Origin: an uncultured Acidobacteriota bacterium | Lineage (GTDB): Bacteria; Acidobacteriota; Thermoanaerobaculia; UBA5066; Gp7-AA6 | Direction: 5' to 3' | Assembly (NCBI GenBank): GCA_963825175.1 | Contig: CAWGSA010000002.1 | Location: forward strand, 2,270,346-2,334,345 | Length of the DNA stretch: 64,000 nt | In this document: piece after piece, positions 1 through 64,000 of the stretch | Position numbering within the stretch: position 1 is the stretch's first letter | Layout: the number at the start of each line of letters is the position of its first letter | Translations under genes and position numbers: made by a program | Notes under the pieces: generated by a model | Database searches by the model: none | What the model saw: the letters and a program-made list of their open reading frames with translations, nothing else | What the model was told of the DNA's origin: nothing

Positions 1-1029
1 CTGGCGCTGGTCGAGGCTCTTGATGAGCCACACCGCCGACCTCATCTTGTCCTTCAGGTAATTGGCGGCTTCCTGCCCGATGGCGCCGTTGCCTCCGCGG
101 AGCATCCGGCGGTAGGCGGCGGAGATGCGCAGCTTGGGGAGCCCGTCCTCGTTCAACTGAATGACGTACTCGTCGCCGATCTTGCGAACGGCGACGTCCG
201 GCTCGACGTAGATCGTCCGCTCGCTCGAGTACTTGCGGCCCGGCTTGGGCTCCAGGTTCTTGACGATCTCCAGGACCGCCTGGAGCTCCGACATGCCGAC
301 GTTCAATGCCTTGCAGAGCTGGGCGTACTGGCGGTTCAGGAATTCGGCCCAGTGCTGCGTGATCACCTTATCGATCAGGGGGTTCTCGATTCCCAGCGTT
401 CGGATCTGGATCATCAGGCAGTCGGGCAGGTCGAAGGCGCAGATGCCCGGCGGATCGAAGGCGCGGACCGTGGCCAGAGCCTTCTCCACGTCCGCGTCCT
501 CGGCATATCCGGCCGCTCGGATCTCCTCCCGCGAGACCCGCAGATAGCCGTCCTCGTCCACGTTGCCGATCAGGTACGTGGCGATCTCCCGCACTCGAGA
601 ACTGGCGTCGGACATCGAGAGCTGCCAGGTCAGGTACTCCTGGAGGCCGGGAGGGGTCGAGAGCGTGTTCTCGAGGGGGACCTGCTCGCTGTCCTCGTAC
701 TGCCGAGGGTTGTAGGCGCTCTCCAGGTAGTCCTCGAAGTAGGTGTCGAAGTCGATCTCCTCGAAGGAATCCCGCTCCTTCTCCGCCGGCGCCTCCGAAG
801 GGGCCTCCAGAGCCGGGGCGGGAGCCTCTTCCTTGGCTGCCTCCAGGCGCTCGGTTTCGGCCTGGTCCTCCTGTTCCTCTTCCAGCAGGGGGTTTTCGAC
901 CATCTCCTGGGTAAGGACTTCCTCCAGCTCGAGCTTGGACATCTGCAGCAGCTTGATCGCCTGCTGCAGCGACGGCGTCATGACGAGCCGCTGCGAAAGC
1001 TTGAGATGGAGTTTTTGTTCCAGAGCCAT
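1..1029 (-). CDS. rpoN: RNA polymerase sigma-54 factor RpoN, partial (3' end beyond the window start)
   Basis: The reverse complement from 1029 reads MALEQKLHLKLSQRLVMTPSLQQAIKLLQMSKLELEEVLTQEMVENPLLEEE, the canonical sigma-54 N-terminal region I. It sits immediately downstream of lptB, which is the conserved lptB-rpoN arrangement. The track does not list it because the ORF runs off the window edge. Confidence 0.85.
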   Translation of the reverse strand, partial: MALEQKLHLKLSQRLVMTPSLQQAIKLLQMSKLELEEVLTQEMVENPLLEEEQEDQAETERLEAAKEEAPAPALEAPSEAPAEKERDSFEEIDFDTYFEDYLESAYNPRQYEDSEQVPLENTLSTPPGLQEYLTWQLSMSDASSRVREIATYLIGNVDEDGYLRVSREEIRAAGYAEDADVEKALATVRAFDPPGICAFDLPDCLMIQIRTLGIENPLIDKVITQHWAEFLNRQYAQLCKALNVGMSELQAVLEIVKNLEPKPGRKYSSERTIYVEPDVAVRKIGDEYVIQLNEDGLPKLRISAAYRRMLRGGNGAIGQEAANYLKDKMRSAVWLIKSLDQRQ

Positions 1030-1105
1030 GGTGTGGAAGCTCAGAGGCGAGGAGATCTCGGCCGGAACCAGGGGTTTTGTCGGTTTGGACGAACGTTCAT
1101 GCTGC

Positions 1106-1858
1106 TCAATTCAGCTGGAAAGCCTCCCCCAGGTAAATCTTCTTGACGACGGCGTCGCTCGACAGGGCAAGGGGCGTGCCAGCCCTCAGAATCTCGCCGG
1201 CATTGATTATATAGGCCCGGTCGACGATCGACAAAGTCTCGCGAACGTTGTGGTCGGTCACCAGAACGCCGATCCCCGAGGAGGCCAGGCGCCGCGCGAT
1301 GGCCTGGATGTCGAGCACCGCGATCGGATCGATTCCCGCGAAGGGCTCGTCCAGCAGGAGAAACTCCGGCTCCAGGACGAGACTTCGTGCGATCTCGACG
1401 CGGCGTCGCTCTCCGCCCGACAGCGTGTAGGCACGGTGCGCGCGCAGCGGCTCCAGTCCGAAGTCCGCGAGCAGCCGATCCGCCCGCTCCTGCCTCTCGC
1501 CCCTCGTCAGATCGAGCGTTTCCAGGATCGCCACCAGGTTCTGCTCGACCGTCATCTTTCGGAAGACCGAAGGCTCCTGAGGGAGGTAGGAGATGCCGGC
1601 CCGAGCCCGCTTGTACATCGGCAGATCGGTCAGGTCTCTCTCCCCCAGACGAACGGTTCCGGCGTCCGGACGGACGAGGCCCACGACGATGGAAAAGGTG
1701 GTGGTCTTGCCCGCGCCATTGGGCCCGAGGAGGCCCACGATCTCTCCCGCGCCGATTTCCAGAGAGACTCCGGAAACGACGGCGCGGCCGGCGTAGGTCT
1801 TGATCAACCCGACGGCTTCGAGGATGGGTCGCTGGATCGGGCTCTCGGTGGCGTTCAC
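1106..1858 (-). CDS. lptB: LPS export ABC transporter ATP-binding protein LptB
   Basis: Walker [13 protein letters not shown] signature [15 protein letters not shown], Walker B LLLDEP. It is 250 aa and lies upstream of rpoN. Confidence 0.9.
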
Positions 1859-3861
1859 GACGTTCGGGTTCGGTGAATCGTTTCGGTTTTTCCGCCTTCG
1901 GGGGCGGTCACTTCGACCCTACGCCCCCGCTCGGTGATCGTCAAGACGGCGCCGGTCACCCGGTTCCCGGCCGCATCAGACACCCAGGCCGGCGAGCCCT
2001 CGAGAACCGTTTTCCCCTCGCGCGGCCAGTCGGTGGCGTGCTCCGCGCGCCCCGATCGCCCCTCGCCCGAATCGGCCAGCGTGACGCTTCCGGTCATCTC
2101 GACGCGCTGGATCTTGCGGTCCTCTCCAAACACCGCCACTGCGCGGGACGCGGTGGATTGCCAGGTGCCTCGGGTCATCGAGACGTCCTCTTCGAAGACG
2201 GCCTGTGATTCCTTCTCCCGGTAGGTGACGCGGCGAGCGGTGACGACCGCGGGCGAGGGCGGCGCCACCGCGCCGGGCTTGCGGTCCTGAGCGTCCGCCG
2301 AGAGCACCACGGTGCGCGTGTGCCCGACCGCGACGGCGGACCGCTCGACGTCGTTCAAAGTGATCGCGTCGCCGGACAGGGAGGAGGCGTCCTGCCACAG
2401 CGTGGCGCCTCCGGTCAGAGAGGCCACGTGCGAGGCGTCGTCGAGCACCATGCGGCGGGCCTTTCCAAAGGTCGGCTTCCCGGGATCTCCCACCAGCGCC
2501 GGCGCATGCCCGGGCGCGGCGCCCTTTGCGCCGTCCTTGGCCGGCGTGAAGACCGCTCGGGCACTCCCCTCGGCCGTCAGCAGGTGTCGCTTCTCGTCGA
2601 TCTCGATGCGGTCCGCGGAGATCCGCGAGCCTCGGCTCTCGACGGTCGCCGTGCCGTGGTCTCCGCTCAAGATCCACACGCCGCGATCCGGCAGATCGAC
2701 CGCCTTTTCGGCCCGGCCCGAGCGGTCCTCCCCTTCCATCCGGACGTTGCCCGAGAGCTCCATCGTTTCGATCTCCCCCGCGGGCGTGAACGAAAGGCTG
2801 GCCTGCTCGGAGTCGGCGCGCGTCTTCTCGCCGTCGACGTGGACGGCGCCCCGCGCCGTCGCGGACGTGGCCCGGCCGTCCCGAAACGAGACGTCGATGG
2901 TAGAAGCCCGCACGCGACCTCGGGGGTCGAAGACCTCAGCCGGCGCGCCGGTCAAGGAAAGGGAGTTCGCCTTGCCGTCGGACCCGAAGAGGATCGCCGC
3001 GGACGCCGCGGTGTACCGGCGCGGAGCGGTCGTGCCCTTTCCCGTGGCCCCGGCAGGCCCGGCGACGAGGGTCCCCTGAACGTCTCCTTCGGCGCGGGCC
3101 CACTGCAGGCGTCCCTCGTCGCCCTCGAGCTTCAAGACCAGCCGGTCGCTGGAAAGCCGATCGCCGGAGCGGCTGGCCGCCGAAACGCGGCCGGACAGCT
3201 CGATGGTCGAGTCGTCGCGACGATAGACCGCGGCCGCAGCGGAGAGGGATGTCAAGCCGCCGCTGCCTTCTCCCGTGCCCGTCCCTTTCACCGGGCCGTT
3301 CAAGAACACCTGTCTGGTCTTCACGTCGTAGCGTCCGGACTGCGAAGTCAGCTCGAAGGTGCCGCGCGTGAAATGAAGGGGGCTCGGCGCGGTGAGCAGT
3401 CGCTGAGAAGGCTCGAATTCCAGAGTTTCCGTTTCTCCCAGCGCGCCTCGCTCGTCGGTCCAGTGAACATTTCCCGAGAGGCGCGCGCGCTTGCTGCGCT
3501 GGTCGTACTCGGCGCGGTCCGAGCGCACCGTCACCGCCTCACCCTGCTCGGGATAGACCGTGAGCGCGACCCGCTCGAGAACGTACACGTTGGGGACGAG
3601 GCCGGCGGCCGGCCCGAATCCGACCGTACGGTCCGCCTGAATGTGGAAGAGCGGCTTGCCCCGCAGGGTCTCGGTGTAATCGAAGCCCTTCAGGACGGTG
3701 GTCGCCGCGCCGGCCTCCTCCGCGGACGGGATGGTCGGAAGAGTCTCCCGTCCGGCCGCGCCCCGCGACGGCCGCCGGCCCGGTCGAAAGGCGAAGGCCA
3801 GAACGATCAGGAAGACCAGGCCGAAGCCGAGAATGGCGAACTCGAGGCGGCGTCGGCTCAT
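1855..3861 (-). CDS. Membrane-anchored protein with several LptA/OstA-like beta-jellyroll repeats (LptC/LptA-like)
   Basis: N-terminal TM segment [20 protein letters not shown]. Motifs recur along the protein ([55 protein letters not shown]). Its stop overlaps the lptB start by 4 nt, the position lptC/lptA normally occupy. Confidence 0.55.
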
Positions 3862-5636
3862 GCGTCGGGCCGCCTCGCGGCCACCACCTCCGCTTCGATG
3901 CGGCCCGCGCGGTTACGGCTCAATCGGAAGTGCGCTTCCATCGGCTCGCCCGGTCTGGATCCATCCAGCAAGTCGCGGCGCCAGCACAGGCAATCGAGGA
4001 CGCCCGCTCCTCGGCGCAGGCGGCCTCTGGCGCCCGAGTCTCCCAGATCCCGGAACGGCTCCGCGGCGACGACCGTGGCCTGGAAGACGGGACGCGGATT
4101 TCCCATCCCGTGCGGCTCGAACCGCTCCAGGTGGCGCATCAGCTCCTCGTCGATCTCCTCGATCGGCAGGAGGGCTTCCGCCTTTTCCACCCGTTCCAAA
4201 CTTTCCGAGTCGATCGCCGCGGCGAAGTGGCTCCGAGCCGCGTCGCGGAACGCGTCCCAATGGACTGCGGGCAGGCTGCCGCCCACGGCTTGATCGTGAC
4301 CTCCGAACTCCAGGAAGAACGACCCGACTTCTTTCAATGTCCCGTGCAGGGAGATGCCGGGAATGCTGCGGCCCGAACCGCTGGCCCGGTCACCTTCCAG
4401 GGCGAAGAGCAGAACCGGGCGGTTGTATTCCCGGGCCAGCCGCGAGGCGGCGATCCCCAGGACGCCGCGGTGCCATCCCTCCGCGCCCTCGACGATCACC
4501 GCGTCGCGGGCGGGATCGAACCAGCGATCGATCCGCTCGCGCGCCTGCGCGACGACACGCCGTTCGAGGCCCTGGCGCTGTGCGTTGCGCAGCGTCAGCT
4601 CCCGAGCGATCGCGGCGCCCCGAGCCTCGTCGCGCTCCTCGAACAACGAAAGGGCGAGCTCCGCCGTGTCCAGACGTCCCGCCGCGTTCAAGCGCGGAGC
4701 GATCCGAAAGGCGACCTCCTCGGACGTGGGTGCCCGCCCCGGCTCGATGCCGCACTCCGCCAGCAGCGCGCGGAGCCCTGGAGCGCGCGGGCGGGCCAGC
4801 GCCGCCAGGCCCGCGGCGGCGATCAGACGGTTTTCGCCGGTCAAGGGCACGAGGTCGGCGATCGTCCCCAGCGCCGCGGCCCGCAGGAGCGACTCCGGCG
4901 AGAGCGAGACCCCCGCGCGGTTCCCCACGGCGAGCGCGAGCTTCATCGCGATACCGCACGCGGCCAGATTCTTCTCGGGGTACTGGCAGCCCGGTTGCTT
5001 CGGGTTGACCACGATGGCGCCCGCCGGGAGCTCCTCCGGGACGAGGTGGTGGTCGGTGACGACCACGTCGACGCCCTGGGCCCGCGCGCACGCCACTCCT
5101 TCGATCGCGGTGATGCCGCAATCGACCGTCACGATGACGGCGGGATTCCATTGCGCCAGGACCCGCGCCACCGTCTCCGGCTTCAACCCGTAGCCATCCT
5201 TGAGGCGATGCGGGAGAAAAGCCACCGCGTCGGCGCCGGCGCGCACCAGGGCGGCTTTGAGCTGAGCGACGGCCGTCACGCCGTCCACGTCGTAGTCTCC
5301 GAACACGACGATCCGCCGGTGGGAATGGGCGGCGTGCGCGAGCAGCTCGGCCGCCTCGGAGGCGCCGGAGAGCAGCAGGGGGTCGTGAAACCCGCCCGCA
5401 TCGGGGCTGAAGAACCGCCGGGCGTCGTCGGGACCTTCCACACCCCGTGCCAGCAGGAGGGCGGCCACGACTCGGGGCACACCCGCGGATCGCGACAACC
5501 GGGCCAACTGATCGGGGTCGGGCGCGGCGACGCTCCAGCGAGGTCTCATCGCTCCCATTGTGCCTGCCGGTGGCGACAGATGCTGTCCATCCGCCGCGGG
5601 CGCGCCTCCGGCGCGGGGCTCGCGCGCGGCGCTCAC
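3858..5636 (-). CDS. recJ: Single-stranded-DNA-specific exonuclease RecJ
   Basis: DHH motifs [14 protein letters not shown] and VVVTDHH, plus a DHHA1 region. 592 aa. Confidence 0.9.
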
Positions 5637-6592
5637 GCCGTGGCGATCTCGAAGCGCCCGATGGAGCGGAACTTTCGGTAGCGCCGCTCGCGGCGTTCCT
5701 CGGGGGTCAGGTCGAGCAGGTCGCGCAGGTGCCGCTCGATCGCCTCCCCCACCGCCGACGCAGCGCCGGCCGGATCCGCGTGCGCTCCTCCCGGCGGCTC
5801 CGGCACGATCTCATCGATGACGTCGAGCTCCTGGAGATCCCGCGCCGTCAGCTTCATGGCCTCGGCCGCGTCCTTCTTGCGGGAGGCGTCCTTCCACAGG
5901 ATCGCGGCGCACCCCTCCGGCGTGATGACTGAATAGATCGAGTGCTCGAGCATCAAGACGCGATCTCCGATGCCCAGGGCCAGGGCTCCCCCCGAGCCGC
6001 CTTCCCCGGTGACGGTGACGATGATCGGCACGTGAAACGAGGCCATCTCGCGAAGGTTGACGGCGATGGCCTCGGCCTGACCGCGCTCCTCCGCGTCGAT
6101 TCCCGGGTACGCTCCCGCCGTGTCGATGAAGGAAAGAATCGGGCGGTTGAACTTTTCCGCCATTTGCATCACCCGCAAGGCCTTGCGATACCCCTCCGGC
6201 CGGGGCATTCCGAAGTTGCGCCGGATCTTTTCCTTCGTGTCCCGGCCCTTCTGGTGCCCAACGACGGCGACCGGGCGGCCCCGGAACCGGCCCACACCGG
6301 AAACGATGGACGGATCGTCAGCGAACTTGCGGTCCCCGTGCAGCTCCACGAAGTCCGAGATCAGGGCAGCGATGTAGTCGAGCGTGTAGGGCCGCGCCGG
6401 ATGCCGCGCCACCAGCGTCTTCTGCCACGGGGTCAGGTTCGCGTAGATCTCGCTCGACACGCGTTCCAGCCGCTCGCGCAGCTTTTCGATCTCACGCCGG
6501 TGGGTCGCGTCGTCGGGCAGCGCCGACAGCTCCTCGATCCTCCGGCGGAGCTTGACGATCGGTTCCTCGAACCCGCTCTCTTCGCCGTTCAT
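5633..6592 (-). CDS. accA: Acetyl-CoA carboxylase carboxyltransferase subunit alpha
   Basis: [22 protein letters not shown]...[38 protein letters not shown] is typical AccA. I prefer the ATG at 6592 over the TTG at 6631, because the 13 upstream codons are encoded by a heptamer repeat. Confidence 0.9.
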
Positions 6593-6595
6593 CGT

Positions 6596-6736
6596 GGAGT
6601 GACGAGTGACGAGTGACGAGTGACGAGACAAGCCAAAACGACCAAGAGTTGGGCTCTCATGGAGTCAAACGTAGTTTACTGGTCTTTCGGGCCGATTTCG
6701 CTTGTCACCGGCCACTCGTCACTTGTCACTGCTCAC
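6596..6736. repeat. Inverted tandem-heptamer element: (GAGTGAC)x4.4 at 6597-6627, about 75-nt core, inverse GTCAC-type units at 6703-6736
   Basis: It fills the whole priA-stop to accA-start interval. The left array ends 4 nt before the accA ATG, and the right array contains the priA stop codon. Confidence 0.7.
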
Positions 6737-9126
6737 ATCAGGTCCTGGGGATCGACGTCCGTGGCGATCTGCGTGCCGGCGGGAGCCCGTTCGGGCACAC
6801 ACGCTTCCAGCGCCGCCAGGAGCGCCTTTCGGTCCGCGGCGCGAAGGAGAATCTGAAACCGCCAACGCCCCTGCAGACGTTCCAGGGGAGCCGGAGCGGG
6901 ACCCGACAGGCGCACCCCCGTTGGCCCCCGTCGCGCGTCCACTCCGATCCGGGCCGCGGCGGCCTCGGCGCGGTCTCGATCCGCGGACGAGACCAGAATC
7001 TGCGCCATCTCGCAGAACGGGGGATAGAAGAAGGCGCGCCGGAACGCGAGCTCGTCGCCGGCGAAGCCGTCCACGTCGTGCGCCGCGGCCCGGCGGATCG
7101 CTGGATGCTGCGGATGAAACGTCTGCACGTGGACGGTCCCCGGACGGTCGCCCCGTCCGGCCCGGCCGGCCACCTGCGCCACCAGCTGGAACGTCTTCTC
7201 CGCGGACCGAAAATCCGGGAAGTTGAGCAGGGTGTCGGCGGAGAGGACGCCGACCGCGGTGACGTTGGGGAAGTCATGCCCCTTGGCGACCATCTGGGTT
7301 CCGATCAGGCACGAAACGCGCCCCGTCAGGACATCGTCGATCACCGCGGCCGCTCCGCCGCGGCGGCGGGCCGAATCGCGATCGAGGACGGCGTAAGCGA
7401 CGTCGGGAAACGCTTCCGCGAAACGATCGGCCACGCGCTCCGTTCCCGCCCCGACGGCTTCCAGCAGCGCTCCGCCGCAGTCCGGACACCGCGCCGGACG
7501 CGCCGACCGCTCGCCGCAGTAGTGGCACACCAGCGTGACGCCGCGGTCATGGACCGTCCGGCTCACGCTGCACCGGCCGCAGCGAAAATCGAAGCCGCAA
7601 TCCCGGCAGAGAAGCCTGGGCGCGAAACCGCGCCGGGGCTGGAGGAGGATGGCCTGCTCGCCGCGGGAAAAGACGTTCCTCAGACGATCGAGCAGGGGGC
7701 GCGAGAAGAGCGGCACGCCCTTTTCGTCCGCGCGGAAAGGCTCGCGCCGCAAATCGACGATTGCGACGTCGGGCAAGGGGCGGTCATCCACGCGAGACCG
7801 AAGCGGGAGCAGGAGCAGGCGCCCTTCCCGCGCCGAGTGCCACGCCTCCATGGACGGAGTGGCCGATCCGAACACGACCGCGGCGGCGGCGGCCCTGGCT
7901 CGGATCGCCACGACTTCGCGCGCATCGTAGCGCGGCGACTCCCGCTGCTTGTAGGAGGCGTCGTGCTCTTCGTCCACGACGAACAGTCCGGGATCGGAGA
8001 CCGGAGCGAACGCCGCGGAGCGAGGGCCGATCACCGCGCGGGCGTCCCCCGATCGCACGCGGTCCCAGGCCGCCGCGCGCTCGCGCTCCGACAGCGCGGA
8101 GTGAAGCACCGCGGCGCGGTCTCCGAACTGCCGGGAGAGCTCGCGGGCGAAGACGGGAGTCAGCGCGATCTCCGGCACCAGCCACACCGCCGCGCGTCCG
8201 GCCTCCAGGGCCGCGGCGATGGCCCTCAGATACACCTCCGTTTTTCCCGATCCGGTGACCCCTTGCAGGAGCGCCGGCAAGTAACGCCGCTGCCCGATCG
8301 CCGCGGTGAGCTCGTCCAGCGCGGCCTGCTGCTCGGGCGTGAGCCGGACGTCGCGCCGGGAGGTCGGCAGGACGGCGGCGATGTCCGGACGGCGCGGCTG
8401 CTCGAAGGCGAGAAGGAGAGCCCGGCGGCGGAGATCCTGGAGGACGGCGCGGCCAGCTCCCGTCTCGTTCTCGATCTCGTCGGCCGTGGCCGGACGGCCG
8501 ACCCCCTCGAGGAAGGCGAGCACGTCCGCCCCGCGCCGGCTCCGGCCCAGTCGGCGAGCGCGCTCGGATGGATCGACCCGTACCGGCGCATACCCCATCT
8601 CGACGCGCGGCCGCCGGGCGGAGCCGGAAACGACCCGGATCCAGCCGCGATCTTCCAGGGCCCGGAGCGCCTCCTGCCGTCCGCTCACGGCCAGGTCGAC
8701 CACGCGCGCCGGAGCGCCTCCGGCCAGGAGCTCGAGGATCTGACCCTCGGCGCCGGAGGCCTTTCCCAGCGCGCCTCTTTCGGTCAGGCGATAGTGAGCC
8801 GCTCCCGCCGCGGGCAGCCGGGCGGGCAGGGCACTGCGCAGCACCTCCCCGGTCGACGTGAAGAATCGCTGGGCGACCCGCTCCGCGGTTTCGAGCAGGT
8901 CGCTCGGGCACACCGGCTCCTCGTCGAGGACCTCCAGAACGTCCCGCAGGCCCTGCGCATCGTCGGCGCCGGATCCGACCACGACTCCGGTCAGGATCCG
9001 CTCGCCGAACGGGACGCGCACGCGCACGCCCGCCTCGGGCACGGAGATCGGTTCCGGGATTCGGTAGGAGAAGTTCCTCCGGATGGGCAGGGGCAGCGCG
9101 ACCGAGACAATTCGGGATCGGCTCAT
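6733..9126 (-). CDS. priA: Primosomal protein N' (replication restart helicase PriA)
   Basis: Walker [12 protein letters not shown], helicase motifs, and a C-terminal Cys-rich zinc region (CRDCGFDFRCGRC...CHYCG...CPDCG). 797 aa. Confidence 0.9.
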   Translation of the reverse strand: MSRSRIVSVALPLPIRRNFSYRIPEPISVPEAGVRVRVPFGERILTGVVVGSGADDAQGLRDVLEVLDEEPVCPSDLLETAERVAQRFFTSTGEVLRSALPARLPAAGAAHYRLTERGALGKASGAEGQILELLAGGAPARVVDLAVSGRQEALRALEDRGWIRVVSGSARRPRVEMGYAPVRVDPSERARRLGRSRRGADVLAFLEGVGRPATADEIENETGAGRAVLQDLRRRALLLAFEQPRRPDIAAVLPTSRRDVRLTPEQQAALDELTAAIGQRRYLPALLQGVTGSGKTEVYLRAIAAALEAGRAAVWLVPEIALTPVFARELSRQFGDRAAVLHSALSERERAAAWDRVRSGDARAVIGPRSAAFAPVSDPGLFVVDEEHDASYKQRESPRYDAREVVAIRARAAAAAVVFGSATPSMEAWHSAREGRLLLLPLRSRVDDRPLPDVAIVDLRREPFRADEKGVPLFSRPLLDRLRNVFSRGEQAILLQPRRGFAPRLLCRDCGFDFRCGRCSVSRTVHDRGVTLVCHYCGERSARPARCPDCGGALLEAVGAGTERVADRFAEAFPDVAYAVLDRDSARRRGGAAAVIDDVLTGRVSCLIGTQMVAKGHDFPNVTAVGVLSADTLLNFPDFRSAEKTFQLVAQVAGRAGRGDRPGTVHVQTFHPQHPAIRRAAAHDVDGFAGDELAFRRAFFYPPFCEMAQILVSSADRDRAEAAAARIGVDARRGPTGVRLSGPAPAPLERLQGRWRFQILLRAADRKALLAALEACVPERAPAGTQIATDVDPQDLM

Positions 9127-9164
9127 CCGGCGTTCAAATCATCCCGGGATCTCGAGCCCCGGTC

Positions 9165-9191
9165 CATCACCCGATGGCGGGATCACCCGAT
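9165..9191. repeat. Direct repeat ATCACCCGAT x2 (17-nt period) in the priA upstream region
   Basis: tccatcacccgatggcgggatcacccgatcgcccgat lies immediately upstream of the priA start (9126) on the minus strand. Possible operator or repeat. Confidence 0.4.
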
Positions 9192-9202
9192 CGCCCGATT
9201 CC

Positions 9203-9850
9203 TCACGTCTGAGCCGGGACGGGCGCCTCGTCGTCGTCCTCGTCGTCGCGCACGAAGACGTACGACCGGTGCACGGGATCCCACCGGTAGCGCCGCACCC
9301 CTTCGTCGGAGAGGTCCGGGGTGATGACGACCGCGTCCCGGTCGACGGAGAGGTCTCCCCGCGAAAGCGACACGTCGCGCTCGAGAAACGTCCCCGGGGA
9401 GTAGCCCCTGCCTCCGCCCCGTCCGGTGAAGATCACGACCGAGAACCAGGGCATGGCCCTGCTCGAATCGCGGTGCACGAAGGCCTGGATGAAGTCCAGG
9501 ACTCCGTCGTCGTTCAGATCGCCACGGACGAAATAAGGGTGGTACACGCCGTAGAGGCCCCGCACGTCGCCGTCTCCGCTGTGCGCGCCGTGCCGGTCCG
9601 AGTCGGTCGCCACGCGAAGCTCGGTGTGCCGGCTCAGAAATTCGTTCACCGCTTCCCTTTCGGCTTCGGAGAAGACATTGTTGCCGGGTCCGACCTGGGC
9701 GGCAGGGCCGGAGACCGGTTCCGGGGACGCGGGCGATTCGCGCCGCGCCGCTGCCCCCGCCCGCCCTGCCCGGCAGGCGACTCCCCTGTAGCCCAGGAGC
9801 GTCGCGGATGCGGCCAGCGCGAGAATCCAATGGATCTGAGATCGGCTCAA
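9203..9850 (-). CDS. Hypothetical secreted protein (signal peptide)
   Basis: N-terminal signal-like ILALAASATLLGY and an acidic tail, with no recognisable domain. Its codon composition is plausible for this genome. Confidence 0.45.
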   Translation of the reverse strand: MSRSQIHWILALAASATLLGYRGVACRAGRAGAAARRESPASPEPVSGPAAQVGPGNNVFSEAEREAVNEFLSRHTELRVATDSDRHGAHSGDGDVRGLYGVYHPYFVRGDLNDDGVLDFIQAFVHRDSSRAMPWFSVVIFTGRGGGRGYSPGTFLERDVSLSRGDLSVDRDAVVITPDLSDEGVRRYRWDPVHRSYVFVRDDEDDDEAPVPAQT

Positions 9851-9956
9851 CCGCCCACTCCTTCGATGACGATTCTACGGCACCTTCTCCGCATGCGGCG
9901 CTCCCGCCGCGAGCCCGCGCGGGGCCTGCCGAAGGGCCGCCGGCAATTCTGCTAGA

Positions 9957-11372
9957 TTGCAACGGAGACGTCACCCACGGGAGGTTTCGGTGCGGCAAGA
10001 GAGAGACAGCCTGGGAATCCGGGAGATCCCCGACGACGCGTACTGGGGGGCGCAAACGTCGCGGGCCATCGAGAACTACCCGATTTCCGGCGAGCGCGCG
10101 CATCCGGACATCGTCCGCGCGTACGCCCGCATCAAGAGGGCCTGCGGCGAGACCAACCACGAGCTGGGCGGCCTGGACGAAAGGAAGAAGACCGCGATCG
10201 TCGCCGCGTGCGACGAGATCCTGGACGGAAAGCTGGCCGACCAGTTCGTGGTCGACGTGTACCAGGCGGGCGCCGGAACGTCCTTCCACATGAACGTCAA
10301 CGAGGTGGTGGCCGGACGGGCGGCGGAACTCTTGGGGGCCGCGCGCGGCGACCGGTCCGCCGTCAATCCCAACGACGACGTCAACCTCGGCCAGTCCACC
10401 AACGACACCTTTCCGACGGCGCTTCACATGGCGGCCATCGCCGTCGGCCGCCAGCTGTCGAAGGAGATCGGGAGACTCGCGGCGTCGTTCGCGGCCAAGG
10501 GCGACGAGCTGGCCGGCGTGCTGAAGTCCGGACGGACGCACTTGATGGACGCCGTCCCGGTCACCCTGGGGCAGGAGTTTCGGGCTTTCGCCTCGGCGCT
10601 GGAGCACCGCCGAGAGGCGATCGATCGATCCCTGGACGGATTGCGCGAGCTCGCGTTGGGAGGCACGGCGGCCGGAACCGGGCTCAACACGGCGCCCGGC
10701 TTTCGGGATCGCGCGATCGCCCGCCTCTCGGCGCTCGCGGCCGAGAGCTTCACGCCCGCCGCGGACCCGCGCGAGGGCCTTCAGAGCCGCGCCGCGGCCG
10801 GCGACTACTCCGCCGCCCTGCGGGCGTTCTGCCTGGAGCTTTCGCGAGTGGCCAACGACCTGCGGCTGCTGGCGTCGGGCCCGGCGACGGGACTGGACGA
10901 GATCCGCCTGCCGGCGGTGCAACCGGGATCCTCGATCATGCCCGGCAAGGTCAACCCCTCGCTGCTCGAATGCCTGGGCATGCTCTGCTTCCAGGTCATC
11001 GGCTTCGACACCGCCAACGTCCTGGCGATCGGCGCGGGGCAGCTCGACTTGAACGTCATGATGCCGCTGCTCGCATACAACCTGACGCGGGGTCCTCAGC
11101 TGCTTCTCAACTTCCTCCCGGTGGTGCGCCAGAGGTGCGTGGACGGAATCCGGGCCAACGCCGAGAAATGCCGGCATTACCTGGAAGAATCCCCGTCCGT
11201 CATCACCGCCCTGACGCCCCGGATCGGCTACGCCAAAGCCGCGGAGATCTTCAAGGAGGCGGTGTCCCGCGGCGTGCGCGTGCGCCAGGTGATACTGGAA
11301 CGAAGAGTCGTGTCGGAAGAGGATCTCGACGCCGTGATGACCCCCGAAGTCCTGCTGGGCCCTTTGCGGTGA
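9957..11372 (+). CDS. aspA: Aspartate ammonia-lyase / class II fumarase family lyase
   Basis: Signature GSSIMPGKVNP and N-terminal RAIENYPIS, with DDAYWGAQT. The true start may be the GTG near 9990. Aspartase versus fumarase C cannot be settled by eye. Confidence 0.75.
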   Translation: MQRRRHPREVSVRQERDSLGIREIPDDAYWGAQTSRAIENYPISGERAHPDIVRAYARIKRACGETNHELGGLDERKKTAIVAACDEILDGKLADQFVVDVYQAGAGTSFHMNVNEVVAGRAAELLGAARGDRSAVNPNDDVNLGQSTNDTFPTALHMAAIAVGRQLSKEIGRLAASFAAKGDELAGVLKSGRTHLMDAVPVTLGQEFRAFASALEHRREAIDRSLDGLRELALGGTAAGTGLNTAPGFRDRAIARLSALAAESFTPAADPREGLQSRAAAGDYSAALRAFCLELSRVANDLRLLASGPATGLDEIRLPAVQPGSSIMPGKVNPSLLECLGMLCFQVIGFDTANVLAIGAGQLDLNVMMPLLAYNLTRGPQLLLNFLPVVRQRCVDGIRANAEKCRHYLEESPSVITALTPRIGYAKAAEIFKEAVSRGVRVRQVILERRVVSEEDLDAVMTPEVLLGPLR

Positions 11373-11417
11373 GAGAATCCAGGAACCCCGGCCTTTGACG
11401 CCTCAAGGAGGAGACCG

Positions 11418-12149
11418 ATGACCTGGCCCCAAGATTTCGCGACGAACTTTCAATTCCTGCTCCGATGGTTCCACTTCCTCGCGGGCATCACCTGGATCGG
11501 ACTGCTGTACTTCTTCAACCTGGTCAACGTGAAGATCCAGAAGGAGCTCGACGCGCCCACCAAGCTCAAGGCCAACCCGTCGCTGCTCACTCACACGCTC
11601 TGGTGGTTTCGGTGGGGCGCGATCGGGACGTGGGTTTCGGGATTCCTCTACCTCGGATACTTCGTGGAAGCCGGACACGAAGTCACCCAGAATCCCCATC
11701 TGATCCTGTTGCTCTTCCTCGTCGTATGGTCGGTCGCGTTCGTGATCCTTTCGGTGGTCTATCGGATGTCGATCCAGGGAGGCGCCCTGAAGGACGGACG
11801 GGTCGTCGCGGTGATCGTGGTGGTGGTGACGACGGCGGCGTCCGTGCTCATCGCCTGGGTGGCCCGAAACTGGGGTGCCAGCAACCGAGCGGTGTCGATC
11901 CTGATCGGCGGAGGCCTGGGGACGGTCATGCTGATGAACGTGTGGATGATCATCTGGCCGCTGCAGCAGAAAATCATCGCCGCGACCAGGGCCACCGCAC
12001 AGACCGGCGCCGCGGCGCCCGCCGATCAGCCGAAATGGGGCAGGCGGGCCTTCCTCGCGTCGCGAACGAACGCCTGGCTCTCGGTTCCTCTGCTCTTCTT
12101 CATGGGAGCGGCCAGCCACTTCCCGATCTTCAGCACGGTCGCGCGCTGA
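11418..12149 (+). CDS. Integral membrane protein (about 6 TM helices), function unknown
   Basis: Strong RBS AAGGAGGAG 6 nt upstream of the ATG. Hydrophobic helices ([56 protein letters not shown]). Confidence 0.6.
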
Positions 12150-12170
12150 TCGATTCCTCGCTGCGAGGAT

Positions 12171-12193
12171 GCGGGCGGCCTTCGGGCCGCCCT
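12171..12193. terminator. GC-rich hairpin GGGCGGCC-TTCG-GGCCGCCC between convergent genes (bidirectional terminator candidate)
   Basis: A perfect 8-bp stem with a tetraloop lies between the stop of the membrane protein (12149) and the stop of udg (about 12242). A smaller hairpin CCTCGC-TG-CGAGG sits just upstream. Confidence 0.5.
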
Positions 12194-12241
12194 CGTTCGT
12201 TTGGATTCCCCCGCAGCGCTTCCGGCGCGGTGAGGCCCGCT

Positions 12242-12914
12242 TCAGTCCTTGCCCGAGGCCAGAAAGTCGCGCACGAGCTTCATGTCCTCCCACACGTCTT
12301 TCTTCTTGCTCCGGGGACCGCAGCAGGAACGCGGGATGGAACGTGGGCATGACCCGAACGCCGCGTGCGGTTCGCCAGCGCCCGCGGAGACGTCCGATCG
12401 GCTCGTCGGTCCCGAGCACGGCCTGGGCAGCGAAGGTTCCGAGCGTCACGATGGCCCTGGGCGAGATCAGACGGATCTGTTCCTCGAGAAATGGCATGCA
12501 CGAGGCCACTTCGTCCGGCTCCGGATTGCGGTTGTTGGGAGGGCGGCACTTCAGAACGTTGGCGATGTAGACCTCCTCGCGCTTCATCCCCATCGCCTCG
12601 ATGATCTTGGTGAGAAGCTGCCCCGCGCGGCCGACGAAAGCCAGACCTTGAATGTCCTCTTCGTGGCCCGGGGCCTCCCCCACGAACAGGAGGTCGGCGG
12701 TCGGGCTGCCTTGCCCGAACACGATGTGGGTCCGACCGCGCGAGAGCTTGCACCGCGGGCAGCCTTCCAGAAAGGCCCTCAGCGCGGGAAGATCCGGGAC
12801 CGACCCCGGCACGAGCGCGGGCACCTCGCAGCGCAAGGCGTCGAGAAAGAGATCACGCATCCCGAGGTCTCGGAAGAACTCGAGCTCGCCGCGGATTCCG
12901 TCGTCGCCGCTCAT
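12242..12914 (-). CDS. udg: Uracil-DNA glycosylase, family 4, with an apparent 1-nt frameshift near 12300
   Basis: Core motifs [46 protein letters not shown]. The expected C-terminus [21 protein letters not shown] is present but in the +1 frame, after an A/G run (gcaagaagaaag). The 532-aa track ORF 11403..13001 is the artefactual read-through. Confidence 0.7.
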
Positions 12915-12954
12915 CGACGGGTTTTGGGTGCCGCCGGTCCCCTGCCGGAAGACG

Positions 12955-14160
12955 TCAAGGCGCCGCTTCGCATTTGGCGCGCCGGACCTCCAGAAAAGCA
13001 TCCCAGATCTTCTCGGCGACCTCCCGCTTGGGACGGCGCGACACAGTCTCTGGCTCGCCGTGCCTCTTCAGAATGAGGACTTCGTTGTCCGCGGCATCGA
13101 AGCCGATACCGGTGCGGCCGATGTCGTTGACGACGATTAAGTCGGCCCCCTTTTCCTCCATCTTGCGGCGTCCGCGCTCTTCGAGGGAATCGGTCTCCGC
13201 GGCGAACGCGACGATGGTCTGTCCGCGCACGAGCGGGGCCAGCCCGGCCAGAAGGTCCCGTCCGGCGGCCAGGTGCAGGACGCGATCCCCATCCTGGCGG
13301 TGCAGGCGCTGCGCGCTGGACTCCGGGATGAAATCGGCGACGGCGGCGGCCATGACCAGGCCCTCGCACGTCGGGAACTCCTCGACCAGGAGGGCAGCGA
13401 GGTCGGCCGCCGTCTGGAAAGCGAGGAAGCGGACGCCGGCGGGACGGGCGAGCCCCGTCGGACCGGAGAGAAGGGTGACGCGCGCCCCGCGGTCTCGTGC
13501 GGCTTCGACCAGCGCGTATCCCATCCGCCCGCTGGACCGATTGGAGACGAAACGAATCGGATCGATGGGCTCGCGGGTCGGACCGGCGGTCACCAGCAGC
13601 GAGAGGCCGGCCAGGTCGCCGCGATCCGAGAGGAGGCGCCAGGCTTCGTCCAGGATGACGGCCGGCTCTTCCATCCGGCCCCGACCCTCGTGCCCGGACG
13701 CCAGGAAGCCCGAGGCCGGACCCACCAGGCGCACGCCTCTCTCCTGGAGCGTCGCTCGGTTGCGGACGACGGCCGCGTTCTCCCACATGGCGGTCTCCAT
13801 CGCCGGAGCCAGCAGGACGGGCTTGCGATGGGCGAGAAAATAGGTCGAGAGAAAGTCGTCAGCCAGTCCCTGCGCGAACTTGGCCATGGTGTGAGCCGTG
13901 GCGGGAGCCACCAGCAGCAGGTCCGCCCAGTCCGCCAGGGCCACGTGATCGACGGCGGGGCGATGGCCGTCGCCCCACACCTCCGTGTACACCTCGTGTC
14001 CGGACAAAACCGCGAAGGTGGCGGGGGCCACGAACTCCCGGGCGCCCCGCGTCATCGCGACCCGAACTTCGGCTCCGCGCTGGACAAGGCCGCGCAACAG
14101 CTCGGCCGCCTTGTAAGCGGCGATGCCGCCGGAGACGCCGAGAACGACGTGCGGGCTCAT
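12955..14160 (-). CDS. coaBC: Bifunctional phosphopantothenoylcysteine decarboxylase / phosphopantothenate-cysteine ligase
   Basis: N-terminal flavoprotein motif [19 protein letters not shown] and a C-terminal CoaB domain. 401 aa. Confidence 0.9.
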
Positions 14161-14235
14161 ACGGAGAGTTTCCGGCGACGAGCGCGGCGCCGCCGGCCCG
14201 GAACCGGGCGGGTGCCGCGAGCGCCGCGGACCGCG

Positions 14236-14496
14236 CTACACGCGGGCGGCTTCTTCCTCCGCAACTTCCTCGTCGCCTGTGTCCGAGACGGCCTCTTCCA
14301 GAATGCCGCCTTCGGGGCCGTAGTCCCAACGAACCCTGCTCTGGTCGAATTCGTCGGCCGCGAGCCGAACCGGCTTGGCCGGCCGGTCGGTCTCGACCTT
14401 GGGGCGAGCGCCGCGCATCAATTGCTCGGCCCTCCGGGCGATCAAGAGAACCAGGCGAAACTTGCTGTCGACCCCCTCGGGCATTTTCTGAATCAT
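14236..14496 (-). CDS. rpoZ: DNA-directed RNA polymerase subunit omega
   Basis: DSKFRLVLLIARRAEQL is the omega hallmark. 86 aa with an acidic tail, in the conserved gmk-rpoZ context. RBS GAGAGG. Confidence 0.85.
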   Translation of the reverse strand: MIQKMPEGVDSKFRLVLLIARRAEQLMRGARPKVETDRPAKPVRLAADEFDQSRVRWDYGPEGGILEEAVSDTGDEEVAEEEAARV

Positions 14497-14529
14497 CGGT
14501 TGAAAACCTCTCTGAACTGAGCTTTGAAC

Positions 14530-15156
14530 TTAGCGGAACTCGGACCGGATGCGCTGCAGACGTGTCCTCTGCCGGGCCGGCGTCAAGCGTCGAGCCCGGA
14601 CGATCGATTGTAACTCAAGAGTGGCTCGTTCGAGATCGTCATTGACGATAACATATTGAAACTCTTCGGCTTGCTGGATTTCTCTGGAGGCGTTGATCAG
14701 GCGCTTGCGGATGGCTTCCTCTCCGTCCAGGCCGCGCGACCGCAGCCGCCGGTCGAGCTCGACCGGCGAGGCGGGAACGATGAAGATTGTCACCGCCTCA
14801 GGGTAGCCGCGCAGCACGTCGCGGGCTCCCTGGACGTCGATATCGAGGATCACGTCCTCCCCGGAGGCCAGGCGGGGCAGGACCTCCGCCCGGGACGTTC
14901 CGTAGATGTTGTCGTGAACCTCGTTGTGCTCGAGGAATTCGTCGCGCTGGACCATCTTCTGAAACTCGGTCACGGAAACGAAGTGGTACTCCCGGCCGTC
15001 CTGCTCTCCCTGCCGCCGAGGACGGGTCGTGTGGGACACCGAGAAATGCAGCGGCGCGCCAGGAGGGTCCTCCAGCAGGCGGCGGATGAGCGTCGTCTTG
15101 CCTCCTCCCGACGGGGACGAGACGATGAAGAGATCTCCCCGGGTGACGTCGGTCAT
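14530..15156 (-). CDS. gmk: Guanylate kinase
   Basis: MTDVTRGDLFIVSSPSGGGKTTLIRRLL...HFSVSHTTRPRR..GREYHFV. ATG at 15154-15156. Only the last 208 aa of the 480-aa track ORF are real. Confidence 0.9.
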   Translation of the reverse strand: MTDVTRGDLFIVSSPSGGGKTTLIRRLLEDPPGAPLHFSVSHTTRPRRQGEQDGREYHFVSVTEFQKMVQRDEFLEHNEVHDNIYGTSRAEVLPRLASGEDVILDIDVQGARDVLRGYPEAVTIFIVPASPVELDRRLRSRGLDGEEAIRKRLINASREIQQAEEFQYVIVNDDLERATLELQSIVRARRLTPARQRTRLQRIRSEFR

Positions 15157-16025
15157 TCCACGTTTCCGATCTGCTCGCGGATCTTCTCCGTCTCCGATTT
15201 CATGTCGACGACGTCCCTGACCAGTTGGAGATCCCGAGCCTTGGAGCCCAGGGTGTTGAGCTCCCGCAGGATCTCCTGGGACAAGAAGTCGAGCTTCTTC
15301 CCGATCGGCTCGGCCGCGGACCGGGCCAGCTGAGCGAACTGTTCCAGGTGTCCCTGCAGGCGCTGCAGCTCCTCGGCGATGTCGGAACGGTCGGCCACCA
15401 GGGCCGCTTCCTGTTCCAGGCGGGCGGGGTCGACCGGGCCGTCGTTCCAGAGATCGCGGATCCGCTGACGGAGGTTCGCGTGCACCGCGCGGGTGATCTC
15501 GTCGCGCCGAGCCGAAAGCTCCGCGGTCTTCGCCTGCAGGCGCTCGATCCGTGCCGTGATGTCCTTCTCGATGCCGCGGCCTTCCAGCTCGCGCATGGCG
15601 ACGAGGGCGGCGGCGGCCTCCTCGGCCAGAGCCTCCAGGGCCGAGATCTCCGCCGGCGGGAAGTCGGCCACCGGGCTTTCGACCGCGAAGATCTGCGAGA
15701 TGGCCAGGACGTCGCGCGCCTCCAGGCTCCCGGCCACCGGGAGCTTCGCCGAAAGGCGCTCGAACCGGGACAGCACGGCGGCGAGCAGCTCCTCGTTCAA
15801 CGTGATCTCGTAGCCGGCGGTTCCGGTCCTCTTCAACCGGAGGGTCACGTCGACCTTGCCCCGTCCCAAACGGCGGGAGAAGACCCGTCTCAGCACCGGC
15901 TCGAGCGACGCCTCGGTCTCCCTCAACCGGACGGTCAGATCGAGCGAGCGGTGGTTGACGCTCTTGGCCCACACCTCCGCCTGGGCCTCCCCCACCGGCC
16001 CACTCGACCGGCCGAACCCGGTCAT
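15153..16025 (-). CDS. yicC: YicC-family stress-induced protein (endoribonuclease YicC-like)
   Basis: MTGFGRSSGPVGEAQAEVWAKSVNHRSLDLTVRL.. and a C-terminal DUF1732-like region. It overlaps the gmk start (ATGA), the conserved yicC-gmk-rpoZ block. Confidence 0.85.
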   Translation of the reverse strand: MTGFGRSSGPVGEAQAEVWAKSVNHRSLDLTVRLRETEASLEPVLRRVFSRRLGRGKVDVTLRLKRTGTAGYEITLNEELLAAVLSRFERLSAKLPVAGSLEARDVLAISQIFAVESPVADFPPAEISALEALAEEAAAALVAMRELEGRGIEKDITARIERLQAKTAELSARRDEITRAVHANLRQRIRDLWNDGPVDPARLEQEAALVADRSDIAEELQRLQGHLEQFAQLARSAAEPIGKKLDFLSQEILRELNTLGSKARDLQLVRDVVDMKSETEKIREQIGNVE

Positions 16026-16036
16026 GCTTCGAAGGC

Positions 16037-17899
16037 TCAGGCCGGCGTCTCCCGGACCAGGTCGTTGTCGGTGAAGAACTGCATCTCGTGAAGCCTGCGG
16101 TACAGGCCGGGGCGAGTCAAGAGCTCGTCGTGCGTTCCGGACTCCACGATCCGGCCGGCGTCCAGGACCACGATGCGATCGGCCCGCCGCACGGTCGAGA
16201 GCCGATGGGCGATGACCAGCGTCGTGCGCCCGCGCATCAGGTTGCGCAGCGCCCGGGCCACCAGCATCTCGGATTCGGTGTCCAGCTGCGACGTGGCTTC
16301 GTCCAGGATCAGGATCGGCGCTCCCTTGTAGATCGCGCGGGCGATCGCCAGGCGCTGCTTCTGGCCTCCGGACAGGCGTCCGGCGTCCTCCCCCACCCGG
16401 GTGTCGTATTTGTCGGGCAGTCGCTCCACGAACTCGTCGACGTACGCCGCGCGCGCCGCCTCCCGCATCTTCTCCTCGGGCGGAGACGTCTGCCCGTAGG
16501 CGATGTTTTCCCGGATCGTGGAGTCGAAGAGGATCGTGTCCTGCGTCACCAGGCCGATCTGGCCGCGCAGGGACGGCAGGGTGGCGTCGCGCAGGTCCAC
16601 GCCGTCGAAGGTAATGCGCCCGGCCTCGGGGTCATAGAAGCGCGGCAGCAGATTGACCAGGGTCGTCTTGCCCGCGCCGGACGGCCCGACCAACGCGACC
16701 GTTTCGCCCGACCGGATGGTCAAGGAGATCCCGCGCAGGACCTCCTCGCGCCCATACCCAAACAGGACGCCCTCGTAGCGGAGAGCATCGCGAAACGGGG
16801 GAAGCGCAATCGCTCCGGGTGACTCGACGATTTCATTCTCACGGTCGATGACTTCGAACACCCGTCGGGCCGACGAGAGGGCGAGTTGGATGGCGATGTT
16901 GATGCGGGTGACGTCCTTCAATGGCTTGTACATCATCATGAGCGCGGTGAGGAACGAGAAGAGATCGCCCACCCGCATCCGCCCGCCATGGATCTGCCCG
17001 GCGGCGTAGATGAAGAGAGCGGACAGGCCGATGCCCGAGAGCGTCTCCATGAACGGGGCATTCAAGGCCTGCAGCCGGATCGTGCGGCGGTTCACGCGGA
17101 AGTACCGATCGTTGCTCTGGTCGAACCGGCGCGCTTCGAACGGCTCCATGGCGTAGGCCTTGATGACGCGGTGCCCCCGCAGCGTCTCGGAGAGGAGGGC
17201 TCCCATCTCCCCGATCCGCTCCCGCGCGGCGGTGGCGGCGCGGCCCAGCCGGCGCGTATTGTTGATGATCGGCAGCAGGATGATGGGGGCCAGCGCGAAG
17301 ACGATCACCGCGAGACGGGCGTTCAACGAAAAGACGTAGACGAGCACCAGGAGCAGCGTCAATCCTCCCTGCACCAGGTCCGTCAGGTTGTGGCCGAACG
17401 TCGTCTGGATCTGCTCGACGTCGGAAAGCATTCGGGAGAGCAGATCGCCGGTCGACGTCTCCGAGTAGAACCGGGTGGACTGCCCCAGGAGGCGGTTGTA
17501 CGCGTCCCGTCGCAGGTCCCGCACCATGGCCACCCCGATGCCGTTCAATTCGAATTCGGACAGATAGGAAAAGAGATTCTTCGACACCAGCGCCAGGAGC
17601 AGAAGCAGCGGCGCACCCCACGCCACGGAGACTCCGCGGCGCTGCGCCGCCGCGCATCCCGCGGCGTAGGCCTGATCCAGCCACCGCAGCAACGGCGCGG
17701 CCCGGGACGACGCGGACCTTCCCATGCCGGCCAGGCTCCGTGCCGTGGTGCCCGCTCCGAGCGCGTCATCGATGACCTTCCCGAAGAGAAAGAGCATCGC
17801 CACGGTCGAGAGCGAGACGATCCCCATGGCCACCAGCGCGGCGAGCGCCCGCCACCTGTAGCGCGCAAAGTACTTCAGAAGGCGAGGCAGCGGTTTCAT
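16037..17899 (-). CDS. msbA: ABC transporter permease/ATPase, MsbA-like lipid exporter
   Basis: Six-TM N-terminal domain, then Walker A GPSGAGKTT, signature LSGGQKQRLAIARA, Walker B ILILDEATS. It is adjacent to and overlaps lpxB. Confidence 0.8.
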   Translation of the reverse strand: MKPLPRLLKYFARYRWRALAALVAMGIVSLSTVAMLFLFGKVIDDALGAGTTARSLAGMGRSASSRAAPLLRWLDQAYAAGCAAAQRRGVSVAWGAPLLLLLALVSKNLFSYLSEFELNGIGVAMVRDLRRDAYNRLLGQSTRFYSETSTGDLLSRMLSDVEQIQTTFGHNLTDLVQGGLTLLLVLVYVFSLNARLAVIVFALAPIILLPIINNTRRLGRAATAARERIGEMGALLSETLRGHRVIKAYAMEPFEARRFDQSNDRYFRVNRRTIRLQALNAPFMETLSGIGLSALFIYAAGQIHGGRMRVGDLFSFLTALMMMYKPLKDVTRINIAIQLALSSARRVFEVIDRENEIVESPGAIALPPFRDALRYEGVLFGYGREEVLRGISLTIRSGETVALVGPSGAGKTTLVNLLPRFYDPEAGRITFDGVDLRDATLPSLRGQIGLVTQDTILFDSTIRENIAYGQTSPPEEKMREAARAAYVDEFVERLPDKYDTRVGEDAGRLSGGQKQRLAIARAIYKGAPILILDEATSQLDTESEMLVARALRNLMRGRTTLVIAHRLSTVRRADRIVVLDAGRIVESGTHDELLTRPGLYRRLHEMQFFTDNDLVRETPA

Positions 17900-19041
17900 G
17901 GAGTCCGTGCGGCGGCCGAGGAGGGAGAAGGCTCGAGATCGGCCACTGCGTCCAGGATCGCCGCCGCCGCTCGATCCGACGCGCCCGGCGGTCCCAGCTC
18001 CCGGGCCACGCGCTCGAGGCCCCGTCGCATGGCCTCCCGGCGCGGTGCCGAGGAGAGGAGCGTCTCCGCTTCGCGCTCCAGGCGATCCGCCGAGACCTCG
18101 TTCTGCAGCAGCTCGGGAACGATCTCCTCCTGGGCCACGATGTTGACGAGCGAGATCCAGGGAACCCGGACCAGGAGCTTGCCGACGGCGAAGCTCGCGG
18201 GGGAAGTCCGGTATACCACGATCATCGGGGCGCCGCAGAGCGCGGCTTCGAGCGTCGCCGTTCCCGACGCCACCAGAGCGAGGTCGGCCGAGGCCAGGAT
18301 CGGGTGCATTCCGGAGTCGACGACCCGGATTCCCCGCTGCGTCGCGTCGCCGAACAGGGTTTCCGAGACGCCGGCCGCACGGACCGCGACGACTTCGAGG
18401 TCGAACCGGGCCGCGAGTCGCTGCGCCGCCCGCGCCATCGGCTCCCAGTGCCGCCGCAATTCCGCCGTGCGGCTGCCCGGGAGCAGAACGAGCCGTCGTC
18501 TCGTCTTCTCCGGCAGCGGCGAGGGCCGGGCCAGGCCCTCACGGACGTCGTCGACGAGAGGATGCCCGGCGCAAATCGCGTCCGCCCCCAGGCGGCGGTA
18601 GATGTCCGCCTCGAACGGAAAGAGCGTGATGATCCTCCTGGCCCTTCGGGCGATGCGCCGGGCGCGTCCACGGCGCCAGGCCCATACCTGCGGGCTCACG
18701 TAGTAGATCAGCGGCACGCCCCTGCGTTGGAGCCGTCGCGCGAGGAAACCGTGGAAGTCGGGAAAGTCGATCAGCACCGCGGCATCCGGTCGGCGTCGGG
18801 CTGCGGCCCGGATCAGACCGCGAAGGGCGCCGACGAGCCCCGAAAGCTTCTCCAGGACCTCGGAGACTCCGACGACCGACAGGCCCTCCGACCGAACCAC
18901 CGTGTCGAGCCCCTCGGCCGCGAGCCGCGCTCCGCCCATCCCGAAGGCGGCGAGATCCGGCCGGCGCCGCCTCAGGGCAGCCAGCAGGCGCGAGCCGAGC
19001 AGATCGCCGGAAGCTTCGCCGGCGGAGAAAAGCAAGTACAA
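17896..19041 (-). CDS. lpxB: Lipid-A-disaccharide synthase
   Basis: MYLLFSAGEASGDLLGSRLLAAL...LIYYVSPQVWAWR is typical LpxB. Confidence 0.85.
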   Translation of the reverse strand: MYLLFSAGEASGDLLGSRLLAALRRRRPDLAAFGMGGARLAAEGLDTVVRSEGLSVVGVSEVLEKLSGLVGALRGLIRAAARRRPDAAVLIDFPDFHGFLARRLQRRGVPLIYYVSPQVWAWRRGRARRIARRARRIITLFPFEADIYRRLGADAICAGHPLVDDVREGLARPSPLPEKTRRRLVLLPGSRTAELRRHWEPMARAAQRLAARFDLEVVAVRAAGVSETLFGDATQRGIRVVDSGMHPILASADLALVASGTATLEAALCGAPMIVVYRTSPASFAVGKLLVRVPWISLVNIVAQEEIVPELLQNEVSADRLEREAETLLSSAPRREAMRRGLERVARELGPPGASDRAAAAILDAVADLEPSPSSAAARTP

Positions 19042-19227
19042 TCGCTTCCAATTAAATCAAATGCACCAGTCATCCCCGCCGCCGGTCGGGTCTACTGACC
19101 GGGACAGCGCCGGCGCGGGGAGAAGACGCGCCTCCGATGGCCGAAGCCGTTCTCCGTCTCAAGGAAACCGCATCGCGCCGCTGGACGGACGAATGGTCAT
19201 GACCGGGTCCATCCCAGGCGGCTCCCC

Positions 19228-20301
19228 GTGGCGATGAAGGCCTCGCTGGTGGGCTGCGGCCGGATCGGAGCCCGCCACGCCGCTCTGCTGGCGGGCTCGC
19301 CGGAGACGGAGCTGGCGGCCTGCGTGGACACGGAACCGGCTCGGGCCGAGGACTTCGCGCAGCGGCACAGCGCCCGGGCCTACGCGGACCTCGCGACGAT
19401 GGTCGCCGCCGAGTCCCCCGACCTGGTGGCGATCTGTACTCCCTCCGGACTCCACGCGGAGCATGTCGAGGCGTCGGCCCGCGCCGGCGTGCCCAACATC
19501 ATCGTCGAGAAACCCATGGCGCTCACTCTTGCCGACGCGGACCGGATGATCCAGGTGTGCGATACGGCAGGAGCGAGGCTCTTCGTGGTGCAGCAGAACC
19601 GGTACAACCTTCCGATCCAGAAGCTGCGGGATGCGGTCGATCAGGGGCGCTTCGGAAGGCTGGTTCTGGGCACCGTCCGCGTTCGGTGGTGCCGCCGGCA
19701 GGACTACTACGACCAGGCCGCCTGGCGCGGGACGTGGGCCATGGACGGCGGGGTCTTTTCCAATCAGGCCTCGCACCATATCGACATGCTGCTCTTCATG
19801 ATGGGACCGGTCGAGTCCGTCTTTGCGGCGGGCGCGACGCGCCTGGTCGACATCGAGGCGGAGGACACCGGCGTCGCCTTGTTGAAGTTCCGAAGCGGCG
19901 CCCTGGGCATCGTCGAGGCGACGACGGCGGCCAGGCCCGTGGACCTGGAGGGTTCGATCTCGATTCTTGGCGAGAACGGCACGGTCGAAGTGGGCGGCTT
20001 CGCCATGAACGAGATGAAAGTCTGGCGCTTCGCCGAAACCTTGCCCGAGGACGAAGGCGTTCTGGAGCGCTTTCGAACCAATCCGCCGGACGTCTACGGG
20101 TTCGGCCACCACGCCTTCTATCGAGACGTCTTCGCGTCGATCGCGACCGGCCACGGCACCACGGTGGACGGCCTCGAAGGGCGCCGCTCGCTGGAAGCGA
20201 TCACCGCGATCTACGAGTCGGTCGAAAGTCGGCAAGAGATCCAGCTTCCTTTCACCCCAAGGGCGTGCCGGCTGGGCATTCCGTCGGGTCCCCGGGCATG
20301 A
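19228..20301 (+). CDS. Gfo/Idh/MocA-family NAD(P)-dependent oxidoreductase (GnnA/WbpB-like UDP-sugar 3-dehydrogenase candidate)
   Basis: Rossmann N-terminus MKASLVGCGRIGARHAALLA with the family core. It overlaps the downstream DegT aminotransferase and is divergent from lpxB. Confidence 0.75.
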   Translation: MAMKASLVGCGRIGARHAALLAGSPETELAACVDTEPARAEDFAQRHSARAYADLATMVAAESPDLVAICTPSGLHAEHVEASARAGVPNIIVEKPMALTLADADRMIQVCDTAGARLFVVQQNRYNLPIQKLRDAVDQGRFGRLVLGTVRVRWCRRQDYYDQAAWRGTWAMDGGVFSNQASHHIDMLLFMMGPVESVFAAGATRLVDIEAEDTGVALLKFRSGALGIVEATTAARPVDLEGSISILGENGTVEVGGFAMNEMKVWRFAETLPEDEGVLERFRTNPPDVYGFGHHAFYRDVFASIATGHGTTVDGLEGRRSLEAITAIYESVESRQEIQLPFTPRACRLGIPSGPRA

Positions 20302-21410
20302 TTCCCCTCTCCCGCGCAACGGTGACGCCGGAAATGAAGCAGGCGATGCTCGACGTCGTCGACTCGGGGGTCTTCATCCTCGGCCCCGAGACGCGGGCCT
20401 TCGAGCAGGAGTTTGCCCGATCCATCGGCGTGCGCCATGCCGTGGCCGTCTCGCAGGGGACGTCCGCCATCCAGCTCTCTCTCCTGGCCATCGGGGTCCG
20501 CCCCGGCGACGAGGTGCTGGTTCCCGCGATGACCGCCTTCCCCACGATCGAAGGGATCGTGCACGCCGGTGCCACGCCGGTGTTCGCGGATATCGACGCC
20601 TTCGGCGCCATCGACCCCGGCGACGCGGCCAGGCGCCTGTCCCCGCGCACAATCGGGATCCTGCCGGTGCACCTGTACGGAGGCTCCGCCGACCTGCAGG
20701 CCCTGGCGTCGCTGGCCGCGGACCACAATCTCTGGATTGTGGAGGACTGCTGCCAGGCCCATGGAGCCCGGTTCCGGGAGAAGGCCGTGGGCGCGGTCGG
20801 CCGGGCCGGCTGCTTTTCCTTCTATCCTTCGAAGAACCTGACGGTCTTCGGCGACGGCGGCATGGTCACCACCGACGAGGACGCGATCGCGGACCGCGTG
20901 CGGCTCCTGCGCGACCACGGGCGGATCGACAAGTCCACCCATGCCGTCGTTGGCTTCAACCTGCGCTTCAACGAGATCCAGGCGGCGGTGGGGCGAAGGC
21001 AGCTTGCGCTGCTGGAGGAGTTCGTCGCGCGGCGGCGCCGGATCGCAGGGCGGTACGACGAAAGCCTCAACGAGATCGCGGGCGTCGGCATCCCTCGCGA
21101 ACGGCCCGGCACGCGGATGTCTTACCACCTCTACCCCATTGCGCTCGACAGCGAAACCACGCGGGACGGACTGCGGGATCACCTGAAGCGCCGGGGAATC
21201 GAGACCGGTATCCACTACCCGATCCCCAATCATCTCCAGCCGGCGATGTCGCAACGCGGCCACCCTCCGTCGCTGCCGGCGTCGGAAACCCTGGCCAAGA
21301 CGACCCTCTCCTTGCCGATGTTTCCAGGTCTCTCGGACGAAGACGTCGAGACGGTGATCGGCGCGATCGCCGAGTGTTTCGGCCAGGGCGCCGCTCTCAA
21401 GGCGCCGTAG
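20298..21410 (+). CDS. DegT/DnrJ/EryC1/StrS-family PLP aminotransferase (GnnB/WbpE-like)
   Basis: PSKNLTVFGDGGMVTTDE (PLP-lysine region), FNLRFNEIQAAVG, HYPIP. The ATG at 20298 overlaps the upstream stop. The 617-aa track ORF 19557..21410 is an over-extension. Confidence 0.8.
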   Translation: MIPLSRATVTPEMKQAMLDVVDSGVFILGPETRAFEQEFARSIGVRHAVAVSQGTSAIQLSLLAIGVRPGDEVLVPAMTAFPTIEGIVHAGATPVFADIDAFGAIDPGDAARRLSPRTIGILPVHLYGGSADLQALASLAADHNLWIVEDCCQAHGARFREKAVGAVGRAGCFSFYPSKNLTVFGDGGMVTTDEDAIADRVRLLRDHGRIDKSTHAVVGFNLRFNEIQAAVGRRQLALLEEFVARRRRIAGRYDESLNEIAGVGIPRERPGTRMSYHLYPIALDSETTRDGLRDHLKRRGIETGIHYPIPNHLQPAMSQRGHPPSLPASETLAKTTLSLPMFPGLSDEDVETVIGAIAECFGQGAALKAP

Positions 21411-23271
21411 CCGCGTTCTCCGCTTCCCGGCGGCCCCGAATCCATCGCCGGTACCACGCCTCGAGGTTCAAGAGCAGCCAGAGTTTGTTGTGGCGCCTCT
21501 GCGAGCTTCCCTCGACCAGGGCGCGCAGCGGCCGGGCCCGCACCAACCCGTCCGCGGCGAGGTCTCCCTTCTCCAGGATCGAGAGCGCCGTGTCGCGGTT
21601 GGCCCCCGAGACCCACCGCTTGAAGGGCGGAGAGAACCCGGCCTTGCTCCTCGTCAGGATCGCTTCCGGCAGCCATGGCCGAATCGCCTCCCGGAACGCG
21701 ATCTTGGTGGAGCCCGGAAAGACCAGCCGCTCCGGCGGCAGCGAAAATGCGTACTCCACGAGCTGGCGATCGAGCAGCGGGACGCGCGCCTCCAGGCCGA
21801 CGGCCATGGTCGACCGGTCGACCTGCATCAGGCCGTTGTCGGGAAGATAGGTGTGGACGTCCAGATACAGGAGCCGGTGGGCCAGCGGAAGGTCGGGGCG
21901 GTCGAACTTCCGGAAGAGCCACGCCGGATCCTCCGGCGCGCGGCCCGCCACGAGAGCCTGCTCGGCCGCGGTGAAGAATCCCCGCACCGGATAGTAGCGA
22001 TCGATGAACTCTCTCCCCGTGACGCGCGCCGCTCCGGCCAGTCGGGCAAGGCGCGGGCGCGCCGCGAGCGGTCCCAGGATGCCCCGATCGACCGCAGACA
22101 ACACCGGCCGGAACACGGCCAGGTTCTGACGCATCCGCTCGTACCGCATGACCGTCTCGTGCCATCCGTAGCCGCCGAAGATCTCGTCTCCGCCGTCGCC
22201 GGTCAGCACGACCTTGACCTCCGGCCTGGCCAGCGCCGCGACCTCGGCCACGGCCAGGGCGCTCGAATCGTAGAGCGGCTCGTCGTAGACCTCCGCGGCG
22301 CGAGCCAGGGCTCCGGCCAGGTCGCCGATCTCGACGATGCGTTCCGTGTGCTTCGTCCGGAACGCTGCCGCGGCGATACGGGCGTGCTCGAGATCGCTCC
22401 GGTCGCCGTCGCGGTACGCGATGGTATAGGTCGGCAGGCCGGGGGTGGCTTGGGCCGCGCGGCCGACGACGGTGGACGAATCGAGCCCGCCCGAGAGGAA
22501 CGCTCCGACCGGCACGTCGGACACCAGGTGGGATCGCACCGCGCGATCCAGCCGTTCGCGCAGCTCCTCCGGGTCGTCGCGGACGCTCTGCCTCTCGAGC
22601 CTCCAGAAGGAAGCGACCTCCACGCGCCCGCTTTCTGCGTCGAAGATCAGCCGATGGGCGGCGGGGAGCTTGAAGATGCCGGCGAAGATCGAGCGATCGT
22701 CCGGAACGTATCCGTACGAGAGAAAATCCGAGAGCGCGGTCGGGTCCGGACGCGCGGAAACACCGGGGAGCGCCAAGAGCGCCTTGGGCTCGGACGCGAA
22801 GGCCAGTCCCCGCGGCAGCCTGGTCCAGTACAAGGGCTTGATTCCGATTCGGTCCCTGGCCAGGAGGAGCCGTCGCTCACGCTCGTTCCAAAGTGCCAGG
22901 GCGAACATGCCCTCGACGCGGGAGAGCGCTTCGTCTCCGTCGCGCCTCAATAGCCGATGAACCACCTCGCCGTCGCTCTGGGAGACGAAGCGCTCTCCGG
23001 CCGCCTCCAGCTCCTCGCGCAGCGAGCGGAAGTTGTAGACCTCGCCGTTATGGATGAAGGCGGACCCGCCGTCGGGAGCGACCGATGGCTCCTCTCCCCG
23101 GATGGACGGATCGAGAATGGCCAGCCGCCGGTGGCCGAGCATGGCCCGCCCGTCCGGCGAGAGCCACCGTCCACTCCCGTCGGGCCCGCGGCGCCGCAGA
23201 GTGGAGATCGCGCGGTCCAGGGCCTCCGCGTCGATCCGCTCGACGGAGATCCAACCGGCGATGCCGCACAT
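21397..23271 (-). CDS. asnB: Asparagine synthase (glutamine-hydrolysing), AsnB family
   Basis: N-terminal MCGIAGW (Cys2 class-II amidotransferase) and the PP-loop SGGLDSS. 624 aa. Its 3' end overlaps the convergent aminotransferase by 14 nt. Confidence 0.85.
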   Translation of the reverse strand: MCGIAGWISVERIDAEALDRAISTLRRRGPDGSGRWLSPDGRAMLGHRRLAILDPSIRGEEPSVAPDGGSAFIHNGEVYNFRSLREELEAAGERFVSQSDGEVVHRLLRRDGDEALSRVEGMFALALWNERERRLLLARDRIGIKPLYWTRLPRGLAFASEPKALLALPGVSARPDPTALSDFLSYGYVPDDRSIFAGIFKLPAAHRLIFDAESGRVEVASFWRLERQSVRDDPEELRERLDRAVRSHLVSDVPVGAFLSGGLDSSTVVGRAAQATPGLPTYTIAYRDGDRSDLEHARIAAAAFRTKHTERIVEIGDLAGALARAAEVYDEPLYDSSALAVAEVAALARPEVKVVLTGDGGDEIFGGYGWHETVMRYERMRQNLAVFRPVLSAVDRGILGPLAARPRLARLAGAARVTGREFIDRYYPVRGFFTAAEQALVAGRAPEDPAWLFRKFDRPDLPLAHRLLYLDVHTYLPDNGLMQVDRSTMAVGLEARVPLLDRQLVEYAFSLPPERLVFPGSTKIAFREAIRPWLPEAILTRSKAGFSPPFKRWVSGANRDTALSILEKGDLAADGLVRARPLRALVEGSSQRRHNKLWLLLNLEAWYRRWIRGRREAENAATAP

Positions 23272-23273
23272 GA

Positions 23274-23363
23274 CGCGTGAGGCGCGAGGGGTTAGGCGTG
23301 AGGCGTGGAAAGGCCGAGACCAGTGCTTCGCCTCACGCCTTACGCCTTACGCCTTACCTCACG
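23274..23363. repeat. Inverted tandem-heptamer element: (GCGTGAG)-type units, 22-nt core, (CCTCACG/CCTTACG)x4
   Basis: It fills the interval between the stop of the small membrane gene (23359) and the asnB ATG (23271). The right array contains that stop codon. Confidence 0.7.
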
Positions 23364-23553
23364 AGGGGAACGGATACATCAGCCACGCGACCAGGAGGCC
23401 TCCCAGCACGAGCGCCCCGAAGATCTTCGCGAAGAGACGCAGGCGCTCCGCTGTCTGGTTGCCCCACAGGACGGAAAAGAAGACCGAGACGAGCAGGGCG
23501 AACAGGGTCATGATCAGGAAGTGATCGACCGGGAAGAGAACGGCGAGCGCCAT
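23359..23553 (-). CDS. Small two-TM membrane protein (64 aa)
   Basis: MALAVLFPVDHFLIMTLFALLVSVFFSVLW...GALVLGGLLVAWLMYPFPS. Its ATG overlaps the stop of the upstream membrane gene. Confidence 0.4.
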   Translation of the reverse strand: MALAVLFPVDHFLIMTLFALLVSVFFSVLWGNQTAERLRLFAKIFGALVLGGLLVAWLMYPFPS

Positions 23554-23945
23554 CACGATTTCCTTCCCGAGGCGATGTCGAAGGCGTCGAGCATCAGAAG
23601 CAGGTTCATCAGCCCGGCCGTGAGGAGGAACGCGCAGCCGTATTCGTAGGTCACGGCCAGGATGGCTCCCCGCGGGTTCTCCACCAGAAGCCGCGCCGCG
23701 ATGTTGAGCAGCCCCGATCCGAAAACGGCGAACGTTGCCAGCAGCGTCAGGGGCGCCCCCTGCTCGGGGACATAGAGCCGGCCCTGGAAAGAGAGGCCGA
23801 AGACGAAGGTCAGGGTTACGACCGCGGCGTACAGGAGCGCGCGCTGGCGGCGCCCGAGGTAGAAGTGCCCGAGACCGGGAAAGATCCACGCCAGAATGAC
23901 AGCCGTCCAGGCCCTGGCGGAGGCCTTCGGCGTCTCGGCCGTCAA
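23553..23945 (-). CDS. Membrane protein (about 130 aa, 4 TM), probable TTG start overlapping the HIT-gene stop
   Basis: Hydrophobic core AWTAVILAWIFPGLGHFYLG..LLYAAVVTLTFVFGLSF..LLATFAVFGSGLL. The N-terminal 140 aa of track ORF 23553..24371 are probably not translated. Confidence 0.4.
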   Translation of the reverse strand: MTAETPKASARAWTAVILAWIFPGLGHFYLGRRQRALLYAAVVTLTFVFGLSFQGRLYVPEQGAPLTLLATFAVFGSGLLNIAARLLVENPRGAILAVTYEYGCAFLLTAGLMNLLLMLDAFDIASGRKS

Positions 23946-24442
23946 GCCGCCCCCCCGGCGAACAGAGGCGCCAGTCGCCGGCTGGTTGCCGACAGCTCTT
24001 CCGGGACGACGCGCACCCCCGCGGCGACCGTCATGAAATTGGTGTCCCCCTTCCACCGGGGCACGACATGCACGTGGTAGTGCTCGAGCACTCCCGCTCC
24101 CGCCGCGGCCCCGAGATTGATCCCGATGTTCAGTCCGTCCGTGTGGTAGGTCTGCGTCAGGATCTGCTCGGCCCGGGCCACTGTCTGGATCAGCTCGGCG
24201 AGCGTCTCGCCGTCCGAGCTGGAGAGGCCGGCCTCGTGGCGATAGGGAGCGACCATGACGTGCCCGTTGGTGTACGGAAAGCGATTCAGAATCACGAACA
24301 CTCTCTTCCCCCGGTACACCACGAGCGAATCCTCGGTCGGCGAGGACGCCGCGGCTTCGCAAAAGATGCACTGGCCCGACTTATCCGACACCAGATACTC
24401 GTAGCGCCAGGGCGCGAAAAGAACGTCGGGGCTAACCGGCAT
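23942..24442 (-). CDS. HIT-family nucleotide hydrolase/transferase (Ap4A phosphorylase / GalT-like branch)
   Basis: Histidine triad HYHVHVVPR, with FAPWRYEY..CIFC and NRFPYTNGHVMV. Confidence 0.6.
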   Translation of the reverse strand: MPVSPDVLFAPWRYEYLVSDKSGQCIFCEAAASSPTEDSLVVYRGKRVFVILNRFPYTNGHVMVAPYRHEAGLSSSDGETLAELIQTVARAEQILTQTYHTDGLNIGINLGAAAGAGVLEHYHVHVVPRWKGDTNFMTVAAGVRVVPEELSATSRRLAPLFAGGAA

Positions 24443-24444
24443 GG

Positions 24445-24720
24445 CTACCGATTGATGAGCTCCTTCAATTCCTTGCCCGGCTTGAAGTAGGGAATCTTCT
24501 TGGCCGGAACGGCGACCTTGACGCCGGTCTTCGGATTCCGGCCCATACGGGCTCCTCGCTCGCGCAGGCGGAACGAGCCGAAACCGCGCAGCTCGATCTT
24601 CTGGCCGTCCTTGAGCGACTTCACGATCGCGTCGAACACCGTGTCCACGATGGTCTCTGCTTGTTTCTTGGTGACGTCCGTCGCCACCGCCACACGCTCG
24701 ATCAGTTCGGCTTTCGTCAT
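24445..24720 (-). CDS. ihfB: HU/IHF-family DNA-binding protein (IHF beta-like)
   Basis: MTKAELIERVAVATDVTKKQAETIVDTVFDAI...GFGSFRLRERGARMGRNPKTG, 91 aa, directly downstream of rpsA as in the conserved cmk-rpsA-ihfB block. ATG at 24718-24720. The rest of the 162-aa track ORF is spurious. Confidence 0.8.
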   Translation of the reverse strand: MTKAELIERVAVATDVTKKQAETIVDTVFDAIVKSLKDGQKIELRGFGSFRLRERGARMGRNPKTGVKVAVPAKKIPYFKPGKELKELINR

Positions 24721-24766
24721 TCCGGCGTCTCCTGAGACTCCCGTCGCGCGAGTCCGGTTCTTCCCG

Positions 24767-26545
24767 CTATTCCTTGGACCCGGAGTCTTCCGCTTTCTTG
24801 CGGGAGCGCTTCTTTTTCGGCGCGGGGGACTCTGCCGCCGGCTCCGCGGGAGGCTCCGCGGGAGGCTCCGCCGTCTCGGCCGGAGGGGGTAGCGCCTCCG
24901 CGGCTGCTTCCGCGCCGACCGCGGAGAGGCCAACCTTCATCTCGGCGTCATCGATGCGGAGGATTCGGGCGCGGACGGACGATCCTTCCTGAAAGTGTTC
25001 CTGGGGCTTGGCGCCGCGGGAAAGACCGGTTTCCGAGACGTGCATCAGACCTTCGACCAGGCCGTCGATCTGGACGAAGACGCCGAAATCCGCCACCCGC
25101 GTCACCGTTCCTTCGACGACTTCGCCCACCTCGTGCTTCTCCTTGAACGCCTGCCAGTCGTTGGGCTGAAATTCCTTGATGGAGAGGGAAATGCGGCGAT
25201 TCTCCTGATCGATCGACGTGATGATCGCGTCGACGTCGTCCCCTTTCTTGAGGACCTCGGACGGATGCTTGATGCGCTTGGTCCAGGACATGTCCGAGAC
25301 GTGGACCAGACCGTCCACGCCCTCTTCGATCTCGACGAACGCGCCGAAGTCCGTCAGATTCCGCACCTTCCCGTGCACCCGGCTCCCGACCGAGTACTTT
25401 TCCACCACGGTGTCCCAGGGATCGGGGAGCGTGTCCTTGAGCGAGAGCGAAATGCGGCGGGCTTCCGGATTGACGTCAGAGACCACGGCCTCGACGGTGT
25501 CTCCGGGGGAGACGACCTTGGACGGATTTTTCACCTTCTTCGACCACGACATCTCCGAAACATGGACCAGGCCTTCCACGCCTTCCTCCAATTCCACGAA
25601 GGCGCCGTAGTCGGTGACGTTTGTCACGCGCCCGGTCACGCGCGAGCCGGGCGGATAACGCTCCGGCACATGCGACCAGGGATCCTCGGTGAGCTGCTTG
25701 GTTCCGAGCGAGACGCGCTCCGTCTCCCGGTCGAACTTCAAGACGACGACGTCGATCTCGTCGCCGACCTTGACCAGGTCCGACGGGTGGTTGACGCGCC
25801 CCCACGACATGTCGGTGACATGGAGCAATCCGTCCAGGCCGCCCAGGTCGACGAAGGCGCCGTAGTCGGTCAGGTTCTTGACCACACCGCGCAGGACCCG
25901 GCCCTCTTCCAGAAGCTGCAGGGTTTCCTTCTTCTTTGCTTCCTGCTCGATCTCGACGACAGCCTTGCGCGACAGCACGATGTTGCCCCGCTTCTTGTCG
26001 ACCGAGATGACCTTGAACTCGAGCTCCTTGCCCCGCAGTGCCTCGAGGTTCTTGACCGGTTTGACGTCCACCAGCGAGCCCGGCAGGAACGCCTTCACGC
26101 CGATGTCGACGGCCAGACCTCCCTTGATCCGATCGATGACGCGGCCCTTCACGGTCGAGCCCGAGCGGTACGATTTCTCGACTTCGTCCCACACCTTCAT
26201 CTTCTCGGCTTTGTCCTTGGACAGGACGACGTAGCCGTTCTGGTCTTCGGTGCGCTCGAGCAGGACATCGACCGCATCGCCGGGATGAACCATCACCGTT
26301 CCGGAGAAATCGGTGAATTCGGAGATCGGAATGATGCCTTCCGATTTGTAGCCGATATCGACGATGACTTCGGAGGGAGTGACCGAGAGAACTCGCCCTC
26401 GGATGATCTGGCCTTCCTGCAGGTTCTTGAAGGAGTTCTCGTACTGGGCCAGGAGATGCTCGTATTCCTGGGGCGATAGTTCCTGATCTACTTCCATTGA
26501 ATCGGTTTCCCGACCTCCTTTGTCCTTTTCAGCCGTCATGGGCAA
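24767..26545 (-). CDS. rpsA: 30S ribosomal protein S1
   Basis: Six S1 domains (repeated GxV..V.DFGAFV..GLVH(V/I)S(E/D)MSW motifs) and a C-terminal basic tail. The start may be an internal Met. Confidence 0.9.
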   Translation of the reverse strand: MPMTAEKDKGGRETDSMEVDQELSPQEYEHLLAQYENSFKNLQEGQIIRGRVLSVTPSEVIVDIGYKSEGIIPISEFTDFSGTVMVHPGDAVDVLLERTEDQNGYVVLSKDKAEKMKVWDEVEKSYRSGSTVKGRVIDRIKGGLAVDIGVKAFLPGSLVDVKPVKNLEALRGKELEFKVISVDKKRGNIVLSRKAVVEIEQEAKKKETLQLLEEGRVLRGVVKNLTDYGAFVDLGGLDGLLHVTDMSWGRVNHPSDLVKVGDEIDVVVLKFDRETERVSLGTKQLTEDPWSHVPERYPPGSRVTGRVTNVTDYGAFVELEEGVEGLVHVSEMSWSKKVKNPSKVVSPGDTVEAVVSDVNPEARRISLSLKDTLPDPWDTVVEKYSVGSRVHGKVRNLTDFGAFVEIEEGVDGLVHVSDMSWTKRIKHPSEVLKKGDDVDAIITSIDQENRRISLSIKEFQPNDWQAFKEKHEVGEVVEGTVTRVADFGVFVQIDGLVEGLMHVSETGLSRGAKPQEHFQEGSSVRARILRIDDAEMKVGLSAVGAEAAAEALPPPAETAEPPAEPPAEPAAESPAPKKKRSRKKAEDSGSKE

Positions 26546-26629
26546 GAGAGTCCCCTCTCATAAGTATTTGAAGTCCAAAGGCATATCCTAGTGCGGCCCG
26601 GCGAGTCGAGTCAAATGCGGCCCGGCCCC

Positions 26630-27307
26630 CTAGGCGCCCGCCCGTACGCGCGCCTCCAGCTCCTCGACGATGTCCTCGACCCCCCTGGCGGCCGTGTCGA
26701 CCAGGAAATACCGGTCATCGCAAGTCAGGGGCGAGTCGGCCCGGGTGCGGTCGGCCCGGTCCCGGTCGTTCATTTCGGCCAGGACCGATTCGAGCGGCTG
26801 CGGCGTGCCCCGGTCCTCGAGCTCGCGAAAGCGCCTTTGCGCCCGGACTTCGGGAGACGCGGTCAGAAAGAACCTGAACGGCGTGTCGGGAAAGACCTTG
26901 GTGCCTATGTCCCGGCCCTCCATGACCCCTCCCCGGGCCGCCGCCAGGCGCCGCTGCTCCGCGACCATCCGCCGACGGACGCCCGGCAGAGCGGACACGG
27001 CCGAGGCATACAGGGAGACTTCCGGCCGCCGGATCTCTTCGGAAAGGTCTTTCCCGTTGACCACGACCCGGGCCCCCTGGTCGCTCGGGACGAGCTCGAT
27101 GGTCAGTGTCTCGGCGAGTCCGACGACACGCTCGGGGTCGGAAATCGGGAGGGGAATCCCCGCCTCGCGCGCCGCCAGGCCCACGGCGCGGTACATCGCT
27201 CCGGTGTCGATATACGGCACCCCCAGCCGCCGGGCCAGGGCCCGGGCCACCGTGGACTTGCCGGCGCCGGAAGGCCCGTCGATGGCGACGATCAGGCGGG
27301 CGGTCAT
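26630..27307 (-). CDS. cmk: Cytidylate kinase
   Basis: MTARLIVAIDGPSGAGKSTVARALARRLGVPYIDTGAMYRAV. It lies upstream of rpsA. Confidence 0.9.
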   Translation of the reverse strand: MTARLIVAIDGPSGAGKSTVARALARRLGVPYIDTGAMYRAVGLAAREAGIPLPISDPERVVGLAETLTIELVPSDQGARVVVNGKDLSEEIRRPEVSLYASAVSALPGVRRRMVAEQRRLAAARGGVMEGRDIGTKVFPDTPFRFFLTASPEVRAQRRFRELEDRGTPQPLESVLAEMNDRDRADRTRADSPLTCDDRYFLVDTAARGVEDIVEELEARVRAGA

Positions 27308-28107
27308 TTGGGACGGGGTCCGCGTTTGGATGCCGGAGTGTCCCCCGCTCTCCCACTCCCCCCCTCTCCCCCTCCGAGGCTCGAACGCAGCGCCCGCACC
27401 TCCGCCTCGGTGAGCCTTCGCACCGCGCCCACCGGCAGCCGCTCATCGCGGATCGGGCCGACTGCAACCCGGCGCAGCTTCGAGACGGGATGGCCGATGG
27501 TCTCGAACATGCGGCGGATCTGCCGGGTTCTTCCTTCGCGCAGCTCGACGCGCAGCCAGCTGTTGCCCTCTTCCCGGCCGCGGGTGGTCGACAGCCTCTC
27601 GATCAAGGCCGGCCGCGTCCGCTGGCCGTCGAGGAAGATCCCCCGCCGCAGTCGTTCGAGGTCCTTCTCGGACGGCACTCCGGACACCTTCACGCGATAC
27701 TCCTTGGGACAGCCCGTCGAGGGATGCGTGACGAGTCGGGCCAGGTCACCGTCGTCGGTCAAGAGGAGCAGCCCCTCCGTCTGCACGTCCAGCCGGCCCA
27801 CCGGTTTGACGCCTCGGCGCAGATTGATCGGCAAGAGATCCATGACCGTGTCCCGCCGTTCGGGATCCGAGAGCGCCGTGACGTAGCCCCGCGGCTTGTT
27901 CAAGAGCAGAAAGGTCCTCGCTCCGGCACGGGAGGCCACGCGCTTGCCGTCGACCTTGATCGAGTCGCGCAGGGGATCGGCGCGATCTCCCAGCTGCGCG
28001 AGGCGTCCGTTGAGCCGGACCCGGCCTTCCCGGATCCAGCCCTCCGCTTCCCGCCGTGAAGCGAGGCCGGCCTCGGAAAGGATCTTCTGGAGTCGCGCAG
28101 TCGCCAT
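27304..28107 (-). CDS. rluB: Pseudouridine synthase, RsuA/RluB family
   Basis: N-terminal S4 domain RLQKILSEAGLASRREAEGWIREGRVRLNG and catalytic GRLDVQTEGLLLLTDDG. Confidence 0.8.
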   Translation of the reverse strand: MATARLQKILSEAGLASRREAEGWIREGRVRLNGRLAQLGDRADPLRDSIKVDGKRVASRAGARTFLLLNKPRGYVTALSDPERRDTVMDLLPINLRRGVKPVGRLDVQTEGLLLLTDDGDLARLVTHPSTGCPKEYRVKVSGVPSEKDLERLRRGIFLDGQRTRPALIERLSTTRGREEGNSWLRVELREGRTRQIRRMFETIGHPVSKLRRVAVGPIRDERLPVGAVRRLTEAEVRALRSSLGGGEGGSGRAGDTPASKRGPRPK

Positions 28108-28179
28108 GGTCTGGATCCGGGTCAGCTCGTGAGCCGTCGTCGCAAATTGGCCTTGCGGGCGACGCGAAGCGGCGACGAG

Positions 28180-28920
28180 CTATTCCCCGCCGTCCTCCTC
28201 GTCCTCTGCGTCGTCGTCGCCTTCTTCTTCGTCGTCCTCGTCGTCGTCCCAGTCCTCGTCGTCGGCCTCTTCGGCCGCAGCGGTCACGGCAGGCGCCAGA
28301 GAGGACTCGGGCGCGAGCGCGTCATCGCCGACCGTCGCGGCGAGATCCTCCTCGATCTCTTCGGGCTTGGGCAGCTCCTCGATGTCGTTCAACCCGAACC
28401 GGACCAGGAAGTCCGACGTGGTCCGATAGTAGAAGGGAGTTCCCACCACCGGTTTCTTGCCCGCCGTCGTGACGAGCTTCTTCTCGAACAGCGTCTTCAG
28501 GACGGATGAGGAGTTGACGCCCCGGATCTCCTGGATCTCCGGCAGCGTGATCGGCTGGCGGTAGGCGATGATGGCGAGCGTCTCCAGGGCCGCGAGGGAG
28601 AGGCGGCTCCTCTCGGTCACGTCGTGGAAACGGCGCAGCAGCGAGTCGAACTCCGGCCGGGTGACGAACCGCCATCCCCCCGCGACCTGCTCGAGCCGGA
28701 CGCCGCGCTCGGACGTGTCCGCCGCGGCGGCGAGCGTCGACAACGCCGCCTGGACCGCCTCGCGCGTCGCGTCCAGGACGTCGGCCAGATCCTTCTCCGA
28801 GACCGGCCGGGGAGAGGAGAAGAGCAGAGCCTCCAGGGCCGGCCGGATCCTCTCCGCCCTCGTCTCGCGCGGGCGCTCGGGCTCGGAGGGAGCGCCGGCG
28901 GAGGGCTCGGGTTCTTGCAT
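28180..28920 (-). CDS. scpB: Segregation and condensation protein B
   Basis: ALEALLFSSPRPVSEKDLADVL is the ScpB winged-helix. It has an acidic D/E tail and lies downstream of scpA. Confidence 0.8.
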   Translation of the reverse strand: MQEPEPSAGAPSEPERPRETRAERIRPALEALLFSSPRPVSEKDLADVLDATREAVQAALSTLAAAADTSERGVRLEQVAGGWRFVTRPEFDSLLRRFHDVTERSRLSLAALETLAIIAYRQPITLPEIQEIRGVNSSSVLKTLFEKKLVTTAGKKPVVGTPFYYRTTSDFLVRFGLNDIEELPKPEEIEEDLAATVGDDALAPESSLAPAVTAAAEEADDEDWDDDEDDEEEGDDDAEDEEDGGE

Positions 28921-28940
28921 CGGGGTCTCGGTAGGGAGTT

Positions 28941-29037
28941 CTAGCTAGGACGTTCGACGTTCGAAGGCTTCCGTCCCGACGTTCCGCCTCGCGTTGCGCT
29001 CCGCACAACGTAGAACCTAGCACGTCGAACGTCGCAC
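28941..29037. repeat. Inverted tandem-heptamer element: (GACGTTC)x2, about 55-nt core, (GTCGAAC)(GTCGCAC)
   Basis: It lies in the scpA-stop to scpB-start intergenic region. More ACGTT-type units occur in the core. Confidence 0.6.
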
Positions 29038-29038
29038 T

Positions 29039-29805
29039 TCACCTGTAGGTGTCGCGCACCCGGCCGACGTCGAAGGCCACCTCGGTCCGGTGCACATGAA
29101 TTTCGCCAAACGCCACGGCTTGGAAGGCGCTCACGACCCCGAGCCGGATGAGCTCGAGCGTGGCCAGGAAGGCGGTGACGGCCTCCGCGCGGTACGCCAT
29201 GTGACCCAGAAACTCGAGCAGCGGCAGGTCGCGTCCCGATTCGTCCAGGCGCGCCACCAGATCGATCATCTTGTCCGCGACCGAGAAGCGCAGATGATGG
29301 ATCTCCATGGCCGGGGGGTGCGCCAGGCGATAGCGGTCGGTGACCTTGCGAAAGACGTCGATCAGGTCGAACAACGAGACTTCCAGAGTTTCGCCGTCGG
29401 CCGACCGCGGAATCTCCGTCGCCGGGCGCGGCCAAAGCCCCGCGCGCAGGTTGTCGATCTCGTGGAACGACTCGGCGGACTTCTTGTACCGCTCGTATTC
29501 CAGCAGGCGACGGGCCAGCTGCTGGCGCGGATCCTCCTCCGGCTCTCCCGGCGCGCGCGGCAGGAGCATCTTGGACTTGATGTAGATCAACTCCGCCGCG
29601 AGGGCGATGTAATCCGAGGCCACGTCCAGATCGAGCTCGCGCATGGCGTCGAGATAGCGGGTGTATTGCTCGGTGATCTCCGCCATCGGGATGTCGGTGA
29701 TCGAGACCTGATTGACGCGGATCAGGTGGAGCAGAAGGTCCAGCGGCCCGGAAAACGCGGCAATCTCGACGGGCGGGAGGGCGGACGGGGACTCGTCGTC
29801 GGTCA
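29039..29805 (-). CDS. scpA: Segregation and condensation protein A
   Basis: FSGPLDLLLHLIRVNQVSITDIPMAEITEQY is the kleisin ScpA N-terminus. I prefer the ATG near 29805. The track's upstream GTG at 29851 would read through the CGCCTCA repeat. Confidence 0.8.
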
Positions 29806-29820
29806 TGGACGGCGCGGGCT

Positions 29821-29850
29821 TCGCCTCACCCCTGACAGCTTCACGCCTCA
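29821..29850. repeat. Direct heptamer array (CGCCTCA)x2.5 plus degenerate units, the reverse complement of CGTGAGG
   Basis: tcgcctcacccctgacagcttcacgcctcacgcctcacga between the trpS stop and the scpA start. The trpS stop codon is inside it. The same unit occurs at 23274-23307 and 61699-61727. Confidence 0.6.
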
Positions 29851-29854
29851 CGCC

Positions 29855-30859
29855 TCACGATTCCGGGGCCAGCTTCACGGCGGCGCGCACTCTCTCCATC
29901 GTGTCCTCGGCCACGAGGCGCGCCTGCGCGTCGCCGGCATGGAGGACCTCCCCGACCACATTGCCGGAGGACGCCAGAAGCTCGGCGCGCTTCTGGCGGA
30001 AGCGCTCCAGCGCCGGGTTTAGATTCGAGATCAGGTGCTTCTTGCAGTCCACGCAGCCCCTGGCCGCGGTGCGGCATTCCTCGTCCACCACCCGGACCTG
30101 GTCACTCGGCGAATAGAGGACGTGAAAGGGAAACAGGTTGCAGTTGTCGGGATTGCCCGGATCCTGCCGGCGCGCGCGCGCCGGGTCGGTGACCATCGCC
30201 ATCACCTTCTGCGCCACCGACTCCGCCGGCTCGGTCACTCCGATGGTGTTGTTGTAGGACTTGGACATCTTGCGCCCGTCGACTCCGTTGATCCGCGGCG
30301 TGGGGGTGTACAGCGCTTTCGGCTCGGGAAAGACCTCGCCGTAGAGGCTGTTGAACCGCCGGATGATCTCCCGGCAGATCTCCAGATGACTGGCCTGATC
30401 TTCGCCGACCGGCACGTGCTGCGCCCGGTACAGCGCGATGTCCGCCGTCATCAGGACCGGATATCCGAGAAACCCGTGCGTTCCGAGATCCCGGCTGCGA
30501 AGCTGTTCGATCTGGTCCTTGTAGGTCGGAACCCGCTCGAGCCATCCGAGCGGCGTGATCATGGAGAAATAGAGCGCGAGCTCCGCGTGCTGGGGAACGC
30601 GGGACTGAAGGAAGATCGTCGCCTTGCCGGGGTCGAGTCCAACCGCCAGCCAGTCCAGGACCGCGTCCCGCGTGTACATCGCCAGGGACGCGGTGTCGGC
30701 GTAGTCGGTGGTCAGGGCATGGAGGTCGGCGACGAAGAAAAAGCACCGGTACTCGCCGCTGTTCTGGAGGTCGACCCAGTTCTTCACCGCCCCGAAATAG
30801 TTGCCCAGGTGCACCCGCCCGGTCGGCCGCAGCCCGGAGAGAACGACGCGGTCGGTCAC
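29855..30859 (-). CDS. trpS: Tryptophan--tRNA ligase
   Basis: SGLRPTGRVHLGNYFG (HIGH) and KMSKS are present. 334 aa. Confidence 0.9.
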   Translation of the reverse strand: MTDRVVLSGLRPTGRVHLGNYFGAVKNWVDLQNSGEYRCFFFVADLHALTTDYADTASLAMYTRDAVLDWLAVGLDPGKATIFLQSRVPQHAELALYFSMITPLGWLERVPTYKDQIEQLRSRDLGTHGFLGYPVLMTADIALYRAQHVPVGEDQASHLEICREIIRRFNSLYGEVFPEPKALYTPTPRINGVDGRKMSKSYNNTIGVTEPAESVAQKVMAMVTDPARARRQDPGNPDNCNLFPFHVLYSPSDQVRVVDEECRTAARGCVDCKKHLISNLNPALERFRQKRAELLASSGNVVGEVLHAGDAQARLVAEDTMERVRAAVKLAPES

Positions 30860-31519
30860 GACAGGATCCGCTGGAGAAGAGCGCTGACCACGGCGAACAC
30901 CGGACCGAGGATCCTTCCGAGAATCCCGGTGGCGGACAGCATGACCAGGATGAGGAACCCGAAGGGAGCGAGGGAGTTGAACACTCGGCGCGCACCGGAT
31001 CCGAGGATCGACGCCAGGACCCCGCTGCCGTCGAGCGGCGGGATCGGGATCAGGTTGAAGATGGCCAGGCTCAGGTTGACCCGCAGGAACGCCAGCGCGA
31101 CCTGCAGGAGCGGCGCCCCGACGGTGTCGGCCAGCGTCGTGTGGGAGCCGACCCGGCTGATGACGATCAGCGCGACCACGGCGAAGGCGGCCAGTAAGAA
31201 GTTCGACGCCGGGCCGGCGGCGGAGACGACGAAGTCGGCGAGTCGGGGATTCTTGGTGTTGCGCAGGTCGACCGGCGTCGGCTTGGCGTATCCGAAGATC
31301 AGGCCCGAGGTCATGTACAGGAGAATCGGAAGGAGGATCGACCCGAAGGGATCGATGTGGCGGATGGGATTCAAGCTGATCCGCCCCTGGTCCCTGGCCG
31401 TCGTGTCCCCCAGCAGCAGCGCGGCAAGCGCGTGGGCCGACTCGTGGAACGAGATGGCGAAGAGAATGACCGCCAGCTGGATCGTGAAGTCGAGAACCTT
31501 GGCCGCGTTGAATCCCAAA
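30856..31519 (-). CDS. Site-2 protease (M50) family membrane metalloprotease
   Basis: HESAHAL (HExxH) and NLIPIPPLDGS (LDG). It overlaps the trpS start. Its own start is uncertain; I infer a TTG near 31519, because the track ORF over-extends to 32076. Confidence 0.65.
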
Positions 31520-31583
31520 GCGACGGGACTATATCGGAATGGGCCGGTTTCGGGCAGAAGCCGCGATCCGCCAGCACGAGGAT

Positions 31584-32200
31584 CTACTTCGCGGACGCCT
31601 CGTCGCGCACGTCGGGCAACTTCAGGGTCCGCCGCAAGGCCCGGAAATACTGAACGGGCTCCTCCCGCCAGGCCTTCTCCTCGATGGAGGCCGGGAACCG
31701 GCCGCCGAGCTCGCCCAGATACGTGTACGTCACACGGCACCGGTTGTCGCGCAGCGGCTCGACGAGCGTCTCGCCCGAGACCTTTTCGATCCGGACTCCT
31801 TCGTGCGGGTCCCCGGGTTTGGCGTCGGCTTCCCACGAAAGCACGAACCGTCCTCCCTCCTCGCTCCGGCCGCGGTAACGGATCACCGCGTCGCGGTTGC
31901 GCAGCGGAAAGGGGTACGGCCATACGACGTGAAGCCGCGCCGCGGCGTCCCGCTCCTCCAGGACCCGAGCGGTCTTCAGGGCCGGGGCGAAGATCTGTTT
32001 GTATCTTCCGTAGTCGGTCAACACCCGTTCCACCGCCGTGGACGGGGTGGCCAGCTCCGCCGATCCCCGCACCCATGGGGCGGAACCGGGCATCCGCGCG
32101 ATCTCGACCTTCACCCCCCTCGAAACGAACCAGCTCTCGAAGCGCGAGCCGGCCGGGGCCCCCGCCAGGCCGAGGAGAAACGGGAGGACCGCCAGGACGC
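31584..32200 (-). CDS. SRPBCC/START-like (polyketide cyclase fold) probable secreted or lipoprotein
   Basis: RVLTDYGRYKQIFAPALKTARVLEERD..RLHVVWPYPFPLRNRDAVIRY..VSGETLVEP..CRVTYTY fits the Bet v1-like fold. A hydrophobic leader VLSVLAVLPFLLGLAGAPAGS lies upstream. The start codon is unresolved. Confidence 0.45.
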
Positions 32201-32620
32201 TCAGGACGCCCGCCGCGCGAGAAGAAGGAGCGCCACCGACGCCGCCACCAGGACCAGATCTTCGGCCACCGTCCCCCAACCGAGGGGGCGCGCCAGGAAG
32301 ACGCCGAAGCAGCCGCAGTTGGCCAGCTTCAAGCCCCGCTCGATCGCCGCGGCGGACCAGGTCGCATAAGCCAGGTGCGCGGCCGTCGAGGTGAGCGCCG
32401 ACGCCACCAGCGCCCGGCCGCTGAAGAGCCACATCGCCAGCACGAGCTCCGCGATGGGGATCAAGACGGCGAGCGGCCGAAGAGACGCCTCCGGAAGAGC
32501 CCGGTATGTCCCGAGCACGCGAGCGAAGCCGCCGACGTCGAGCAGTTTCCCGACGGCCGTGGCGAGCAGGATCACCCCAATCGCCACCCGCAGGAATGCC
32601 GCCGCTCGCCTCCTCCCCAT
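32201..32620 (-). CDS. MauE/DoxX-like small membrane protein
   Basis: Four TM helices with CGCFG (LANCGCFGVF), typical of the MauE/DoxX family. Confidence 0.5.
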   Translation of the reverse strand: MGRRRAAAFLRVAIGVILLATAVGKLLDVGGFARVLGTYRALPEASLRPLAVLIPIAELVLAMWLFSGRALVASALTSTAAHLAYATWSAAAIERGLKLANCGCFGVFLARPLGWGTVAEDLVLVAASVALLLLARRAS

Positions 32621-32677
32621 GTCAGTCCGGCTCGAGCGCCCGCCGCGCGGCGAGATCCCGATTAACCCCGAGCCGCG

Positions 32678-33439
32678 TCACTGGGCATTGAGCGTCCAAT
32701 CGTACGGGATGAATTCGACCTTCCAATCGGCGGGGATCTTGTCGTCGCGGTACTGGTTGACGTACGCGATGAGGGAAGGCGCTTTCTGGGTGAAGTCCCC
32801 GGTATAGAACTGGAGGATCTGCGACAGATGGACGGTCTGCTTGTCGGGCTCGAGCCGGACGTTGCGCTCCTCGTTGTAGAACTCCCTGGCCTGCCGGTCG
32901 AGTTGCTGGTCCAGCTTGTCCGCTTCGAACGCCTCGCGCGGGAGGCGGGGACAGCCGCGGGCCATGCAGTTCAAGGCCACGTGGACGCGGGGATCTCCCA
33001 TCGGGCGGACGACCTTGTTCTCGAGCTCGTACAGAGACAGGGAGCGGCCCCCGATCTCGAACCGGTTCTTGTAGAAGAAGGTGACCTTGACCTTGTCGAG
33101 GTTGGCCGGAAAATCCGATTTCAGGACGTCGTACATGGCGACCGCGTTGTAGGTGTTGATGTCGTACGCGAGCTTCGAGGCCGGGGTGGAGAAAGAGGGA
33201 GGGTCCGACTCCGGGCCCACCCTCGCCGCCCAGGCCAGATAGGCGTTCAGGCTGGCCGGGTCCTTGGCCATCCCGCGGAAGTCCATGCGTCCTTTGTCAT
33301 CGACGAACCGGGAAAGATGATCGGCCCACGCCTTCTGGGGCGAGGCGCCGGCCGAAGGGGCGGCCTGGGGAGGCGCGATCCGCACTGCGCAGGCGCAGGC
33401 GAAAGCCAGGAAGGCAACGAGGCGGAGAATCTTGTTCAT
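32678..33439 (-). CDS. DUF547-domain secreted protein
   Basis: Signal peptide MNKILRLVAFLAFACACA. DUF547 signature YNAVAMYDVL...HVALNCMARGCPRL. Confidence 0.7.
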   Translation of the reverse strand: MNKILRLVAFLAFACACAVRIAPPQAAPSAGASPQKAWADHLSRFVDDKGRMDFRGMAKDPASLNAYLAWAARVGPESDPPSFSTPASKLAYDINTYNAVAMYDVLKSDFPANLDKVKVTFFYKNRFEIGGRSLSLYELENKVVRPMGDPRVHVALNCMARGCPRLPREAFEADKLDQQLDRQAREFYNEERNVRLEPDKQTVHLSQILQFYTGDFTQKAPSLIAYVNQYRDDKIPADWKVEFIPYDWTLNAQ

Positions 33440-33455
33440 GGCTCTCCTCGCTGGA

Positions 33456-34718
33456 TCATTGAAGAACGGGAAGGGCGGAGCCGGACAGCGGATTCCAGAG
33501 GCGCCGCCCCTCTCCCGTGTCGAGCGTGATCGGTTTCAGGATGAACTCGTCGCGGCGGGCGTTGTGGGCGCACATGGAGATCGGCCCGTCCGCGGTCATG
33601 ACCATGAAAGAGCAGGCGTGCACCCGCTCGGGGTCGAGCGCCGTCGCGTCCATGAAATTCTGGACGAAGAAGGAGAGCTTGTGGACTCTCCCGCGCGCCG
33701 CCAGCAGGTCCCGCCGCATCTTCCAGAGCTTCGGGAGGAAGAACTTCGCGGAGCGGACCAGCCAGCTCGGCCGGCGCAGGGCTTCGCGGACCAGGGCGCT
33801 CACGGCCGCCCGCGGCGAGCGGCGATCGAGCATCACGTGCTCGAAGTCCACCAGGAACCGGTTGAAGAACTCCGCGTCGTCGTTCAGGTCGTACAGCCGG
33901 CCATTGGCCGCGAGCGTGATTCCGATGCGGTGACAGTCCGGATGTCCGATCAGGATCGTGTCCCACGAGATCGGCGTCTCCGCGCCCTCGCAGATCTTGG
34001 CGCGGACGGTCGCGAGCGAGATCACCCGGTCCCGCTCGCGCAGGATCCCGCGCCCCGTGTCGGCCTGGAGCTGGAACGACCCCATGCCCACGACGTCGGC
34101 ATGGCGCCGGAAGAATCGGATCAAGTCAGGGATCTCCTCGAAGTTCTCGCGGCACACCGTCGTATTGAAGATCACCGCGATCGGCAGGCCCCGGGCCCGC
34201 TCGATGTACTCGCGGCGAACGGCGTTCAAGTCCTCCTCCGTGGCGTAGCCCTTGCGCTCCTGGGTCACGTCGACGTGAAACGCCACGTCGTTCAACCCGG
34301 CCCGTGAGAGCTCCTGGAGAAGGTCCCGCGTGGCCTTGATGCCGTTGGTCATGAGAGTGGGGAGCATTCCCCGGTCGCGGACGCGGCGCACGATCGCGAC
34401 GAGTTCGGACCTCTCCCGCAGGGTCGGGTCGCCGCCGGTGATCTGCACGGACGTTGGGGCTCCGAACTGCGCCTGGATCGCATCGATCCGCCGGAACACT
34501 TCGGGCAGCGGGAGGTCCTTGACTCTCTCCGAGTTCTCCGAGAGGTAGCAGAGGGTGCAGTCGAGGTTGCACCGCTGCGTGATCTCGAGCGCGACGCATC
34601 CGATCGCATTGCGGCGGCCCAGGACCTGGTTGTCTCGAAAGTGCTCCCCCATCCGAAGACGGGTCGCCCCCAGGGCCTGTGCGCGGTTCTCGCTCTCTGC
34701 GACGGGTACACGGCTCAT
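33456..34718 (-). CDS. Radical SAM enzyme (CxxxCxxC), subfamily unassigned
   Basis: ITQRCNLDCTLCY cluster, a glycine-rich SAM motif ITGGDPTL, and a C-terminal Cys pair CSFMVMTADGPISMC. RBS GGAGGATGAGGAGGGG precedes the ATG. Confidence 0.8.
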   Translation of the reverse strand: MSRVPVAESENRAQALGATRLRMGEHFRDNQVLGRRNAIGCVALEITQRCNLDCTLCYLSENSERVKDLPLPEVFRRIDAIQAQFGAPTSVQITGGDPTLRERSELVAIVRRVRDRGMLPTLMTNGIKATRDLLQELSRAGLNDVAFHVDVTQERKGYATEEDLNAVRREYIERARGLPIAVIFNTTVCRENFEEIPDLIRFFRRHADVVGMGSFQLQADTGRGILRERDRVISLATVRAKICEGAETPISWDTILIGHPDCHRIGITLAANGRLYDLNDDAEFFNRFLVDFEHVMLDRRSPRAAVSALVREALRRPSWLVRSAKFFLPKLWKMRRDLLAARGRVHKLSFFVQNFMDATALDPERVHACSFMVMTADGPISMCAHNARRDEFILKPITLDTGEGRRLWNPLSGSALPVLQ

Positions 34719-34873
34719 CGCCCCTCCTCATCCTCCAAAATGGTCAGAACCGGTGGACCGGACCGGGTTGCTCTTCGGAGATCATACGGGAAACGGATGT
34801 GCATGGATCTCGAGGCTTTTGCCGCTCGCCGGTCCCCGTGGGACCGCGCCGGGGCCCCTCGGGCCTTGCGGGC

Positions 34874-34899
34874 GAAACCTCCGGCCTCCCCCGACGTCT
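34874..34899 (+). promoter_or_regulatory. Candidate ECF-type promoter GAAAC-N16-CGTCT upstream of the ECF sigma gene (autoregulation)
   Basis: The -35 AAC and -10 CGTC core with 16-nt spacing is characteristic of group IV sigma promoters. It lies about 25 nt upstream of the ATG at 34924. Confidence 0.4.
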
Positions 34900-34923
34900 C
34901 CCTCTTTGCCGTGCCGAGCGGAC

Positions 34924-35509
34924 GATGATGAGGCCGGGAGCGGGAGCGGAGGACCGGGCGCTCCTCGAGCGGGTCCGCCGTGGCGACACGGACGGAGCGG
35001 CGGAGCTCTTCGACCGCTACGCCCCGGCCCTGTTGCGCTTCGCGGACCGTCTCCTGTCGGACCGGAGCACGGCGGAAGAGGTGACCCAGGAGGTCTTCGT
35101 CAAGGTGATATCCCGAGCCCATCAATACGACGGCCGCGCGGAAGTGGCCTCCTGGCTCTTCGCCATCGCCGCCAACGCCTGCCGGGACCGACGGCGGCGC
35201 GACCGCCGGGCCACGGTTGTGCCGCTCGACGCCGTCGCGGAGCCGGCGGACGCCCCGAAGGGAGAGGGGGTTCTGGGCCGTATGGTGGAGCGCGAGAAGC
35301 GCGATGCCGTCCGCCAGGCCCTCGCGCTCCTCTCGGAGGAACAGCGGGAGGCCCTCATCCTGGCGCGCTACCAGGGACTCCCCTATGCCGAGATCGCCCG
35401 CATCCTCGGGATCTCGGTTGGAGCGGTCAAGACACGCATCTTCCGGGCCGTCGAGACGCTCAAGGCCCGTTTCTCGGAAGGAGAAGCCTCATGGAATGCC
35501 GCGAATTGA
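34924..35509 (+). CDS. ECF (group IV) RNA polymerase sigma-70 factor
   Basis: Region 2 LLERVRRGDTDGAAELFDRYAPALLRFA..EEVTQEVFVKV and region 4 YQGLPYAEIARILGISVGAVKTRIFRA. The true ATG is at 34924, inside the longer track ORF. Confidence 0.85.
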
Positions 35510-36417
35510 TCGAACGCGCGGTCGGGCTGTGGACGGGCGAGCTGGATGAGCCCGACCGAAGGGAGCTCGAGCAGCACCGCCTCTCCTGCTCCGCCTGCCG
35601 GCTGGAGCTCTCGAGACTGGAAGAGACCTGGGCCGCGCTGCTCGCCGATCCGGACGCCGACGTCACGGCCGACTTGCGCCGGCGCACACTCGAGCTGATG
35701 GAGGACGAGATGACGCGCCGGCGCATCCGCGCCTTCCGGCCTCGCCGGCGCTGGATGGGTCCGGTGGCGCAAGCAGCCGCGGTCCTTTTGGCGGCGGGAG
35801 CGGGTTGGCTGGCTCACCGGCCGGCTGCACCGGCCCCGACGCCGGTCCTCGGAGCCGCCGCCTCGACGCCGGGTCCGGCTTCGGGCGTTTTGTCCAACGT
35901 CTCCTACCGGCCCACCGACCAGCAGGGGAAGGTCGCCGTCTCTTTCGACGTGACCTCGCACCAGACGGTCGTGGGACGACCCGAGGACCCGGCGATGACC
36001 AACCTCCTCGCCTATCTCGTCTCGCGGGGAGCCCAGACCTCCGGAGAGAAATCCCAGGCCATCGAGCTCGTCTCCTCCCACTACGGGACGGGGACCGCGC
36101 CGGTCTCGCCCGAGATCGTCCGCGCGCTGACCGTGACCCTGAAGAAGGATCAGAACCCGGGCGTGCGCAAGAAGGCGGCCGATGCGCTGGCCGGCTTTCC
36201 CGTCACGGCGGAGATCCGCGCGGCGTTCCTCGACGCGCTCCAGACCGATCGCAACCCGGCCGTGCGGCTGGTCGCCGTCGACGCGCTGGCCGCGGCGGCC
36301 AAGCAATCCCCCGATCCGCGCACGATCGAGTCGCTGCGGGAAAAGGCGTCGGATCCCTCGGAGAACGGCTTCGTCCGCGCCAAGGCGGCGTCGGCCCTGA
36401 AGGGGATGGAGTTTTGA
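35491..36417 (+). CDS. Anti-sigma factor (ZAS-type zinc finger, one TM) with C-terminal HEAT/PBS-lyase repeats
   Basis: HRLSCSACRLELSRLEE (HxxxCxxC), TM MGPVAQAAAVLLAAGAGWLA, then repeated ...NPGVRKKAADALAG..DRNPAVRLVAVDALA..ENGFVRAKAASAL. It overlaps the sigma gene by 19 nt. Confidence 0.7.
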   Translation: MECRELIERAVGLWTGELDEPDRRELEQHRLSCSACRLELSRLEETWAALLADPDADVTADLRRRTLELMEDEMTRRRIRAFRPRRRWMGPVAQAAAVLLAAGAGWLAHRPAAPAPTPVLGAAASTPGPASGVLSNVSYRPTDQQGKVAVSFDVTSHQTVVGRPEDPAMTNLLAYLVSRGAQTSGEKSQAIELVSSHYGTGTAPVSPEIVRALTVTLKKDQNPGVRKKAADALAGFPVTAEIRAAFLDALQTDRNPAVRLVAVDALAAAAKQSPDPRTIESLREKASDPSENGFVRAKAASALKGMEF

Positions 36418-36447
36418 GGTCCTGCGATTCGGGAACGGAGTAACTTC

Positions 36448-38430
36448 GTGAGCACCGTCGCGTCTCTCTCGACGATGAAGATCCAAACGACTCCGCGCGG
36501 GCAGGCCGCATCCGACCGCCCGGCCCTCTGGCTCGCGCTCCTGGCGGGTCTCATCCTGATGGCCATCGCCGCCGCGGCCCGCTCCGAGGTCGGAGGCTTC
36601 CAGGCCCGGCGGACCGAGAACTTCACTGCGACGCTCGCTTCCGGCGCGACGCTCAAGGTCGAGAACGTCTCCGGGGACATCGTGGCAAAGCCGGGCCGCG
36701 CGTTTGCGGCCGTCGTCACCATCGTGGTGACAGCGCCGACTCAGAAGGAAGCCGAGGAGCTCCTGTCCGCCACGCGCGTCACCCAGTCGCGGGAAGGAGA
36801 CGACGTTTCCCTGGAAACACACTGGCCGGGATCGGACGAACGGCACGTTCGGGGATCGCGCTCCTGGGTCACGCGCCAGATCCACCCGCTGCCGTGCCGG
36901 CAGTGCCGCATCACGGCTCAGTACGAGCTGACCGTTCCGCCTGGAATCCGGACGGCGCTCAACAACGTCAACGGCGACGTCCGGGCCGACGATCTCGACG
37001 CCGACCTGAGCCTCCAGACGGTCAATGGCGCCGTGTCCGTGCGCGGGGCGCGCCGGTCGGTCACCGCCCACAGCGTCAACGGCAAGGTGAATCTCGTTTC
37101 CCGGAGTCTTCCGCCGGCGGCGCGGATCGACCTCAAGACCGTCAACGGCGCGGTGCTCGCGACCCTGCCCCGCGAGGCGAAGTTCCAGCTGTCGGCTTCG
37201 TCCATGAACGGGGTCATCGCGTCCACCTTCGCATTGCCCCCGCGCGCCGAGACCGACGCCGACGAGGTCATCGCTCCGCGGCCGGTCGTGGCGCCGAATC
37301 CTCCCCGCACGCCCAGGGCCCCGCGCCGGATCGTCATCGAGAAGGACGGCGACGAAGACGACGTGGTGGTCGACTTGAAGGAGCTCGAGAAAGAGCTCGA
37401 GGAATCGATGCGCGAGGTCGACGTGGAGGTGCAGAGAAACGTCCGGGGAGTCGACCGCCAGGTGCGCCGGATGCGGATTCTTCCCGGAGGCGACTACACC
37501 GGCTCGATCGGGCAGGGCGGAGCGGCCGTGCACGCGTCGACGTTGAACGGCTCGATCACCGTGCTCGCCAGTGGCACCGTCGAAAACGAGGCGAAGGTCC
37601 TGGTGTCCCCCCGGCGGTCATTCTCCGTCGAGGTGCCGCGCGTGCCGATGCCGCACGTCGAGGTGAGGATTCCTCGGATCGAAGTGAGGGCTCCGCGCGC
37701 CATCATTCCGCGCACGCTCGTCCGGGTCGAGTCCGGCCTGCCGGGAGCGGAGGACGAAGTGGTGCGGGGCGACGTGGCCGGCGACTTTCTGGCCACTTCC
37801 GGCAGCGGAAGCTATCGGATCGGAAACGTGACGGGCCGGGTGAAGGTCCTGACCCAGGCCGGCGAGATTCATGTCGGCTCCATCGGCGCAGGCGCCGAGC
37901 TGAAGACCTACGGGGGCGACATCACGATCGGGCCGGTCCATGGAGACCTGAAGGCTCTGACCATGGCCGGCGACGTGCATGCCGGCGCCGTCACGGGCTC
38001 CGCGACGGTCGACACGTCCGGCGGCGACGTCCGCATCGAGCGCATCGGCGGAGCGGCCGACGTCCGCACCGGAGGCGGGGACATCGTGCTGCCGGCGGTG
38101 GCCGGAGCCGTCGAAGCCCACAGCAGCGGCGGCGACGTCCGCGTGGATCTCGTCTCGCGGGATCCCCGGGGTCCCATCGTGATCCACAACGGCGGCGGGG
38201 ACGTGACCCTGACCCTGCCTCGCGACATGCGCGCGGACGTCGAGCTCGACGTGACCGATTGCGGCGACCCGGGGGACAGTTTCATACGATCGGACTTTCC
38301 CGAAATCTCGGTGCTGCGGCGCAGCGACTCGGCCCACGCTTCGGGCGCCTTGAACGGCGGCGGCACCCGCGTCCTCGTGCGCACCAGCTCCGGAACGATC
38401 CGCATCCGCAAGGGGCCGGCCTCGCAATAG
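36448..38430 (+). CDS. DUF4097-type (putative adhesin / beta-helix repeat) protein with N-terminal TM anchor
   Basis: Many repeats of (T/S)xNGxV, (S/T)GGDV, GDV..R..G across 660 aa. The third-position GC bias supports this frame over the antisense ORFs. This is a common third gene of ECF/anti-sigma modules. Confidence 0.6.
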   Translation: MSTVASLSTMKIQTTPRGQAASDRPALWLALLAGLILMAIAAAARSEVGGFQARRTENFTATLASGATLKVENVSGDIVAKPGRAFAAVVTIVVTAPTQKEAEELLSATRVTQSREGDDVSLETHWPGSDERHVRGSRSWVTRQIHPLPCRQCRITAQYELTVPPGIRTALNNVNGDVRADDLDADLSLQTVNGAVSVRGARRSVTAHSVNGKVNLVSRSLPPAARIDLKTVNGAVLATLPREAKFQLSASSMNGVIASTFALPPRAETDADEVIAPRPVVAPNPPRTPRAPRRIVIEKDGDEDDVVVDLKELEKELEESMREVDVEVQRNVRGVDRQVRRMRILPGGDYTGSIGQGGAAVHASTLNGSITVLASGTVENEAKVLVSPRRSFSVEVPRVPMPHVEVRIPRIEVRAPRAIIPRTLVRVESGLPGAEDEVVRGDVAGDFLATSGSGSYRIGNVTGRVKVLTQAGEIHVGSIGAGAELKTYGGDITIGPVHGDLKALTMAGDVHAGAVTGSATVDTSGGDVRIERIGGAADVRTGGGDIVLPAVAGAVEAHSSGGDVRVDLVSRDPRGPIVIHNGGGDVTLTLPRDMRADVELDVTDCGDPGDSFIRSDFPEISVLRRSDSAHASGALNGGGTRVLVRTSSGTIRIRKGPASQ

Positions 38431-38502
38431 CCTGGGACAGGCCCTGCGCCCGATCCCGTCACCAGCGCCAAACCCGACCGGCACGCTCTGAGGCCCGATT
38501 CC

Positions 38503-38520
38503 GGGTCCGCGGGGTCCGCG
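38503..38520. repeat. Tandem 9-mer (GGGTCCGCG)x2 between convergent genes
   Basis: ccgggtccgcggggtccgcggacgg lies in the 95-nt gap between the DUF4097 stop and the epimerase stop. Confidence 0.4.
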
Positions 38521-38525
38521 GACGG

Positions 38526-39518
38526 CTACCGGATCCTCAGGACCTTGACCGGCTCGAGGTCGACTTCCCGGCCCAGGCCGAACCTGGGATCGTGCCTCAT
38601 CGCTCCGTGCAGAGATTCGCGCAAACCGGGGCGCAGCGCGATCCAGTCTTCGCCGAACACGCGAACGGTGTCCGAGAGATCGGCCGCGTTGTCGCGCGAA
38701 AGGCTCCGGAGCTGGTCTCGCGTCAGAGGAGGATCGGGGATCCAGCCGCGGCGCGCCATCCACTCGAAGCACGATGCCAGGATCGCGCCCCACCAGAGCG
38801 GGAGGTGGAGCAGCGGCTTGCGGGGCCTGCCAACCGCGATCGCGATCTCCCGATAGACGTCGTTCAACGCGAGCGTGGCCGGACCGCCGACCTCGAAGGT
38901 CCGGCCGACCGTCTCCGGCTTCTCCAGCGCGTCGGCGAAGACCCGAGCCACGTCATAGATCGAGACGGGCTGAAACCGGGTCGTGCCGGGCCCGATCACG
39001 GGAATGAAGCCGGGGTTGCTCCGCACGATTCCGGCCAGCAGCGAGAAGAAGCCGTCCCCGGGCCCGAAGATGATCGAGGGACGGAAGATCGTCCAATCCA
39101 GACCCGACTCCCGGACAGCCTTTTCGCCGGCGGCCTTGCTCCGGCTGTATGCGGAGAGAGAGTCGGGCGAGGTTCCCATCGCGCTCATGTGCAGGAGGCG
39201 ACGGACGCCGGCCGAATCCATCGCCGCGATCACGTTGGCGACCCCTTCGTGGTGGACCCGCTCGAACGTCTGACCGCCGTCCTCGTGGATGATGCCGACC
39301 AGGTGCACGACCGCCTCCTGCCCGAGGACGGCTGAAGCGAGCGAGCGCGGGTCGAGGACGTTGCCCGATCGGCTCTGGACGGGCCGGTTGTAGCGGTTGC
39401 GCGTCGCGGCCTCCCCGCGCGCCAGGACCGCCACGGCGTGACCGCGCCGCAGCAGGGCGTTGACCAGATGCGTCCCGACGAACCCGGTGCCACCGGTGAC
39501 GAGGATTTTCAATTCCAC
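38526..39518 (-). CDS. NAD(P)-dependent epimerase/dehydratase-family (NmrA/CIA30-like) protein
   Basis: MELKILVTGGTGFVGTHLVNALLRRGH.. Rossmann GxxGxxG. 330 aa. Confidence 0.75.
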   Translation of the reverse strand: MELKILVTGGTGFVGTHLVNALLRRGHAVAVLARGEAATRNRYNRPVQSRSGNVLDPRSLASAVLGQEAVVHLVGIIHEDGGQTFERVHHEGVANVIAAMDSAGVRRLLHMSAMGTSPDSLSAYSRSKAAGEKAVRESGLDWTIFRPSIIFGPGDGFFSLLAGIVRSNPGFIPVIGPGTTRFQPVSIYDVARVFADALEKPETVGRTFEVGGPATLALNDVYREIAIAVGRPRKPLLHLPLWWGAILASCFEWMARRGWIPDPPLTRDQLRSLSRDNAADLSDTVRVFGEDWIALRPGLRESLHGAMRHDPRFGLGREVDLEPVKVLRIR

Positions 39519-39574
39519 CTCCGTTCGGCTCTATTTACCATGTCTCGTTCAGGTCGACCCTTGCGCTCCAGTGC

Positions 39575-39662
39575 GAGACGGGGGACAGGCCGACGGGGGG
39601 ACAGGGGGGGAACTCCCGCTCTCGGTCTCACCCCGTCTGCCCATCACCCCGTCACCCCGTCC
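39575..39662. repeat. Inverted tandem-repeat element: (GACGGGGGACAG)x2-type units, 19-nt core, (CACCCCGT(C))x3
   Basis: It spans from the epimerase start to the recG stop. The last recG codons and the stop lie inside the right array. Confidence 0.65.
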
Positions 39663-41665
39663 TCCCCCCGGGCCACCCGAACAGATCGCTCGCGATCCTC
39701 TCTCCTCTGCCCATCCTCTCGATGACCGCGCCCCTCGCCTGCGCCAGACGGGCCAGATCGCGCACCGGATCGGCCACGCGCATGTCGGCAAGCCCCGACT
39801 GTCTCTGCCCGAGGAGATCGCCCGGACCGCGGGTCTCCAGGTCCTTCTCCGCGATGACAAAGCCGTCGGAGGTCTCCTCCAGGATCGCCAGGCGCCGGCG
39901 GGCCTCCTCTCCGGCCTTCTCTCCGACAATCAGCGCGCACCACGACCGCCGCAAGCCGCGTCCGACGCGACCCCGCAGCTGGTGGAGCTGAGCCAAGCCG
40001 AAGACCTCGGCGTTCTCCACGATCATCAGGGTTGCCTCGGACACGTCGACACCGACCTCGACCACCGTGGTGGCCACCAGGATGCCGATGTCCCCGGCGG
40101 CAAAGGCGGCCAGCACGCGAGCGCGGTCTTCGGGCGGCATCCGGCCGTGCAGCGTCCCGATGGCGGCGCGCGGAGCGAGAGCGGCGATCCGGACGGCCGT
40201 CTCCCGCGTGGCAGCGACCTCACGCTCCCCCTCCTCGATGGCCGGAACGACCACGTACACGCGCTCCCCGGCGGCCACCCGCTCGGCGGCGAACCGATAG
40301 ACCTTCTCGCGAGACCGCTCCTCCCGGATGCGCGTCACGATCGTCGAGCGCCCGGGAGGCTTTTCGTCGAGGATCGACACGTCGAGCTCCCCGTAGACGG
40401 CCCACGCCAGGGACCGCGGGATGGGCGTCGCGGTCATGACCAGCACGTGGGGGCTCGTGCCCTTGCCGAAGAGCCGCGCTCGGTGCGCCACGCCGAACCG
40501 ATGCTGCTCGTCGACGACCACCAGCGCCAGGTCGCGAAACGCAACGGGGCTCTCGATCAGGGCGTGCGTTCCCACCAGGACGTCGATCTCCCCGGCGGCG
40601 AGCGCCGACAGGAGCGCGCGCCGCGGGGCGCCCCGCACGCGGCCGGTCAGGAGGCCCATCCGAACGCCGCCTTTCTCCAACCAGGAAGCCAGGCTCGCCG
40701 CGTGCTGCTCGGCCAGGATCTCGGTCGGCGCCATCAGCGCCGCTTGCGCTCCATTCTTCGCCGCGAGCAAAAGGGCCAGTCCCGCGACCACCGTCTTTCC
40801 GCTTCCGACATCGCCCTGGAGCAGCCGGGCCATGGCGCGGCCCGAAGACAGGTCCGCCGAGATCTCTCGCAAGGCGCGTTTTTGGGCGCCGGTGAGGCGG
40901 AACGGGAGAATGGTCCGGGCCAATGCGCGCACACCTTCGTCGGCAGCGAGCACGCGGCCAGACCGCTTGCGGAGCCGCGCCCTCTTTTCCTCGATCCCCG
41001 CGGCGAGCACGGTGAGCTCTTCTCCCGCCAGAACGCGCCGGGCGGATTCGGCCTCTTCCAGAGTCCCGGGAAAATGAGCCCGCTCGAGCGCGGCGCGGAT
41101 GGCCAGCGGATCGGCGCTCGCCGTCTCGAAGTCGGCCGTCAGCCCGTCCAGGGCCCGGCGCGCCAACGACCTCCAGACGCGAGGGGCCATTCCCGCCACG
41201 CGGTGGTAGACGCCGACGATTCTTCCCGAGTGGAGGGGATCGGCCTCCTCTCCCGGCAGGACCACTTCGGTCTCCGGGTTCTCCAGCCGCAGCTCTCCGC
41301 GGGGCGTCACGGCCGGATCTCCATAGAGGATCACGGGCCGGCCCGAGCGCAGGGCCTCGGCGAAGGACGGATAGCGGTTGTGCCAGACCACGCGCGTGGA
41401 TCCCGTGTCGTCGCTGGCGATCCCCTCGATCCGCAGCAGACCCCGCCGCATGCGGGCGCTCTGCACGCCGGTGACGCGCACGAGCAGCGTCTGCGGCCTG
41501 CCCCGCGGAGAGCGCCGCCACGGTGCCGTAGCGGCTTCGGTCCTCGTACCGGAAAGGCAGGCGCAGCAGGAAGTCGCCGACGGTCTGGATCCCCTCGTGC
41601 TCCAGCCGGGAGGCGCGGGCCGGACCCAGACCGGGCACCCGCGAGACCGGTTCGCGCGGACTCAC
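39652..41665 (-). CDS. recG: ATP-dependent DNA helicase RecG, with an apparent 1-nt frameshift near 41502 (CCCC/GGGG run)
   Basis: The N-terminal 51 aa (GIQTVGDFLLRLPFRYEDRSRYGTVAAL) are in the frame of track ORF 40220..41665. The wedge and helicase body (TLLVRVTGVQSARMRRG..., GDVGSGKT, DEQHRFG, TATPIPRS) are in the frame of ORF 39652..41481. Removing one G from the gcgggg run restores a 671-aa RecG. Confidence 0.8.
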
Positions 41666-41702
41666 GCGGGCCGGGTCGAAGGCGCGCCGCGCCGCGCCCG
41701 CC

Positions 41703-42489
41703 TCACGCTCCCGTGTCGTAGAAGGTCAGCTGCACGAGGCCGAACTTGAGAGCGTCGCCGTTTTTGATCGAGGCGGGAGTCCCTGTGGCCAGCCGGGTCT
41801 CGTTGACGAACGTACCGTTCATCACGCCGATCTCTTCCATGACGTAGAAATGCCCGGCGAGCTGGTAGAGCTTCGCGTGCCGCCGCGACGTGGACCTCTG
41901 CGGATCGAGAGTCGAGAGGTCGACGTCCGGAGTGATGCCGGTCACCGGATCGGCGCGGCCCACCAGCGTGTCTCCCTCGCGGTTGAGGAAGAACTCCGCC
42001 TTCCCCTCCGGGGCCACGAGGCGGCACACGTCCCGCTCCGGCGCGGCGCGGCGCGGCGGCGGTTTCTCCTCCTCCGGGACCTGCCGGCCCAGCGACTCTT
42101 CCAGCATCGCGGTGACCTCGCGCAGCCTCCGAGAGAGCTTGCGCATCATGCGCACCGCGATCTCCGTGTTGCTCTTCAACATCGTGTCGAACATCGCGCC
42201 GTTAATTTTCACGAGCTCGACGTCCGTCTTGGCGCGGGCCGAAGCCGTGCGCGGGAAGATCTTCGAGAACGCTCATCTCGCCGAAGAAGTCTCCCTTCTC
42301 CAGGGTCGCCAGGACCCGCGTCTCGCCGGCGATCTGTTTGAAGAGCTCCACGATCCCCGCCTGGATGATGAACATCTCCGTGCCGATATCCCCCTCGGAG
42401 AAGATCATGTCCCCCATCGGGTGCGCCACGATGTAGCGCTCGAAGGGGTTCTTCCCTCCGGCCGGACCGGACTTGAAGACCGCCTTCAT
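41703..42489 (-). CDS. Cyclic-nucleotide-binding domain / FHA domain fusion protein, with an apparent 1-nt frameshift near 42254 (CCC run)
   Basis: cNMP domain (DMIFSEGDIGTEMFIIQAGIVELFKQ..TLEKGDFFGEMSVLEDL) in ORF 42202..42489. It continues in the -1 frame as PRTASARAKTDVELVKINGAMFDTMLKSNTEIAVRMMRKLSRRLRE, then the FHA domain (LVGRADPVTG..VSRRHAKL..NGTFVN). The start overlaps the ldcA stop. Confidence 0.65.
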
Positions 42490-43430
42490 CGGGTCTCCCC
42501 GCGGGCCGGGGCGACGCCCGGCTCCAGGAAGGAGAGTTTCCCGATTCCGTCCAGATCCAGGCGGACCCGGGTGCCCAGCGGCAGCGTGCGGGGTCGGCGC
42601 AGGTGACCGGCGGGAAAGTTCATCGCGACGGGAAACTCCGCACCGCGAAAACGGAGCCGCAGGTACTCCCCGATCTGCTCCGGAGAGTCGGTCCGACCGC
42701 CGGGAAGCACCGAGCCGATCACCATGCCCCGCAAACCATCGAGGGTACCCGAGCGTTCCAGCTGGGTCAACAGACGGTCCAGGCGATAGGTCTCCTCGCC
42801 GATGTCTTCCCAGAACAGGATGCTGTCGGTCGCCGGAATGGATTCCCGCGTCCCGCAGAGCGACGCCAGCAGCGACAGACAGCCCCCGATGAGCGGGCCT
42901 TCCGCGCGGCCAGAGGCGAGAATGTCCTCCGCGGCGAATTGATGGATCTCGGGAATCGAACCGGCGAGGACGCGCTCCCAGTCCAGAGCCTCGGGTCCCT
43001 CGTCCGCCAACTGCACCGCAACCATCGGTCCGTAGAACGCGACCAGGGCGGCTTCTCGCATGAGGAACGCAAAGTGAGCGGTCAGATCGGACGATCCCAG
43101 ATGGATCTTGGGATGCGCGCGGACCTCGTCCGGATCGAGGAGGGCGAGAACGCGGGACGCGCCGTAGCCTCCCCGCGCGAAGAAAATCGCGTCGATGGAC
43201 GGATCGGTCAGCAGGCTACGATATCCGGCCGCCCGCGCCGCATCCGAACCCGCGAGGAATCCCAGTCGAGATCGCAGATTCGCGGCCTCGGCGATCCGAT
43301 AGCCCTTGGCCCGCAGCGCCGACAGTCCGCGGTCGAGGCTGTCGAGGTCGACCGGGCCCGACAGCGCGGCGACTCCGATCGTCGCGTTCGGCGCGAGGCG
43401 ACGGGGCTTCAGCAAGAGTCGAGATTCCAA
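42486..43430 (-). CDS. ldcA: LD-carboxypeptidase (peptidase S66, LdcA/MccF family)
   Basis: IGVAALSGPV.., GGYGASRVL, HLGSSDLTAHFAF, with the catalytic S/E/H region. TTG start. Confidence 0.75.
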   Translation of the reverse strand: MESRLLLKPRRLAPNATIGVAALSGPVDLDSLDRGLSALRAKGYRIAEAANLRSRLGFLAGSDAARAAGYRSLLTDPSIDAIFFARGGYGASRVLALLDPDEVRAHPKIHLGSSDLTAHFAFLMREAALVAFYGPMVAVQLADEGPEALDWERVLAGSIPEIHQFAAEDILASGRAEGPLIGGCLSLLASLCGTRESIPATDSILFWEDIGEETYRLDRLLTQLERSGTLDGLRGMVIGSVLPGGRTDSPEQIGEYLRLRFRGAEFPVAMNFPAGHLRRPRTLPLGTRVRLDLDGIGKLSFLEPGVAPARGETR

Positions 43431-43440
43431 GGCCTAAGGT

Positions 43441-43516
43441 CCAAGGTCCAGGGTCTCAGGTTTGGGCGCGGGATGCACTTTGGACTCTCGACCTTCGACC
43501 TGAGACTGCTTCTTCG
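43441..43516. repeat. Inverted tandem-heptamer element: (AAGGTCC)x2+AGGGTCT, core, (TCGACCT)x2, closed by the perfect 8-bp inverted repeat GTCTCAGG/CCTGAGAC
   Basis: It lies between the 3' end of rnpB and the ldcA start. Confidence 0.65.
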
Positions 43517-43539
43517 CCACGCGAAAAAAGCTCTGAGCG

Positions 43540-43914
43540 GGCCGATAAGCCGAATTCTGTTCCCCTTCCGGGGCCGCGATCATTCCTCTACGCCCGAGGT
43601 CGCCCTCGGGCTCCAGCAGCCGACCCGGAGACGGCCCGCGCGAGGCGGGACGGGACGGGCACCCACCGTCTCCCTATTTGGCCTTGCTCCGCATGGGGTT
43701 TACCGTGCCCCCTCCGTTGCCGTCGGGGCGGTGCGCTCTTACCGCACCGTTTCACCCTTGCCGTCCGGCTCCAAAAGAAGCCGGAAGGCGGTCTGTTCTC
43801 TGTGGCACTTTCCTTCGCGTCGCCGCGACCGGGTGTTACCCGGCATGCCGCCCGTTCTGGAGTTCGGACTTTCCTCCCCGATGACTCGGGGCGATCGTGT
43901 GGCCCGCTCAGAGC
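43540..43914 (-). ncRNA. rnpB: RNase P RNA (bacterial type A)
   Basis: The reverse complement contains GGAGGAAAGTCCGAACTCC (P4 5' strand), CAAGGGTGAAACGGTGCGGTAAGAGCGCACC (P10-12), CGGTAAACCCCATGCGGAGCAAGGCCAAATAGGG, and ACAGAATTCGGCTTATCGG (P4 3' strand). The P1 helix GCTCTGAGCGGGCC/GGCCCGCTCAGAGC is followed by TTTTTT. The overlapping track ORFs are spurious. Confidence 0.85.
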
Positions 43915-43960
43915 CGGGCGCATCTTAACATTTCCGTGGAATCTCGGCCGCGACTCCCCC

Positions 43961-44410
43961 TCACCGCTCCCGATTCTTCTCGTCCTCGAAATAGCGCAGC
44001 CAATCGTCGACGTCGACTCTCTCCTCGCCTCCCGCGGAAGCTCGAGAGGGGCCCGTACCCAGCCGGCTCCAGAACTGGTCCGGCGCGAGCGCGCGCGCCC
44101 CGAGGTCCCGCACGCGCGCGATCAACGCGCGGTCCGCGGTCACGACGGTGCATTCCCTCGGGGCGCGGGACCGCCGGATCTCCCGCACGATCGCGTCGTC
44201 GGCGCTGCTGCCTCCGGAGGAGCGGATCGCCAGGCTGCCCAGCTCGGAATCGCGCTCGCCGCCGCCGTCGAAGAAGAGGACGGCCCGGGCCTTCGTGCGC
44301 CGAAGCCGGTCGGCGATCTCCGCGACGAGGGCGGCGCGGTCCTCGGTCGACGGACGCGCAGATCCGCGCGCCGATCCGATCAGGTTGTTCCCGTCGAGGA
44401 AGTAAGGCAT
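43961..44410 (-). CDS. NYN-domain (YacP/Rae1-like) predicted ribonuclease
   Basis: MPYFLDGNNLIG, AVLFFDGG, ADDAIVREI and VVTADRALI align with the YacP NYN motifs. Confidence 0.65.
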   Translation of the reverse strand: MPYFLDGNNLIGSARGSARPSTEDRAALVAEIADRLRRTKARAVLFFDGGGERDSELGSLAIRSSGGSSADDAIVREIRRSRAPRECTVVTADRALIARVRDLGARALAPDQFWSRLGTGPSRASAGGEERVDVDDWLRYFEDEKNRER

Positions 44411-44477
44411 CGGATCGTGCGCGATGAAGCGATGTGCGATTGGGCGAATGGGTCCGGGTCCGGAGAGGCCCTACAAG

Positions 44478-45077
44478 TTATATATTGTTCTCTCCGCGCC
44501 GGGGATGTTGCAGTCGGAACAGGAGGAGTTGAATCGTCCGTCCGACGCGCGGCCGATGCAGGAGCAGAACGAAGGCGAGGCCGGCAAGAAGGATGGCCGT
44601 GAACAATGGCTGAAAGAAACAGAGAGTCGCCAGCACCACCGCCACCGTGTCTTCCGCCAGGGACAGAAGAAACTGCGTCGATCCTCGGATCGCGGCGGTG
44701 GACGTCAATCGGGTTGTCGACTTGGCCAGATGCGCTCCCAGGGTGGCCAGGGCCGCGGCGATCCCGGCTCCGACCCGCCCGAAACCGGCGGACTCCGGCA
44801 GGCACGCCAGCGTCAGAAGCACTCCGACCACGGGGCGCAGGAAAGTGTGGGCCGATTCCCAGAACCGATCCACGACGGGAATCTTGTTGACGACGAACTC
44901 GGCCACGAAGAGCACCAGAGCGATCTGGAGCACGATCGGGCTGGAGAGAAACGGCGTGACGCCGCCGGGAAAGTCCTGCGGCAAGAGGCGCACCAGCCCC
45001 TGAAAGAGCAGCAGTACCGCCCAGGCGTTGAGACCGGCCGCGGCGGCGAGCCCCAGGCCGGTCAGGAGCGCCATCAC
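44478..45077 (-). CDS. DUF4126-family membrane protein
   Basis: Four to five TM helices (MMALLTGLGLAAAAGLNAWAVLLLF.., IVLQIALVLFVAEFVVNKIP). The start overlaps the upstream gene. Confidence 0.55.
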   Translation of the reverse strand: MMALLTGLGLAAAAGLNAWAVLLLFQGLVRLLPQDFPGGVTPFLSSPIVLQIALVLFVAEFVVNKIPVVDRFWESAHTFLRPVVGVLLTLACLPESAGFGRVGAGIAAALATLGAHLAKSTTRLTSTAAIRGSTQFLLSLAEDTVAVVLATLCFFQPLFTAILLAGLAFVLLLHRPRVGRTIQLLLFRLQHPRRGENNI

Positions 45078-46759
45078 GTTCGGCGGAAGAGACGCGAGAG
45101 GAGGCCGGGCCTCGCGGAGTCTCCCGCGTCGGGGGGAGATTGCGAGCCCAGGTCCACCTCGCCGGCCGACGCCGGACGAGCGGAGGCCGGGATCGGAGGC
45201 CGGGGAGGGGCCGCGGGAGCAGGTGCCGGCGGCGAGGAGGGCGGCGCCGCGGGCGGTGGCGGAGGCGGCGCCTCCTTGGCCAGAATCGACTGGAGCAGGG
45301 CCTGGTTTTCGGCAGACGGATCGAGCCCCACCAGCCGCCGTCCGAAGATCTCGGCGTCATAGGACTGGCCGTGCTCCGCGAGAGCTCGTGCGGCGGCGGC
45401 CAGGAAATCCTTGTTGCGGGGCGCCAGACGCGCCGCTTCCTTCAGGTTCGCCAGCGCCTTGTCCGCCCACCGCGCGTTCTTCAGCTCGACCTGGGCCAGC
45501 GCGAATCGGTACTCGGCGTTGTCCGGCACGAACCGGATCGCTTCCCGCAGCATCTCCACGGCCGGGTGGTAGTCCTTCTCCGCGATGAGCTGCTTGGCCC
45601 GCCGGAAGCTTTGCGCCGCCATCTGCTCGCGGACCTTCGGGTCCGACACGCTGTCGGACACGAGCACCGGCGTGGGCGCTTCGGCCAGCGAGGCATCGTA
45701 TTCCGTGCGCTTCTGCGAGTCCGACAGCGTCTCGTGCGCCTTCTTCAGTCGATCGAAGACCGCGGCGAGCTCCTTGGCGAACTGGGTCAGGTCTTCCCGG
45801 TGACGCAGGTCGGGATGAAAGAGCCTGCTGCGTTCGAAGTAGGCCTGCTGGATCTGGTCCCCGGTCGAATCCGGTTTGATGCCCAGGAGCTCGTAGTGCG
45901 TCAACCAGTCGATGCGCCGATACGTGTTCTTGACCAATTCCGCGTGCCCCGGGGCCCGCTTGGACGCCTCCGCGGCCACCTCGATATTCAAGCGGTCGAC
46001 TCCCGCCACATGTTCCACCGACGCCGGCGGTGAGCCTTCCGTCCGCCACTCCACGATCCCGCAGGAAAGAAGCGCGTAGAGGGTCTTCGCCGTCGCCCCC
46101 CGCGACGCGCCCCCGATCTTCAGCAAGGAATCGAGATCGAGGCTGCCGTCGATCCGCGATAGAAGGTACGCCTCCTGCGGCGTCAGCGGAAGGTACTGGT
46201 AGCGAGACATGGGGTCGGGGGAAAGGATCGCCACCCGGCGGCCGTCGCCCAGCCGCTCCCGGAAGATCTCGGTCTCCGGCAGTCGACGGATTCCCTCAAC
46301 GATGATGGCGGCCGTGGAGAGCGACAGCGCCACGTCGGGATCGAGCACGCCGGTCGAAGACTGGAAGCGGTACTCTCCGTCCGCCCATTCGAACGTCGAG
46401 TAGACGATCTCCTCCACCAGCCGCCGCATCTCGGCGTCGAGCACCGCGCGGGAGACCAGGCCCTTTTCCACCAGGATCTTCCCCAGCCGCGCACGGCCCT
46501 GGCGCGCGACGGTCTCCAGTGCCCAGGAGATGTCCTGGTCCGTGATCCAGCCGCGCCGCTTCAGGAACGCTCCGATGCGCTGCCCCTCCCGCGACGAGGT
46601 CGCCGTGCGCAGCTCTCCCTTTTCGAAGAAGAGATGCCGCGTCTCGTCGCCGTGGACGAGCGTCAGCGTTCCCTTCAGACGCTCGAGAAAGATCCGCCGC
46701 AGGACCTGCGGGAGCGGCGTCTCGCTGAGCGACCCTCGGAATCCTGGTGACTTGTCCAT
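45074..46759 (-). CDS. DUF4388 (PATAN-like) - J-domain - TPR protein
   Basis: N-terminus GSLSETPLPQVLRRIFLERLKGTLTLVHG (DUF4388 signature). J-domain YELLGIKPDSTGDQIQQAYFERSRLFHPD (HPD motif). TPR-like C-terminus and a Pro/Ala-rich tail. Confidence 0.75.
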   Translation of the reverse strand: MDKSPGFRGSLSETPLPQVLRRIFLERLKGTLTLVHGDETRHLFFEKGELRTATSSREGQRIGAFLKRRGWITDQDISWALETVARQGRARLGKILVEKGLVSRAVLDAEMRRLVEEIVYSTFEWADGEYRFQSSTGVLDPDVALSLSTAAIIVEGIRRLPETEIFRERLGDGRRVAILSPDPMSRYQYLPLTPQEAYLLSRIDGSLDLDSLLKIGGASRGATAKTLYALLSCGIVEWRTEGSPPASVEHVAGVDRLNIEVAAEASKRAPGHAELVKNTYRRIDWLTHYELLGIKPDSTGDQIQQAYFERSRLFHPDLRHREDLTQFAKELAAVFDRLKKAHETLSDSQKRTEYDASLAEAPTPVLVSDSVSDPKVREQMAAQSFRRAKQLIAEKDYHPAVEMLREAIRFVPDNAEYRFALAQVELKNARWADKALANLKEAARLAPRNKDFLAAAARALAEHGQSYDAEIFGRRLVGLDPSAENQALLQSILAKEAPPPPPPAAPPSSPPAPAPAAPPRPPIPASARPASAGEVDLGSQSPPDAGDSARPGLLSRLFRRT

Positions 46760-46780
46760 TGGGGTGGTCCGCCGACAATT

Positions 46781-48519
46781 CTACCGGACCCCGACGACGG
46801 CCGGGTGATTGGCCGCGGTCGAGAAATAGGGCGGGATCCCGGATTTGGCCCGCTTCGCCTCCTCGATCGTCGCGTACCGGCCCCACAGGACCCGGAAACA
46901 GTCGCGTCCGCCGTGTTTCGTCGTCAACACCCACATCGACCCCGCCGGGTGGTCGTGTTTCCAGGCTTCCGCCAGAGACGGAACCTCGCAAACGAGCTCC
47001 AGCTGGATGGCGTACCGCGTCCGCTTCTCCGCCTTCAGGCGGCGGGCGTCCTTTGCGGCCCTCTCCAGCCAGGCCGAGCGTCCGGAGGCCGGGACGGGAG
47101 CCGTCTCTTCCGCCCCCCGAGCCGGGCTGGGCCTCGGGGACGGGGCGGGGGAAGCCGCAGGGCGGCGCGCGGTCGGCGCACGGGAGGCGGAGGCGGTCGC
47201 GGCCGGGGCCGTTGTCGGAGCCGGAGCGGCGGTCGGCCGGGACGTCGGCGCCGCGGCTGCCGCGGTGCGGGCTCCGGCGGGCATCGCAGCGGGTGTCGGA
47301 AGGGCCGGGCGCGGCGTCTCCCGCCGCGCGGACCACGACTTGAGAAGGAGTGTGGCGGCGACCGCCAGCAGCAGAACGATCAGCAGGGTTCCGAACAGGA
47401 ACGGGCGCCTTCGGCCCGGAGGCCCATCTCCCCCTCCGCTCTCAAGGACCGGCGCGGGTCCGCGCTCCGACGGCTCGGGCGGAGGCTCCCAGGGCGGAGC
47501 CGCCGGCGTCTCCCAGATCGGCTGCGTCGTTCCGGTGAGGGACGCCTCGCGCGCGTCGAGGCCAGGCGCCTCCGGGTCGAGCGACCGCCATCTCTCCTCC
47601 GACGCTTCGGGCGCGTCCTCCGGTTCGCCGGCCGACGCGCGCGTCGCCAGCGGCAGATCGGCCAGCTCGCCGTCGTTCTGAGTCTCGCCCGCGGGGGGCT
47701 CACCGGCATCGGCTGAGGAGAGCGCCACGGTCCACGGCTCCAGGGCCGCCGGCTCGCTCGGGGCGGGTTCCTCCGATGCTTCGACCGCGGAGAGCGGAGC
47801 CGGCGCCGGGTCCTCGAATTGCCCCGATCGCAGCAACCCCAGCGTTTTCAAGGCGGCCAGGAGTTTCAGGACCGCGAACTCCTCCGCCGGCGCGCGCTCG
47901 GAAATCTCCATCGCGCTGGCCTGCCCGTCGATCAGCGCCACGACCGATTCCGCGTCCGCGGTCAAGCCGAACGTCGCGAACTCCTCGTCGAACGCGGCCG
48001 AACGCAGCAGCGGCGCGTCGGTCGGGCCGAGCTGGTGTTCGACCAGATGGCGGTCGCGCGAGCGCAGGAAGAGCTCGAGCAGCAGCCGGGGCACGGTCAG
48101 GGTGAACTCGCCGCGGGCAGGCCGCGCCTCCTGGTCGAAGACGTACCGGCCGTCGGGCCAGGACAGCAGATCAGCCAGGATCTCGATGGCGCGGATCTTC
48201 TCTCCCCATTTCCACTCCCGCTTCGTGAGAATTCCGGCGGCCAGCGCGGCCAGGGCGCCGTCGCTGCCGGGGGGCACGGAAAGACGCTCCACCGCCGCGG
48301 CGTCCAGCTTTCCGGCCCGAACCAGGATGGCCGACGTTTCGAACCGGGCCTCGGACGAGGAAATCGCCGTGATCTCGCCGTCGGCCAGGTCGAAGCCGGC
48401 GCTGGCGGCTCCGCCCCGCGAAAAGCGCAACGATCCGCTGCGGGCCTCTCTCCACAACGCCACGAACGCGGCGAGGAGGTCGACTTCGCGAACCTCACCG
48501 GCGGCCCCGAAGGCCTCCT

Positions 48520-48523
<4 letters not shown>
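46781..48523 (-). CDS. DUF4388-domain protein with Pro/Ala-rich linker, one TM and a C-terminal SPOR-like domain
   Basis: N-terminus VREVDLLAAFVALWREARSGSLRF (DUF4388-like). TM FLFGTLLIVLLLAVAATLLL. C-terminus YAIQLELVCEVPSLAEAWK..MWVLTTKHGGRDCFRVLWGRYATIEEAKRAKSGIP resembles the SPOR (septal peptidoglycan-binding) fold. Confidence 0.6.
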
Positions 48524-50331
<1,808 letters not shown>

Positions 50332-50354
50332 GCGATCAGTGTAACCCCGAGGTA

Positions 50355-50594
50355 TTGCCGAAATTTCTGTATGATCCAGTTCCGCCGATGAACGAATGCC
50401 CCTACTGCTACGCGCCGGTCAAGCCCACCGACGATGTCTGTCCCAAGTGCAACCGCGCCATTGCCCGATGGCAGACCGGCTTCTATGCGCGGCAGCCTCT
50501 TCCTTCCCGAACCCGCACCATCGTGTGGGCGGTGGCCGCGGGGGTCTTTCTCCTGATCCTCACGGGCTTCGCCAAGTCGTGCCACTGGATATGA
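50355..50594 (+). CDS. Small zinc-ribbon (CPxC...CPxC) protein with C-terminal TM helix
   Basis: MNECPYCYAPVKPTDDVCPKCNRAI then IVWAVAAGVFLLILTGFA. It lies between the divergent uvrC and the convergent uvrB. No clear RBS, and the start is ambiguous (50355 or 50388). Confidence 0.35.
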   Translation: MPKFLYDPVPPMNECPYCYAPVKPTDDVCPKCNRAIARWQTGFYARQPLPSRTRTIVWAVAAGVFLLILTGFAKSCHWI

Positions 50595-50696
50595 CCATCG
50601 CTCCTTGCAGCGCAGGCGGTCGCTTCGCGACCGGCGCTGCGAGGTTCTCAACGAGGGTTGCGGAGGCTTCGCGCGCCGCGAACCAAGGCCCGAAAA

Positions 50697-52772
50697 TCAG
50701 CGGAAGATCTGGAGCTCGCGGAGGGACCGGAGCTCGTCGCGCAGCTGGGCGGCTCGCTCGAAGTCGAGCTCCTTGGCCGCGGCCTTCATCGCCTTCTCCA
50801 GCTCGCTGATCCGCCGCGACAGGGACTCGGCGTCGGGAAGGCCGGGGGGCGCAGGGGCGATCAGCCGGTCGTGGTAATCGAGGCTCGCCATCCGCACGAG
50901 GGGTGAGTTGACCTGCTTGACGATCGAGGCCGGCTCGATGCCGTGCTCGGCGTTGTACGCGTCCTGGATGCGCCGGCGCCGCGACGTCTCGTCGATCGCC
51001 CTCTGCATGGAGTCGGTCACGGCGTCGGCGTAGAACAGCACGCGTCCGTGCAGGTTCCGCGCGGCGCGGCCCGAGGTCTGGATCAGGGACGTCTCGCTGC
51101 GCAGGAATCCTTCCTTGTCCGCGTCGAGAATCGCCACCACCGCCACTTCCGGCAGGTCGAGGCCTTCGCGCAGCAGGTTGATCCCGATCAGACAGTCGAA
51201 GACGCCGCGGCGGAAATCCGTCAGGATCTGGACCCGCTCCAGGGTCTCGATGTCGGAGTGCAGGTACCGGCACCGAACTCCGACCTCGGAGAAGTATGTG
51301 GTCAGCTCCTCGGCCATCCGTTTGGTCAGAGTGGTGACCAGGACGCGCTCCCCCCGCGCCGTCGCGTCGCGCACGACGGCGAGCAGATCGTCGACCTGTC
51401 CCTTGACCGGCCGCACTTCGATCGTGGGGTCGAGCAGGCCGGTCGGACGGATGACCTGCTCCACCACCTCTCCGCCGGTCTTGGTCAACTCCTCGTGGGC
51501 CGGCGTGGCGGAGACATAGACAACCTGGTTCAAGCGCGCCTCGAATTCTTCGTACGTCAACGGCCGGTTGTCCAGCGCGGACGGAAGCCGGAAGCCATAG
51601 TCGACGAGGACCTGCTTTCGGGATCGGTCTCCGTGGAACATGCCCCGCACCTGCGGAAGGGAGACGTGGGACTCGTCGACGACCAGGAGGAAGTCCTTCG
51701 GAAAGTAGTCGATGAGGGTTGGGGGAGGCTCCCCCGGCTGCCGGCCGGAGAGATGGCGCGAATAGTTCTCGATGCCGTTGCAGTAGCCGAGCTCCTTGAT
51801 CATTTCCAGATCGAACATGGTCCGCTGGTGGAGGCGCTGGGCCTCGAGCAGCTTGCCGGCGTCAGTCAGGACGCGGAGCCGGTCGTTCAGCTCGCTCTTG
51901 ATCGTCTCGATCGCGCGCTCCAGCGTCGAGCGCGGCGTGGCGTAGAACGTCCGGGGGTAGAGCGCGATGCGGTCGAGCCGCTGGAGAGCCGTGCCCCGCA
52001 GCGGATCGACCCGCGTGATCTTCTCGATCTCGTCGCCGAAGTACTCGATCCGCACGGCGACGTCCTCGTACGCCGGGTGGATTTCGACCACGTCGCCGCG
52101 GACGCGGAACGTTCCGCGCGCCAGGTCCATGTTGGTCCGCTCGTACTGCATCTGGACCAGCTGCGCGAGCAGCGCCGGCATGCCCGAGCGGTCCCCGACC
52201 TCGAGATAGGCGAGCATGTCGTAGTAGGACTCGGGCGAGCCCAGCCCGTAGATACAGGAGACCGAGGCGACGACGATGACGTCGCGGCGCTCGAACAGGG
52301 CCTTGGACGCGGAGAGGCGCATCTTGTCGATCTCTTCGTTGCGCGAGGTCTCCTTTTCGATATAGGTGTCGCTCTGAGGGATGTACGCCTCGGGCTGGTA
52401 GTAGTCGTAGTAGGACACGAAGTACTCGACGGCGTTCTCCGGAAAGAACGACCGGAACTCCTGGTACAGCTGCGCGGCCAGCGTCTTGTTGTGAGACAGG
52501 ACCAGCGTGGGACGGTTGACCGAGTCGATCACTTTGGCCACGGTGTAGGTCTTGCCCGAGCCGGTCACCCCCAGGAGGACCTGGTGCGGCTTACCCTCCC
52601 GCAGTCCCTCGGTCAGCTTGTCGATGGCCGGCTGCTGGTCCCCTTGCGGCGTGAACTCGGTCGTGATGCGGAATCGTCCGCTGGCCCGCGACTGCGCTTC
52701 CAGGTACGTGCCCGGCTTGGGAAGCTGCGACGGGTTTTCGGGTCTCGCTTCGGATCCCGGTCGGGGGCTCAC
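50697..52772 (-). CDS. uvrB: Excinuclease ABC subunit B
   Basis: [23 protein letters not shown], Walker [11 protein letters not shown], helicase motifs, C-terminal UVR domain [26 protein letters not shown] infer a GTG start at 52772 overlapping the upstream stop (GTGA). The N-terminal 120 aa of the track ORF are not UvrB. Confidence 0.85.
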
Positions 52773-53257
52773 GGGGTCGGCGAGGGCGCCGGGGCGGGGG
52801 ACGCCGGAGACGCCGCGCCCTCGGCCACGGCCTGGCGGTAGGCGCGGGTCAAGGCCACGACCTGTTCGTGACTGATGGTGCCGGAGCGGCTTCCCGAAAA
52901 CGTGAACTGCAGGCGCTGCATCGCCGCCCGGTCCAGACGCCGCTCCATGAGGGCGGTTCGGAAATCCGAATACGCCGCCTGGAGGTCCTTCTTGTCCTGC
53001 TCCGTCACGTCCGATCCATAGCGCGACTCGACCTGCCGCATCATGAGGTCGGTGAAAAAGACGGGATTCCGCCGCGCGTACAGGAAGAGGCCGACGATCA
53101 CCGCCAGCAGGGCGATGGCCAGAACGCCGCATCCGATGAGCGCAGCCCGCGCGCAGCCCCGGCCGCCGGACGGAGCCTCAGACGGTGCGGGCACGGGAGG
53201 GATGACCGGGCTCTCCACGACGCTGGGCTTATAGCATAGAAGCGCGGAATGCCTCAC
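52769..53257 (-). CDS. Hypothetical single-TM protein (Pro-rich N- and C-termini)
   Basis: [28 protein letters not shown] start only 11 nt from the divergent mrcA start, so the real start is probably internal. Weak call. Confidence 0.3.
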
Positions 53258-53268
53258 AATAGCGGTCC

Positions 53269-55659
53269 GTGCCCCGCCGCATCCTCTTTCTCGGTGCGCC
53301 CCTGGTCGCCGTGGGCCTGTTGGGCGTCCTGGCCGGCTCGGTGGCGACCGGCTTCGTCCGCGTCCCCCGCGTTTCGGCGCTCGAGACGTATCGGCCCGAC
53401 ATCATCACCGAGATCCGGGCCACCGACGGTTCGACGATTGCCCGCTACGCGATCCAGCGCCGGATCCTGATCTCGCGCTCGGAAATCCCCGCGGTGCTGA
53501 AGAACGCCATCGTGGCGACGGAGGACAAGAACTTCTATCGCCACGGCGGCGTCGACCTGGTCCGAACGGTGTCGGCGGTCGTGGCGGATCTTCGGCACCA
53601 ACGCTACGCCCAGGGCGGTTCCACCCTGACCCAGCAGCTGGCCAGAGCGATCTTCCTTTCCCCGCGCAAGACGATCTCCCGAAAAGTCAACGAGGCCCTT
53701 GTGTCCTTCGAGATCGAGAGGCGCTACTCGAAGGATCAGATCCTGACGATGTACGTCAACGAGATCTACCTGGGGCACGGCAACTACGGATTCGAGGCTG
53801 CCGCGCGCTACTACTTCGGCAAGAGCGTCAAGGAGCTGACGCTGCCGGAGGCGGCCCTGCTCGCCGGAATCGTCCAGCGTCCCGAAGACCAGTCTCCCTT
53901 TCGCAACCCCGTCCTGGCCCGGGCCCGGCGCGCCACGGCGCTGCGTCGCATGCGGGCCGCCGGATTCATCACCGAGGAGCAGCGCCGCTCGGCCGAAGAG
54001 GAGCCCCTGCCGGCCGCGCCTTCGCTGAAGGAAACGGTGGTCGCGCCGTACTTCTGCGAAGAGATCCGTCAGTATCTGGAGCGGACGTACGGCGAGAAGG
54101 ACCTCTACCGGAGAGGATTGCGGGTCGACTCGACTCTCGATCCGCAGCTGCAGGCCGTCTCCGAGGAGGCGCTGGGCTGGGGCCTGCGCCGCCTGGCCCG
54201 CCGCCACGGCTTTCGCCGGGCGCGCAACCTCCTCGAGGAGGGCTACAAGAATCCGTCCACCTACATCGATCCATCCTGGGAGAACGCGCGCCTGGCGGAA
54301 GGAGACGCCGTCCGGGGCGTCGTCGAGAACGCGGCGCGCGCGGGGGCCGAGGTCCGCATCGCCGGCAAGACGTTCCCTCTGCGGCCGTCGGGGTACGCCT
54401 GGACCGGCGCCGCGTCCGCCGCGAAGATCCTGAAGTCCGGCGATCTCGTGACCGTGACCATCCAGAAAGAGAAGGACGGAGGCGCCTTGCAGCTGGAGAA
54501 CGATCCGCGCGAGCAGGGAGCGGTCCTGATTCTGGAGAACTCGACCGGCGCGGTCCGGGCGATGGTCGGTGGGTACGACTGGTCCACGTCGAAGTTCAAC
54601 CGCGCGACCCAGGCGCTGCGGCAGGCCGGGTCCACCTTCAAGCCGTTTGTCTACCTGACGGCGCTGGAAGAGGGGTTCACTCCCTCCGACACGATCTTCG
54701 ATGAGCCGATCGCGATCCGGTACGATCCCCGCAGGCCTCCCTACGAGCCGAGCAACTACGACAAGAAGTTCCGGGGCATCGTGACGCTGCGCCGAGCCCT
54801 CGAGCACTCGATCAATGTGCCGACGATCCGGCTCGCGCAGATGGTCGGACTCCAGAACGTGATCGGGACCGCGCAGCGCCTGGGCATCCACGAGCGGCTC
54901 GAAGCCTGGCCCTCTCTGCCCCTGGGCTCCTTCGAGGTCACTCTGTTCGAGATGACGTCGGTGTACTCGGTCTTCGCCAATCAGGGCCTCGCGTTCCAGC
55001 CCTACACCTTCGAGCGCATCACCGACGCCGACGGGGATCCCCTCGAGCAGACGCACCCGGAGGCGCGGGAGGTCGAGAGCCCGCAGGCCGCTTTTCAACT
55101 CCTGCAGATGTTGAAGGGCGTCACGCAGCGGGGAACCGGAGCCGCGGCCGCTTCTCTCAAGCTCAATATCGCCGGCAAGACAGGCACGACGTCGGACTTC
55201 ACCGACGCCTGGTTCATCGGGATGACTCCCCGCTACACCGTCGGCGTCTGGGTGGGCAACGATCTGAAGACGGTCAGCCTGGGCCCGGGCATGGAGGGCG
55301 CAAGGGTCGCGCTGCCGATCTGGATGCGCATCCTGCAGGCGATGAAGGACCGCGGCCGGATCGATCCGAGCGCCGACTTCGAGGCTCCGCCCAACGTCGT
55401 CTTCACCCCTGTCGACTACGAGACGGGGCTCAAGGCCACTCCCAACAGCCCCCGCCCGATCCTCGAGGCGTTCGTGAACGGTTCGCAGCCGACCGAGGAA
55501 TGGAGCTCCAAGTGGGAGGACATCATCCGCCTTCCCTGGTCTCTGCAGAAGTCGTTCTACATGCCCAAGAAGGGCGAAGCCGGAGAAGCCGCGGTGGACA
55601 CTCCGGCGACGACGCCCGTTCCGCTCGCGCCCACGCCGGTTCCCCAGGCCGTGCACTGA
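53269..55659 (+). CDS. mrcA: Penicillin-binding protein 1A (bifunctional transglycosylase/transpeptidase)
   Basis: GT51 motifs ATEDKNFYRHGGVD, GGSTLTQQLAR, RKVNEAL. Transpeptidase STFKP, SIN, KTGTT. Confidence 0.9.
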   Translation: MPRRILFLGAPLVAVGLLGVLAGSVATGFVRVPRVSALETYRPDIITEIRATDGSTIARYAIQRRILISRSEIPAVLKNAIVATEDKNFYRHGGVDLVRTVSAVVADLRHQRYAQGGSTLTQQLARAIFLSPRKTISRKVNEALVSFEIERRYSKDQILTMYVNEIYLGHGNYGFEAAARYYFGKSVKELTLPEAALLAGIVQRPEDQSPFRNPVLARARRATALRRMRAAGFITEEQRRSAEEEPLPAAPSLKETVVAPYFCEEIRQYLERTYGEKDLYRRGLRVDSTLDPQLQAVSEEALGWGLRRLARRHGFRRARNLLEEGYKNPSTYIDPSWENARLAEGDAVRGVVENAARAGAEVRIAGKTFPLRPSGYAWTGAASAAKILKSGDLVTVTIQKEKDGGALQLENDPREQGAVLILENSTGAVRAMVGGYDWSTSKFNRATQALRQAGSTFKPFVYLTALEEGFTPSDTIFDEPIAIRYDPRRPPYEPSNYDKKFRGIVTLRRALEHSINVPTIRLAQMVGLQNVIGTAQRLGIHERLEAWPSLPLGSFEVTLFEMTSVYSVFANQGLAFQPYTFERITDADGDPLEQTHPEAREVESPQAAFQLLQMLKGVTQRGTGAAAASLKLNIAGKTGTTSDFTDAWFIGMTPRYTVGVWVGNDLKTVSLGPGMEGARVALPIWMRILQAMKDRGRIDPSADFEAPPNVVFTPVDYETGLKATPNSPRPILEAFVNGSQPTEEWSSKWEDIIRLPWSLQKSFYMPKKGEAGEAAVDTPATTPVPLAPTPVPQAVH

Positions 55660-55681
55660 GCCGTCCATCGGCAATGACGAC

Positions 55682-57004
55682 TTGAAGACCCCGAGCGTCC
55701 CGATTCCATCGCCCGCCGACCAGTCCCCCGCTCTCTTCTCCCCCTCGTCCTGGCTCGGTGCGGGTCGTTCGATCCTTTTCGCCCGCGGCAGCGACGCCGC
55801 CGCGCGATTTGTCCTGTTCCTCGCCGCGGCGCGCGTCCTGACCTCCACCGATTTTTCGGTCTATGCCCTGCTCACCGCGGCGCTGGCCACGTGTCAATGG
55901 ACGCTTTCGCTGGGCGCTCCGCGCATCGCGCTGTACTTCCACGCCCTGGGACGGCGCGGGACGCTGTTCGGATGGCTCTACCTTCTCGCCCTCTTCGCCA
56001 GCGTGCCGGTCTTCGGAGTGACTCTGGCCGCTCCTCCCCTGCGCCATGTCCTGTTCCCGGCGGTTCCGACCGGCTGGATCCTCCTGGGGCTGGCGCCGCT
56101 TCCCTTCTCGCTGGTGGGAGACTCGCTGGCTTCGACGCTCATCGCCGCCGGGCGCACGCGCGCTTACGGCGCGACTCTCTGGATTCGCAACGCCGGAACC
56201 GCGATCGTGCTGGCCTCGAGTCTGACCTCCCGCGATCGGCTGTTGTGGATTCTGGCCGGTCGCCTTGCCGTCCAGGGAGGCGTCGCCGCGATCACGGCCG
56301 TGGCGGCGCACGCCCGGCCGCGGATGGGAGGCCTCCGCGCCTTCATTCCTGAAGCGCTGGCCTACGGCGTACCCACCGCCCTCTCCGACGGCGTCGTGGC
56401 GGTGCACCGCCGCGCGGACGTGTTCCTGCTCTCGGCCCTCGGACGCACGCCGGAGATCGGGGCTTATGCCCTGGCCTATGCACTGGCCGAAGCGTTCTGG
56501 CTGGTGACCGACTCTTTCGAGGCCGCGCTCTTCGTCGACATCACCAGACGTCCCGACGTCGACGCGCGTGCCGCCGCCGCCCGGGCGTTCCGGCTCTCGC
56601 TGTGGATCGGCCTGTGCGGGTTCCTGCCCGGCGTGCTCCTGGCCCAGGGCCTTCGCAGCGTGTTCTTCGGCGGCCGCTATTCCGACGCGCGAGGGCTTCT
56701 GCCCTGGACGCTCGCGGCGGCAGTAGCGTGGGGGGTCTCCCGACCTTTCGCCTCCTATCTCGGCTCTCGCGGGCGTTTGCGAGCGCTCGTCGCCTGCCAC
56801 ACGGCCAGCCTCGCGGCGAACCTTCTCGCCAACGTGCTTTTGATTCCTCGGCATGGCGCGATGGGCGCCGCCATCGCGTCCCTCGCGAGCTACACGCTCG
56901 ACGCGATTCTGCTCGGCATCGCCTTTCGTTGGACCGGAGCCGCTGGCGATCGCGCCGCGGCCGGCGACAGGACGAGCTCAAACGGGGGTCTTGAACCGGA
57001 CTGA
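55682..57004 (+). CDS. Polysaccharide/oligosaccharide flippase-like membrane protein (MOP/Wzx-MurJ superfamily)
   Basis: About 12 TM helices, 440 aa, immediately downstream of mrcA. Family-level call only. Confidence 0.55.
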   Translation: MKTPSVPIPSPADQSPALFSPSSWLGAGRSILFARGSDAAARFVLFLAAARVLTSTDFSVYALLTAALATCQWTLSLGAPRIALYFHALGRRGTLFGWLYLLALFASVPVFGVTLAAPPLRHVLFPAVPTGWILLGLAPLPFSLVGDSLASTLIAAGRTRAYGATLWIRNAGTAIVLASSLTSRDRLLWILAGRLAVQGGVAAITAVAAHARPRMGGLRAFIPEALAYGVPTALSDGVVAVHRRADVFLLSALGRTPEIGAYALAYALAEAFWLVTDSFEAALFVDITRRPDVDARAAAARAFRLSLWIGLCGFLPGVLLAQGLRSVFFGGRYSDARGLLPWTLAAAVAWGVSRPFASYLGSRGRLRALVACHTASLAANLLANVLLIPRHGAMGAAIASLASYTLDAILLGIAFRWTGAAGDRAAAGDRTSSNGGLEPD

Positions 57005-57027
57005 CGTTACGCGTTACGCCGTCACCG
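57005..57027. repeat. Short tandem array (CGTTACG)x2-CCGTCAC. A related GCCGTCACTGCTG copy lies at 57122-57134, inside the rplI 3' end
   Basis: Direct rather than inverted copies. It shares the GTCAC(T/C)GCT motif with the right arm of the 6596-6736 element. Weaker member of the family. Confidence 0.35.
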
Positions 57028-57116
57028 CTGGGGAGGCTGAGCCGGGCCGCGGCGGTCGCTGCGGGGACCAGGCGGCCAAACCGGTTCGAAACGAGGGGCT
57101 TCGATCGAGGTGGAAG

Positions 57117-57575
57117 TTAAGCCGTCACTGCTGCCGGGGGCTGGACCTCTACGGTCATTTCAACGACGACGTCGCGATGGAGCCGGACGTGGACCTTGTG
57201 GGTTCCGACCCGCTTGATGGGCTCGGCGACTTCCACACGGCGTCGGTCGACCTCGATGCCCCTCGAGGCCAGGGCGTCGGCGATCTCCGAAGCGGTGACC
57301 GATCCGTAGAGGACGCCTTCCTCTCCCGCCTTCTTCGTCAGGACCACCGCCAGTCCGTCCATCTTTCTGGCCACTTCCTCGGCCACTCTCTTTTCCTGGA
57401 GCATCCGCTCGTCGTACTTCTTCTTTTCATCGCCCAGGCGTCGGACGTTGGCGTCGGTGGCCTCGTAAGCGATTCGCTGGGGAAAGAGAAAGTTGCGGGC
57501 GTACCCCGGCTTGACCGTGACGGTGTCGCCGCGGTGTCCGAGCCCCCGTACGTCGTCGGCCAGAATGACTTTCAT
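57117..57575 (-). CDS. rplI: 50S ribosomal protein L9
   Basis: MKVILADDVRGLGHRGDTVTVKPGYARNFLFPQRIA, 152 aa. ATG at 57573-57575. The upstream part of track ORF 57117..57962 is spurious. Confidence 0.9.
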   Translation of the reverse strand: MKVILADDVRGLGHRGDTVTVKPGYARNFLFPQRIAYEATDANVRRLGDEKKKYDERMLQEKRVAEEVARKMDGLAVVLTKKAGEEGVLYGSVTASEIADALASRGIEVDRRRVEVAEPIKRVGTHKVHVRLHRDVVVEMTVEVQPPAAVTA

Positions 57576-58570
57576 GACTCCCTGGTCCCCCTGCCTCGGC
57601 GGCGAAAGTCCGCGTACCAGTCGAACAATCCCAGTACCACAACCCCCACGTTGATCGGGACGTAGATCACCAGGGCGTACAGCCCGACGCGGAGAATTCT
57701 CGACCGGAGCCACTTCCGGGCGAAGTGGCAGATGATAGAGAGCCCGGCCACAAAATACAAGGCCACAAGGGGCCACAACAGATTCCCGGCGATCCGGCTG
57801 GCCGGAGCTGGAGCGAGGGCCCAGCCCGCTCCGGTCGCCACGAACACGGCCACGACCGGCGCGGGGATCCGCAGCGCCTCGAACCGGGCGGCCAGGGCCG
57901 AGGGAGCCGGGCGGGCGGCCCACGCGCCGACATAGAAGCTGATCGCGCCGCCCAGGATCCACGAGACTCCGATCAGTCCAATCCAGAAGCGCTTACAGAA
58001 GGTCCGGGCTGCCTCGAGGGTGGCATGGAGCCGTGCAGCCGTCTCCGAATCGACCGCTGCGCGGCCCGGTTGGGCCGCCAGACGGGCCCACTCGTCGAAG
58101 CCCCGATCGATCTCCCGGCTCATCGTGGCGTCGGAGGCATTCGACCAGGCAAGCAGAACACCGCAGGCGAGGGCGAACCCCGTGCCGCAAAGCGCGAGAT
58201 AGGCTCGGGAAGGATCGCTTCCGCGGTGGACGGCCCCGGCGAAGAGGGCCGGCAAAGCGGTGAGGACGGCGGCGAAGAGCGCTCCCGAGGCCGCCTCCGA
58301 GAGCCCCCCCGCAGCCCACCCGACCAGGAAGAGGAGAGAGGCCGCGATCGCCGCGGCCGTCAGTCCGGCAACGGCTCCCCTGCGATGCGCGATCCGGGTG
58401 GTCGAGACCGGGGCGAACGGAAGAGCGAAGGGACCGGCGACGGGAAGGACCAGGAAAGCCGCAAGAAAGAGAGTGGTCGTCGCAGCCGCCGAGAGGATTT
58501 CCAGCGCAAGCCGCGGAGGGTTCGGCGGCAGCAAGACCTCCCCAGAGCCTGTGGGCGCGGAGGACATCAC
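57572..58570 (-). CDS. DUF2232 (YybS-like) polytopic membrane protein
   Basis: Multi-TM, and it occupies the conserved rpsR-yybS-rplI position seen in Firmicutes-like operons. Confidence 0.65.
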   Translation of the reverse strand: MMSSAPTGSGEVLLPPNPPRLALEILSAAATTTLFLAAFLVLPVAGPFALPFAPVSTTRIAHRRGAVAGLTAAAIAASLLFLVGWAAGGLSEAASGALFAAVLTALPALFAGAVHRGSDPSRAYLALCGTGFALACGVLLAWSNASDATMSREIDRGFDEWARLAAQPGRAAVDSETAARLHATLEAARTFCKRFWIGLIGVSWILGGAISFYVGAWAARPAPSALAARFEALRIPAPVVAVFVATGAGWALAPAPASRIAGNLLWPLVALYFVAGLSIICHFARKWLRSRILRVGLYALVIYVPINVGVVVLGLFDWYADFRRRGRGTRES

Positions 58571-58651
58571 AGGTTCGGAACCGGGCGGAACGTCCGGCGG
58601 CGAAACCTCCGGAGGTTTCCGGCCACGCCGCCCGACGTCTTCCGCGATTGG

Positions 58652-58933
58652 CTAGTCCGTGACGTACGGAAGAAGGGCGATCGAGCGCGCGCGCTTGATC
58701 GCCGTCTGGAGCTTGCGCTGGTGGAGGGCGCACGTCCCCGAGATGCGGCGCGGCAGAATCTTGCCCCGCTCCGGGATGAAGGATTGAAGAAGCTTGACAT
58801 CCTTCCAGTCGACGTACTCGAGCTTTTCCGCGCAGAACTTACAGACCTTGCGGCGGCGAACGAAAAACTTCTTGCGGCCGGTCGGCTTGCCTTCGCGGTC
58901 GCGCGATCCACCTCGCTGCGGCATCGCGGCCAT
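58652..58933 (-). CDS. rpsR: 30S ribosomal protein S18
   Basis: [65 protein letters not shown]. Confidence 0.9.
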
Positions 58934-59343
58934 TACTCACTCCTTTCCGAAACCGGGGCCCCGGCGGCTTCCGCCACCGGAGCGGGGGCCGGCCGCGGCG
59001 GGCGTTTCGCGGCCTTGATCTTCTGGCGCTCGGCGGCCTTGGCCGCGCGCTTCAACTCTTCGTCGGCCCGAACGGACAGATGGCGAAGGATCTGATCGGA
59101 CAGCTTCAGCCGGCGCTCCGTTTCGGCGACCACCGCGGGTTCCGCCTTGACCTGGAAGTGGTGGTAGTACGCGTCCCGCTTGCGCTCGATCGGATACGCG
59201 AGCTTCCGGCGTCCCCAGGACTCGTCCCGGACCATCTCGGCTCCGCCGTCGGTCAATATCTTGCGGTAGTCGGCGGTGATCTTGGCCGCCTCCTCTTCGG
59301 AAACGTCCGGGGTCACCAGCACGACGATGTCGTAGAGCCTCAT
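58933..59343 (-). CDS. rpsF: 30S ribosomal protein S6
   Basis: [19 protein letters not shown]...[19 protein letters not shown]. The stop overlaps the rpsR ATG. Confidence 0.9.
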
Positions 59344-59362
59344 CGGATCCTCCTCATGGATG

Positions 59363-59962
59363 TCAATCCGGGCCCGAGGCGGAGCCCGGAGAGGAAGGTT
59401 TTACATTGGCGCGTCTCATCGCGGCATCGATCCCGTCGGTCAACCAGAGCCGGAGCGCCTGCGTTCCCCGGCCGAGTGCATCCTCGAATGCGGCCCCCTC
59501 GTCGGTGAGCAGCGGCGCGAGGACGTAGTCGGCCAGATCGATCTCCCGGGAGTAGTCGGCTCCGCGGATGCCGATCCGCAGCCTGGGAAACTCCGTCCCG
59601 ATTCGAGAGATCACCGAAGCGAGCCCCTTCTGTCCTCCCGCCGAACCCCGCGCGCGCATTCGCAGGGTTCCCAGCGGAAGATCGATGTCGTCCACGACGA
59701 CACAGAGGTCCGAGGAATCGATGTCGTTTTTCTTGCAAAGAGCGTCAACCGCCTCGCCGGAGGCATTCATATACGTTTGGGGGAGAGCCAGGAGGACCGG
59801 AACGCCGGAAATCTCGCCTCGTCCGACGCGCGACAACGAGTGGCGCGCGCGAAGCCGGATTCCCTCTTCCGCCGCGAGCCTTTCCACCGCGCGAAAGCCC
59901 GCATTGTGGCGGGTATCCGCGTACTCGTCGCCCGGATTGCCGAGCCCGACGATGGCGTGCAG
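59363..59962 (-). CDS. pth: Peptidyl-tRNA hydrolase (start codon non-canonical or unresolved)
   Basis: GLHAIVGLGNPGDEYADTRHNAGF (catalytic His in TRHN) follows directly after the rplY TAG stop. No in-frame ATG/GTG/TTG precedes the catalytic site. A CTG 8 nt after AGGAG is the only well-spaced candidate. The track's GTG start at 59887 would delete the active site. Confidence 0.75.
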   Translation of the reverse strand: MHAIVGLGNPGDEYADTRHNAGFRAVERLAAEEGIRLRARHSLSRVGRGEISGVPVLLALPQTYMNASGEAVDALCKKNDIDSSDLCVVVDDIDLPLGTLRMRARGSAGGQKGLASVISRIGTEFPRLRIGIRGADYSREIDLADYVLAPLLTDEGAAFEDALGRGTQALRLWLTDGIDAAMRRANVKPSSPGSASGPD

Positions 59963-59965
59963 GCC

Positions 59966-60676
59966 CTATTTCTCCTTCTTCTCCTTTTCCTTCTCCTTCT
60001 CCTTCTCCTTCTCCTCGCTCCCTTCCTCGGTGGCGACCTTGCCCTTCTTCAGAACTTCGGGCTCCGTGATCTCCGTGGCCGCCTCGGCCGCCGCCGCCTC
60101 CGGAGCCTTCTCCGCGGTCGGATGCGTGACGTGGACCAGGACCTTCTCCGCATCGTCGACGATCTCGACCCCTTCGATGGCCGGGATCTGGGAAACGCGA
60201 AGGGCGTCCCCGATCGAGAGCTCGGACACGTCGATTGGAAGATGGGCCGGGATGTTCCCGGGCAGGCACTCGATCTCCACCTCGCGGGTGACGAAATCGA
60301 GAATGCCGCCCTCGGTCTTGACTCCCTTGGCCACCCCGACGACATCGATTCCGACCTTGACGCGGATCTTCGTGTCCATCATCACGCGGACGAAGTCGAT
60401 GTGGAGGGGCTTGCGCGACGCGGGATCCCGCTGGAGCTCCCGGATCATCGCGTGGCGACTTTGATCGGAACCTCCGAGCTTCAACAGGAAGATCGCGTTC
60501 TCCTGCGCCCCGTGTCGGAACGCGTCCGACAGCGCCCGGCGGTCGACGCTGATGGGGACGGTGGGCTTGCCGGCCCCGTACACGATGGCCGGAATCTTTC
60601 CCTGAGCCCGGCTTCTGCGGGCCTCGTTCTTGCCGACGCTCGCGCGCCGCTCGACGCTCAACTCGATCGTTTTCAT
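59966..60676 (-). CDS. rplY: 50S ribosomal protein L25 / general stress protein Ctc, with EK-repeat C-terminal tail
   Basis: MKTIELSVERRASVGKNEARRSRAQGKIPAIVYG is the L25 N-terminus. Ctc-type beta-barrel C-domain. Start at the second Met (about 60676). Confidence 0.85.
   Translation of the reverse strand: MKTIELSVERRASVGKNEARRSRAQGKIPAIVYGAGKPTVPISVDRRALSDAFRHGAQENAIFLLKLGGSDQSRHAMIRELQRDPASRKPLHIDFVRVMMDTKIRVKVGIDVVGVAKGVKTEGGILDFVTREVEIECLPGNIPAHLPIDVSELSIGDALRVSQIPAIEGVEIVDDAEKVLVHVTHPTAEKAPEAAAAEAATEITEPEVLKKGKVATEEGSEEKEKEKEKEKEKKEK
59969..60018. repeat. CTCCTT/CTTCTC hexanucleotide microsatellite encoding the (EK)n tail of L25
   Basis: ttctccttcttctccttttccttctccttctccttctccttctcc. 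The reverse complement encodes EEKEKEKEKEKEKKEK and also contains the GAAGGAG RBS for pth. Confidence 0.8.
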
Positions 60677-60718
60677 AAGGTTGTTCCCGGCGCGGCACAC
60701 CGCGCAAAGCGGGGCATT

Positions 60719-61675
60719 CTACACGAAAAGCGAAGAAACGGAAGAGCCCTCGTGAATCCGCCGAATCGCCTCTCCCAGGAGAGGGGCGATCGAGAGCGGC
60801 CGGATCCGCGGGCACCGAGCCACCGCTGCGTCGAGCGGCAGCGTATTGGTCACCAGGAGGGTCTCGATCTTCGAGGCTTCCAGGCGCTCCAGGGCCGGGC
60901 CGGACAGCACGGGGTGGACGGCGGCGGCGAACGTCTTCTTCGCGCCCTGGGCCCTCAAGGCCTCTTCCGCCTGGACCAGTGTGCCGGCGGTGTCGACGAT
61001 GTCGTCCAGAAGCAATACATTGCGGCCCTCCACCTCGCCCACGACGTGGAGAACCTCCGTTTCGTTCTTCCCGGTCCGCCGCTTATCGATGATCGCCAGA
61101 GAGGCACCCAGGCGTTTCCCGATCGCGCGGGCGCGCGCCACGCCCCCGACGTCCGGCGACACGATCACGAGGTCGTCCAGGTCCATCTTTCGGATGGCGT
61201 CGAGAAGGACCGGGGCGGCGAAGAGATGGTCGACCGGGATATTGAAGAAGCCCTGGATTTGGGCCGTATGGAGATCCATGGTGAGAATCCGATCGGCCCC
61301 GGCCGCGGTCAGGAGATCGGCCATGAGCTTGGCGGCGATCGGCACGCGGGGCTTATCCTTCTTGTCCTGCCTGGCGTATCCGAAGTACGGCATCACGGCC
61401 GTCAGACGCGAGGCCGACGACCGGCGAAAGGCGTCGAGAAGGATCAGGAGCTCCATCACATGGTCGTTGACGGGAGATCCCGTCGGCTGGACGACGAAGA
61501 CATCCGCGCCCCGCACGTTTTCGTCGATCTGACAGTAGTTCTCGCCGTCAGAGAAGTTGTAGAGGGTCAGCTGACCCATAGGCAGTCCGAGGTAATCGCA
61601 GATCTCCTGCGCCAGGGCGGGATGCGCCCGCCCGGAGAAGATCTTGAGCTCGCCGTAGGAAAAATTGGAGGTCAA
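60719..61675 (-). CDS. prs: Ribose-phosphate pyrophosphokinase (PRPP synthetase)
   Basis: LKIFSGRAHPALAQEI, DGENYCQIDENVRGADVFVVQ, PRPP-binding loop DLHTAQIQGFF and VVSPDVGGV. I infer the TTG at about 61675. The upstream track residues are encoded by the CGTGAGG repeat. Confidence 0.9.
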   Translation of the reverse strand: MTSNFSYGELKIFSGRAHPALAQEICDYLGLPMGQLTLYNFSDGENYCQIDENVRGADVFVVQPTGSPVNDHVMELLILLDAFRRSSASRLTAVMPYFGYARQDKKDKPRVPIAAKLMADLLTAAGADRILTMDLHTAQIQGFFNIPVDHLFAAPVLLDAIRKMDLDDLVIVSPDVGGVARARAIGKRLGASLAIIDKRRTGKNETEVLHVVGEVEGRNVLLLDDIVDTAGTLVQAEEALRAQGAKKTFAAAVHPVLSGPALERLEASKIETLLVTNTLPLDAAVARCPRIRPLSIAPLLGEAIRRIHEGSSVSSLFV

Positions 61676-61698
61676 GCAAAGCGATTGTATCGAATCGC

Positions 61699-61730
61699 GG
61701 CGTGAGGCGTGAGGCGTGAGGCGTGAGGCG
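61699..61730. repeat. Direct tandem array (CGTGAGG)x4, then CGTCGAA
   Basis: ggcgtgaggcgtgaggcgtgaggcgtgaggcgtcgaa lies about 25 nt upstream of the prs start and about 225 nt downstream of tRNA-Gln. Confidence 0.75.
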
Positions 61731-61955
61731 TCGAATGAACGCCACCCCATCAAGCCCCAGTCAAGAGAACTCTCGAACCCGGAGTACGCGTCCTTGAGCT
61801 CGCGGCGCGCGAAGTCTCCTGAGCGGAAGCAAAGGAGGAGGCGCGCGCCGCGGGAGCGTGAGCCAGTGAGGGATCAGGCGGACCGTCGAGGCCGCATCCG
61901 GCCGAGCGGACCGCCGGTGGCGAAGCCAGATCCCGAACGAACGGAAGCGACGTGG

Positions 61956-62028
61956 CTGGGGCGCTAGGACTCGAACCTAGAAATGCCGGCTCCAAAGGCC
62001 GGTGCCTTACCAATTTGGCGACGCCCCA
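61956..62028 (-). tRNA. tRNA-Gln (anticodon UUG)
   Basis: The reverse complement TGGGGCGTCGCCAAATTGGTAAGGCACCGGCCTTTGGAGCCGGCATTTCTAGGTTCGAGTCCTAGCGCCCCAG folds into a cloverleaf: 7-bp acceptor TGGGGCG/CGCCCCA, 3-bp D stem, anticodon stem CCGGC/GCCGG with loop CUUUGGA, T arm CTAGG-TTCGAGT-CCTAG, and an encoded CCA. Very close to the E. coli tRNA-Gln scaffold. Confidence 0.8.
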
Positions 62029-62121
62029 AGCGAAGGCCTCGGACGCTCAGTGTAGCGCGCATCCCGTGGGGCGGGTCGGCCGATGGCTGCGGCTCCGGGC
62101 TGGAAGCCCGGAGGGCCGGAG

Positions 62122-62448
62122 TCATTGGTGGACTTGAGAGTCCGCGTGGCCGGCGGAAGGCTCTTCGTCCTCGGACGCGCTCTCCAGCGCCGCCACGGAG
62201 CTCGCCCTTCCGTATTCTTCCAGGATCCGGCGCTCCATCCATTCCCGGGTCTCGCGATTGAGGGGATGCGCGATGTCTTTGAATTCGCCGTTCTTCTTGC
62301 GCTTGGACGGCATCGAGACGAAGAGGCCGTTGGGACCGTGGATGACCTTGAGATCCGACACCAGGAAACAATCGTCGAGAACGATCGACACGTAGGCCTT
62401 CAGCTTCTCTTCGGTGACCGGAAACACCTTGACCTGAGTTATCTCCAT
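62122..62448 (-). CDS. spoVG: Septation/regulatory RNA-binding protein SpoVG
   Basis: MEITQVKVFPVTEEKLKAYVSIVLDDCFLVSDLKVIHGPNGLFVSMPSKRKKNGEFKDIAHPLNRETRE is a strong SpoVG match. Confidence 0.85.
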   Translation of the reverse strand: MEITQVKVFPVTEEKLKAYVSIVLDDCFLVSDLKVIHGPNGLFVSMPSKRKKNGEFKDIAHPLNRETREWMERRILEEYGRASSVAALESASEDEEPSAGHADSQVHQ

Positions 62449-63317
62449 GAGTGACCTCCCGATGGATGGATACGCCGCTGATACTCATCGCGCCCGATCG
62501 TTCGACACGGCAACAGCCGACACTCCGGGTGGTTGCGCGCGAGCGTGCGAAGGGACTCCGCCGAGACCCCATGCATCGCGATCACCGAACCCGAGCCGGT
62601 CATCGCGCAGTCCGGGGACGCCTCCGCAGCCGCGCGCAAATACACGGTCATCTCCGAATTCGAAGCAAGCACGGCTGATGCCAAATCATTGGGCCCAAAG
62701 AACCGTCCGGATGACTCAACCTCCAGGCGCTTCGGAAGAGTCCCGCCCGATGGAACGTTCCCGCAGTCGAAAGAAACATAGACGTCCGCCGTTGAGAGTG
62801 AGAACGGCGGGACGAGCAGGACAAGATCCTCAGCCGGACCGTCCTCTCGCGGTGTCACACGCTCTCCCCTTCCCTCGACGTCCGCTTCCCCGCCGACGAA
62901 AAAGTACGGGACGTCGCTGCCCAGCTTCGCGCCGAGATTCCGAAGTTCCGCCGCGCTCAGGGCTGCTTTCCAGAGGGAGGCCAGGAGGAGAAGCGTCACT
63001 GCCGCGTCGGCGCTGCCGCCGCCCAGCCCTCCTCCGACCGGGATGCGTTTGGTCAGATGGATGTGGGCACTGGCAGTGACCGAGAGCGTCCCGGCGAGAA
63101 GGCGCGCCGCTCTCAACACCATGTTCGAATCGTCGACCGGAACGGGTGCGCCCTCGACCGTCAAGCGCAAATCCGGCGCCGGCTCGACGGCGAGGGTATC
63201 GGCGAGGCCGATCGACGTGAAGCGCGACAGGATGCTGTGGTACCCGTCTTCTCGACGGCTGCCGACGCGGAGCTCGCGATTGATCTTGGCCGGGGCCTCG
63301 GCGACGAACATGCTCAT
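62439..63317 (-). CDS. ispE: 4-diphosphocytidyl-2-C-methyl-D-erythritol kinase
   Basis: APAKINRELRVGSRREDGYHSILSRF.., GHMP kinase motif IPVGGGLGGGSADAA. ATG at 63315-63317. The upstream 195 aa of the track ORF are spurious. Confidence 0.85.
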   Translation of the reverse strand: MSMFVAEAPAKINRELRVGSRREDGYHSILSRFTSIGLADTLAVEPAPDLRLTVEGAPVPVDDSNMVLRAARLLAGTLSVTASAHIHLTKRIPVGGGLGGGSADAAVTLLLLASLWKAALSAAELRNLGAKLGSDVPYFFVGGEADVEGRGERVTPREDGPAEDLVLLVPPFSLSTADVYVSFDCGNVPSGGTLPKRLEVESSGRFFGPNDLASAVLASNSEMTVYLRAAAEASPDCAMTGSGSVIAMHGVSAESLRTLARNHPECRLLPCRTIGRDEYQRRIHPSGGHSWR

Positions 63318-64000
63318 TCCAGGACTTCGTGCGCCCGGAGGGTCAGGTGCAGACGGGCCCGGTTGGTGGAATCCTCGACGTCGATCTGCGGCGGCCACGG
63401 ATCGAACTGGCCGGAGTACGTCGCCACGATCTTCCCCTGCGGGCCGGTGACCGAGAGAGACCGGAAGCGGGAACGGGAAACGTCGAGAACCCCCTCGACC
63501 CGTTCCGCTCCCTCCCAAACCAGAAGCGCGTCGCCCGAGGCGACCCCGCGCACCTGCGGTCTGGACGCTTTCCACACGCCGGCCAGCAGGCAACGCAGCG
63601 CGTCCGGCTCGATGACGAGCGTCCGGAGACCCTCTCCCCGCAAGGCGCCGTCTGCGTACGTCGCCACCGGAGATCCAAAGGGTCCGGTCAGGCTCGCCTG
63701 CAGCGAGCGCGGCGACTCGGTGACGGCGAGCGTGCCGGGCTGGCGGACGAGCCCTCGCGTCAGGCGGGCGTCGTACAGGAGCCGGGAAGGAGGGAGAGCC
63801 TCGGCGCGGTCGACGGCCTGGCGCCAGGCGGCCAGAGCTCGAGCGGCGTCCTCGTCGCGAGCCGGAACGAACACCGGAGTCTTGCGCCCCGCGCAGCTCC
63901 ACGTCTCGAGCAGGAGGGCGGCCAGGAGGGCAGCCGCGGGGCGAAGGCCGGCTGCGGCGTGTTTTCCGGCGAGAGGACGGACCGCGACAGCGCCCGGACG
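63314..64000 (-). CDS. Putative lipoprotein (LolB-like position upstream of ispE), 5' end beyond the window
   Basis: The frame stays open to the window edge with a hydrophobic leader ...AAALLAALLLETWSCAG. It overlaps the ispE start. Function is inferred only from synteny (lolB-ispE-prs in other bacteria). Confidence 0.35.
   Translation of the reverse strand, partial: RPGAVAVRPLAGKHAAAGLRPAAALLAALLLETWSCAGRKTPVFVPARDEDAARALAAWRQAVDRAEALPPSRLLYDARLTRGLVRQPGTLAVTESPRSLQASLTGPFGSPVATYADGALRGEGLRTLVIEPDALRCLLAGVWKASRPQVRGVASGDALLVWEGAERVEGVLDVSRSRFRSLSVTGPQGKIVATYSGQFDPWPPQIDVEDSTNRARLHLTLRAHEVLE

What the first reader, a model, noticed from the sequence alone, without database searches (positions are those of the whole stretch)
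23274..23363. The CGTGAGG element is precisely bounded by two genes and recurs at three loci
GCGTGAG-type units on the left and CCTCACG/CCTTACG units on the right flank a 22-nt core, aaaggccgagaccagtgcttcg.

The stop codon of the upstream small membrane gene lies in the right arm. The asnB ATG follows 3 nt after the left arm.

The same heptamer, on either strand, reappears as (CGTGAGG)x4 upstream of prs (61699-61730) and as (CGCCTCA)n at the trpS/scpA junction (29821-29850). So one unit is reused at dispersed loci, which suggests a trans-acting binder or a copy mechanism.
Basis: seen in the sequence. Interest (0 to 1): 0.6.

Follow-up and report, generated by a model that had tools for sequence, protein, structure and literature searches.

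The report
Heptamer-repeat hairpin between two operon genes
The CGTGAGG element is a real hairpin made of about four tandem 7-base units on each arm, filling the gap between a small membrane gene and asnB. It belongs to a known but unexplained kind of bacterial heptamer repeat, and related genomes keep the hairpin, the 7-base period and the four-unit size at this junction while changing the 7-base word.

Summary
Positions 23275-23363 hold two inverted arrays of 7-nt units around a 21-22 nt loop. The stop codon of a 64-aa membrane gene lies in the outermost unit, and the asnB ATG lies 3 nt beyond the other arm. Both strands fold far better than shuffles. The same unit also forms arrays at trpS/scpA and upstream of prs.

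The heptamer word is not the conserved feature.
- Of 54 Thermoanaerobaculia genomes and metagenome contigs, about 30 carry a heptamer hairpin at this junction. Their units differ (GGGAAAC, GGGAGGC, GGCAGAC, GGGACTC, GGGAATC and others), and the two arms co-vary.
- The other 19 have the stop and start only 1-39 nt apart.
- In the window, priA/accA, scpA/scpB and the 3' flank of RNase P RNA carry similar hairpins built from other units.
- Period 7 is the dominant tandem period in this clade, and four copies is the modal array size.

These features match the heptameric repeats described in Xanthomonas, Nostoc and Geobacter, whose function is unknown.

Most likely this is a slippage and template-switch generated repeat hairpin, transcribed within the operon, that puts the stop and start codons at the base of the stem so that asnB translation stays coupled to the upstream gene. 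A sequence-specific binder is unlikely.

The parts
23330..23363 (-). 5' arm in mRNA sense (right arm on the + strand). It reads CGTGAG GTAAGG CGTAAGG CGTAAGG CGTGAGG C. It contains the stop codon TGA (23361-23359) of the upstream small gene. This arm was recently homogenised (95% matches between units).
23309..23329 (-). It is not repeated. It is alignable with the loop of the closest GTGAGGC-type relative, L104 (both begin AAGCAC), but is otherwise not conserved.
23275..23308 (-). 3' arm in mRNA sense (left arm on the + strand). It reads CCACGC CTCACGC CTAACCC CTCGCGC CTCACGC and ends 3 nt before the asnB ATG. Its units are heterogeneous (76% matches). It keeps the irregular unit pattern also seen in the 5' arm of relative L104.
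23359..23553 (-). Upstream 64-aa hydrophobic protein gene ending ...AWLMYPFPS*, with no Pfam family. It follows a DUF6677 gene (23553-23945).
21397..23271 (-). asnB-like glutamine-hydrolysing asparagine synthase, starting MCGIAG. No Shine-Dalgarno sequence lies between the hairpin and the ATG.
29822..29859 (-). Single array with no inverted partner: CGTGAGG CGTGAGG CGTGAAG ... in mRNA sense. It starts at the trpS stop codon (29857-29855) and ends 15 nt before the scpA ATG.
61699..61731 (-). Single perfect array, (GGCGTGA)x4.7 on the + strand, which is (CCTCACG)n in mRNA sense. It lies about 20 nt upstream of the prs start and about 225 nt downstream of a tRNA gene.
6597..6735 (-). Sister element with a different unit (TGACRAG / CTCGTCA) between priA and accA. 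The priA stop TGA (6735-6733) is the first triplet of the 5' arm, and the accA ATG (6592) lies 4 nt after the last unit.
28949..29035 (-). Sister element with unit CGACGTT / GAACGTC between scpA (stop at 29039-29041) and scpB (ATG at 28920).
43426..43510 (-). Sister element with unit TCGAAGG / CCTTGGA, about 20 nt downstream of the 3' end of the RNase P RNA gene (43530-43910, minus strand) and upstream of an LD-carboxypeptidase gene.

Best explanation
WHAT IT IS (well supported). The element is one copy of a lineage-wide class of intercistronic hairpins in Thermoanaerobaculia (Acidobacteriota). Each hairpin is built from two inverted arrays of about four tandem heptanucleotides. This makes it a heptameric long simple-sequence repeat of the same kind as the inverted GGGAATC arrays of Xanthomonas.

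ORIGIN (inferred). The arrays are made and homogenised by replication slippage within an arm. The two arms are kept roughly complementary by template switching at the inverted repeat and/or by weak selection. Whole spacers are also exchanged between strains by recombination through the conserved flanking codons.

HOW IT ACTS (inferred from anatomy). The element is transcribed inside the operon mRNA on the minus strand and folds into a stem of about 30 bp (about -52 kcal/mol). The base of the stem pairs the upstream stop codon (UGA) with the UCA that overlaps the asnB AUG.
- asnB has no Shine-Dalgarno sequence, and its initiation region is buried in the stem, so de novo initiation should be poor.
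- A ribosome terminating on the small ORF must melt the bottom 2 units or so. It is then released next to the exposed AUG.
- The hairpin therefore preserves the termination-reinitiation coupling, and makes it obligatory. Element-free relatives achieve the same coupling with a 1-39 nt spacer.
- Changes in copy number or unit would tune the asnB:upstream expression ratio.

The heptamer word itself is not a recognition site.
For: Class membership.
- Period 7 dominates tandem arrays in the clade: 48 arrays against 14-15 for periods 6, 8, 9 and 12, about 0 in shuffles, and 9 in a similar amount of outgroup DNA.
- The copy-number mode is 4, and the distribution is not monotonic (2:100, 3:15, 4:31, 5:2, 6:1, 7:3).
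- About 30 of 48 arrays have an inverted partner within 200 nt.

Orthology series.
- 54 asnB junctions fall into two length groups. 19 have 1-39 nt and no element, including TGAcATG in L027 and L087. 35 have 53-119 nt, and nearly all of these have their strongest self-match at lag 7 and fold into one long hairpin that starts at the stop codon and ends 2-17 nt before the start codon.
- The arms co-vary at the level of the unit. Position 1 is T-A x10 or G-C x9. Position 4 is G-C x9, A-T x8 or C-G x2. Position 5 is G-C x8 or A-T x9.
- Complementarity between a genome's own arms is higher than between arms of different genomes: 18.0 against 15.4 of 24.
- The same present/absent pattern with differing units is seen at trpS/scpA and scpA/scpB.

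Slippage and independent homogenisation of the arms.
- In the window, one arm is 95% homogeneous (TAAGGCG x3) and the other 76%. The heterogeneous arm matches the 5'-arm pattern of L104.
- Genomes with near-identical flanks carry different units.

Folding and local signals.
- Both strands fold well.
- There is no U-tract terminator and no promoter in the spacer.
- No Rfam family matches.

Published parallels: in Xanthomonas, a modal four units, 70-75 convergent pairs, a position between co-directional genes close to the upstream ORF, and variation between species; and template switching that can create and maintain hairpins.
Against: There is no signature of RNA-level selection on the sense strand.
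- G.U-type mismatches (50) are not commoner than A.C-type mismatches (40), p = 0.34.
- Transversion mismatches (119) outnumber both, and only 73% of arm positions are Watson-Crick.
- The antisense strand folds better in about half of the orthologs, including the window.
- Unit position 2 is mismatched systematically.

Other points against the coupling reading.
- Single arrays with no partner exist (29822-29859 and 61699-61731). One hairpin follows a non-coding RNA gene (RNase P), where translational coupling cannot apply.
- The coupling argument may be circular. If the element arose inside a very short spacer, it would abut both codons anyway.
- Nothing explains why the period is 7 or why the mode is 4.
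- No expression data exist for this uncultured lineage.
Confidence: 0.5

Rival explanations
1. Essentially neutral or self-propagating repeat DNA. Heptamer slippage products and their fold-back copies accumulate wherever they are tolerated, namely in transcribed spacers rather than in promoters or coding sequence. The RNA hairpin would then have no selected role.
For: - The element is present in some close relatives and absent in others at three junctions.
- Units turn over quickly, and one arm is homogenised without compensation in the other.
- There is no G.U bias, and only 73% of positions are Watson-Crick.
- No fixed orientation of the purine-rich arm relative to transcription is seen: it is the 5' arm at asnB but the 3' arm in L019 and L028 at scpA/scpB.
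- Published proposals attribute the heptamer excess to the polymerase footprint and hairpin complementarity to template switching.
Against: - An element has been retained at the same junction across a class-level clade (AsnB 62-80% identical), despite the usual bacterial bias towards deletion.
- The sharp mode at 4 copies is not what a simple slippage equilibrium predicts.
- Elements sit in spacers that are otherwise 1-20 nt long, which are the least likely place for neutral insertions to be harmless.
- The arms co-vary at three unit positions.
Confidence: 0.25
2. A REP-like 3'-end element. The hairpin acts on the upstream transcript as a barrier to 3'-exonucleases, a partial terminator lacking a U-tract, or an RNase III processing site. 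It would set the relative stability of the upstream and downstream cistrons.
For: - All six window elements lie immediately downstream of a gene's 3' end, including the RNase P RNA gene, where only an RNA 3'-end role makes sense.
- Relatives also carry elements between genes that a crude composition-based call puts in convergent orientation, for example L004 11908 and L010 14536.
- The long, stable stem of about 30 bp is of a size suitable for RNase III (the size requirement is established knowledge).
- In Xanthomonas the arrays lie on average 28 nt from the upstream ORF and 160 nt from the downstream ORF, and are rare between divergent genes.
Against: - There is no U-tract and no room for a downstream promoter, because the ATG follows 3-4 nt after the stem. 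A full terminator would therefore silence asnB and accA.
- There is no wobble bias in the sense strand.
- My composition-based calls of gene orientation were too noisy to show that divergent regions are avoided.
Confidence: 0.15
3. One reading: arrays of CGTGAGG are binding sites for a sequence-specific trans-acting protein (or RNA) that co-regulates asnB, scpA and prs.
For: - Three of six heptamer loci in the window use the same unit.
- Units across the clade come from a limited vocabulary that fits K-R-A-N-N-C-G, with A3 and C6G7 invariant at the asnB junction.
- Xanthomonas GGGAATC, read in this phase as GGAATCG, fits the same pattern.
- The modal four units could reflect an oligomeric binder.
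Against: - Orthologous junctions use other units, even between genomes with about 98% identical flanks.
- Other junctions in the same genome use unrelated units.
- Units are shared within a genome (about 6 of 54 pairs) hardly more often than between genomes (about 6%) (my own tally).
- The flanking genes have no common function.
- The array faces either way relative to the downstream gene.
Confidence: 0.07
4. A G-quadruplex element, as proposed for the Xanthomonas and Nostoc heptamers: four G-tracts on one strand fold into a G4 that modulates transcription or translation.
For: - The modal four units match the minimum needed for a G4.
- Many relatives carry GGG-containing units such as GGGAAAC, GGGAGGC, GGGAATC and GGGACTC.
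Against: - This element has only GG tracts.
- Orthologs such as L119 (TGAAACG), L082 and L079 have no GG at all, yet keep the hairpin architecture.
- G4 potential is therefore not conserved at the junction, while complementarity between the arms is.
- The complementary arm would out-compete a two-tetrad G4.
Confidence: 0.03

Closest known systems
Inverted GGGAATC / GGGANTN heptamer arrays of Xanthomonas campestris and X. axonopodis, and GGGGA(C/T)T arrays of Nostoc PCC 7120 (Rehm et al. 2015, PMC4692102)
   Same: - Tandem 7-nt units with a modal four units per array.
- Most arrays occur as convergent inverted pairs able to form stem-loops.
- About 90% are intergenic, mostly between co-directional genes, close to the upstream ORF and rare between divergent genes.
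- They sit at the same gene junctions in related species, but with extensive variation in length and sequence.
- They are associated with housekeeping genes of no common function, and their function is unknown.
- The exact unit GGGAATC occurs in relatives here (L086, L034, L010, L007).
   Different: - The lineage here is Acidobacteriota.
- Many different units coexist in one genome.
- The window's unit has no GGG tract, so a G4 is not plausible.
- The hairpin fills the whole spacer: the stop codon is the first triplet of the first unit, and the start codon follows 3-4 nt after the last unit.
[quoted passage not shown]
   Same: - Period 7 is the most over-represented long tandem period.
- Arrays are mostly non-coding.
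- Polymerase slippage was proposed as the cause.
   Different: That work is a statistical class without a defined architecture. Here the arrays are organised into hairpins at fixed operon junctions and have a sharp four-copy mode.
Geobacter metallireducens heptanucleotide elements: four tandem GGGACCG/GGACCGG repeats (49 copies) and five tandem MTYCTGA repeats (Aklujkar et al. 2009, PMC2700814)
   Same: - Four to five tandem heptamers.
- Multicopy and GC-rich.
- Intergenic, and annotated as putative regulatory elements.
   Different: One unit dominates per family in Geobacter, and copies also occur inside genes. No comparison across orthologous loci has been reported.
TAACTGA direct repeats of marine Beggiatoaceae, Cyanobacteria and Bacteroidetes (MacGregor 2015, PMC4679880)
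   Same: - A stop-codon-containing heptamer in 2-6 tandem copies.
- It lies a few nucleotides upstream of start codons that lack a Shine-Dalgarno sequence.
- A translational role was suggested.
   Different: A single fixed unit, almost always as direct repeats (only one indirect repeat out of 170 sets), in an AT-rich genome.
REP/BIME (REPIN) elements of Enterobacteria and Pseudomonas, and MIRUs of Mycobacterium (own knowledge)
   Same: - Intercistronic, transcribed, hairpin-forming repeats placed after stop codons.
- MIRUs overlap the flanking stop and start codons and preserve translational coupling.
   Different: REPs have a conserved family sequence (a GTAG 5' end, mobilised by RAYT transposases) and are not tandem heptamers. 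MIRUs are 40-100 bp units that carry small ORFs.

Membership tests
Heptameric LSSR / Xanthomonas-type inverted heptamer arrays | Head-to-tail tandem copies of a 7-nt unit (at least 2-3 copies) | tested here: met
   TRF reports period 7 with 5.3 and 4.1 copies for the two arms. The tandem 16-mer gives 9 hits against 0.15 expected.
Heptameric LSSR / Xanthomonas-type inverted heptamer arrays | Period 7 over-represented relative to other periods in the lineage | tested here: met
   48 period-7 arrays against no more than 15 for any other period in 645 kb of clade DNA. Shuffles give about 0.
Heptameric LSSR / Xanthomonas-type inverted heptamer arrays | Modal array size of four units | tested here: met
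   The copy-number distribution is 3:15, 4:31, 5:2, 6:1, 7:3. The element's arms have about 4-5 units.
Heptameric LSSR / Xanthomonas-type inverted heptamer arrays | Two arrays in convergent (inverted) orientation close together | tested here: met
   29-nt arms, 83% complementary, 23 nt apart. About 30 of 48 clade arrays have such a partner.
Heptameric LSSR / Xanthomonas-type inverted heptamer arrays | Intergenic, mostly between co-directional genes, next to the 3' end of the upstream ORF | tested here: met
   All six window elements lie between co-directional minus-strand genes or RNA genes.
Heptameric LSSR / Xanthomonas-type inverted heptamer arrays | G3 tracts that allow a G-quadruplex (a feature of the GGGAATC subfamily only) | tested here: not met
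   The unit CGTGAGG/CGTAAGG has only GG. Some orthologs have no GG at all.
REP / REPIN elements | One conserved palindromic sequence shared by many copies in the genome, with an associated RAYT transposase | tested here: not met
   Six elements in 64 kb use at least 4 unrelated units. Presence of a RAYT gene was not tested.
Intrinsic (Rho-independent) terminator | A GC-rich stem followed directly by a U-tract | tested here: not met
   The terminator scan finds no hit at the element. The stem is followed by TC-ATG.
MITE-type mobile element | Conserved terminal inverted repeats plus a target-site duplication | tested here: inconclusive
   No direct repeat flanks the element, and the arms differ between loci. 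Empty sites exist in relatives (TGAcATG), but no duplicated target is seen at filled sites.
Any curated RNA family (Rfam 15) | A score at or above the family's gathering threshold | tested here: not met
   The only hits at the element are sub-threshold matches to generic hairpin-type models, mostly miRNA precursors (28 bits or less against thresholds of 60-105 for those). The window's only gathering-level hits are RNase P RNA and one tRNA.

The most novel reading that the evidence does not exclude
The heptamer hairpins are not passive slippage debris. They would be the product or target of a dedicated, still unknown activity shared across phyla. Thermoanaerobaculia, Xanthomonas and Geobacter-type arrays all show about four units and convergent pairs, and the first two also share the frame N-N-A-N-N-C-G. 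This activity would build or recognise 4 x 7-nt modules phased on stop codons and use them as evolvable couplers or attenuators at operon junctions.
Probability: 0.12. Interest if true: 0.8.

Novelty: new member of a known kind. Interest (0 to 1): 0.45.

Why it matters
Heptamer tandem repeats are the most over-represented long simple repeats in many bacteria, and nobody knows why or what they do. This locus provides a natural mutagenesis series of more than 50 orthologous junctions with and without the element.

In that series:
- the 7-nt period, the four-unit size, the complementarity between arms and the stop-to-start placement persist;
- the word itself, G-quadruplex potential and strand-specific wobble pairing do not persist.

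This narrows the viable explanations. It disfavours a sequence-specific binder and a G4 for this lineage. It also points to simple experiments, namely coupling reporters and 3'-end mapping.

For annotation, such arrays should not be read as operators, and they are likely to fragment short-read assemblies.

Tried and rejected
1. Obtaining more of the source genome with the look-up of encoding contigs. The same proteins exist in a Logan assembly (ERR12037362) and on a contig longer than 1 Mb, but no DNA was returned. A genome-wide census was therefore impossible.
2. Finding near-identical strains to look for copy-number polymorphism. The best metagenome hit is only 78% identical in AsnB.
3. Composition-based calls of gene orientation, used to test avoidance of divergent promoter regions. 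These miscalled the known asnB junction and shadow ORFs, so the result was discarded as too noisy.
4. Sense against antisense folding energy as a test of the functional strand. No consistent winner emerged. The explicit G.U against A.C count was also unbiased.
5. 'Three-frame stop' as the reason for period 7. Units containing TGA or TAA give stops in all frames within 3 copies, but only about half of the asnB-junction arrays, and 19 of 53 arrays overall, contain a stop triplet (my own tally). Rejected as a general explanation.
6. Reading the purine-rich 5' arm as a Shine-Dalgarno-like or CsrA (GGA) site. The motifs are not present in all unit types, and arm orientation is reversed at scpA/scpB in L019 and L028.
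7. GGGAAAC is a canonical -1 frameshift slippery heptamer (own knowledge), but the arrays lie after the stop codon. Treated as coincidence.
8. CRISPR, terminator, promoter and Rfam families: no support.

Full report
1. OBSERVATION

On the + strand, 23275-23308 reads GCGTGAG GCGCGAG GGGTTAG GCGTGAG GCGTGG. The loop at 23309-23329/30 reads aaaggccgagaccagtgcttc(g). Positions 23330-23363 read G CCTCACG CCTTACG CCTTACG CCTTAC CTCACG. TRF reports two period-7 arrays, x5.3 at 76% matches and x4.1 at 95% matches. The repeat finder reports 29-nt arms that are 83% complementary.

Both flanking genes are on the minus strand.
- A 64-aa hydrophobic protein (23359-23553, ending ...AWLMYPFPS*) has its TGA at 23361-23359, inside the outermost unit.
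- asnB (21397-23271, starting MCGIAG; Pfam Asn_synthase + GATase_7) starts 3 nt beyond the other arm.
- An independent assembly calls the same genes with the same 87-nt gap.

(GGCGTGA)x4.7, with perfect copies, lies at 61699-61731, about 20 nt upstream of prs. A degenerate array lies at 29822-29859 and begins at the trpS stop codon, 15 nt upstream of scpA.

The plain heptamer is not over-represented (16 occurrences against 16.0 expected). The tandem form is: 9 matches to the 16-mer with up to 2 mismatches against 0.15 expected, all in these three loci. The mRNA-sense strand folds at -52 kcal/mol (z = -5.8) and the opposite strand at -55.9 kcal/mol (z = -5.5).

2. THE SAME ARCHITECTURE WITH OTHER WORDS IN THE SAME WINDOW

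TRF and inspection found three more inverted heptamer pairs, all in spacers between co-directional minus-strand genes.
- priA/accA, 6597-6735, units TGACRAG / CTCGTCA. The stop codon is the first triplet of the first unit, and the ATG follows 4 nt after the last unit.
- scpA/scpB, 28949-29035, unit CGACGTT.
- The 3' flank of the RNase P RNA gene, 43426-43510, unit TCGAAGG.

Period 7 is the commonest exact tandem period in the window.

3. ORGANISM AND ORTHOLOGS

AsnB relatives place the window in class Thermoanaerobaculia (Acidobacteriota). The closest genome has 80% identity in AsnB, and no near-identical strain was found in the metagenome collection.

In 54 genomes or contigs the small gene precedes asnB. 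The spacer lengths fall into two groups.
- 19 spacers are 1-39 nt long and have no repeat. Examples are TGAcATG in L027 and L087.
- 35 spacers are 53-119 nt long. Nearly all of these have their highest self-match at lag 7 (0.43-0.64, against about 0.2-0.35 at other lags). They fold into one long hairpin that starts at or next to the stop codon and ends 2-17 nt before the start codon.

The heptamer differs between genomes. Examples are GTGAGGC/GTAAGGC (window, L001, L011, L104, L114), GGGAAAC (L002, L032, L034, L081), GGGAGGC (L010, L019), GGCAGGC (L023), GGCAGAC (L013), GGGACTC (L028, L080), GGGAATC (L086), TGAAACG (L119) and TGAGCCG (L098).

When read in phase with the stop codon, the 5'-arm units all fit K-R-A-N-N-C-G, and the stop codon forms the first three bases of the first unit. 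The 3' arm is C-G-N-N-T-N-N.

Across 23 elements the variable positions co-vary between the arms.
- Position 1: T-A x10 or G-C x9.
- Position 4: G-C x9, A-T x8 or C-G x2.
- Position 5: G-C x8 or A-T x9.
- A3 and C6G7 are invariant.
- Position 2 is usually a mismatch or a wobble.

A genome's own arms are more complementary than arms taken from different genomes (18.0 against 15.4 of 24).

A tree of AsnB shows elements throughout the clade, with scattered element-free lineages.

Genomes with about 97-99% identical flanks can carry different units in every copy (L010, L023 and L034; L004 and L080). The spacer of L034 resembles that of the more distant L032, loop included, which points to cassette-like recombination through the conserved flanks.

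The same present/absent pattern with differing units holds at two other junctions.
- trpS/scpA: L001 has a GGGAAAC hairpin. L004, L012, L017 and L022 have spacers of 0-10 nt.
- scpA/scpB: hairpins in L004 (TCGACAG), L019 (GTTTCAG) and L028 (CAGTTCT). Most other genomes have short spacers.

4. CLASS STATISTICS

- In 645 kb of clade DNA there are 48 period-7 arrays, against 14-15 for periods 6, 8, 9 and 12. Shuffles give about 0, and 655 kb of outgroup DNA gives 9.
- About 30 of the 48 arrays have an inverted partner within 200 nt, defined as at least 16 of 21 matches.
- Copy number has a sharp mode at four (3:15, 4:31, 5:2, 6:1, 7:3). All other periods decline monotonically.
- Units come from a limited vocabulary that recurs at non-orthologous loci and in different genomes. 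For example, GGGAGGC occurs in 8 arrays, while GGGAAAC, GGAAAAC and GGGAATC occur in 4 each.
- The window's three GGCGTGA arrays are therefore only mildly unusual. By my own tally, units are shared within a genome in about 6 of 54 pairs, against about 6% between genomes.

5. WHAT ACTS ON IT

- One arm in the window is homogenised (TAAGGCG x3). The other arm keeps an irregular pattern, TGAGGCG CGAGGGG TTAGGCG TGAGGCG when read as its reverse complement, which is also seen in the 5' arm of L104. This indicates recent slippage or conversion within one arm without compensation in the other.
- Mismatches show no sense-strand wobble signature. There are 50 G.U-type against 40 A.C-type mismatches (p = 0.34), 119 transversion mismatches, and 73% Watson-Crick pairs.
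- Antisense folds are as good as sense folds.
- Complementarity therefore looks as if it is maintained at the DNA level or by weak selection. Template switching at inverted repeats is a documented way to create and maintain hairpins (PMC8794818).
- The element has no U-tract terminator, no promoter and no Rfam family match.

6. MECHANISM (INFERENCE)

asnB and accA have no Shine-Dalgarno sequence between the stem and the ATG, and their initiation regions lie within or against a stem of about -50 kcal/mol. Element-free relatives have the stop and start 1-39 nt apart, which is the arrangement expected for termination-reinitiation coupling.

A hairpin whose base pairs the stop codon with the UCA overlapping the AUG keeps the two codons adjacent. 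It also makes downstream initiation depend on a ribosome that has just melted the base of the stem. This explains why the element is bounded exactly by the two genes.

It does not explain the single arrays or the hairpin after RNase P RNA, where a role in RNA 3'-end protection or termination fits better. The two roles are not mutually exclusive for a generic stable stem.

7. COMPARISON WITH KNOWN SYSTEMS

The closest described system is the set of GGGAATC arrays in Xanthomonas. Its reported features are 186 arrays, a modal four units, 70-75 convergent pairs, about 90% intergenic, mostly between co-directional genes, an average of 28 nt from the upstream ORF, rarity between divergent genes, presence at the same junctions in two species with variable length and sequence, and no function found (PMC4692102).

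Heptamers are the most abundant long simple repeats in many prokaryotes, and polymerase slippage has been proposed as the cause (Mrazek 2007, as cited in PMC4679880). Geobacter metallireducens has multicopy elements of four or five tandem heptamers (PMC2700814). Marine Beggiatoaceae have TAACTGA repeats directly upstream of start codons that lack a Shine-Dalgarno sequence (PMC4679880).

A search of the paper library found no description of such elements in Acidobacteria.

The element meets every structural criterion of the Xanthomonas-type class except G4 competence. It fails the defining features of REP elements, intrinsic terminators and MITEs.

8. VERDICT

The element is a new member, in a new phylum, of a known but functionally unexplained kind. 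The useful new information is comparative: at one junction, the period, the module size, the complementarity between arms and the stop/start placement are retained, while the word, the G4 potential and strand-specific pairing are not. This disfavours a sequence-specific binder and a G4 role here. It favours a structural, slippage-driven hairpin that is compatible with, and probably enforces, translational coupling. Interest is moderate (0.45).

Noticed in passing
window 43426-43510 and 43530-43910 (minus strand): The RNase P RNA gene (Rfam RF00010, 284.7 bits) is followed about 20 nt downstream by an inverted heptamer hairpin (TCGAAGG / CCTTGGA units). This is the one case in which the element follows a non-coding RNA gene.
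   Followed up: partly
window 9201-9207, 23357-23363, 29853-29859, 41701-41707 (minus strand): CGTGAGG overlaps the TGA stop codon of four different minus-strand genes (context NCG TGA GG). Two of these sit at the head of heptamer arrays. Stop-codon context may seed the arrays, and this could explain why the same unit recurs.
   Followed up: partly
window 9166-9199 and 39628-39661: Two arrays with period 8 (ATCACCCG x4.2 and TCACCCCG x4.2) lie in intergenic spacers. Read on the minus strand, the first contains ATCGGG motifs that resemble the GGGAATC-type heptamers.
   Followed up: no
asnB-junction elements in 23 loci (for example L001, L010, L013, L023, L032): Unit position 2 (the middle base of the stop-codon triplet) is systematically mismatched or wobble-paired between the arms (G.T x8, A.C x3, G.G x3 and others). 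This gives stems with one defect every 7 bp. The cause is unexplained. It may avoid perfect long palindromes or perfect long dsRNA.
   Followed up: partly
L004:9900-10000 versus L080:3880-4000: The flanking coding DNA is nearly identical, but the 5' arm and the last codon plus stop of the small gene differ completely (TAGGCGG-type against GGGACTC-type). The 3' arm is still shared. This looks like replacement of half an element.
   Followed up: partly
L034:9910-9992 versus L032:2162-2239 and L010:3283-3383: The flanks of L034 match L010 (about 98%), but its spacer, including the loop and the GTG start codon, matches the more distant L032. This suggests the spacer was exchanged as a cassette by recombination.
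   Followed up: partly
Loci L010, L023, L019, L028, L080, L004, L013 and L007, the 9-12 nt before the asnB start: A short motif, CCCGGCTAR (CGCGGCTAA in L007), is conserved immediately upstream of the asnB start codon in many element-bearing orthologs, although the heptamer units differ. It is absent from the window's own element.
   Followed up: no
window 61956-62028 (minus strand) and 61732-61955: A tRNA gene lies about 225 nt upstream (in the direction of transcription) of the prs-proximal array. The stretch between them is non-coding and was not examined.
   Followed up: no
window 59978-60015 and 28188-28273: A hexamer array (CTTCTC x6.3) and a 3/30-nt periodic array (CGT/CGTCCT...) lie inside apparent coding sequence. 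The second falls in the region encoding the C-terminal part of ScpB. They are probably low-complexity acidic or charged protein segments.
   Followed up: no
L045:721-785 and 7956-7983; L042:2151-2178 (outgroup Aminicenantes / Acidobacteria): The few period-7 arrays found outside Thermoanaerobaculia also have four copies (GTGAATG, GGTTTAA, AGTGCCG). The four-unit preference may therefore extend beyond this class.
   Followed up: no

What the first reader, a model, noticed from the sequence alone, without database searches (positions are those of the whole stretch)
30856..34718. Uncharacterised radical-SAM / DUF547 / MauE-like / SRPBCC / site-2-protease gene string, divergent from an ECF sigma module
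Five co-directional, tightly spaced genes on the minus strand follow trpS, in this order:
- a radical SAM enzyme (CNLDCTLC; no SPASM domain, but a C-terminal Cys pair);
- a secreted DUF547 protein;
- a MauE/DoxX-like CGCFG membrane protein;
- a signal-peptide SRPBCC (lipid- or polyketide-binding fold) protein;
- an M50 site-2 protease.

The string is transcribed away from an ECF sigma/anti-sigma operon 200 nt upstream. A site-2 protease is the classic intramembrane protease that releases ECF sigma factors from their anti-sigma factors.

None of these proteins carries a recognisable biosynthetic partner. The combination of a radical-SAM enzyme with envelope proteins points to an envelope lipid or small-molecule modification system, or to a signalling system, whose chemistry is unknown.
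Basis: inference. Interest (0 to 1): 0.6.

Follow-up and report, generated by a model that had tools for sequence, protein, structure and literature searches.

The report
Tes-like radical SAM, DUF547, MauE cassette
Three of the five flagged genes (a cut-down relative of the archaeal tetraether-lipid synthase, a DUF547 lipoprotein and a MauE membrane protein) form an uncharacterised cassette kept together in at least four bacterial phyla and tied elsewhere to arsenic-sugar gene clusters, while the protease belongs to the neighbouring housekeeping operon.

Summary
All five genes are real and correctly typed, but they are not one unit.

**Core cassette.** Across 80 genomes from four groups, only three genes travel together: the radical SAM gene (80/80), DUF547 directly downstream (68/80) and MauE (41 adjacent, 4 nearby). 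The START/SRPBCC gene is an Acidobacteriota-only add-on.

**M50 protease.** It is the first gene of the M50[23 protein letters not shown] operon. Its stop overlaps the trpS start. In three related genomes it sits directly opposite the same ECF sigma operon with no cassette between them.

[quoted passage not shown] It keeps the radical SAM core and the C-terminal cluster domain and lacks both N-terminal metal domains. It fails the Tes and TrsS family cut-offs.

**DUF547.** It is a lipoprotein with an invariant C-x4-C-P motif and no solved structural relative. It recruits thioredoxin-fold partners.

**Arsenic link.** DUF547 sits inside canonical arsenosugar operons in 18 of 80 independent ArsS loci. 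The whole cassette lies in organoarsenic islands in 13 of 19 Bdellovibrionota loci.

**Best reading.** A lipid-tail-modifying module with a periplasmic thiol-redox arm, possibly handling organoarsenic lipids. The chemistry is unproven. A role for the site-2 protease in sigma release is not supported.

The parts
33456..34718 (-). Radical SAM enzyme (420 aa). A truncated Tes/GDGT-MAS-like protein with the radical SAM core and a C-terminal auxiliary-cluster domain. First gene of the cassette.
   Evidence: Pfam PF04055. Best NCBIfam hits are TrsS (100.8 bits, cut-off 490) and Tes (93 bits, cut-off 450). Best solved relative by sequence is 7tol GDGT-MAS, E 1e-20, with a second match in the C-terminal domain. 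The AF2 model matches 7tol/7tom by Foldseek at E 7e-15 over about 402 columns; the next hit is at 3e-7. C41, C50, C54, C57, C262, C369, C383, M372 and M382 are at least 98% conserved in 81 sequences.
32678..33439 (-). DUF547 lipoprotein (253 aa) with an invariant H-x-A-L-N-C-x4-C-P motif. Second gene of the cassette.
   Evidence: PF04784, E 4e-22. No NCBIfam model matches even at E 10. Lipobox Cys17 plus C158 and C163 are invariant. The AF2 model has pLDDT 86 and pTM 0.85, with no PDB match below E 1. It lies directly downstream of the radical SAM gene in 68/80 loci.
32201..32620 (-). MauE/DoxX-like membrane protein (139 aa) with an invariant N-C-G-C-F-G motif. Third gene of the cassette.
   Evidence: PF07291, E 1.5e-19. 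Invariant residues across 47 sequences. It lies directly after DUF547 in 41 loci and nearby in 4 more.
31584..32204 (-). START/SRPBCC lipid-binding-fold protein with a probable signal peptide (about 206 aa; start codon uncertain, CTG 32204 proposed). An accessory gene found only in Acidobacteriota.
   Evidence: PF01852, 26 bits against 22. A homolog carries Polyketide_cyc2. It is present in 17 Acidobacteriota loci only, including L007 and L013, which lie in a different genomic context.
30856..31518 (-). Small M50 metalloprotease (220 aa, no PDZ domain). NOT part of the cassette. It is the first gene of the M50[23 protein letters not shown] housekeeping operon.
   Evidence: PF02163, 48 bits. 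RseP models score 10 and 8 bits against cut-offs of 147 and 477. There is a 4-nt stop/start overlap with trpS. In L081-L083 M50 lies next to trpS/scpA and opposite the sigma operon with no cassette. L023, L011, L016 and L017 separate it from the cassette.
34771..34789 (-). Conserved 19-nt block (CCGTATGATCTCCGAAGAG on the minus strand; contains TATGAT) about 55-70 nt upstream of the radical SAM start codon. It is a candidate -10 element or operator. A GGAGG ribosome-binding site follows.
   Evidence: Alignment of 12 Acidobacteriota intergenic regions, conserved in 10 of them. Sequence. Function not tested.
34874..34898 (+). ECF-type promoter (GAAACC-N15-CGTC, followed by TC) pointing at the ECF sigma gene. 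It belongs to the neighbouring sigma operon, not to the cassette.
   Evidence: It is the most conserved block of the intergenic alignment. It is the only match in the 64-kb window, although a single match is expected by chance, so the support comes from conservation.

Best explanation
The functional unit is a three-gene cassette, radical SAM - DUF547 - MauE, with a START/SRPBCC add-on in Acidobacteriota. The M50 protease and the ECF sigma operon are merely the two flanks of the site where the cassette sits.

**Inferred mechanism**
1. The cytoplasmic radical SAM enzyme is a trimmed Tes/GDGT-MAS relative. It binds the hydrophobic tail of a membrane lipid. 5'-deoxyadenosyl radical abstracts a hydrogen from an unactivated tail carbon, and the C-terminal [4Fe-4S] cluster handles the radical intermediate.
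2. On the outer face of the inner membrane, the DUF547 lipoprotein acts on the product or a co-substrate through its C-x4-C-P dithiol.
3. MauE (its CGC motif lies in a hydrophobic stretch; topology not computed), or a thioredoxin-fold partner in other lineages, keeps DUF547 in the right redox state.
4. A periplasmic lipid-binding protein (START here, chalcone-isomerase-like elsewhere) carries the hydrophobic product.

**Leading candidate for the chemistry:** organoarsenic (arsenosugar or arsenolipid) metabolism, at about 0.3 on its own. DUF547 is a recurrent member of arsenosugar operons, and the whole cassette is embedded in arsenic islands in Bdellovibrionota.

**Shown:** gene content, co-conservation, fold relationship, conserved cysteines, genomic contexts.
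**Inferred:** substrate, topology, redox relay, arsenic involvement in this organism.
For: **Co-conservation**
- Unbiased clustering of all ORFs in 80 loci found only three families shared by all four taxon groups.
- DUF547 lies directly downstream in 68/80 loci and MauE in 41 (gene maps).

**Tes relationship**
-. The Tes paper notes bacterial homologues of unknown role and a substrate C-S(cluster) intermediate at the C-terminal cluster (PMC9433317).
- Our protein keeps C262, C369, C383 and M372/M382 invariant.

**Redox arm**
- DUF547 keeps C158 and C163-P invariant in every subfamily.
- It is fused to DUF1223 carrying a CxxC in four Alteromonas-type loci.
- A TlpA/ResA-like thioredoxin follows MauE in 7 Nitrospinota loci.
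- In plants DUF547 is fused to glutaredoxin (PMC13621322).

**Lipid theme**
- START in 17 Acidobacteriota loci.
- Chalcone_3 in 10 Bdellovibrionota and Proteobacteria loci.
- A VTT/DedA membrane protein in a paralogous cassette.

**Arsenic link**
- ArsS (441-448 bits, cut-off 300), ArsM, ArsC, TIGR04169, MTAP-like and nucleoside hydrolase genes surround the cassette in 13/19 Bdellovibrionota loci, in different gene orders.
- ArsS-DUF547-MauE form one operon in L045.
- A TIGR04283-like glycosyltransferase precedes the radical SAM gene in three Acidobacteriota loci.
- In an independent set of 80 metagenomic ArsS loci, DUF547 is present in 18, in the order AsSugarArsM-DUF547-TIGR04283.

**Separability from the flanks:**
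Against: - No arsenic gene lies in this 64-kb window (tblastn). Most Acidobacteriota, Nitrospinota and Proteobacteria loci show none within about 7 kb.
- The 18 arsenosugar-operon DUF547 genes are a different subfamily (24-37% identity) and come without the Tes-like enzyme or MauE.
- The radical SAM model is only moderate (pLDDT 69, TM 0.54 to 7tol). A lipid pocket could not be inspected.
- The enzyme lacks both N-terminal metal domains of Tes, so its chemistry may differ.
- Some relatives are solitary, next to dus (L085/L086).
- No experiment exists for any member. Zero papers mention DUF547 together with radical SAM.
Confidence: 0.45

Rival explanations
1. All five genes form one envelope system wired to the ECF sigma module. 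The M50 site-2 protease cleaves the adjacent anti-sigma factor, and the cassette is part of that stress response.
For: - M50 and the sigma/anti-sigma/DUF4097 operon are conserved neighbours in this lineage, with or without the cassette.
- The anti-sigma factor has an anti-sigma-like N-terminal region (NF052375, 42 bits, below its cut-off of 100), a hydrophobic stretch read from its translation and C-terminal HEAT repeats.
- A different ECF sigma heads a paralogous cassette operon in L013 and L084.
Against: - M50 is translationally coupled to trpS and heads a housekeeping operon.
- It has no PDZ domain and scores 10 bits on RseP, cut-off 147.
- The cassette can be absent, partial or located elsewhere while sigma and M50 stay together.
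- Outside Acidobacteriota the cassette has neither a sigma factor nor an M50 neighbour.
- The only ECF-type promoter points at the sigma gene.
Confidence: 0.1
2. The radical SAM enzyme is the missing acidobacterial tail-to-tail condensing enzyme. It would make iso-diabolic acid or branched GDGT membrane-spanning lipids, a bacterial functional equivalent of Tes.
For: - Tes/GDGT-MAS is the closest characterised relative by sequence and fold.
- The host is an Acidobacteriota relative.
- The START protein could carry a lipid.
Against: - The same cassette, at 53-60% identity, occurs in Alteromonas, Roseomonas, Methylomonas, Nitrospinota and Bdellovibrionota. To my knowledge none of these is known for membrane-spanning lipids.
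- It scores far below the Tes cut-off and lacks the rubredoxin and N-terminal cluster domains.
- This model does not explain the obligatory DUF547 and MauE partners or the arsenic-island context.
Confidence: 0.12
3. The cassette makes or detoxifies a soluble organoarsenic (or other metalloid) small molecule rather than a lipid. The radical SAM enzyme would form or rearrange a C-As or C-C bond on a sugar or nucleoside, and DUF547 plus MauE would reduce or bind the arsenical in the periplasm.
For: - The cassette sits among ArsS, ArsM, ArsC and nucleoside-processing genes.
- DUF547 sits inside canonical arsenosugar operons.
- A vicinal-type dithiol motif suits As(III) binding; this is inference.
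Against: - The closest fold is a lipid-tail enzyme.
- Lipid-binding accessory proteins (START, Chalcone_3, VTT/DedA) recur.
- No arsenic genes lie near the cassette in most lineages.
Confidence: 0.15
4. A protein or peptide maturation system. It would resemble MauE's role in methylamine dehydrogenase maturation, or a RiPP pathway in which the radical SAM enzyme cross-links a peptide.
For: - MauE is named for a role in maturing a cysteine-rich periplasmic enzyme subunit (from knowledge of the family).
- Many radical SAM enzymes mature peptides.
Against: - There is no SPASM domain.
- Gaps inside the cassette are 16 and 57 nt, leaving no room for a precursor gene.
- No conserved small ORF or dehydrogenase gene emerged from the clustering, although it only included ORFs of at least 80 aa.
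- Tes is the best fold match.
Confidence: 0.05

Closest known systems
Tes / GDGT-MAS (MJ0619; NCBIfam NF045702; PDB 7tol, 7tom), the archaeal tetraether lipid synthase
   Same: - It is the best solved relative by sequence (E 1e-20) and by fold (Foldseek E 7e-15 over about 402 columns).
- Both share the CX3CX2C radical SAM core and a C-terminal domain with conserved Cys and Met. In GDGT-MAS this domain holds the [4Fe-4S]C cluster that captures the lipid radical.
   Different: - It scores 93 bits against a 450-bit family cut-off.
- At 420 aa it is about 100 residues shorter than the 526-residue 7tol chain, and it lacks the N-terminal rubredoxin domain and the [4Fe-4S]N domain.
- It is bacterial and always paired with DUF547 and usually MauE. 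I know of no such partners reported for Tes.
- The product is unknown.
TrsS, radical SAM (seleno)protein (NCBIfam NF045646)
   Same: It is the highest-scoring NCBIfam model, and the alignment is nearly full length (residues 41-386 against model positions 87-430).
   Different: - It scores 100.8 bits against a 490-bit cut-off.
- TrsS is itself uncharacterised. It is known only from a selenoprotein survey, and the primary paper could not be read.
Arsenosugar biosynthesis cluster (ArsS TIGR04167, AsSugarArsM NF038099, TIGR04282 and TIGR04283 glycosyltransferases, TIGR04169 AhpD-like protein)
   Same: - DUF547 lipoproteins with the same C-x4-C-P motif are operon members in 18/80 ArsS loci.
- The full cassette is interleaved with these genes in Bdellovibrionota.
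- A TIGR04283-like glycosyltransferase abuts the cassette in three Acidobacteriota loci.
   Different: - None of these genes is in the window.
- The Tes-like enzyme and MauE are absent from the 80 sampled ArsS loci.
- The window's DUF547 belongs to a different subfamily.
MauE/MauD of methylamine dehydrogenase maturation, and DoxX-family thiol-redox membrane proteins
   Same: - It matches the Pfam MauE family with its conserved CGC motif.
- It pairs with a periplasmic cysteine-motif protein, and in Nitrospinota with a TlpA/ResA-like thioredoxin reminiscent of MauD.
   Different: - No conserved neighbour other than the three cassette families emerged from the clustering, and methylamine dehydrogenase genes were not searched for specifically.
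- The partner is DUF547, not MauD.
RseP/RasP-type site-2 proteases that release ECF sigma factors
   Same: It has the M50 HExxH and NxxPxxxLDG motifs, and a single-pass anti-sigma factor is encoded nearby.
   Different: - It is 220 aa with no PDZ domain.
- It scores 10 and 8 bits against cut-offs of 147 and 477.
- It is co-translated with trpS in a housekeeping operon.

Membership tests
Tes / GDGT-MAS tetraether lipid synthase (NF045702) | Whole-protein score at or above the curated NCBIfam cut-off (450 bits) | tested here: not met
   93 bits, matching only residues 42-246.
Tes / GDGT-MAS tetraether lipid synthase (NF045702) | Radical SAM CX3CX2C cluster motif in a partial TIM barrel | tested here: met
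   C50, C54 and C57 are 99% conserved. PF04055 matches.
Tes / GDGT-MAS tetraether lipid synthase (NF045702) | N-terminal rubredoxin domain (C9-X2-C12-X20-C33-X2-H36) and N-terminal [4Fe-4S] domain (C73, C77, C80, His) | tested here: not met
   The alignment to 7tol starts at chain residue 110, which corresponds to query residue 42. The query has only about 40 residues before the radical SAM motif and one Cys there, C41.
Tes / GDGT-MAS tetraether lipid synthase (NF045702) | C-terminal auxiliary [4Fe-4S] cluster domain | tested here: inconclusive
   A second phmmer match aligns query 341-406 to chain 447-513, placing C369 and C383 on chain cysteines. Foldseek aligns about 402 columns. C262, C369, C383, M372 and M382 are invariant. 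Cluster binding itself was not tested.
Tes / GDGT-MAS tetraether lipid synthase (NF045702) | Tail-to-tail C-C coupling of two lipid chains | not testable with these tools
   This needs lipidomics or an enzyme assay.
TrsS radical SAM (seleno)protein (NF045646) | Whole-protein score at or above 490 bits | tested here: not met
   100.8 bits.
SPASM/twitch radical SAM peptide maturases | SPASM (PF13186) C-terminal domain | tested here: not met
   Only PF04055 and Fer4_12 match.
DUF547 (PF04784) | Pfam gathering score of 27 bits | tested here: met
   79 bits.
MauE (PF07291) | Pfam gathering score of 27 bits | tested here: met
   71 bits. The CGC motif is invariant.
MauE as part of a methylamine-utilisation (mau) cluster | Neighbouring methylamine dehydrogenase subunit genes and mauD | tested here: not met
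   No conserved neighbour family other than the radical SAM gene and DUF547 appeared across 80 loci. A TlpA-like thioredoxin occurs in Nitrospinota only. The mau genes were not searched for by name.
START/SRPBCC | Pfam START gathering score of 22 bits | tested here: met
   26 bits, which is marginal. A homolog carries weak Polyketide_cyc2 hits.
RseP-type site-2 protease | RseP model score (TIGR00054 cut-off 147; PRK10779 cut-off 477) and PDZ domains | tested here: not met
   10.3 and 8.1 bits. Pfam finds only Peptidase_M50. The protein is 220 aa.
Arsenosugar biosynthesis gene cluster | ArsS (TIGR04167) and arsenite methyltransferase genes in the same neighbourhood | tested here: not met
   For this window, tblastn with ArsS, ArsM, the glycosyltransferase, the nucleoside hydrolase and CHI found nothing. 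The feature is met in related Bdellovibrionota loci.

The most novel reading that the evidence does not exclude
The Tes-like enzyme attaches arsenic to the end of a membrane-lipid tail. It would trap the lipid carbon radical with a trivalent methylarsenical instead of a second lipid tail. That would make it the long-sought synthase of arsenic-containing fatty acyl lipids (arsenolipids). DUF547 and MauE would then be the periplasmic dithiol system that binds or redox-cycles the arsenical head, and START or CHI-like proteins would ferry the product to the outer membrane.
Probability: 0.12. Interest if true: 0.9.

Novelty: new variant of a known kind. Interest (0 to 1): 0.62.

Why it matters
- **Palaeoclimate proxies.** Bacterial Tes homologues are being counted in metagenomes as markers of branched-GDGT production (PMC11868695, PMC10087280), yet none has been characterised. 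This work shows that one widespread bacterial branch is a distinct, truncated enzyme locked to two unknown envelope proteins. It also occurs in organisms that, to my knowledge, are not known to make membrane-spanning lipids. Such hits should not be read as tetraether synthases.
- **First context for bacterial DUF547.** The family is shown to be a lipoprotein with a dithiol motif that recruits thioredoxin-fold partners, and to be a regular but unannotated member of arsenosugar operons.
- **A testable lead.** If the arsenic link holds, the cassette points to unknown steps in bacterial organoarsenic lipid metabolism. Culturable hosts (Alteromonas, Roseomonas) are available for testing.

Tried and rejected
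- **P0096 "fusion".** This 665-aa protein looked like a radical SAM-DUF547 fusion. Its sequence shows a frameshifted read-through, so it is not a real fusion.
- **"ArsS" in Nitrospinota.** tblastn hits in L037 and L039 are a different SPASM-type radical SAM gene, not ArsS.
- **ECF promoter for the cassette.** I looked for an ECF-type promoter driving the radical SAM gene. The sigma gene's own motif (GAAACC-N15-CGTC) occurs only once in the window and faces the sigma gene. The generic sigma-70 and terminator scans gave nothing useful in this 68% GC DNA.
- **Source record.** The window's radical SAM protein was not on record by exact look-up. The organism is therefore inferred only from relatives, which are Acidobacteriota/Thermoanaerobaculia MAGs.
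- **TrsS primary paper.** Haft & Tolstoy 2025 is not held in the library.
- **Second M50 protease.** No second or RseP-type M50 was found in the window by motif scan.
- **Direction of the indel.** Whether the cassette was inserted here or lost in L081-L083 cannot be decided. Partial forms (L011, L023) show that decay does occur.

Full report
**Observation.** The window is about 68% GC and consists mostly of housekeeping genes.
- Radical_SAM, 33456-34718. It has CNLDCTLC and no SPASM domain.
- DUF547, 32678-33439.
- MauE, 32201-32620.
- START/SRPBCC, 31584 to about 32204.
- Peptidase_M50, 30856-31518.

Some details need refining. DUF547 is a lipoprotein, with a lipobox Cys conserved in 89% of homologs. 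The M50 protein starts at TTG 31518, giving 220 aa identical to database protein P0241. The START gene has no canonical start codon ahead of its hydrophobic N-terminus, although its homologs do. A CTG at 32204 overlapping the MauE stop is the likeliest start. The M50 stop and the trpS start overlap as GTGA.

**Which genes belong together.** I fetched 80 genomic loci encoding relatives of the radical SAM protein (53-88% identity). They came from Acidobacteriota (22), Nitrospinota (19), Bdellovibrionota and allies (19) and Proteobacteria (20), the last including cultured Alteromonas and Roseomonas. An all-against-all clustering of every ORF in these loci found only three families present in all four groups: the radical SAM enzyme, DUF547 and MauE.
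- DUF547 lies directly downstream on the same strand in 68 of 80 loci; nine loci are cut short.
- MauE follows directly in 41 loci and is nearby in four more.
- START is restricted to 17 Acidobacteriota loci, but there it moves with the cassette into a different genomic context (L007, L013).
- M50, trpS, scpA, the ECF sigma factor, the anti-sigma factor and DUF4097 are Acidobacteriota-only neighbours.

**M50 and the sigma operon are flanks, not parts.** Several loci separate M50 from the cassette:
- L023 has the radical SAM gene followed directly by M50-trpS-scpA, with DUF547, MauE and START missing.
- L011 has the radical SAM gene, DUF547, then M50.
- L016 and L017 have 2.7 kb inserted before M50.

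The decisive case comes from three large Acidobacteriota contigs found through M50 homologs (L081-L083). They show DUF4097 <- anti-sigma(HEAT) <- ECF sigma | M50 -> (trpS) -> scpA -> scpB -> rluB -> cmk -> rpsA -> HU, with no cassette at all. The window has exactly this arrangement (recG, an epimerase, the sigma operon, then M50[20 protein letters not shown]) plus the four extra genes in between. The cassette is therefore an indel between two older neighbours. The direction, gain or loss, cannot be decided.

M50 here lacks PDZ domains and scores 10 bits on the RseP model, against a cut-off of 147.

The intergenic alignment shows a strongly conserved ECF-type promoter (GAAACC-N15-CGTCTC, 34874-34898) facing the sigma gene. 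A different conserved block containing TATGAT (34771-34789) lies ahead of the radical SAM gene. So nothing ties the cassette to this sigma factor or to M50. One caveat: a different ECF sigma plus a small ORF head a paralogous cassette operon in L013 and L084. ECF control of such cassettes in Acidobacteria is therefore not excluded.

**The radical SAM enzyme.** Evidence for its relationship to Tes/GDGT-MAS:
- **NCBIfam.** The best hits are TrsS (100.8 bits, cut-off 490) and Tes (93 bits, cut-off 450). Both are far below threshold.
- **Solved structures.** The best relative is GDGT-MAS (7tol) at E 1e-20, with a second match aligning C369 and C383 to cysteines of its C-terminal domain.
- **Predicted fold.** An AlphaFold model (pLDDT 69, pTM 0.72) matches 7tol/7tom at E 7e-15 over about 402 columns. 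That is eight orders of magnitude better than any other radical SAM structure.

GDGT-MAS (MJ0619) has a rubredoxin domain, an N-terminal [4Fe-4S] domain, the radical SAM core and a C-terminal [4Fe-4S] domain that forms a C-S bond with the lipid radical. Its authors noted bacterial homologues of unknown role (PMC9433317). The window protein lacks both N-terminal domains and keeps the core and the C-terminal domain. C41, C262, C369, C383, M372 and M382 are essentially invariant in 81 sequences. It is therefore a new, trimmed branch of the Tes family and not a member of the curated Tes or TrsS families.

**DUF547 and MauE.** DUF547 gave a confident model (pLDDT 86, pTM 0.85) with no PDB match below E 1. 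It matches no NCBIfam model. No paper in the library mentions it together with radical SAM, and none of the 25 DUF547 papers listed concerns a bacterial member by title.

Every subfamily keeps H-x-A-x-x-C-x4-C-P. Three independent observations point to a redox-active or ligand-binding dithiol:
- Fusion to a DUF1223 domain with a CxxC in four Alteromonas-type loci. DUF1223 is thioredoxin-like by my knowledge of Pfam clans.
- A TlpA/ResA-like thioredoxin after MauE in seven Nitrospinota loci.
- Glutaredoxin fusions in plants (PMC13621322).

MauE keeps an invariant N-C-G-C-F-G motif.

**Context clues to the chemistry.** Lipid-binding or lipid-handling accessory proteins recur:
- START/Polyketide_cyc2 in Acidobacteriota.
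- Chalcone-isomerase-like proteins in 10 Bdellovibrionota and Proteobacteria loci.
- A VTT/DedA protein in the paralogous cassette.

More striking is the arsenic context. In 13 of 19 Bdellovibrionota loci the cassette is interleaved, in several different gene orders, with:
- ArsS (441-448 bits, cut-off 300)
- arsenite methyltransferase
- thioredoxin-type ArsC
- the TIGR04169 arsenosugar-associated AhpD-like protein
- MTAP-like and nucleosidase genes
- an IU-nucleoside hydrolase
- a TIGR04283-like glycosyltransferase

In L045, ArsS, DUF547 and MauE share one operon. A TIGR04283-like glycosyltransferase (179 bits, cut-off 182) sits immediately upstream of the radical SAM gene in three Acidobacteriota loci.

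As an independent test I fetched 80 metagenomic ArsS loci. DUF547 homologs were present in 18. A typical order is AhpD-like, ArsS, rhodanese, TIGR04282, PNP, AsSugarArsM (575 bits), DUF547, TIGR04283 (234 bits), with overlapping reading frames. None of these loci had the Tes-like enzyme or MauE. DUF547 is thus a regular but unannotated component of arsenosugar operons, and the window's cassette uses a sister subfamily. The window itself has no arsenic genes.

**Interpretation.** The best-supported model has four elements:
- The Tes-like enzyme modifies the tail of a membrane lipid or a similar hydrophobic chain at the cytoplasmic face.
- The DUF547 lipoprotein and MauE form a periplasmic dithiol arm acting on the product or a co-substrate.
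- START, or a CHI-like protein elsewhere, carries the product.
- Organoarsenic lipid chemistry is the leading but unproven candidate, at about 0.3.

Rivals:
- The brGDGT-synthase reading. It is attractive given the open question in Acidobacteria. The cassette's presence in Alteromonas, Nitrospinota, Bdellovibrionota and methanotrophs argues against it.
- A soluble organoarsenical pathway.
- A peptide maturation system. There is no SPASM domain, no room for a precursor gene, and no conserved extra ORF.

**Novelty and verdict.** The genes are real and the cassette is strongly non-random. No component has been characterised. The enzyme is a new variant within the known Tes-like radical SAM kind, and the three-gene system as such appears undescribed. 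The five-gene unit and the sigma/protease link are not supported. Interest is moderate to high: it bears on how bacterial "Tes homologues" are interpreted, and it gives DUF547 its first functional context.

Noticed in passing
L084:1612-5503 (the same contig as L007): A second, paralogous cassette lies 5 kb from the first. It reads ECF sigma (196 aa), a 113-aa ORF, a Tes-like radical SAM gene (57% identical to the window's), a VTT/DedA-domain membrane protein and a second DUF547, all co-directional. Here a DedA-type protein replaces MauE and an ECF sigma heads the operon. A pyridine-nucleotide disulfide oxidoreductase and a nitroreductase lie between the two cassettes.
   Followed up: partly
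L101:7487-13640, and 17 other loci among L087-L166: Canonical arsenosugar operons (TIGR04169, ArsS, rhodanese NF045521, TIGR04282, PNP, AsSugarArsM, TIGR04283) contain a DUF547 lipoprotein gene between ArsM and the TIGR04283 glycosyltransferase. No NCBIfam model matches it, so this operon member has no curated NCBIfam family name.
   Followed up: partly
L066:8349-10157, L067:8463-10235, L070:8437-10167, L071:3324-5096: In Alteromonas-type genomes DUF547 is fused to a C-terminal DUF1223 domain carrying a CxxC motif. No MauE gene is adjacent in these loci.
   Followed up: partly
window 34874-34898 (+): An ECF-type promoter (GAAACC-N15-CGTCTC) about 27 nt upstream of the sigma gene start is the most conserved element of the intergenic region across 12 genomes. 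This suggests the sigma/anti-sigma(HEAT)/DUF4097 operon is autoregulated.
   Followed up: partly
window 34771-34789 (-): A conserved 19-nt block (CCGTATGATCTCCGAAGAG) lies upstream of the radical SAM gene in 10 of 12 aligned Acidobacteriota loci. It is missing in L012 and L023. Whether it is a promoter -10 element, an operator or part of the leader is unknown.
   Followed up: no
window 32201-32207: The START/SRPBCC gene has no ATG, GTG or TTG where its homologs start. A CTG overlapping the MauE stop codon (CTGA) would give the expected signal-peptide-bearing protein. The alternative start at ATG (ARM|PGS) would remove the signal peptide.
   Followed up: partly
L011 and L023: These are partial cassettes at the same chromosomal site. 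L011 keeps the radical SAM gene and DUF547 and has lost MauE and START. L023 keeps only the radical SAM gene. The cassette is decaying in some lineages.
   Followed up: partly
L065:5467-11242 (Roseomonas sp. CCTCC AB2023176, complete genome): The cassette is flanked upstream by an FAD-dependent oxidoreductase. Downstream lie a chalcone-isomerase-like protein and a second radical SAM/SPASM enzyme.
   Followed up: no
L085 and L086 (carrying P0088), and L024: A branch of the radical SAM family (66-67% identical) occurs alone, without DUF547 or MauE nearby. In L085 and L086 it lies next to a tRNA-dihydrouridine synthase gene.
   Followed up: no
P0096: A 665-aa database protein annotated with both Radical_SAM and DUF547 domains is a frameshifted read-through of two adjacent genes, not a natural fusion.
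   Followed up: yes
window 35491-38430 (+): The anti-sigma factor carries C-terminal HEAT repeats. It is followed by a 660-aa DUF4097/LiaG-like 'toastrack' protein. This trio is conserved next to M50 in all related Acidobacteriota loci.
   Followed up: no

What the first reader, a model, noticed from the sequence alone, without database searches (positions are those of the whole stretch)
45074..48523. Two adjacent DUF4388 (PATAN-like) proteins: one J-domain/TPR, one TM/SPOR
Both neighbours start with the DUF4388 signature (G(S/E)L.E..L..V...........G.L.F). The first adds a DnaJ J-domain (HPD motif), TPR repeats and a Pro/Ala-rich tail. The second adds a long Pro/Ala/Glu-rich linker, a single TM helix and a SPOR-like septal-peptidoglycan-binding domain.

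This pairing puts an Hsp70 co-chaperone module next to a divisome-targeting module, both behind receiver-like DUF4388 heads. It suggests a cell-division or polarity regulator of the kind seen in Myxococcota and Acidobacteriota, though this one is uncharacterised.

They sit between uvrC and a DUF4126 membrane protein.
Basis: partly seen in the sequence, partly recalled or inferred. Interest (0 to 1): 0.55.

Follow-up and report, generated by a model that had tools for sequence, protein, structure and literature searches.

The report
Paired PATAN proteins: J-domain co-chaperone and SPOR anchor
Two neighbouring genes of an uncultured Acidobacteriota (Thermoanaerobaculia) genome share the same roughly 240-residue PATAN signalling module: one adds an Hsp70-recruiting J-domain and a membrane-binding tail, the other a membrane anchor and a cell-wall-binding SPOR domain, so together they probably bring chaperone activity to the division site, though nothing has been tested experimentally.

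Summary
Both ORFs are real genes on the minus strand: A (45074-46759, 561 aa) and B (46781-48523, 580 aa).

**A:** PATAN/DUF4388 (79.5 bits), a J-domain with HPD (55 bits), and TPRs that only just reach threshold.

**B:** DUF4388 just above threshold (28.9 against 25), one TM helix, and a C-terminal domain that misses Pfam's SPOR cutoff. A profile search and a confident model (pLDDT 93.6; top PDB matches DamX, DedD, CwlC, RlpA) show it is a divergent SPOR domain.

- The shared unit is a 240-residue module: PATAN core, a four-helix "alpha-clip" and a winged-helix-like end.
- A's alpha-clip is homologous to the MshEN c-di-GMP-binding motif but lacks both key glutamines. B's is degenerate.
- A ends in a conserved MinD-like amphipathic tail (GLLSRLFRR).
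- PATAN is not receiver-like.

**Conservation:** uvrC-B-A-DUF4126 is tightly packed and found in all 54 related genome loci. More distant PATAN-J-TPR genes stand alone. Fused PATAN-PATAN-J proteins exist elsewhere.

**Best reading:** B is a SPOR-anchored membrane platform that positions A, a membrane-bound Hsp70 co-chaperone. The domain assignments are firm; the coupling is inferred. This is a new variant of known kinds, of moderate interest.

The parts
45074..46759 (-). Gene A, 561 aa: PATAN module, J-domain, TPR, Pro/Ala linker, amphipathic tail
   Evidence: ORF. Pfam DUF4388, DnaJ and TPR_19. More than 300 homologues of 66-100% identity.
46040..46738 (-). A residues 8-240: extended PATAN module (beta-sheet core, four-helix alpha-clip insert, winged-helix-like end)
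   Evidence: The whole stretch aligns in most of 9003 relatives. AlphaFold model pLDDT 94.1, pTM 0.89. No solved structure matches the whole module; best Foldseek E is 0.05.
46418..46579 (-). A residues 61-114: two tandem MshEN-like 24-residue motifs (R61-V84, R91-L114) within the alpha-clip
   Evidence: Regex match. NCBIfam NF053729 c-di-GMP_motif 34-36 bits, cutoff 38. Module profile hits MshE N-domain 5HTL at E 1.2e-11, PilF at 4e-25, and PilB. Foldseek local matches to c-di-GMP-bound PilF GSPII-B, probability 0.99, rmsd 1.6-3.2 A. Both terminal Gln positions are replaced, by V84 and L114.
45695..45901 (-). A residues 287-355: J-domain, with HPD at 45809-45817
   Evidence: Pfam DnaJ 55.4 bits. 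PDB J-domains at E about 1e-6 with HPD aligned. HPD invariant in 120 orthologues.
45290..45622 (-). A residues 380-490: TPR region (about three repeats)
   Evidence: TPR_19 25.4 bits against cutoff 25; other TPR models below threshold. Consensus-TPR proteins in PDB at E 1e-4 to 1e-3.
45110..45280 (-). A residues 494-550: Pro/Ala-rich linker of variable length
   Evidence: 35% Pro and 25% Ala. Poorly conserved and gapped in orthologues.
45077..45109 (-). A residues 551-561: conserved C-terminal amphipathic tail PGLLSRLFRRT (MinD-like membrane-targeting sequence, inferred)
   Evidence: The L-x-SRLF-x-R pattern is conserved in 80-95% or more of 120 orthologues. Similar tails (GFLKKLFKK, GLLKRLFPRG, GFLNRLFKSE) occur in many distant PATAN-J-TPR proteins. 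Hydrophobic moment 0.75.
46781..48523 (-). Gene B, 580 aa: PATAN-like module, acidic linker, TM helix, Ala/Pro linker, SPOR domain
   Evidence: ORF. Close to 400 homologues. Its start ATG overlaps the uvrC stop as ATGA.
47810..48523 (-). B residues 1-238: divergent PATAN module with a degenerate alpha-clip (RLG replaced by E-T-S; second RLG lost by deletion)
   Evidence: Pfam DUF4388 28.9 bits. hhalign to the A-type module at 99.2% over 238 columns. No NF053729 hit. Family-specific invariant block T100-R102-W106-GEKIR-E114.
47408..47809 (-). B residues 239-372: cytoplasmic Pro/Ala/Glu-rich linker, net charge -22
   Evidence: Composition. Unconserved and gapped in the family.
47342..47398 (-). 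B residues 376-394: single transmembrane helix, preceded by RRR
   Evidence: Kyte-Doolittle 19-residue maximum 2.8, LFGTLLIVLLLAVAATLLL.
47084..47341 (-). B residues 395-480: periplasmic Ala/Pro/Thr/Arg-rich linker, net charge +7
   Evidence: Composition.
46784..47080 (-). B residues 482-580: divergent DamX-like SPOR domain with a leading helix, invariant Q507 and two invariant Cys (C512, C542)
   Evidence: The profile hits only the DamX SPOR domain 2LFV in PDB sequences, E 4e-4, with Q507 aligned to DamX Q351. 20 of 33 family members give sub-threshold Pfam SPOR hits. Model pLDDT 93.6. Foldseek top hits DamX, DedD, CwlC, RlpA at probability 0.99-1.0. Invariant residues.
48520..50331 (-). uvrC, immediately upstream, with a 4-nt overlap with B
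   Evidence: Pfam UvrC domains. ATGA junction. Upstream of B in 62 of 63 metagenome loci and in all 54 genome loci where sequence is available.
44478..45077 (-). DUF4126 membrane protein, whose start overlaps the stop of A
   Evidence: Pfam DUF4126 109 bits. GTGATG junction. Conserved downstream of A in the related loci.

Best explanation
**What B is.** B is a bitopic inner-membrane protein with the topology of DamX, FtsN and DedD. Its C-terminal SPOR domain sits in the periplasm, where SPOR domains bind peptide-free ('denuded') glycan strands that accumulate at the division septum. Its N-terminal PATAN-type module is held in the cytoplasm on a long acidic linker.

**What A is.** A is a specialised J-domain co-chaperone.
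- Its HPD J-domain should stimulate DnaK/Hsp70.
- Its PATAN module and TPRs should select the partner or client.
- Its conserved C-terminal amphipathic tail should hold it on the inner face of the membrane.

**How they would work together.** The two genes are co-transcribed, with tight junctions in uvrC-B-A-DUF4126. The proteins are proposed to pair through their homologous PATAN modules. B would then position A, and through it Hsp70 remodelling activity, at the septum or at sites of cell-wall processing.

**Shown:** the domain identities, topology, conservation and gene order.

**Inferred:** septal targeting, membrane binding by the tail, DnaK recruitment, and above all the A-B interaction. 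A's MshEN-like alpha-clip may add a nucleotide (c-di-GMP) input, but this is the weakest step.
For: **Domains**
- B's SPOR domain keeps the key glycan-binding Gln: Q507 aligns with DamX Q351 (role of the residue from PMC6895207).
- By my own by-eye alignment of B's CFRV with FtsN's WNRV (not a tool result), R544 sits at the position of FtsN R285.

**Topology**
- B has one strong TM helix with RRR on the N-terminal side.
- A has no TM helix but carries a conserved amphipathic tail that recurs in distant family members.

**Operon and conservation**
- Junctions: ATGA overlap between uvrC and B, a 21-nt gap between B and A, and overlapping stop and start between A and DUF4126.
- The pair is conserved in 54 of 54 genome loci.
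- A lies downstream of B in 53 of 56 metagenome loci that extend at least 700 nt past the matched part of B. In the three exceptions that remaining sequence is shorter than the unmatched rest of B, so no locus with room for A lacks it.
- The pair is also present in a relative with 59% module identity.

**Modules working in pairs**
- 34 of 138 representative relatives carry two or more full modules in one chain.
- 8 of these are PATAN-PATAN-J, several with one module lacking RLG motifs and one keeping them. This is the fused counterpart of B-module plus A.

**Precedents**
- PatA (PATAN-REC) binds the divisome proteins ZipN and SepF (PMC7380572).
- A dedicated DnaK1/DnaJ3 system localises to poles and contacts the pilus motor in Nostoc (PMC9239167).
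Against: - No direct evidence of an A-B interaction was obtained. No complex prediction could be run.
- The adjacency sits in a block that is syntenic as a whole: class A PBP, uvrB, uvrC, B, A, DUF4126, NYN, RNase P RNA, LD-carboxypeptidase. Shared ancestry alone could keep the genes together.
- PATAN-J-TPR proteins with 36-50% module identity occur without any B-like neighbour. The A-type protein therefore does not generally need B.
- A and B modules share only 18% identity, so B is not a recent copy of A.
- The SPOR domain is below Pfam's threshold, and glycan binding is untested.
- Other PATAN proteins act on type IV pilus motors rather than on division (bioRxiv 10.1101/2021.06.11.447907).
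Confidence: 0.45

Rival explanations
1. The two proteins act independently. B is simply a DamX/DedD-like septal SPOR protein whose cytoplasmic PATAN module binds some divisome or peptidoglycan-synthesis partner. A is a general member of the widespread PATAN-J-TPR family with its own target. They are neighbours only because this genome block is inherited intact.
For: The whole block of about 13 kb is syntenic in the clade. More distant PATAN-J-TPR genes are solitary. The two modules are only 18% identical.
Against: Every B-like gene found has A directly downstream. The operon junctions are tight. Fused PATAN-PATAN-J proteins show that two modules plus a J-domain can form a functional unit.
Confidence: 0.3
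2. The pair regulates a type IV pilus, secretion or motility machine rather than division. The PATAN modules would bind PilB/PilC-type motor components, as in cyanobacterial PatA-type regulators. The J-domain would recruit DnaK to that machine, and SPOR would merely anchor the complex at poles derived from old septa.
For: PATAN regulators bind PilB1 and PilC (bioRxiv 10.1101/2021.06.11.447907). The alpha-clip is homologous to the N-terminal domain of PilB/MshE/PilF ATPases. Nostoc DnaK1/DnaJ3 act at the pilus motor (PMC9239167). PATAN proteins were recovered near SgmX in Myxococcus (PMC11580455).
Against: The Pfam scans of the main ORFs of the window showed no pilus or secretion genes, although several large ORFs gave no hit. 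The neighbours are DNA-repair and peptidoglycan genes. SPOR domains characterised so far target septa (PMC6895207).
Confidence: 0.12
3. A is a c-di-GMP receptor. Its alpha-clip binds c-di-GMP as MshEN does, switching partner binding or DnaK recruitment. B, with a degenerate clip, is the signal-blind partner.
For: The module profile hits MshE, PilF and PilB c-di-GMP domains in PDB. NF053729 matches 35 of 36 module relatives. RLG, the turn Gly and the hydrophobic positions are kept and invariant in A orthologues. The fold matches ligand-bound PilF GSPII-B.
Against: Both motif-terminal Gln residues are replaced, by V84 and L114. In PilF GSPII-B a single Q-to-E change weakens binding 77- to 158-fold and the double change abolishes it. 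PilF GSPII-A carries the motif but does not bind (PMC11731258). A scores just below the NCBIfam cutoff (35.8 against 38). The spacer is 6 residues rather than 5, position 7 of motif I is Lys, and the MshEN_C subdomain is absent.
Confidence: 0.2
4. The proteins are low-complexity sequences without real conserved domains.
For: About 40% of B and 12% of A is Pro/Ala-rich and unconserved. The weak GltJ and DamX NCBIfam hits on B largely cover this low-complexity stretch.
Against: The N- and C-terminal domains are strongly conserved, model at pLDDT 94, and have significant profile matches.
Confidence: 0.01

Closest known systems
PatA-type PATAN proteins (Anabaena PatA; Synechocystis PixE, PixG, PilG, LsiR)
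   Same: They share the N-terminal PATAN/DUF4388 domain with the alpha-helical 'alpha-clip' insertion. They have documented roles in partner binding at the membrane: ZipN and SepF for PatA, PilB1 and PilC for the Synechocystis regulators.
   Different: Those proteins carry a C-terminal receiver domain and sit in chemotaxis-like phosphorelays. A and B have no receiver. A has J-domain, TPR and an amphipathic tail; B has a TM helix and SPOR.
E. coli DamX, DedD and FtsN (bitopic SPOR division proteins)
   Same: B has the same topology: cytoplasmic N-terminus, one TM helix, low-complexity periplasmic linker, C-terminal SPOR. It shares the SPOR fold, has the DamX SPOR domain as closest structure, has an extra leading helix as in DamX, and keeps the key Gln.
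   Different: B is not an orthologue (DamX NCBIfam 22 bits against cutoff 256). Its cytoplasmic part is a folded 240-residue PATAN module, not found in any characterised SPOR protein that I know of. Its SPOR domain is below the Pfam threshold and has its own invariant Cys pair.
MshEN / GSPII c-di-GMP-binding domains (V. cholerae MshE, T. thermophilus PilF, PilB)
   Same: A's alpha-clip has two tandem 24-residue RLGxxLxxxGxI...L...L motifs forming four helices, with significant sequence and local structural similarity.
   Different: Both ribose-phosphate-binding Gln residues are missing in A. The spacer is 6 residues rather than 5. There is no MshEN_C subdomain. The clip is inserted in a PATAN beta-sheet core rather than preceding an ATPase.
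Specialised (class C/III) J-domain proteins such as CbpA, Nostoc DnaJ3, and cyanobacterial ZipN/Ftn2 / plant ARC6
   Same: A has a J-domain used as an Hsp70-recruiting handle next to targeting domains. From my own knowledge, ZipN/Ftn2 combines a J-like domain, a TPR and membrane anchoring at the division ring, and is a binding partner of the PATAN protein PatA.
   Different: No sequence similarity beyond the J-domain was found. A is anchored by a putative amphipathic tail rather than a TM helix, and it carries the PATAN module itself.
MinD / FtsA C-terminal membrane-targeting sequences
   Same: A has a short basic-hydrophobic amphipathic C-terminal peptide after a flexible linker. GLLSRLFRR resembles E. 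coli MinD KGFLKRLFGG (MinD sequence from memory).
   Different: This is an analogy of a short motif only. There is no homology of the proteins, and membrane binding is untested.

Membership tests
PATAN / DUF4388 (PF14332, PatA_N) | Match to the Pfam model above its gathering score | tested here: met
   A 79.5 bits and B 28.9 bits, both against a cutoff of 25. B is marginal on its own but is confirmed by hhalign at 99.2% and by hmmsearch at E 4e-21.
PATAN / DUF4388 (PF14332, PatA_N) | Alpha-helical insertion (alpha-clip) in the domain, as described by Makarova et al. 2006 | tested here: met
   A has four helices at 62-122 inserted between strands 4 and 5. B aligns through the same columns, but its RLG motifs are degenerate.
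J-domain (PF00226) | Pfam match above the gathering score, with an HPD tripeptide between helices II and III | tested here: met
   55.4 bits against a cutoff of 27.8. H315-P316-D317 is invariant in 120 orthologues and aligns to the HPD of DNAJA3.
J-domain (PF00226) | Stimulation of the Hsp70/DnaK ATPase | not testable with these tools
   Needs biochemistry. No dnaK gene was seen in the ORFs scanned in the window.
TPR | Match to a TPR model above its gathering score | tested here: inconclusive
   TPR_19 scores 25.4 against a cutoff of 25. All other TPR models are below cutoff. Consensus-TPR proteins in PDB match at E 1e-4. Many orthologues pass several TPR models.
SPOR (PF05036) | Match to the Pfam model above its gathering score | tested here: not met
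   No hit for the full-length protein. The isolated domain scores 16.8 bits against a cutoff of 21. 20 of 33 family members give sub-threshold hits, best E 0.0012.
SPOR (PF05036) | RNP-like beta-alpha-beta-beta-alpha-beta fold similar to solved SPOR domains | tested here: met
   Model pLDDT 93.6 with that strand and helix order. Foldseek hits ranked 1, 2, 3, 6 and 8 are SPOR domains of DamX, DedD, CwlC and RlpA at probability 0.97-1.0. The profile finds only the DamX SPOR domain in PDB sequences.
SPOR (PF05036) | Conserved Gln in strand 1 that contacts the MurNAc lactyl carboxylate (FtsN Q251, DamX Q351, RlpA Q270) | tested here: met
   Invariant Q507 aligns with DamX Q351. The role of the residue is taken from PMC6895207.
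SPOR (PF05036) | Binding to denuded glycans and septal localisation | not testable with these tools
   Needs binding assays and microscopy.
DamX orthologue (NCBIfam NF008153) | Score above the equivalog cutoff | tested here: not met
   22.2 bits against a cutoff of 256.
MshEN c-di-GMP-binding domain | Two tandem 24-residue motifs RLGxx(L/V/I)(L/V/I)xxG(L/V/I)(L/V/I)xxxxLxxxLxxQ joined by a 5-residue spacer | tested here: inconclusive
   RLG, the turn Gly and most hydrophobic positions are present in both motifs. The spacer is 6 residues and position 7 of motif I is Lys. NF053729 scores 35.8 bits against a cutoff of 38. The PDB MshE, PilF and PilB matches are significant.
MshEN c-di-GMP-binding domain | Terminal Gln of each motif, which hydrogen-bonds the ribose-phosphate | tested here: not met
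   These positions are V84 and L114 in A, and L114 is invariant in orthologues. The importance of the Gln residues is taken from PMC5013675 and PMC11731258.
MshEN c-di-GMP-binding domain | Actual c-di-GMP binding | not testable with these tools
   Needs ITC or DRaCALA.
   No hit in A or B at E <= 1. REC occurs as a separate domain in 9 of 79 relatives.
GltJ gliding-motility protein (NCBIfam NF033761) | Score above the equivalog cutoff | tested here: not met
   19.7 bits against a cutoff of 450. The match lies in the Pro-rich linker and TM region of B.

The most novel reading that the evidence does not exclude
A and B form a transmembrane relay. B would read the state of septal peptidoglycan (denuded glycans) in the periplasm. 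Through a heterodimer of PATAN modules it would switch a membrane-bound, c-di-GMP-sensitive J-protein (A) that directs Hsp70 to remodel divisome or envelope-synthesis complexes. This would be a chaperone-based checkpoint linking cell-wall processing, a second messenger and cytoplasmic protein remodelling. More broadly, the PATAN-J-TPR-tail proteins, which make up much of a module family of several thousand sequence clusters, would be a general class of site-specific Hsp70 recruiters in environmental bacteria.
Probability: 0.1. Interest if true: 0.75.

Novelty: new variant of a known kind. Interest (0 to 1): 0.42.

Why it matters
- **SPOR proteins.** They are the standard way in which bacteria mark the division septum from the outside. 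Here a SPOR protein carries a large folded signalling module on the cytoplasmic side, which no characterised SPOR protein I know of does. Its obligatory neighbour is an Hsp70 co-chaperone with the same module.
- **If the two interact.** This would be a concrete route by which chaperone activity is delivered to the division site. It could be tested with a few constructs.
- **The wider family.** The analysis also defines a widespread, unstudied family. 88 of the 149 best cluster representatives join this PATAN module to a J-domain, and many of those sampled also end in a MinD-like tail.
- **The alpha-clip.** The PATAN alpha-clip is systematically recognised by NCBI's c-di-GMP motif model. This raises the testable question of whether some PATAN proteins are c-di-GMP receptors.
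- **Limit.** None of this changes a textbook picture yet. It is a well-supported lead in a poorly studied phylum.

Tried and rejected
- **Direct BLASTP of A(1-250) against B(1-240)** found nothing significant (E 0.049). The homology appears only at profile level.
- **NCBIfam hits of B to DamX and GltJ** are far below cutoff and largely cover B's low-complexity linker region, the DamX hit also reaching into the SPOR domain. They were rejected as orthology.
- **Taxonomy of distant relatives** through cluster look-ups was almost uninformative. One Blastocatellia name turned up; the rest were unnamed metagenome proteins.
- **Other copies in the window.** There are no other PATAN, J or SPOR-like copies.
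- **Literature.** No paper in the library combines 'PATAN domain' with DnaJ. Wang et al. 2016 do not mention PATAN.
- **Tandem duplication** as the origin of the pair was considered unlikely. A's module is 25-59% identical to other PATAN-J proteins but only 18% identical to B's.
- **The first local MAFFT run** timed out and was repeated with faster settings.

Full report
**1. What is in the sequence**

The region holds two minus-strand ORFs, A (45074-46759, 561 aa) and B (46781-48523, 580 aa). The gene order on the minus strand is uvrB, uvrC, B, A, DUF4126, a YacP-like NYN protein, then RNase P RNA and an LD-carboxypeptidase. A class A penicillin-binding protein lies divergently upstream of uvrB.

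The junctions are tight:
- The uvrC stop and the B start overlap as ATGA.
- B and A are 21 nt apart.
- The A stop overlaps the DUF4126 start.

The window has about 65-78% G+C, so many spurious ORFs appear in other frames. Only A and B have homologues and domains.

**2.

Pfam gives the following for A:
- DUF4388/PatA_N: residues 8-162, E 2.8e-22, 79.5 bits.
- DnaJ: residues 287-355, 55.4 bits.
- TPR_19: 25.4 bits against a cutoff of 25, just at threshold.

The HPD tripeptide (315-317) is invariant in 120 orthologues. It aligns with the HPD of solved J-domains.

B gives DUF4388 at 28.9 bits against a cutoff of 25, and no SPOR hit at all. I therefore tested the SPOR claim separately:
- A 33-sequence alignment of the conserved C-terminal 100 residues (A1) was used as a profile. 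It finds exactly one PDB sequence at E <= 10, the DamX SPOR domain 2LFV (E 4e-4). The invariant Q507 falls on DamX Q351.
- Twenty of the 33 members give sub-threshold Pfam SPOR hits.
- AlphaFold2 on that alignment gives pLDDT 93.6 with a leading helix followed by beta-alpha-beta-beta-alpha-beta.
- Foldseek against PDB ranks the SPOR domains of DamX, DedD and CwlC first to third and RlpA sixth and eighth, at probability 0.97-1.0.

According to Alcorlo et al. (PMC6895207), that Gln (FtsN Q251, DamX Q351, RlpA Q270) contacts the MurNAc lactyl carboxylate. So the domain is a divergent, DamX-like SPOR domain. It fails the Pfam membership score but meets the fold and key-residue criteria.

B has a single strong TM helix (376-394) with RRR on its N-terminal side. 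An acidic Pro/Ala/Glu linker (net charge -22) precedes it, and a basic Ala/Pro/Thr linker follows it. That gives the N-in, SPOR-out topology of DamX, FtsN and DedD.

Neither protein matches Response_reg. In relatives the receiver appears as a separate domain (9 of 79).

**3. The shared unit is a 240-residue module**

I searched A(1-250) against 1.84 billion cluster representatives. This gave 9003 hits at E <= 1e-3 and 3179 at E <= 1e-10. Most align over the whole of residues 8-240, about twice the length of the Pfam model.

A model built on 36 diverse members (A3) has pLDDT 94.1 and pTM 0.89. It consists of:
- a beta-alpha-beta-beta-beta core;
- a four-helix insertion (62-122), the 'alpha-clip' of Makarova et al. 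2006;
- a fifth strand and further helices;
- a three-helix winged-helix-like end (194-238).

No solved structure matches the whole module. The best Foldseek E is 0.05, to Nprl2/Nprl3, which is too weak to interpret.

B's N-terminal 238 residues align to this module profile at 99.2% probability over 238 columns. BLASTP of the two proteins shows nothing, so the two are old paralogues at 18% identity.

**4. The alpha-clip is MshEN-like, but A lacks the glutamines**

NCBIfam's 'c-di-GMP_motif, MshE-related' model (NF053729) hits A residues 61-107 at 34-36 bits against a cutoff of 38. It hits 35 of 36 module relatives.

The module profile matches several c-di-GMP-binding domains in the PDB, all through positions 58-115:
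- T. thermophilus PilF: E 4e-25, four stretches.
- V. cholerae MshE N-domain 5HTL: E 1.2e-11.
- Several PilB proteins.

Foldseek gives local matches of the model to c-di-GMP-bound PilF GSPII-B at probability 0.99, rmsd 1.6-3.2 A and 30-37% identity.

A carries two motifs, R61-V84 and R91-L114. RLG, the turn Gly and the hydrophobic positions are kept and are invariant in orthologues. However, the last position of each motif is Val and Leu instead of Gln. In MshEN and PilF those Gln residues make the only side-chain hydrogen bonds to the ribose-phosphate (PMC5013675).

Evidence from PMC11731258 bears on this:
- In PilF GSPII-B, single Q-to-E changes weaken binding 77- to 158-fold.
- The double change abolishes binding.
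- PilF GSPII-A has the motif but does not bind.

In the wider module family the motif-II position is Gln in 82 of 157 and His in 39, while A's own clade has Leu. I therefore treat c-di-GMP binding by A as possible but unlikely (about 0.2).

B's clip has lost both RLG triplets: E-T-S in the first motif and a deletion in the second. Instead it has its own invariant surface, T100, R102, W106-GEKIR, E114.

The similarity between the alpha-clip and the PilB N-terminus was already noted in 2006 and by Han et al.. The held literature does not connect PATAN with c-di-GMP binding by the clip.

**5. A membrane-targeting tail on A**

The last 11 residues of A (PGLLSRLFRRT) follow a variable Pro/Ala linker. 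They are conserved in the orthologues as (L/F)(L/F)SRLF(R/K).

The same kind of tail ends many distant PATAN-J-TPR proteins: GSFLKKLFKKE, GGLLKRLFPRG, GGFLKKIFRR, GGFLNRLFKSE. It is strongly amphipathic, with a hydrophobic moment of 0.75. It resembles the MinD membrane-targeting sequence (from my own knowledge).

So A is best read as a peripheral membrane protein, although this remains an inference.

**6. Distribution and context**

Both families are abundant in Thermoanaerobaculia/Acidobacteriota MAGs.
- In all 54 related loci from the species-representative genomes, the order uvrB-uvrC-B-A-DUF4126-NYN is kept wherever the sequence extends.
- The class A PBP and the LD-carboxypeptidase flank the block in 46 of these loci.
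- A B-specific scan of metagenomes gave 80 loci. A is downstream in 53 of the 56 that extend at least 700 nt beyond the matched part of B. In the three exceptions that remaining sequence is shorter than the unmatched rest of B. uvrC is upstream in 62 of 63.
- A relative with 59% module identity keeps the arrangement.
- PATAN-J-TPR genes at 36-50% module identity stand alone, with no B, uvrC or DUF4126 neighbour.

The pair is thus clade-specific, and the adjacency lies inside a generally syntenic block. That limits its weight as evidence.

Among the best 149 representatives of the module family, 88 have a J-domain shortly after the module. In a Pfam scan of 79 of them, 46 have DnaJ, about 30 have TPRs, 9 have REC, 6 have protein kinase domains and 1 has GGDEF.

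Thirty-four of 138 carry two or more full modules in one chain. Eight are PATAN-PATAN-J, several with one RLG-less module and one RLG-bearing module. That fused arrangement mirrors B-module plus A. It is the best indirect support for the idea that the two modules work together.

**7. Mechanism**

My best reading is that B is a septum- or cell-wall-anchored platform and A is a membrane-bound Hsp70 recruiter positioned by B through module pairing. Section Best explanation separates what is shown from what is inferred.

Three precedents are relevant:
- PatA binds ZipN and SepF (PMC7380572).
- PATAN regulators bind PilB and PilC.
- A dedicated DnaK1/DnaJ3 pair acts at a membrane machine in Nostoc.

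The main rival is that the two proteins act independently. A pilus- or secretion-directed role and a c-di-GMP input are lesser alternatives.

**8. Verdict**

These are new domain architectures built from known parts: a SPOR protein with a PATAN head, and a PATAN-J-TPR protein with an amphipathic tail. They form a conserved pair in a poorly studied class.

Interest is moderate. The lead is sound and testable, and it comes with a wider, unstudied protein family, but there is no surprising mechanism yet.

Noticed in passing
window 46784-47080 (B residues 482-580): The SPOR-like domain has two Cys residues (C512 at the end of strand 1, C542 at the start of strand 3) that are invariant in the 28-33 diverse family members aligned. 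They sit on strands that are neighbours in an RNP-type sheet, so they may form a periplasmic disulfide, as reported for FtsN C252-C312.
   Followed up: partly
window 53269-55659 (+) and 42486-43430 (-): A class A penicillin-binding protein (transglycosylase plus transpeptidase) lies divergent from uvrB, and an LD-carboxypeptidase lies downstream of RNase P RNA. Both flank the block in 46 of 54 related loci. E. coli DamX and DedD are reported to stimulate PBP1A/1B (PMC7642682 abstract), so the proximity may or may not be meaningful.
   Followed up: partly
window 43530-43910 (-): Bacterial class A RNase P RNA: 284.7 bits, full length. It explains the ORF-free stretch between the NYN gene and the LD-carboxypeptidase gene.
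   Followed up: yes
window 41703-42489 (-): A 95-aa ORF with a truncated cNMP-binding domain (profile positions 4-61 of 89) overlaps by 11 nt a 169-aa ORF with an FHA domain. This may be one cNMP-binding-FHA gene split by a frameshift or a mis-set start.
   Followed up: no
protein P0011 (homologue of A, 658 aa): One metagenome protein joins the A architecture to DUF4126 in a single chain. Because the A stop and the DUF4126 start overlap, this could be a sequencing frameshift rather than a true fusion.
   Followed up: no
protein P0243 (686 aa) and the other multi-module proteins: Proteins with two to four full PATAN modules in tandem (up to 1492 aa) are common among relatives. P0243 (E 1.3e-89) comes from a 947-kb contig (NCBI/ENA) whose taxon was not established; it may be a second PATAN locus.
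   Followed up: partly
window 55523-57004, 57725-59095, 59360-61705, 36894-39335, 35383-37533, 37618-38793: Several long ORFs (390-813 aa) give no Pfam hit at E <= 1e-4 (1e-3 for 35383-37533 and 37618-38793). In this high-GC window some are probably spurious antisense frames, but real unannotated genes may be among them.
   Followed up: no
window 61956-62028 (-): One tRNA gene (Rfam, 63.7 bits).
   Followed up: no
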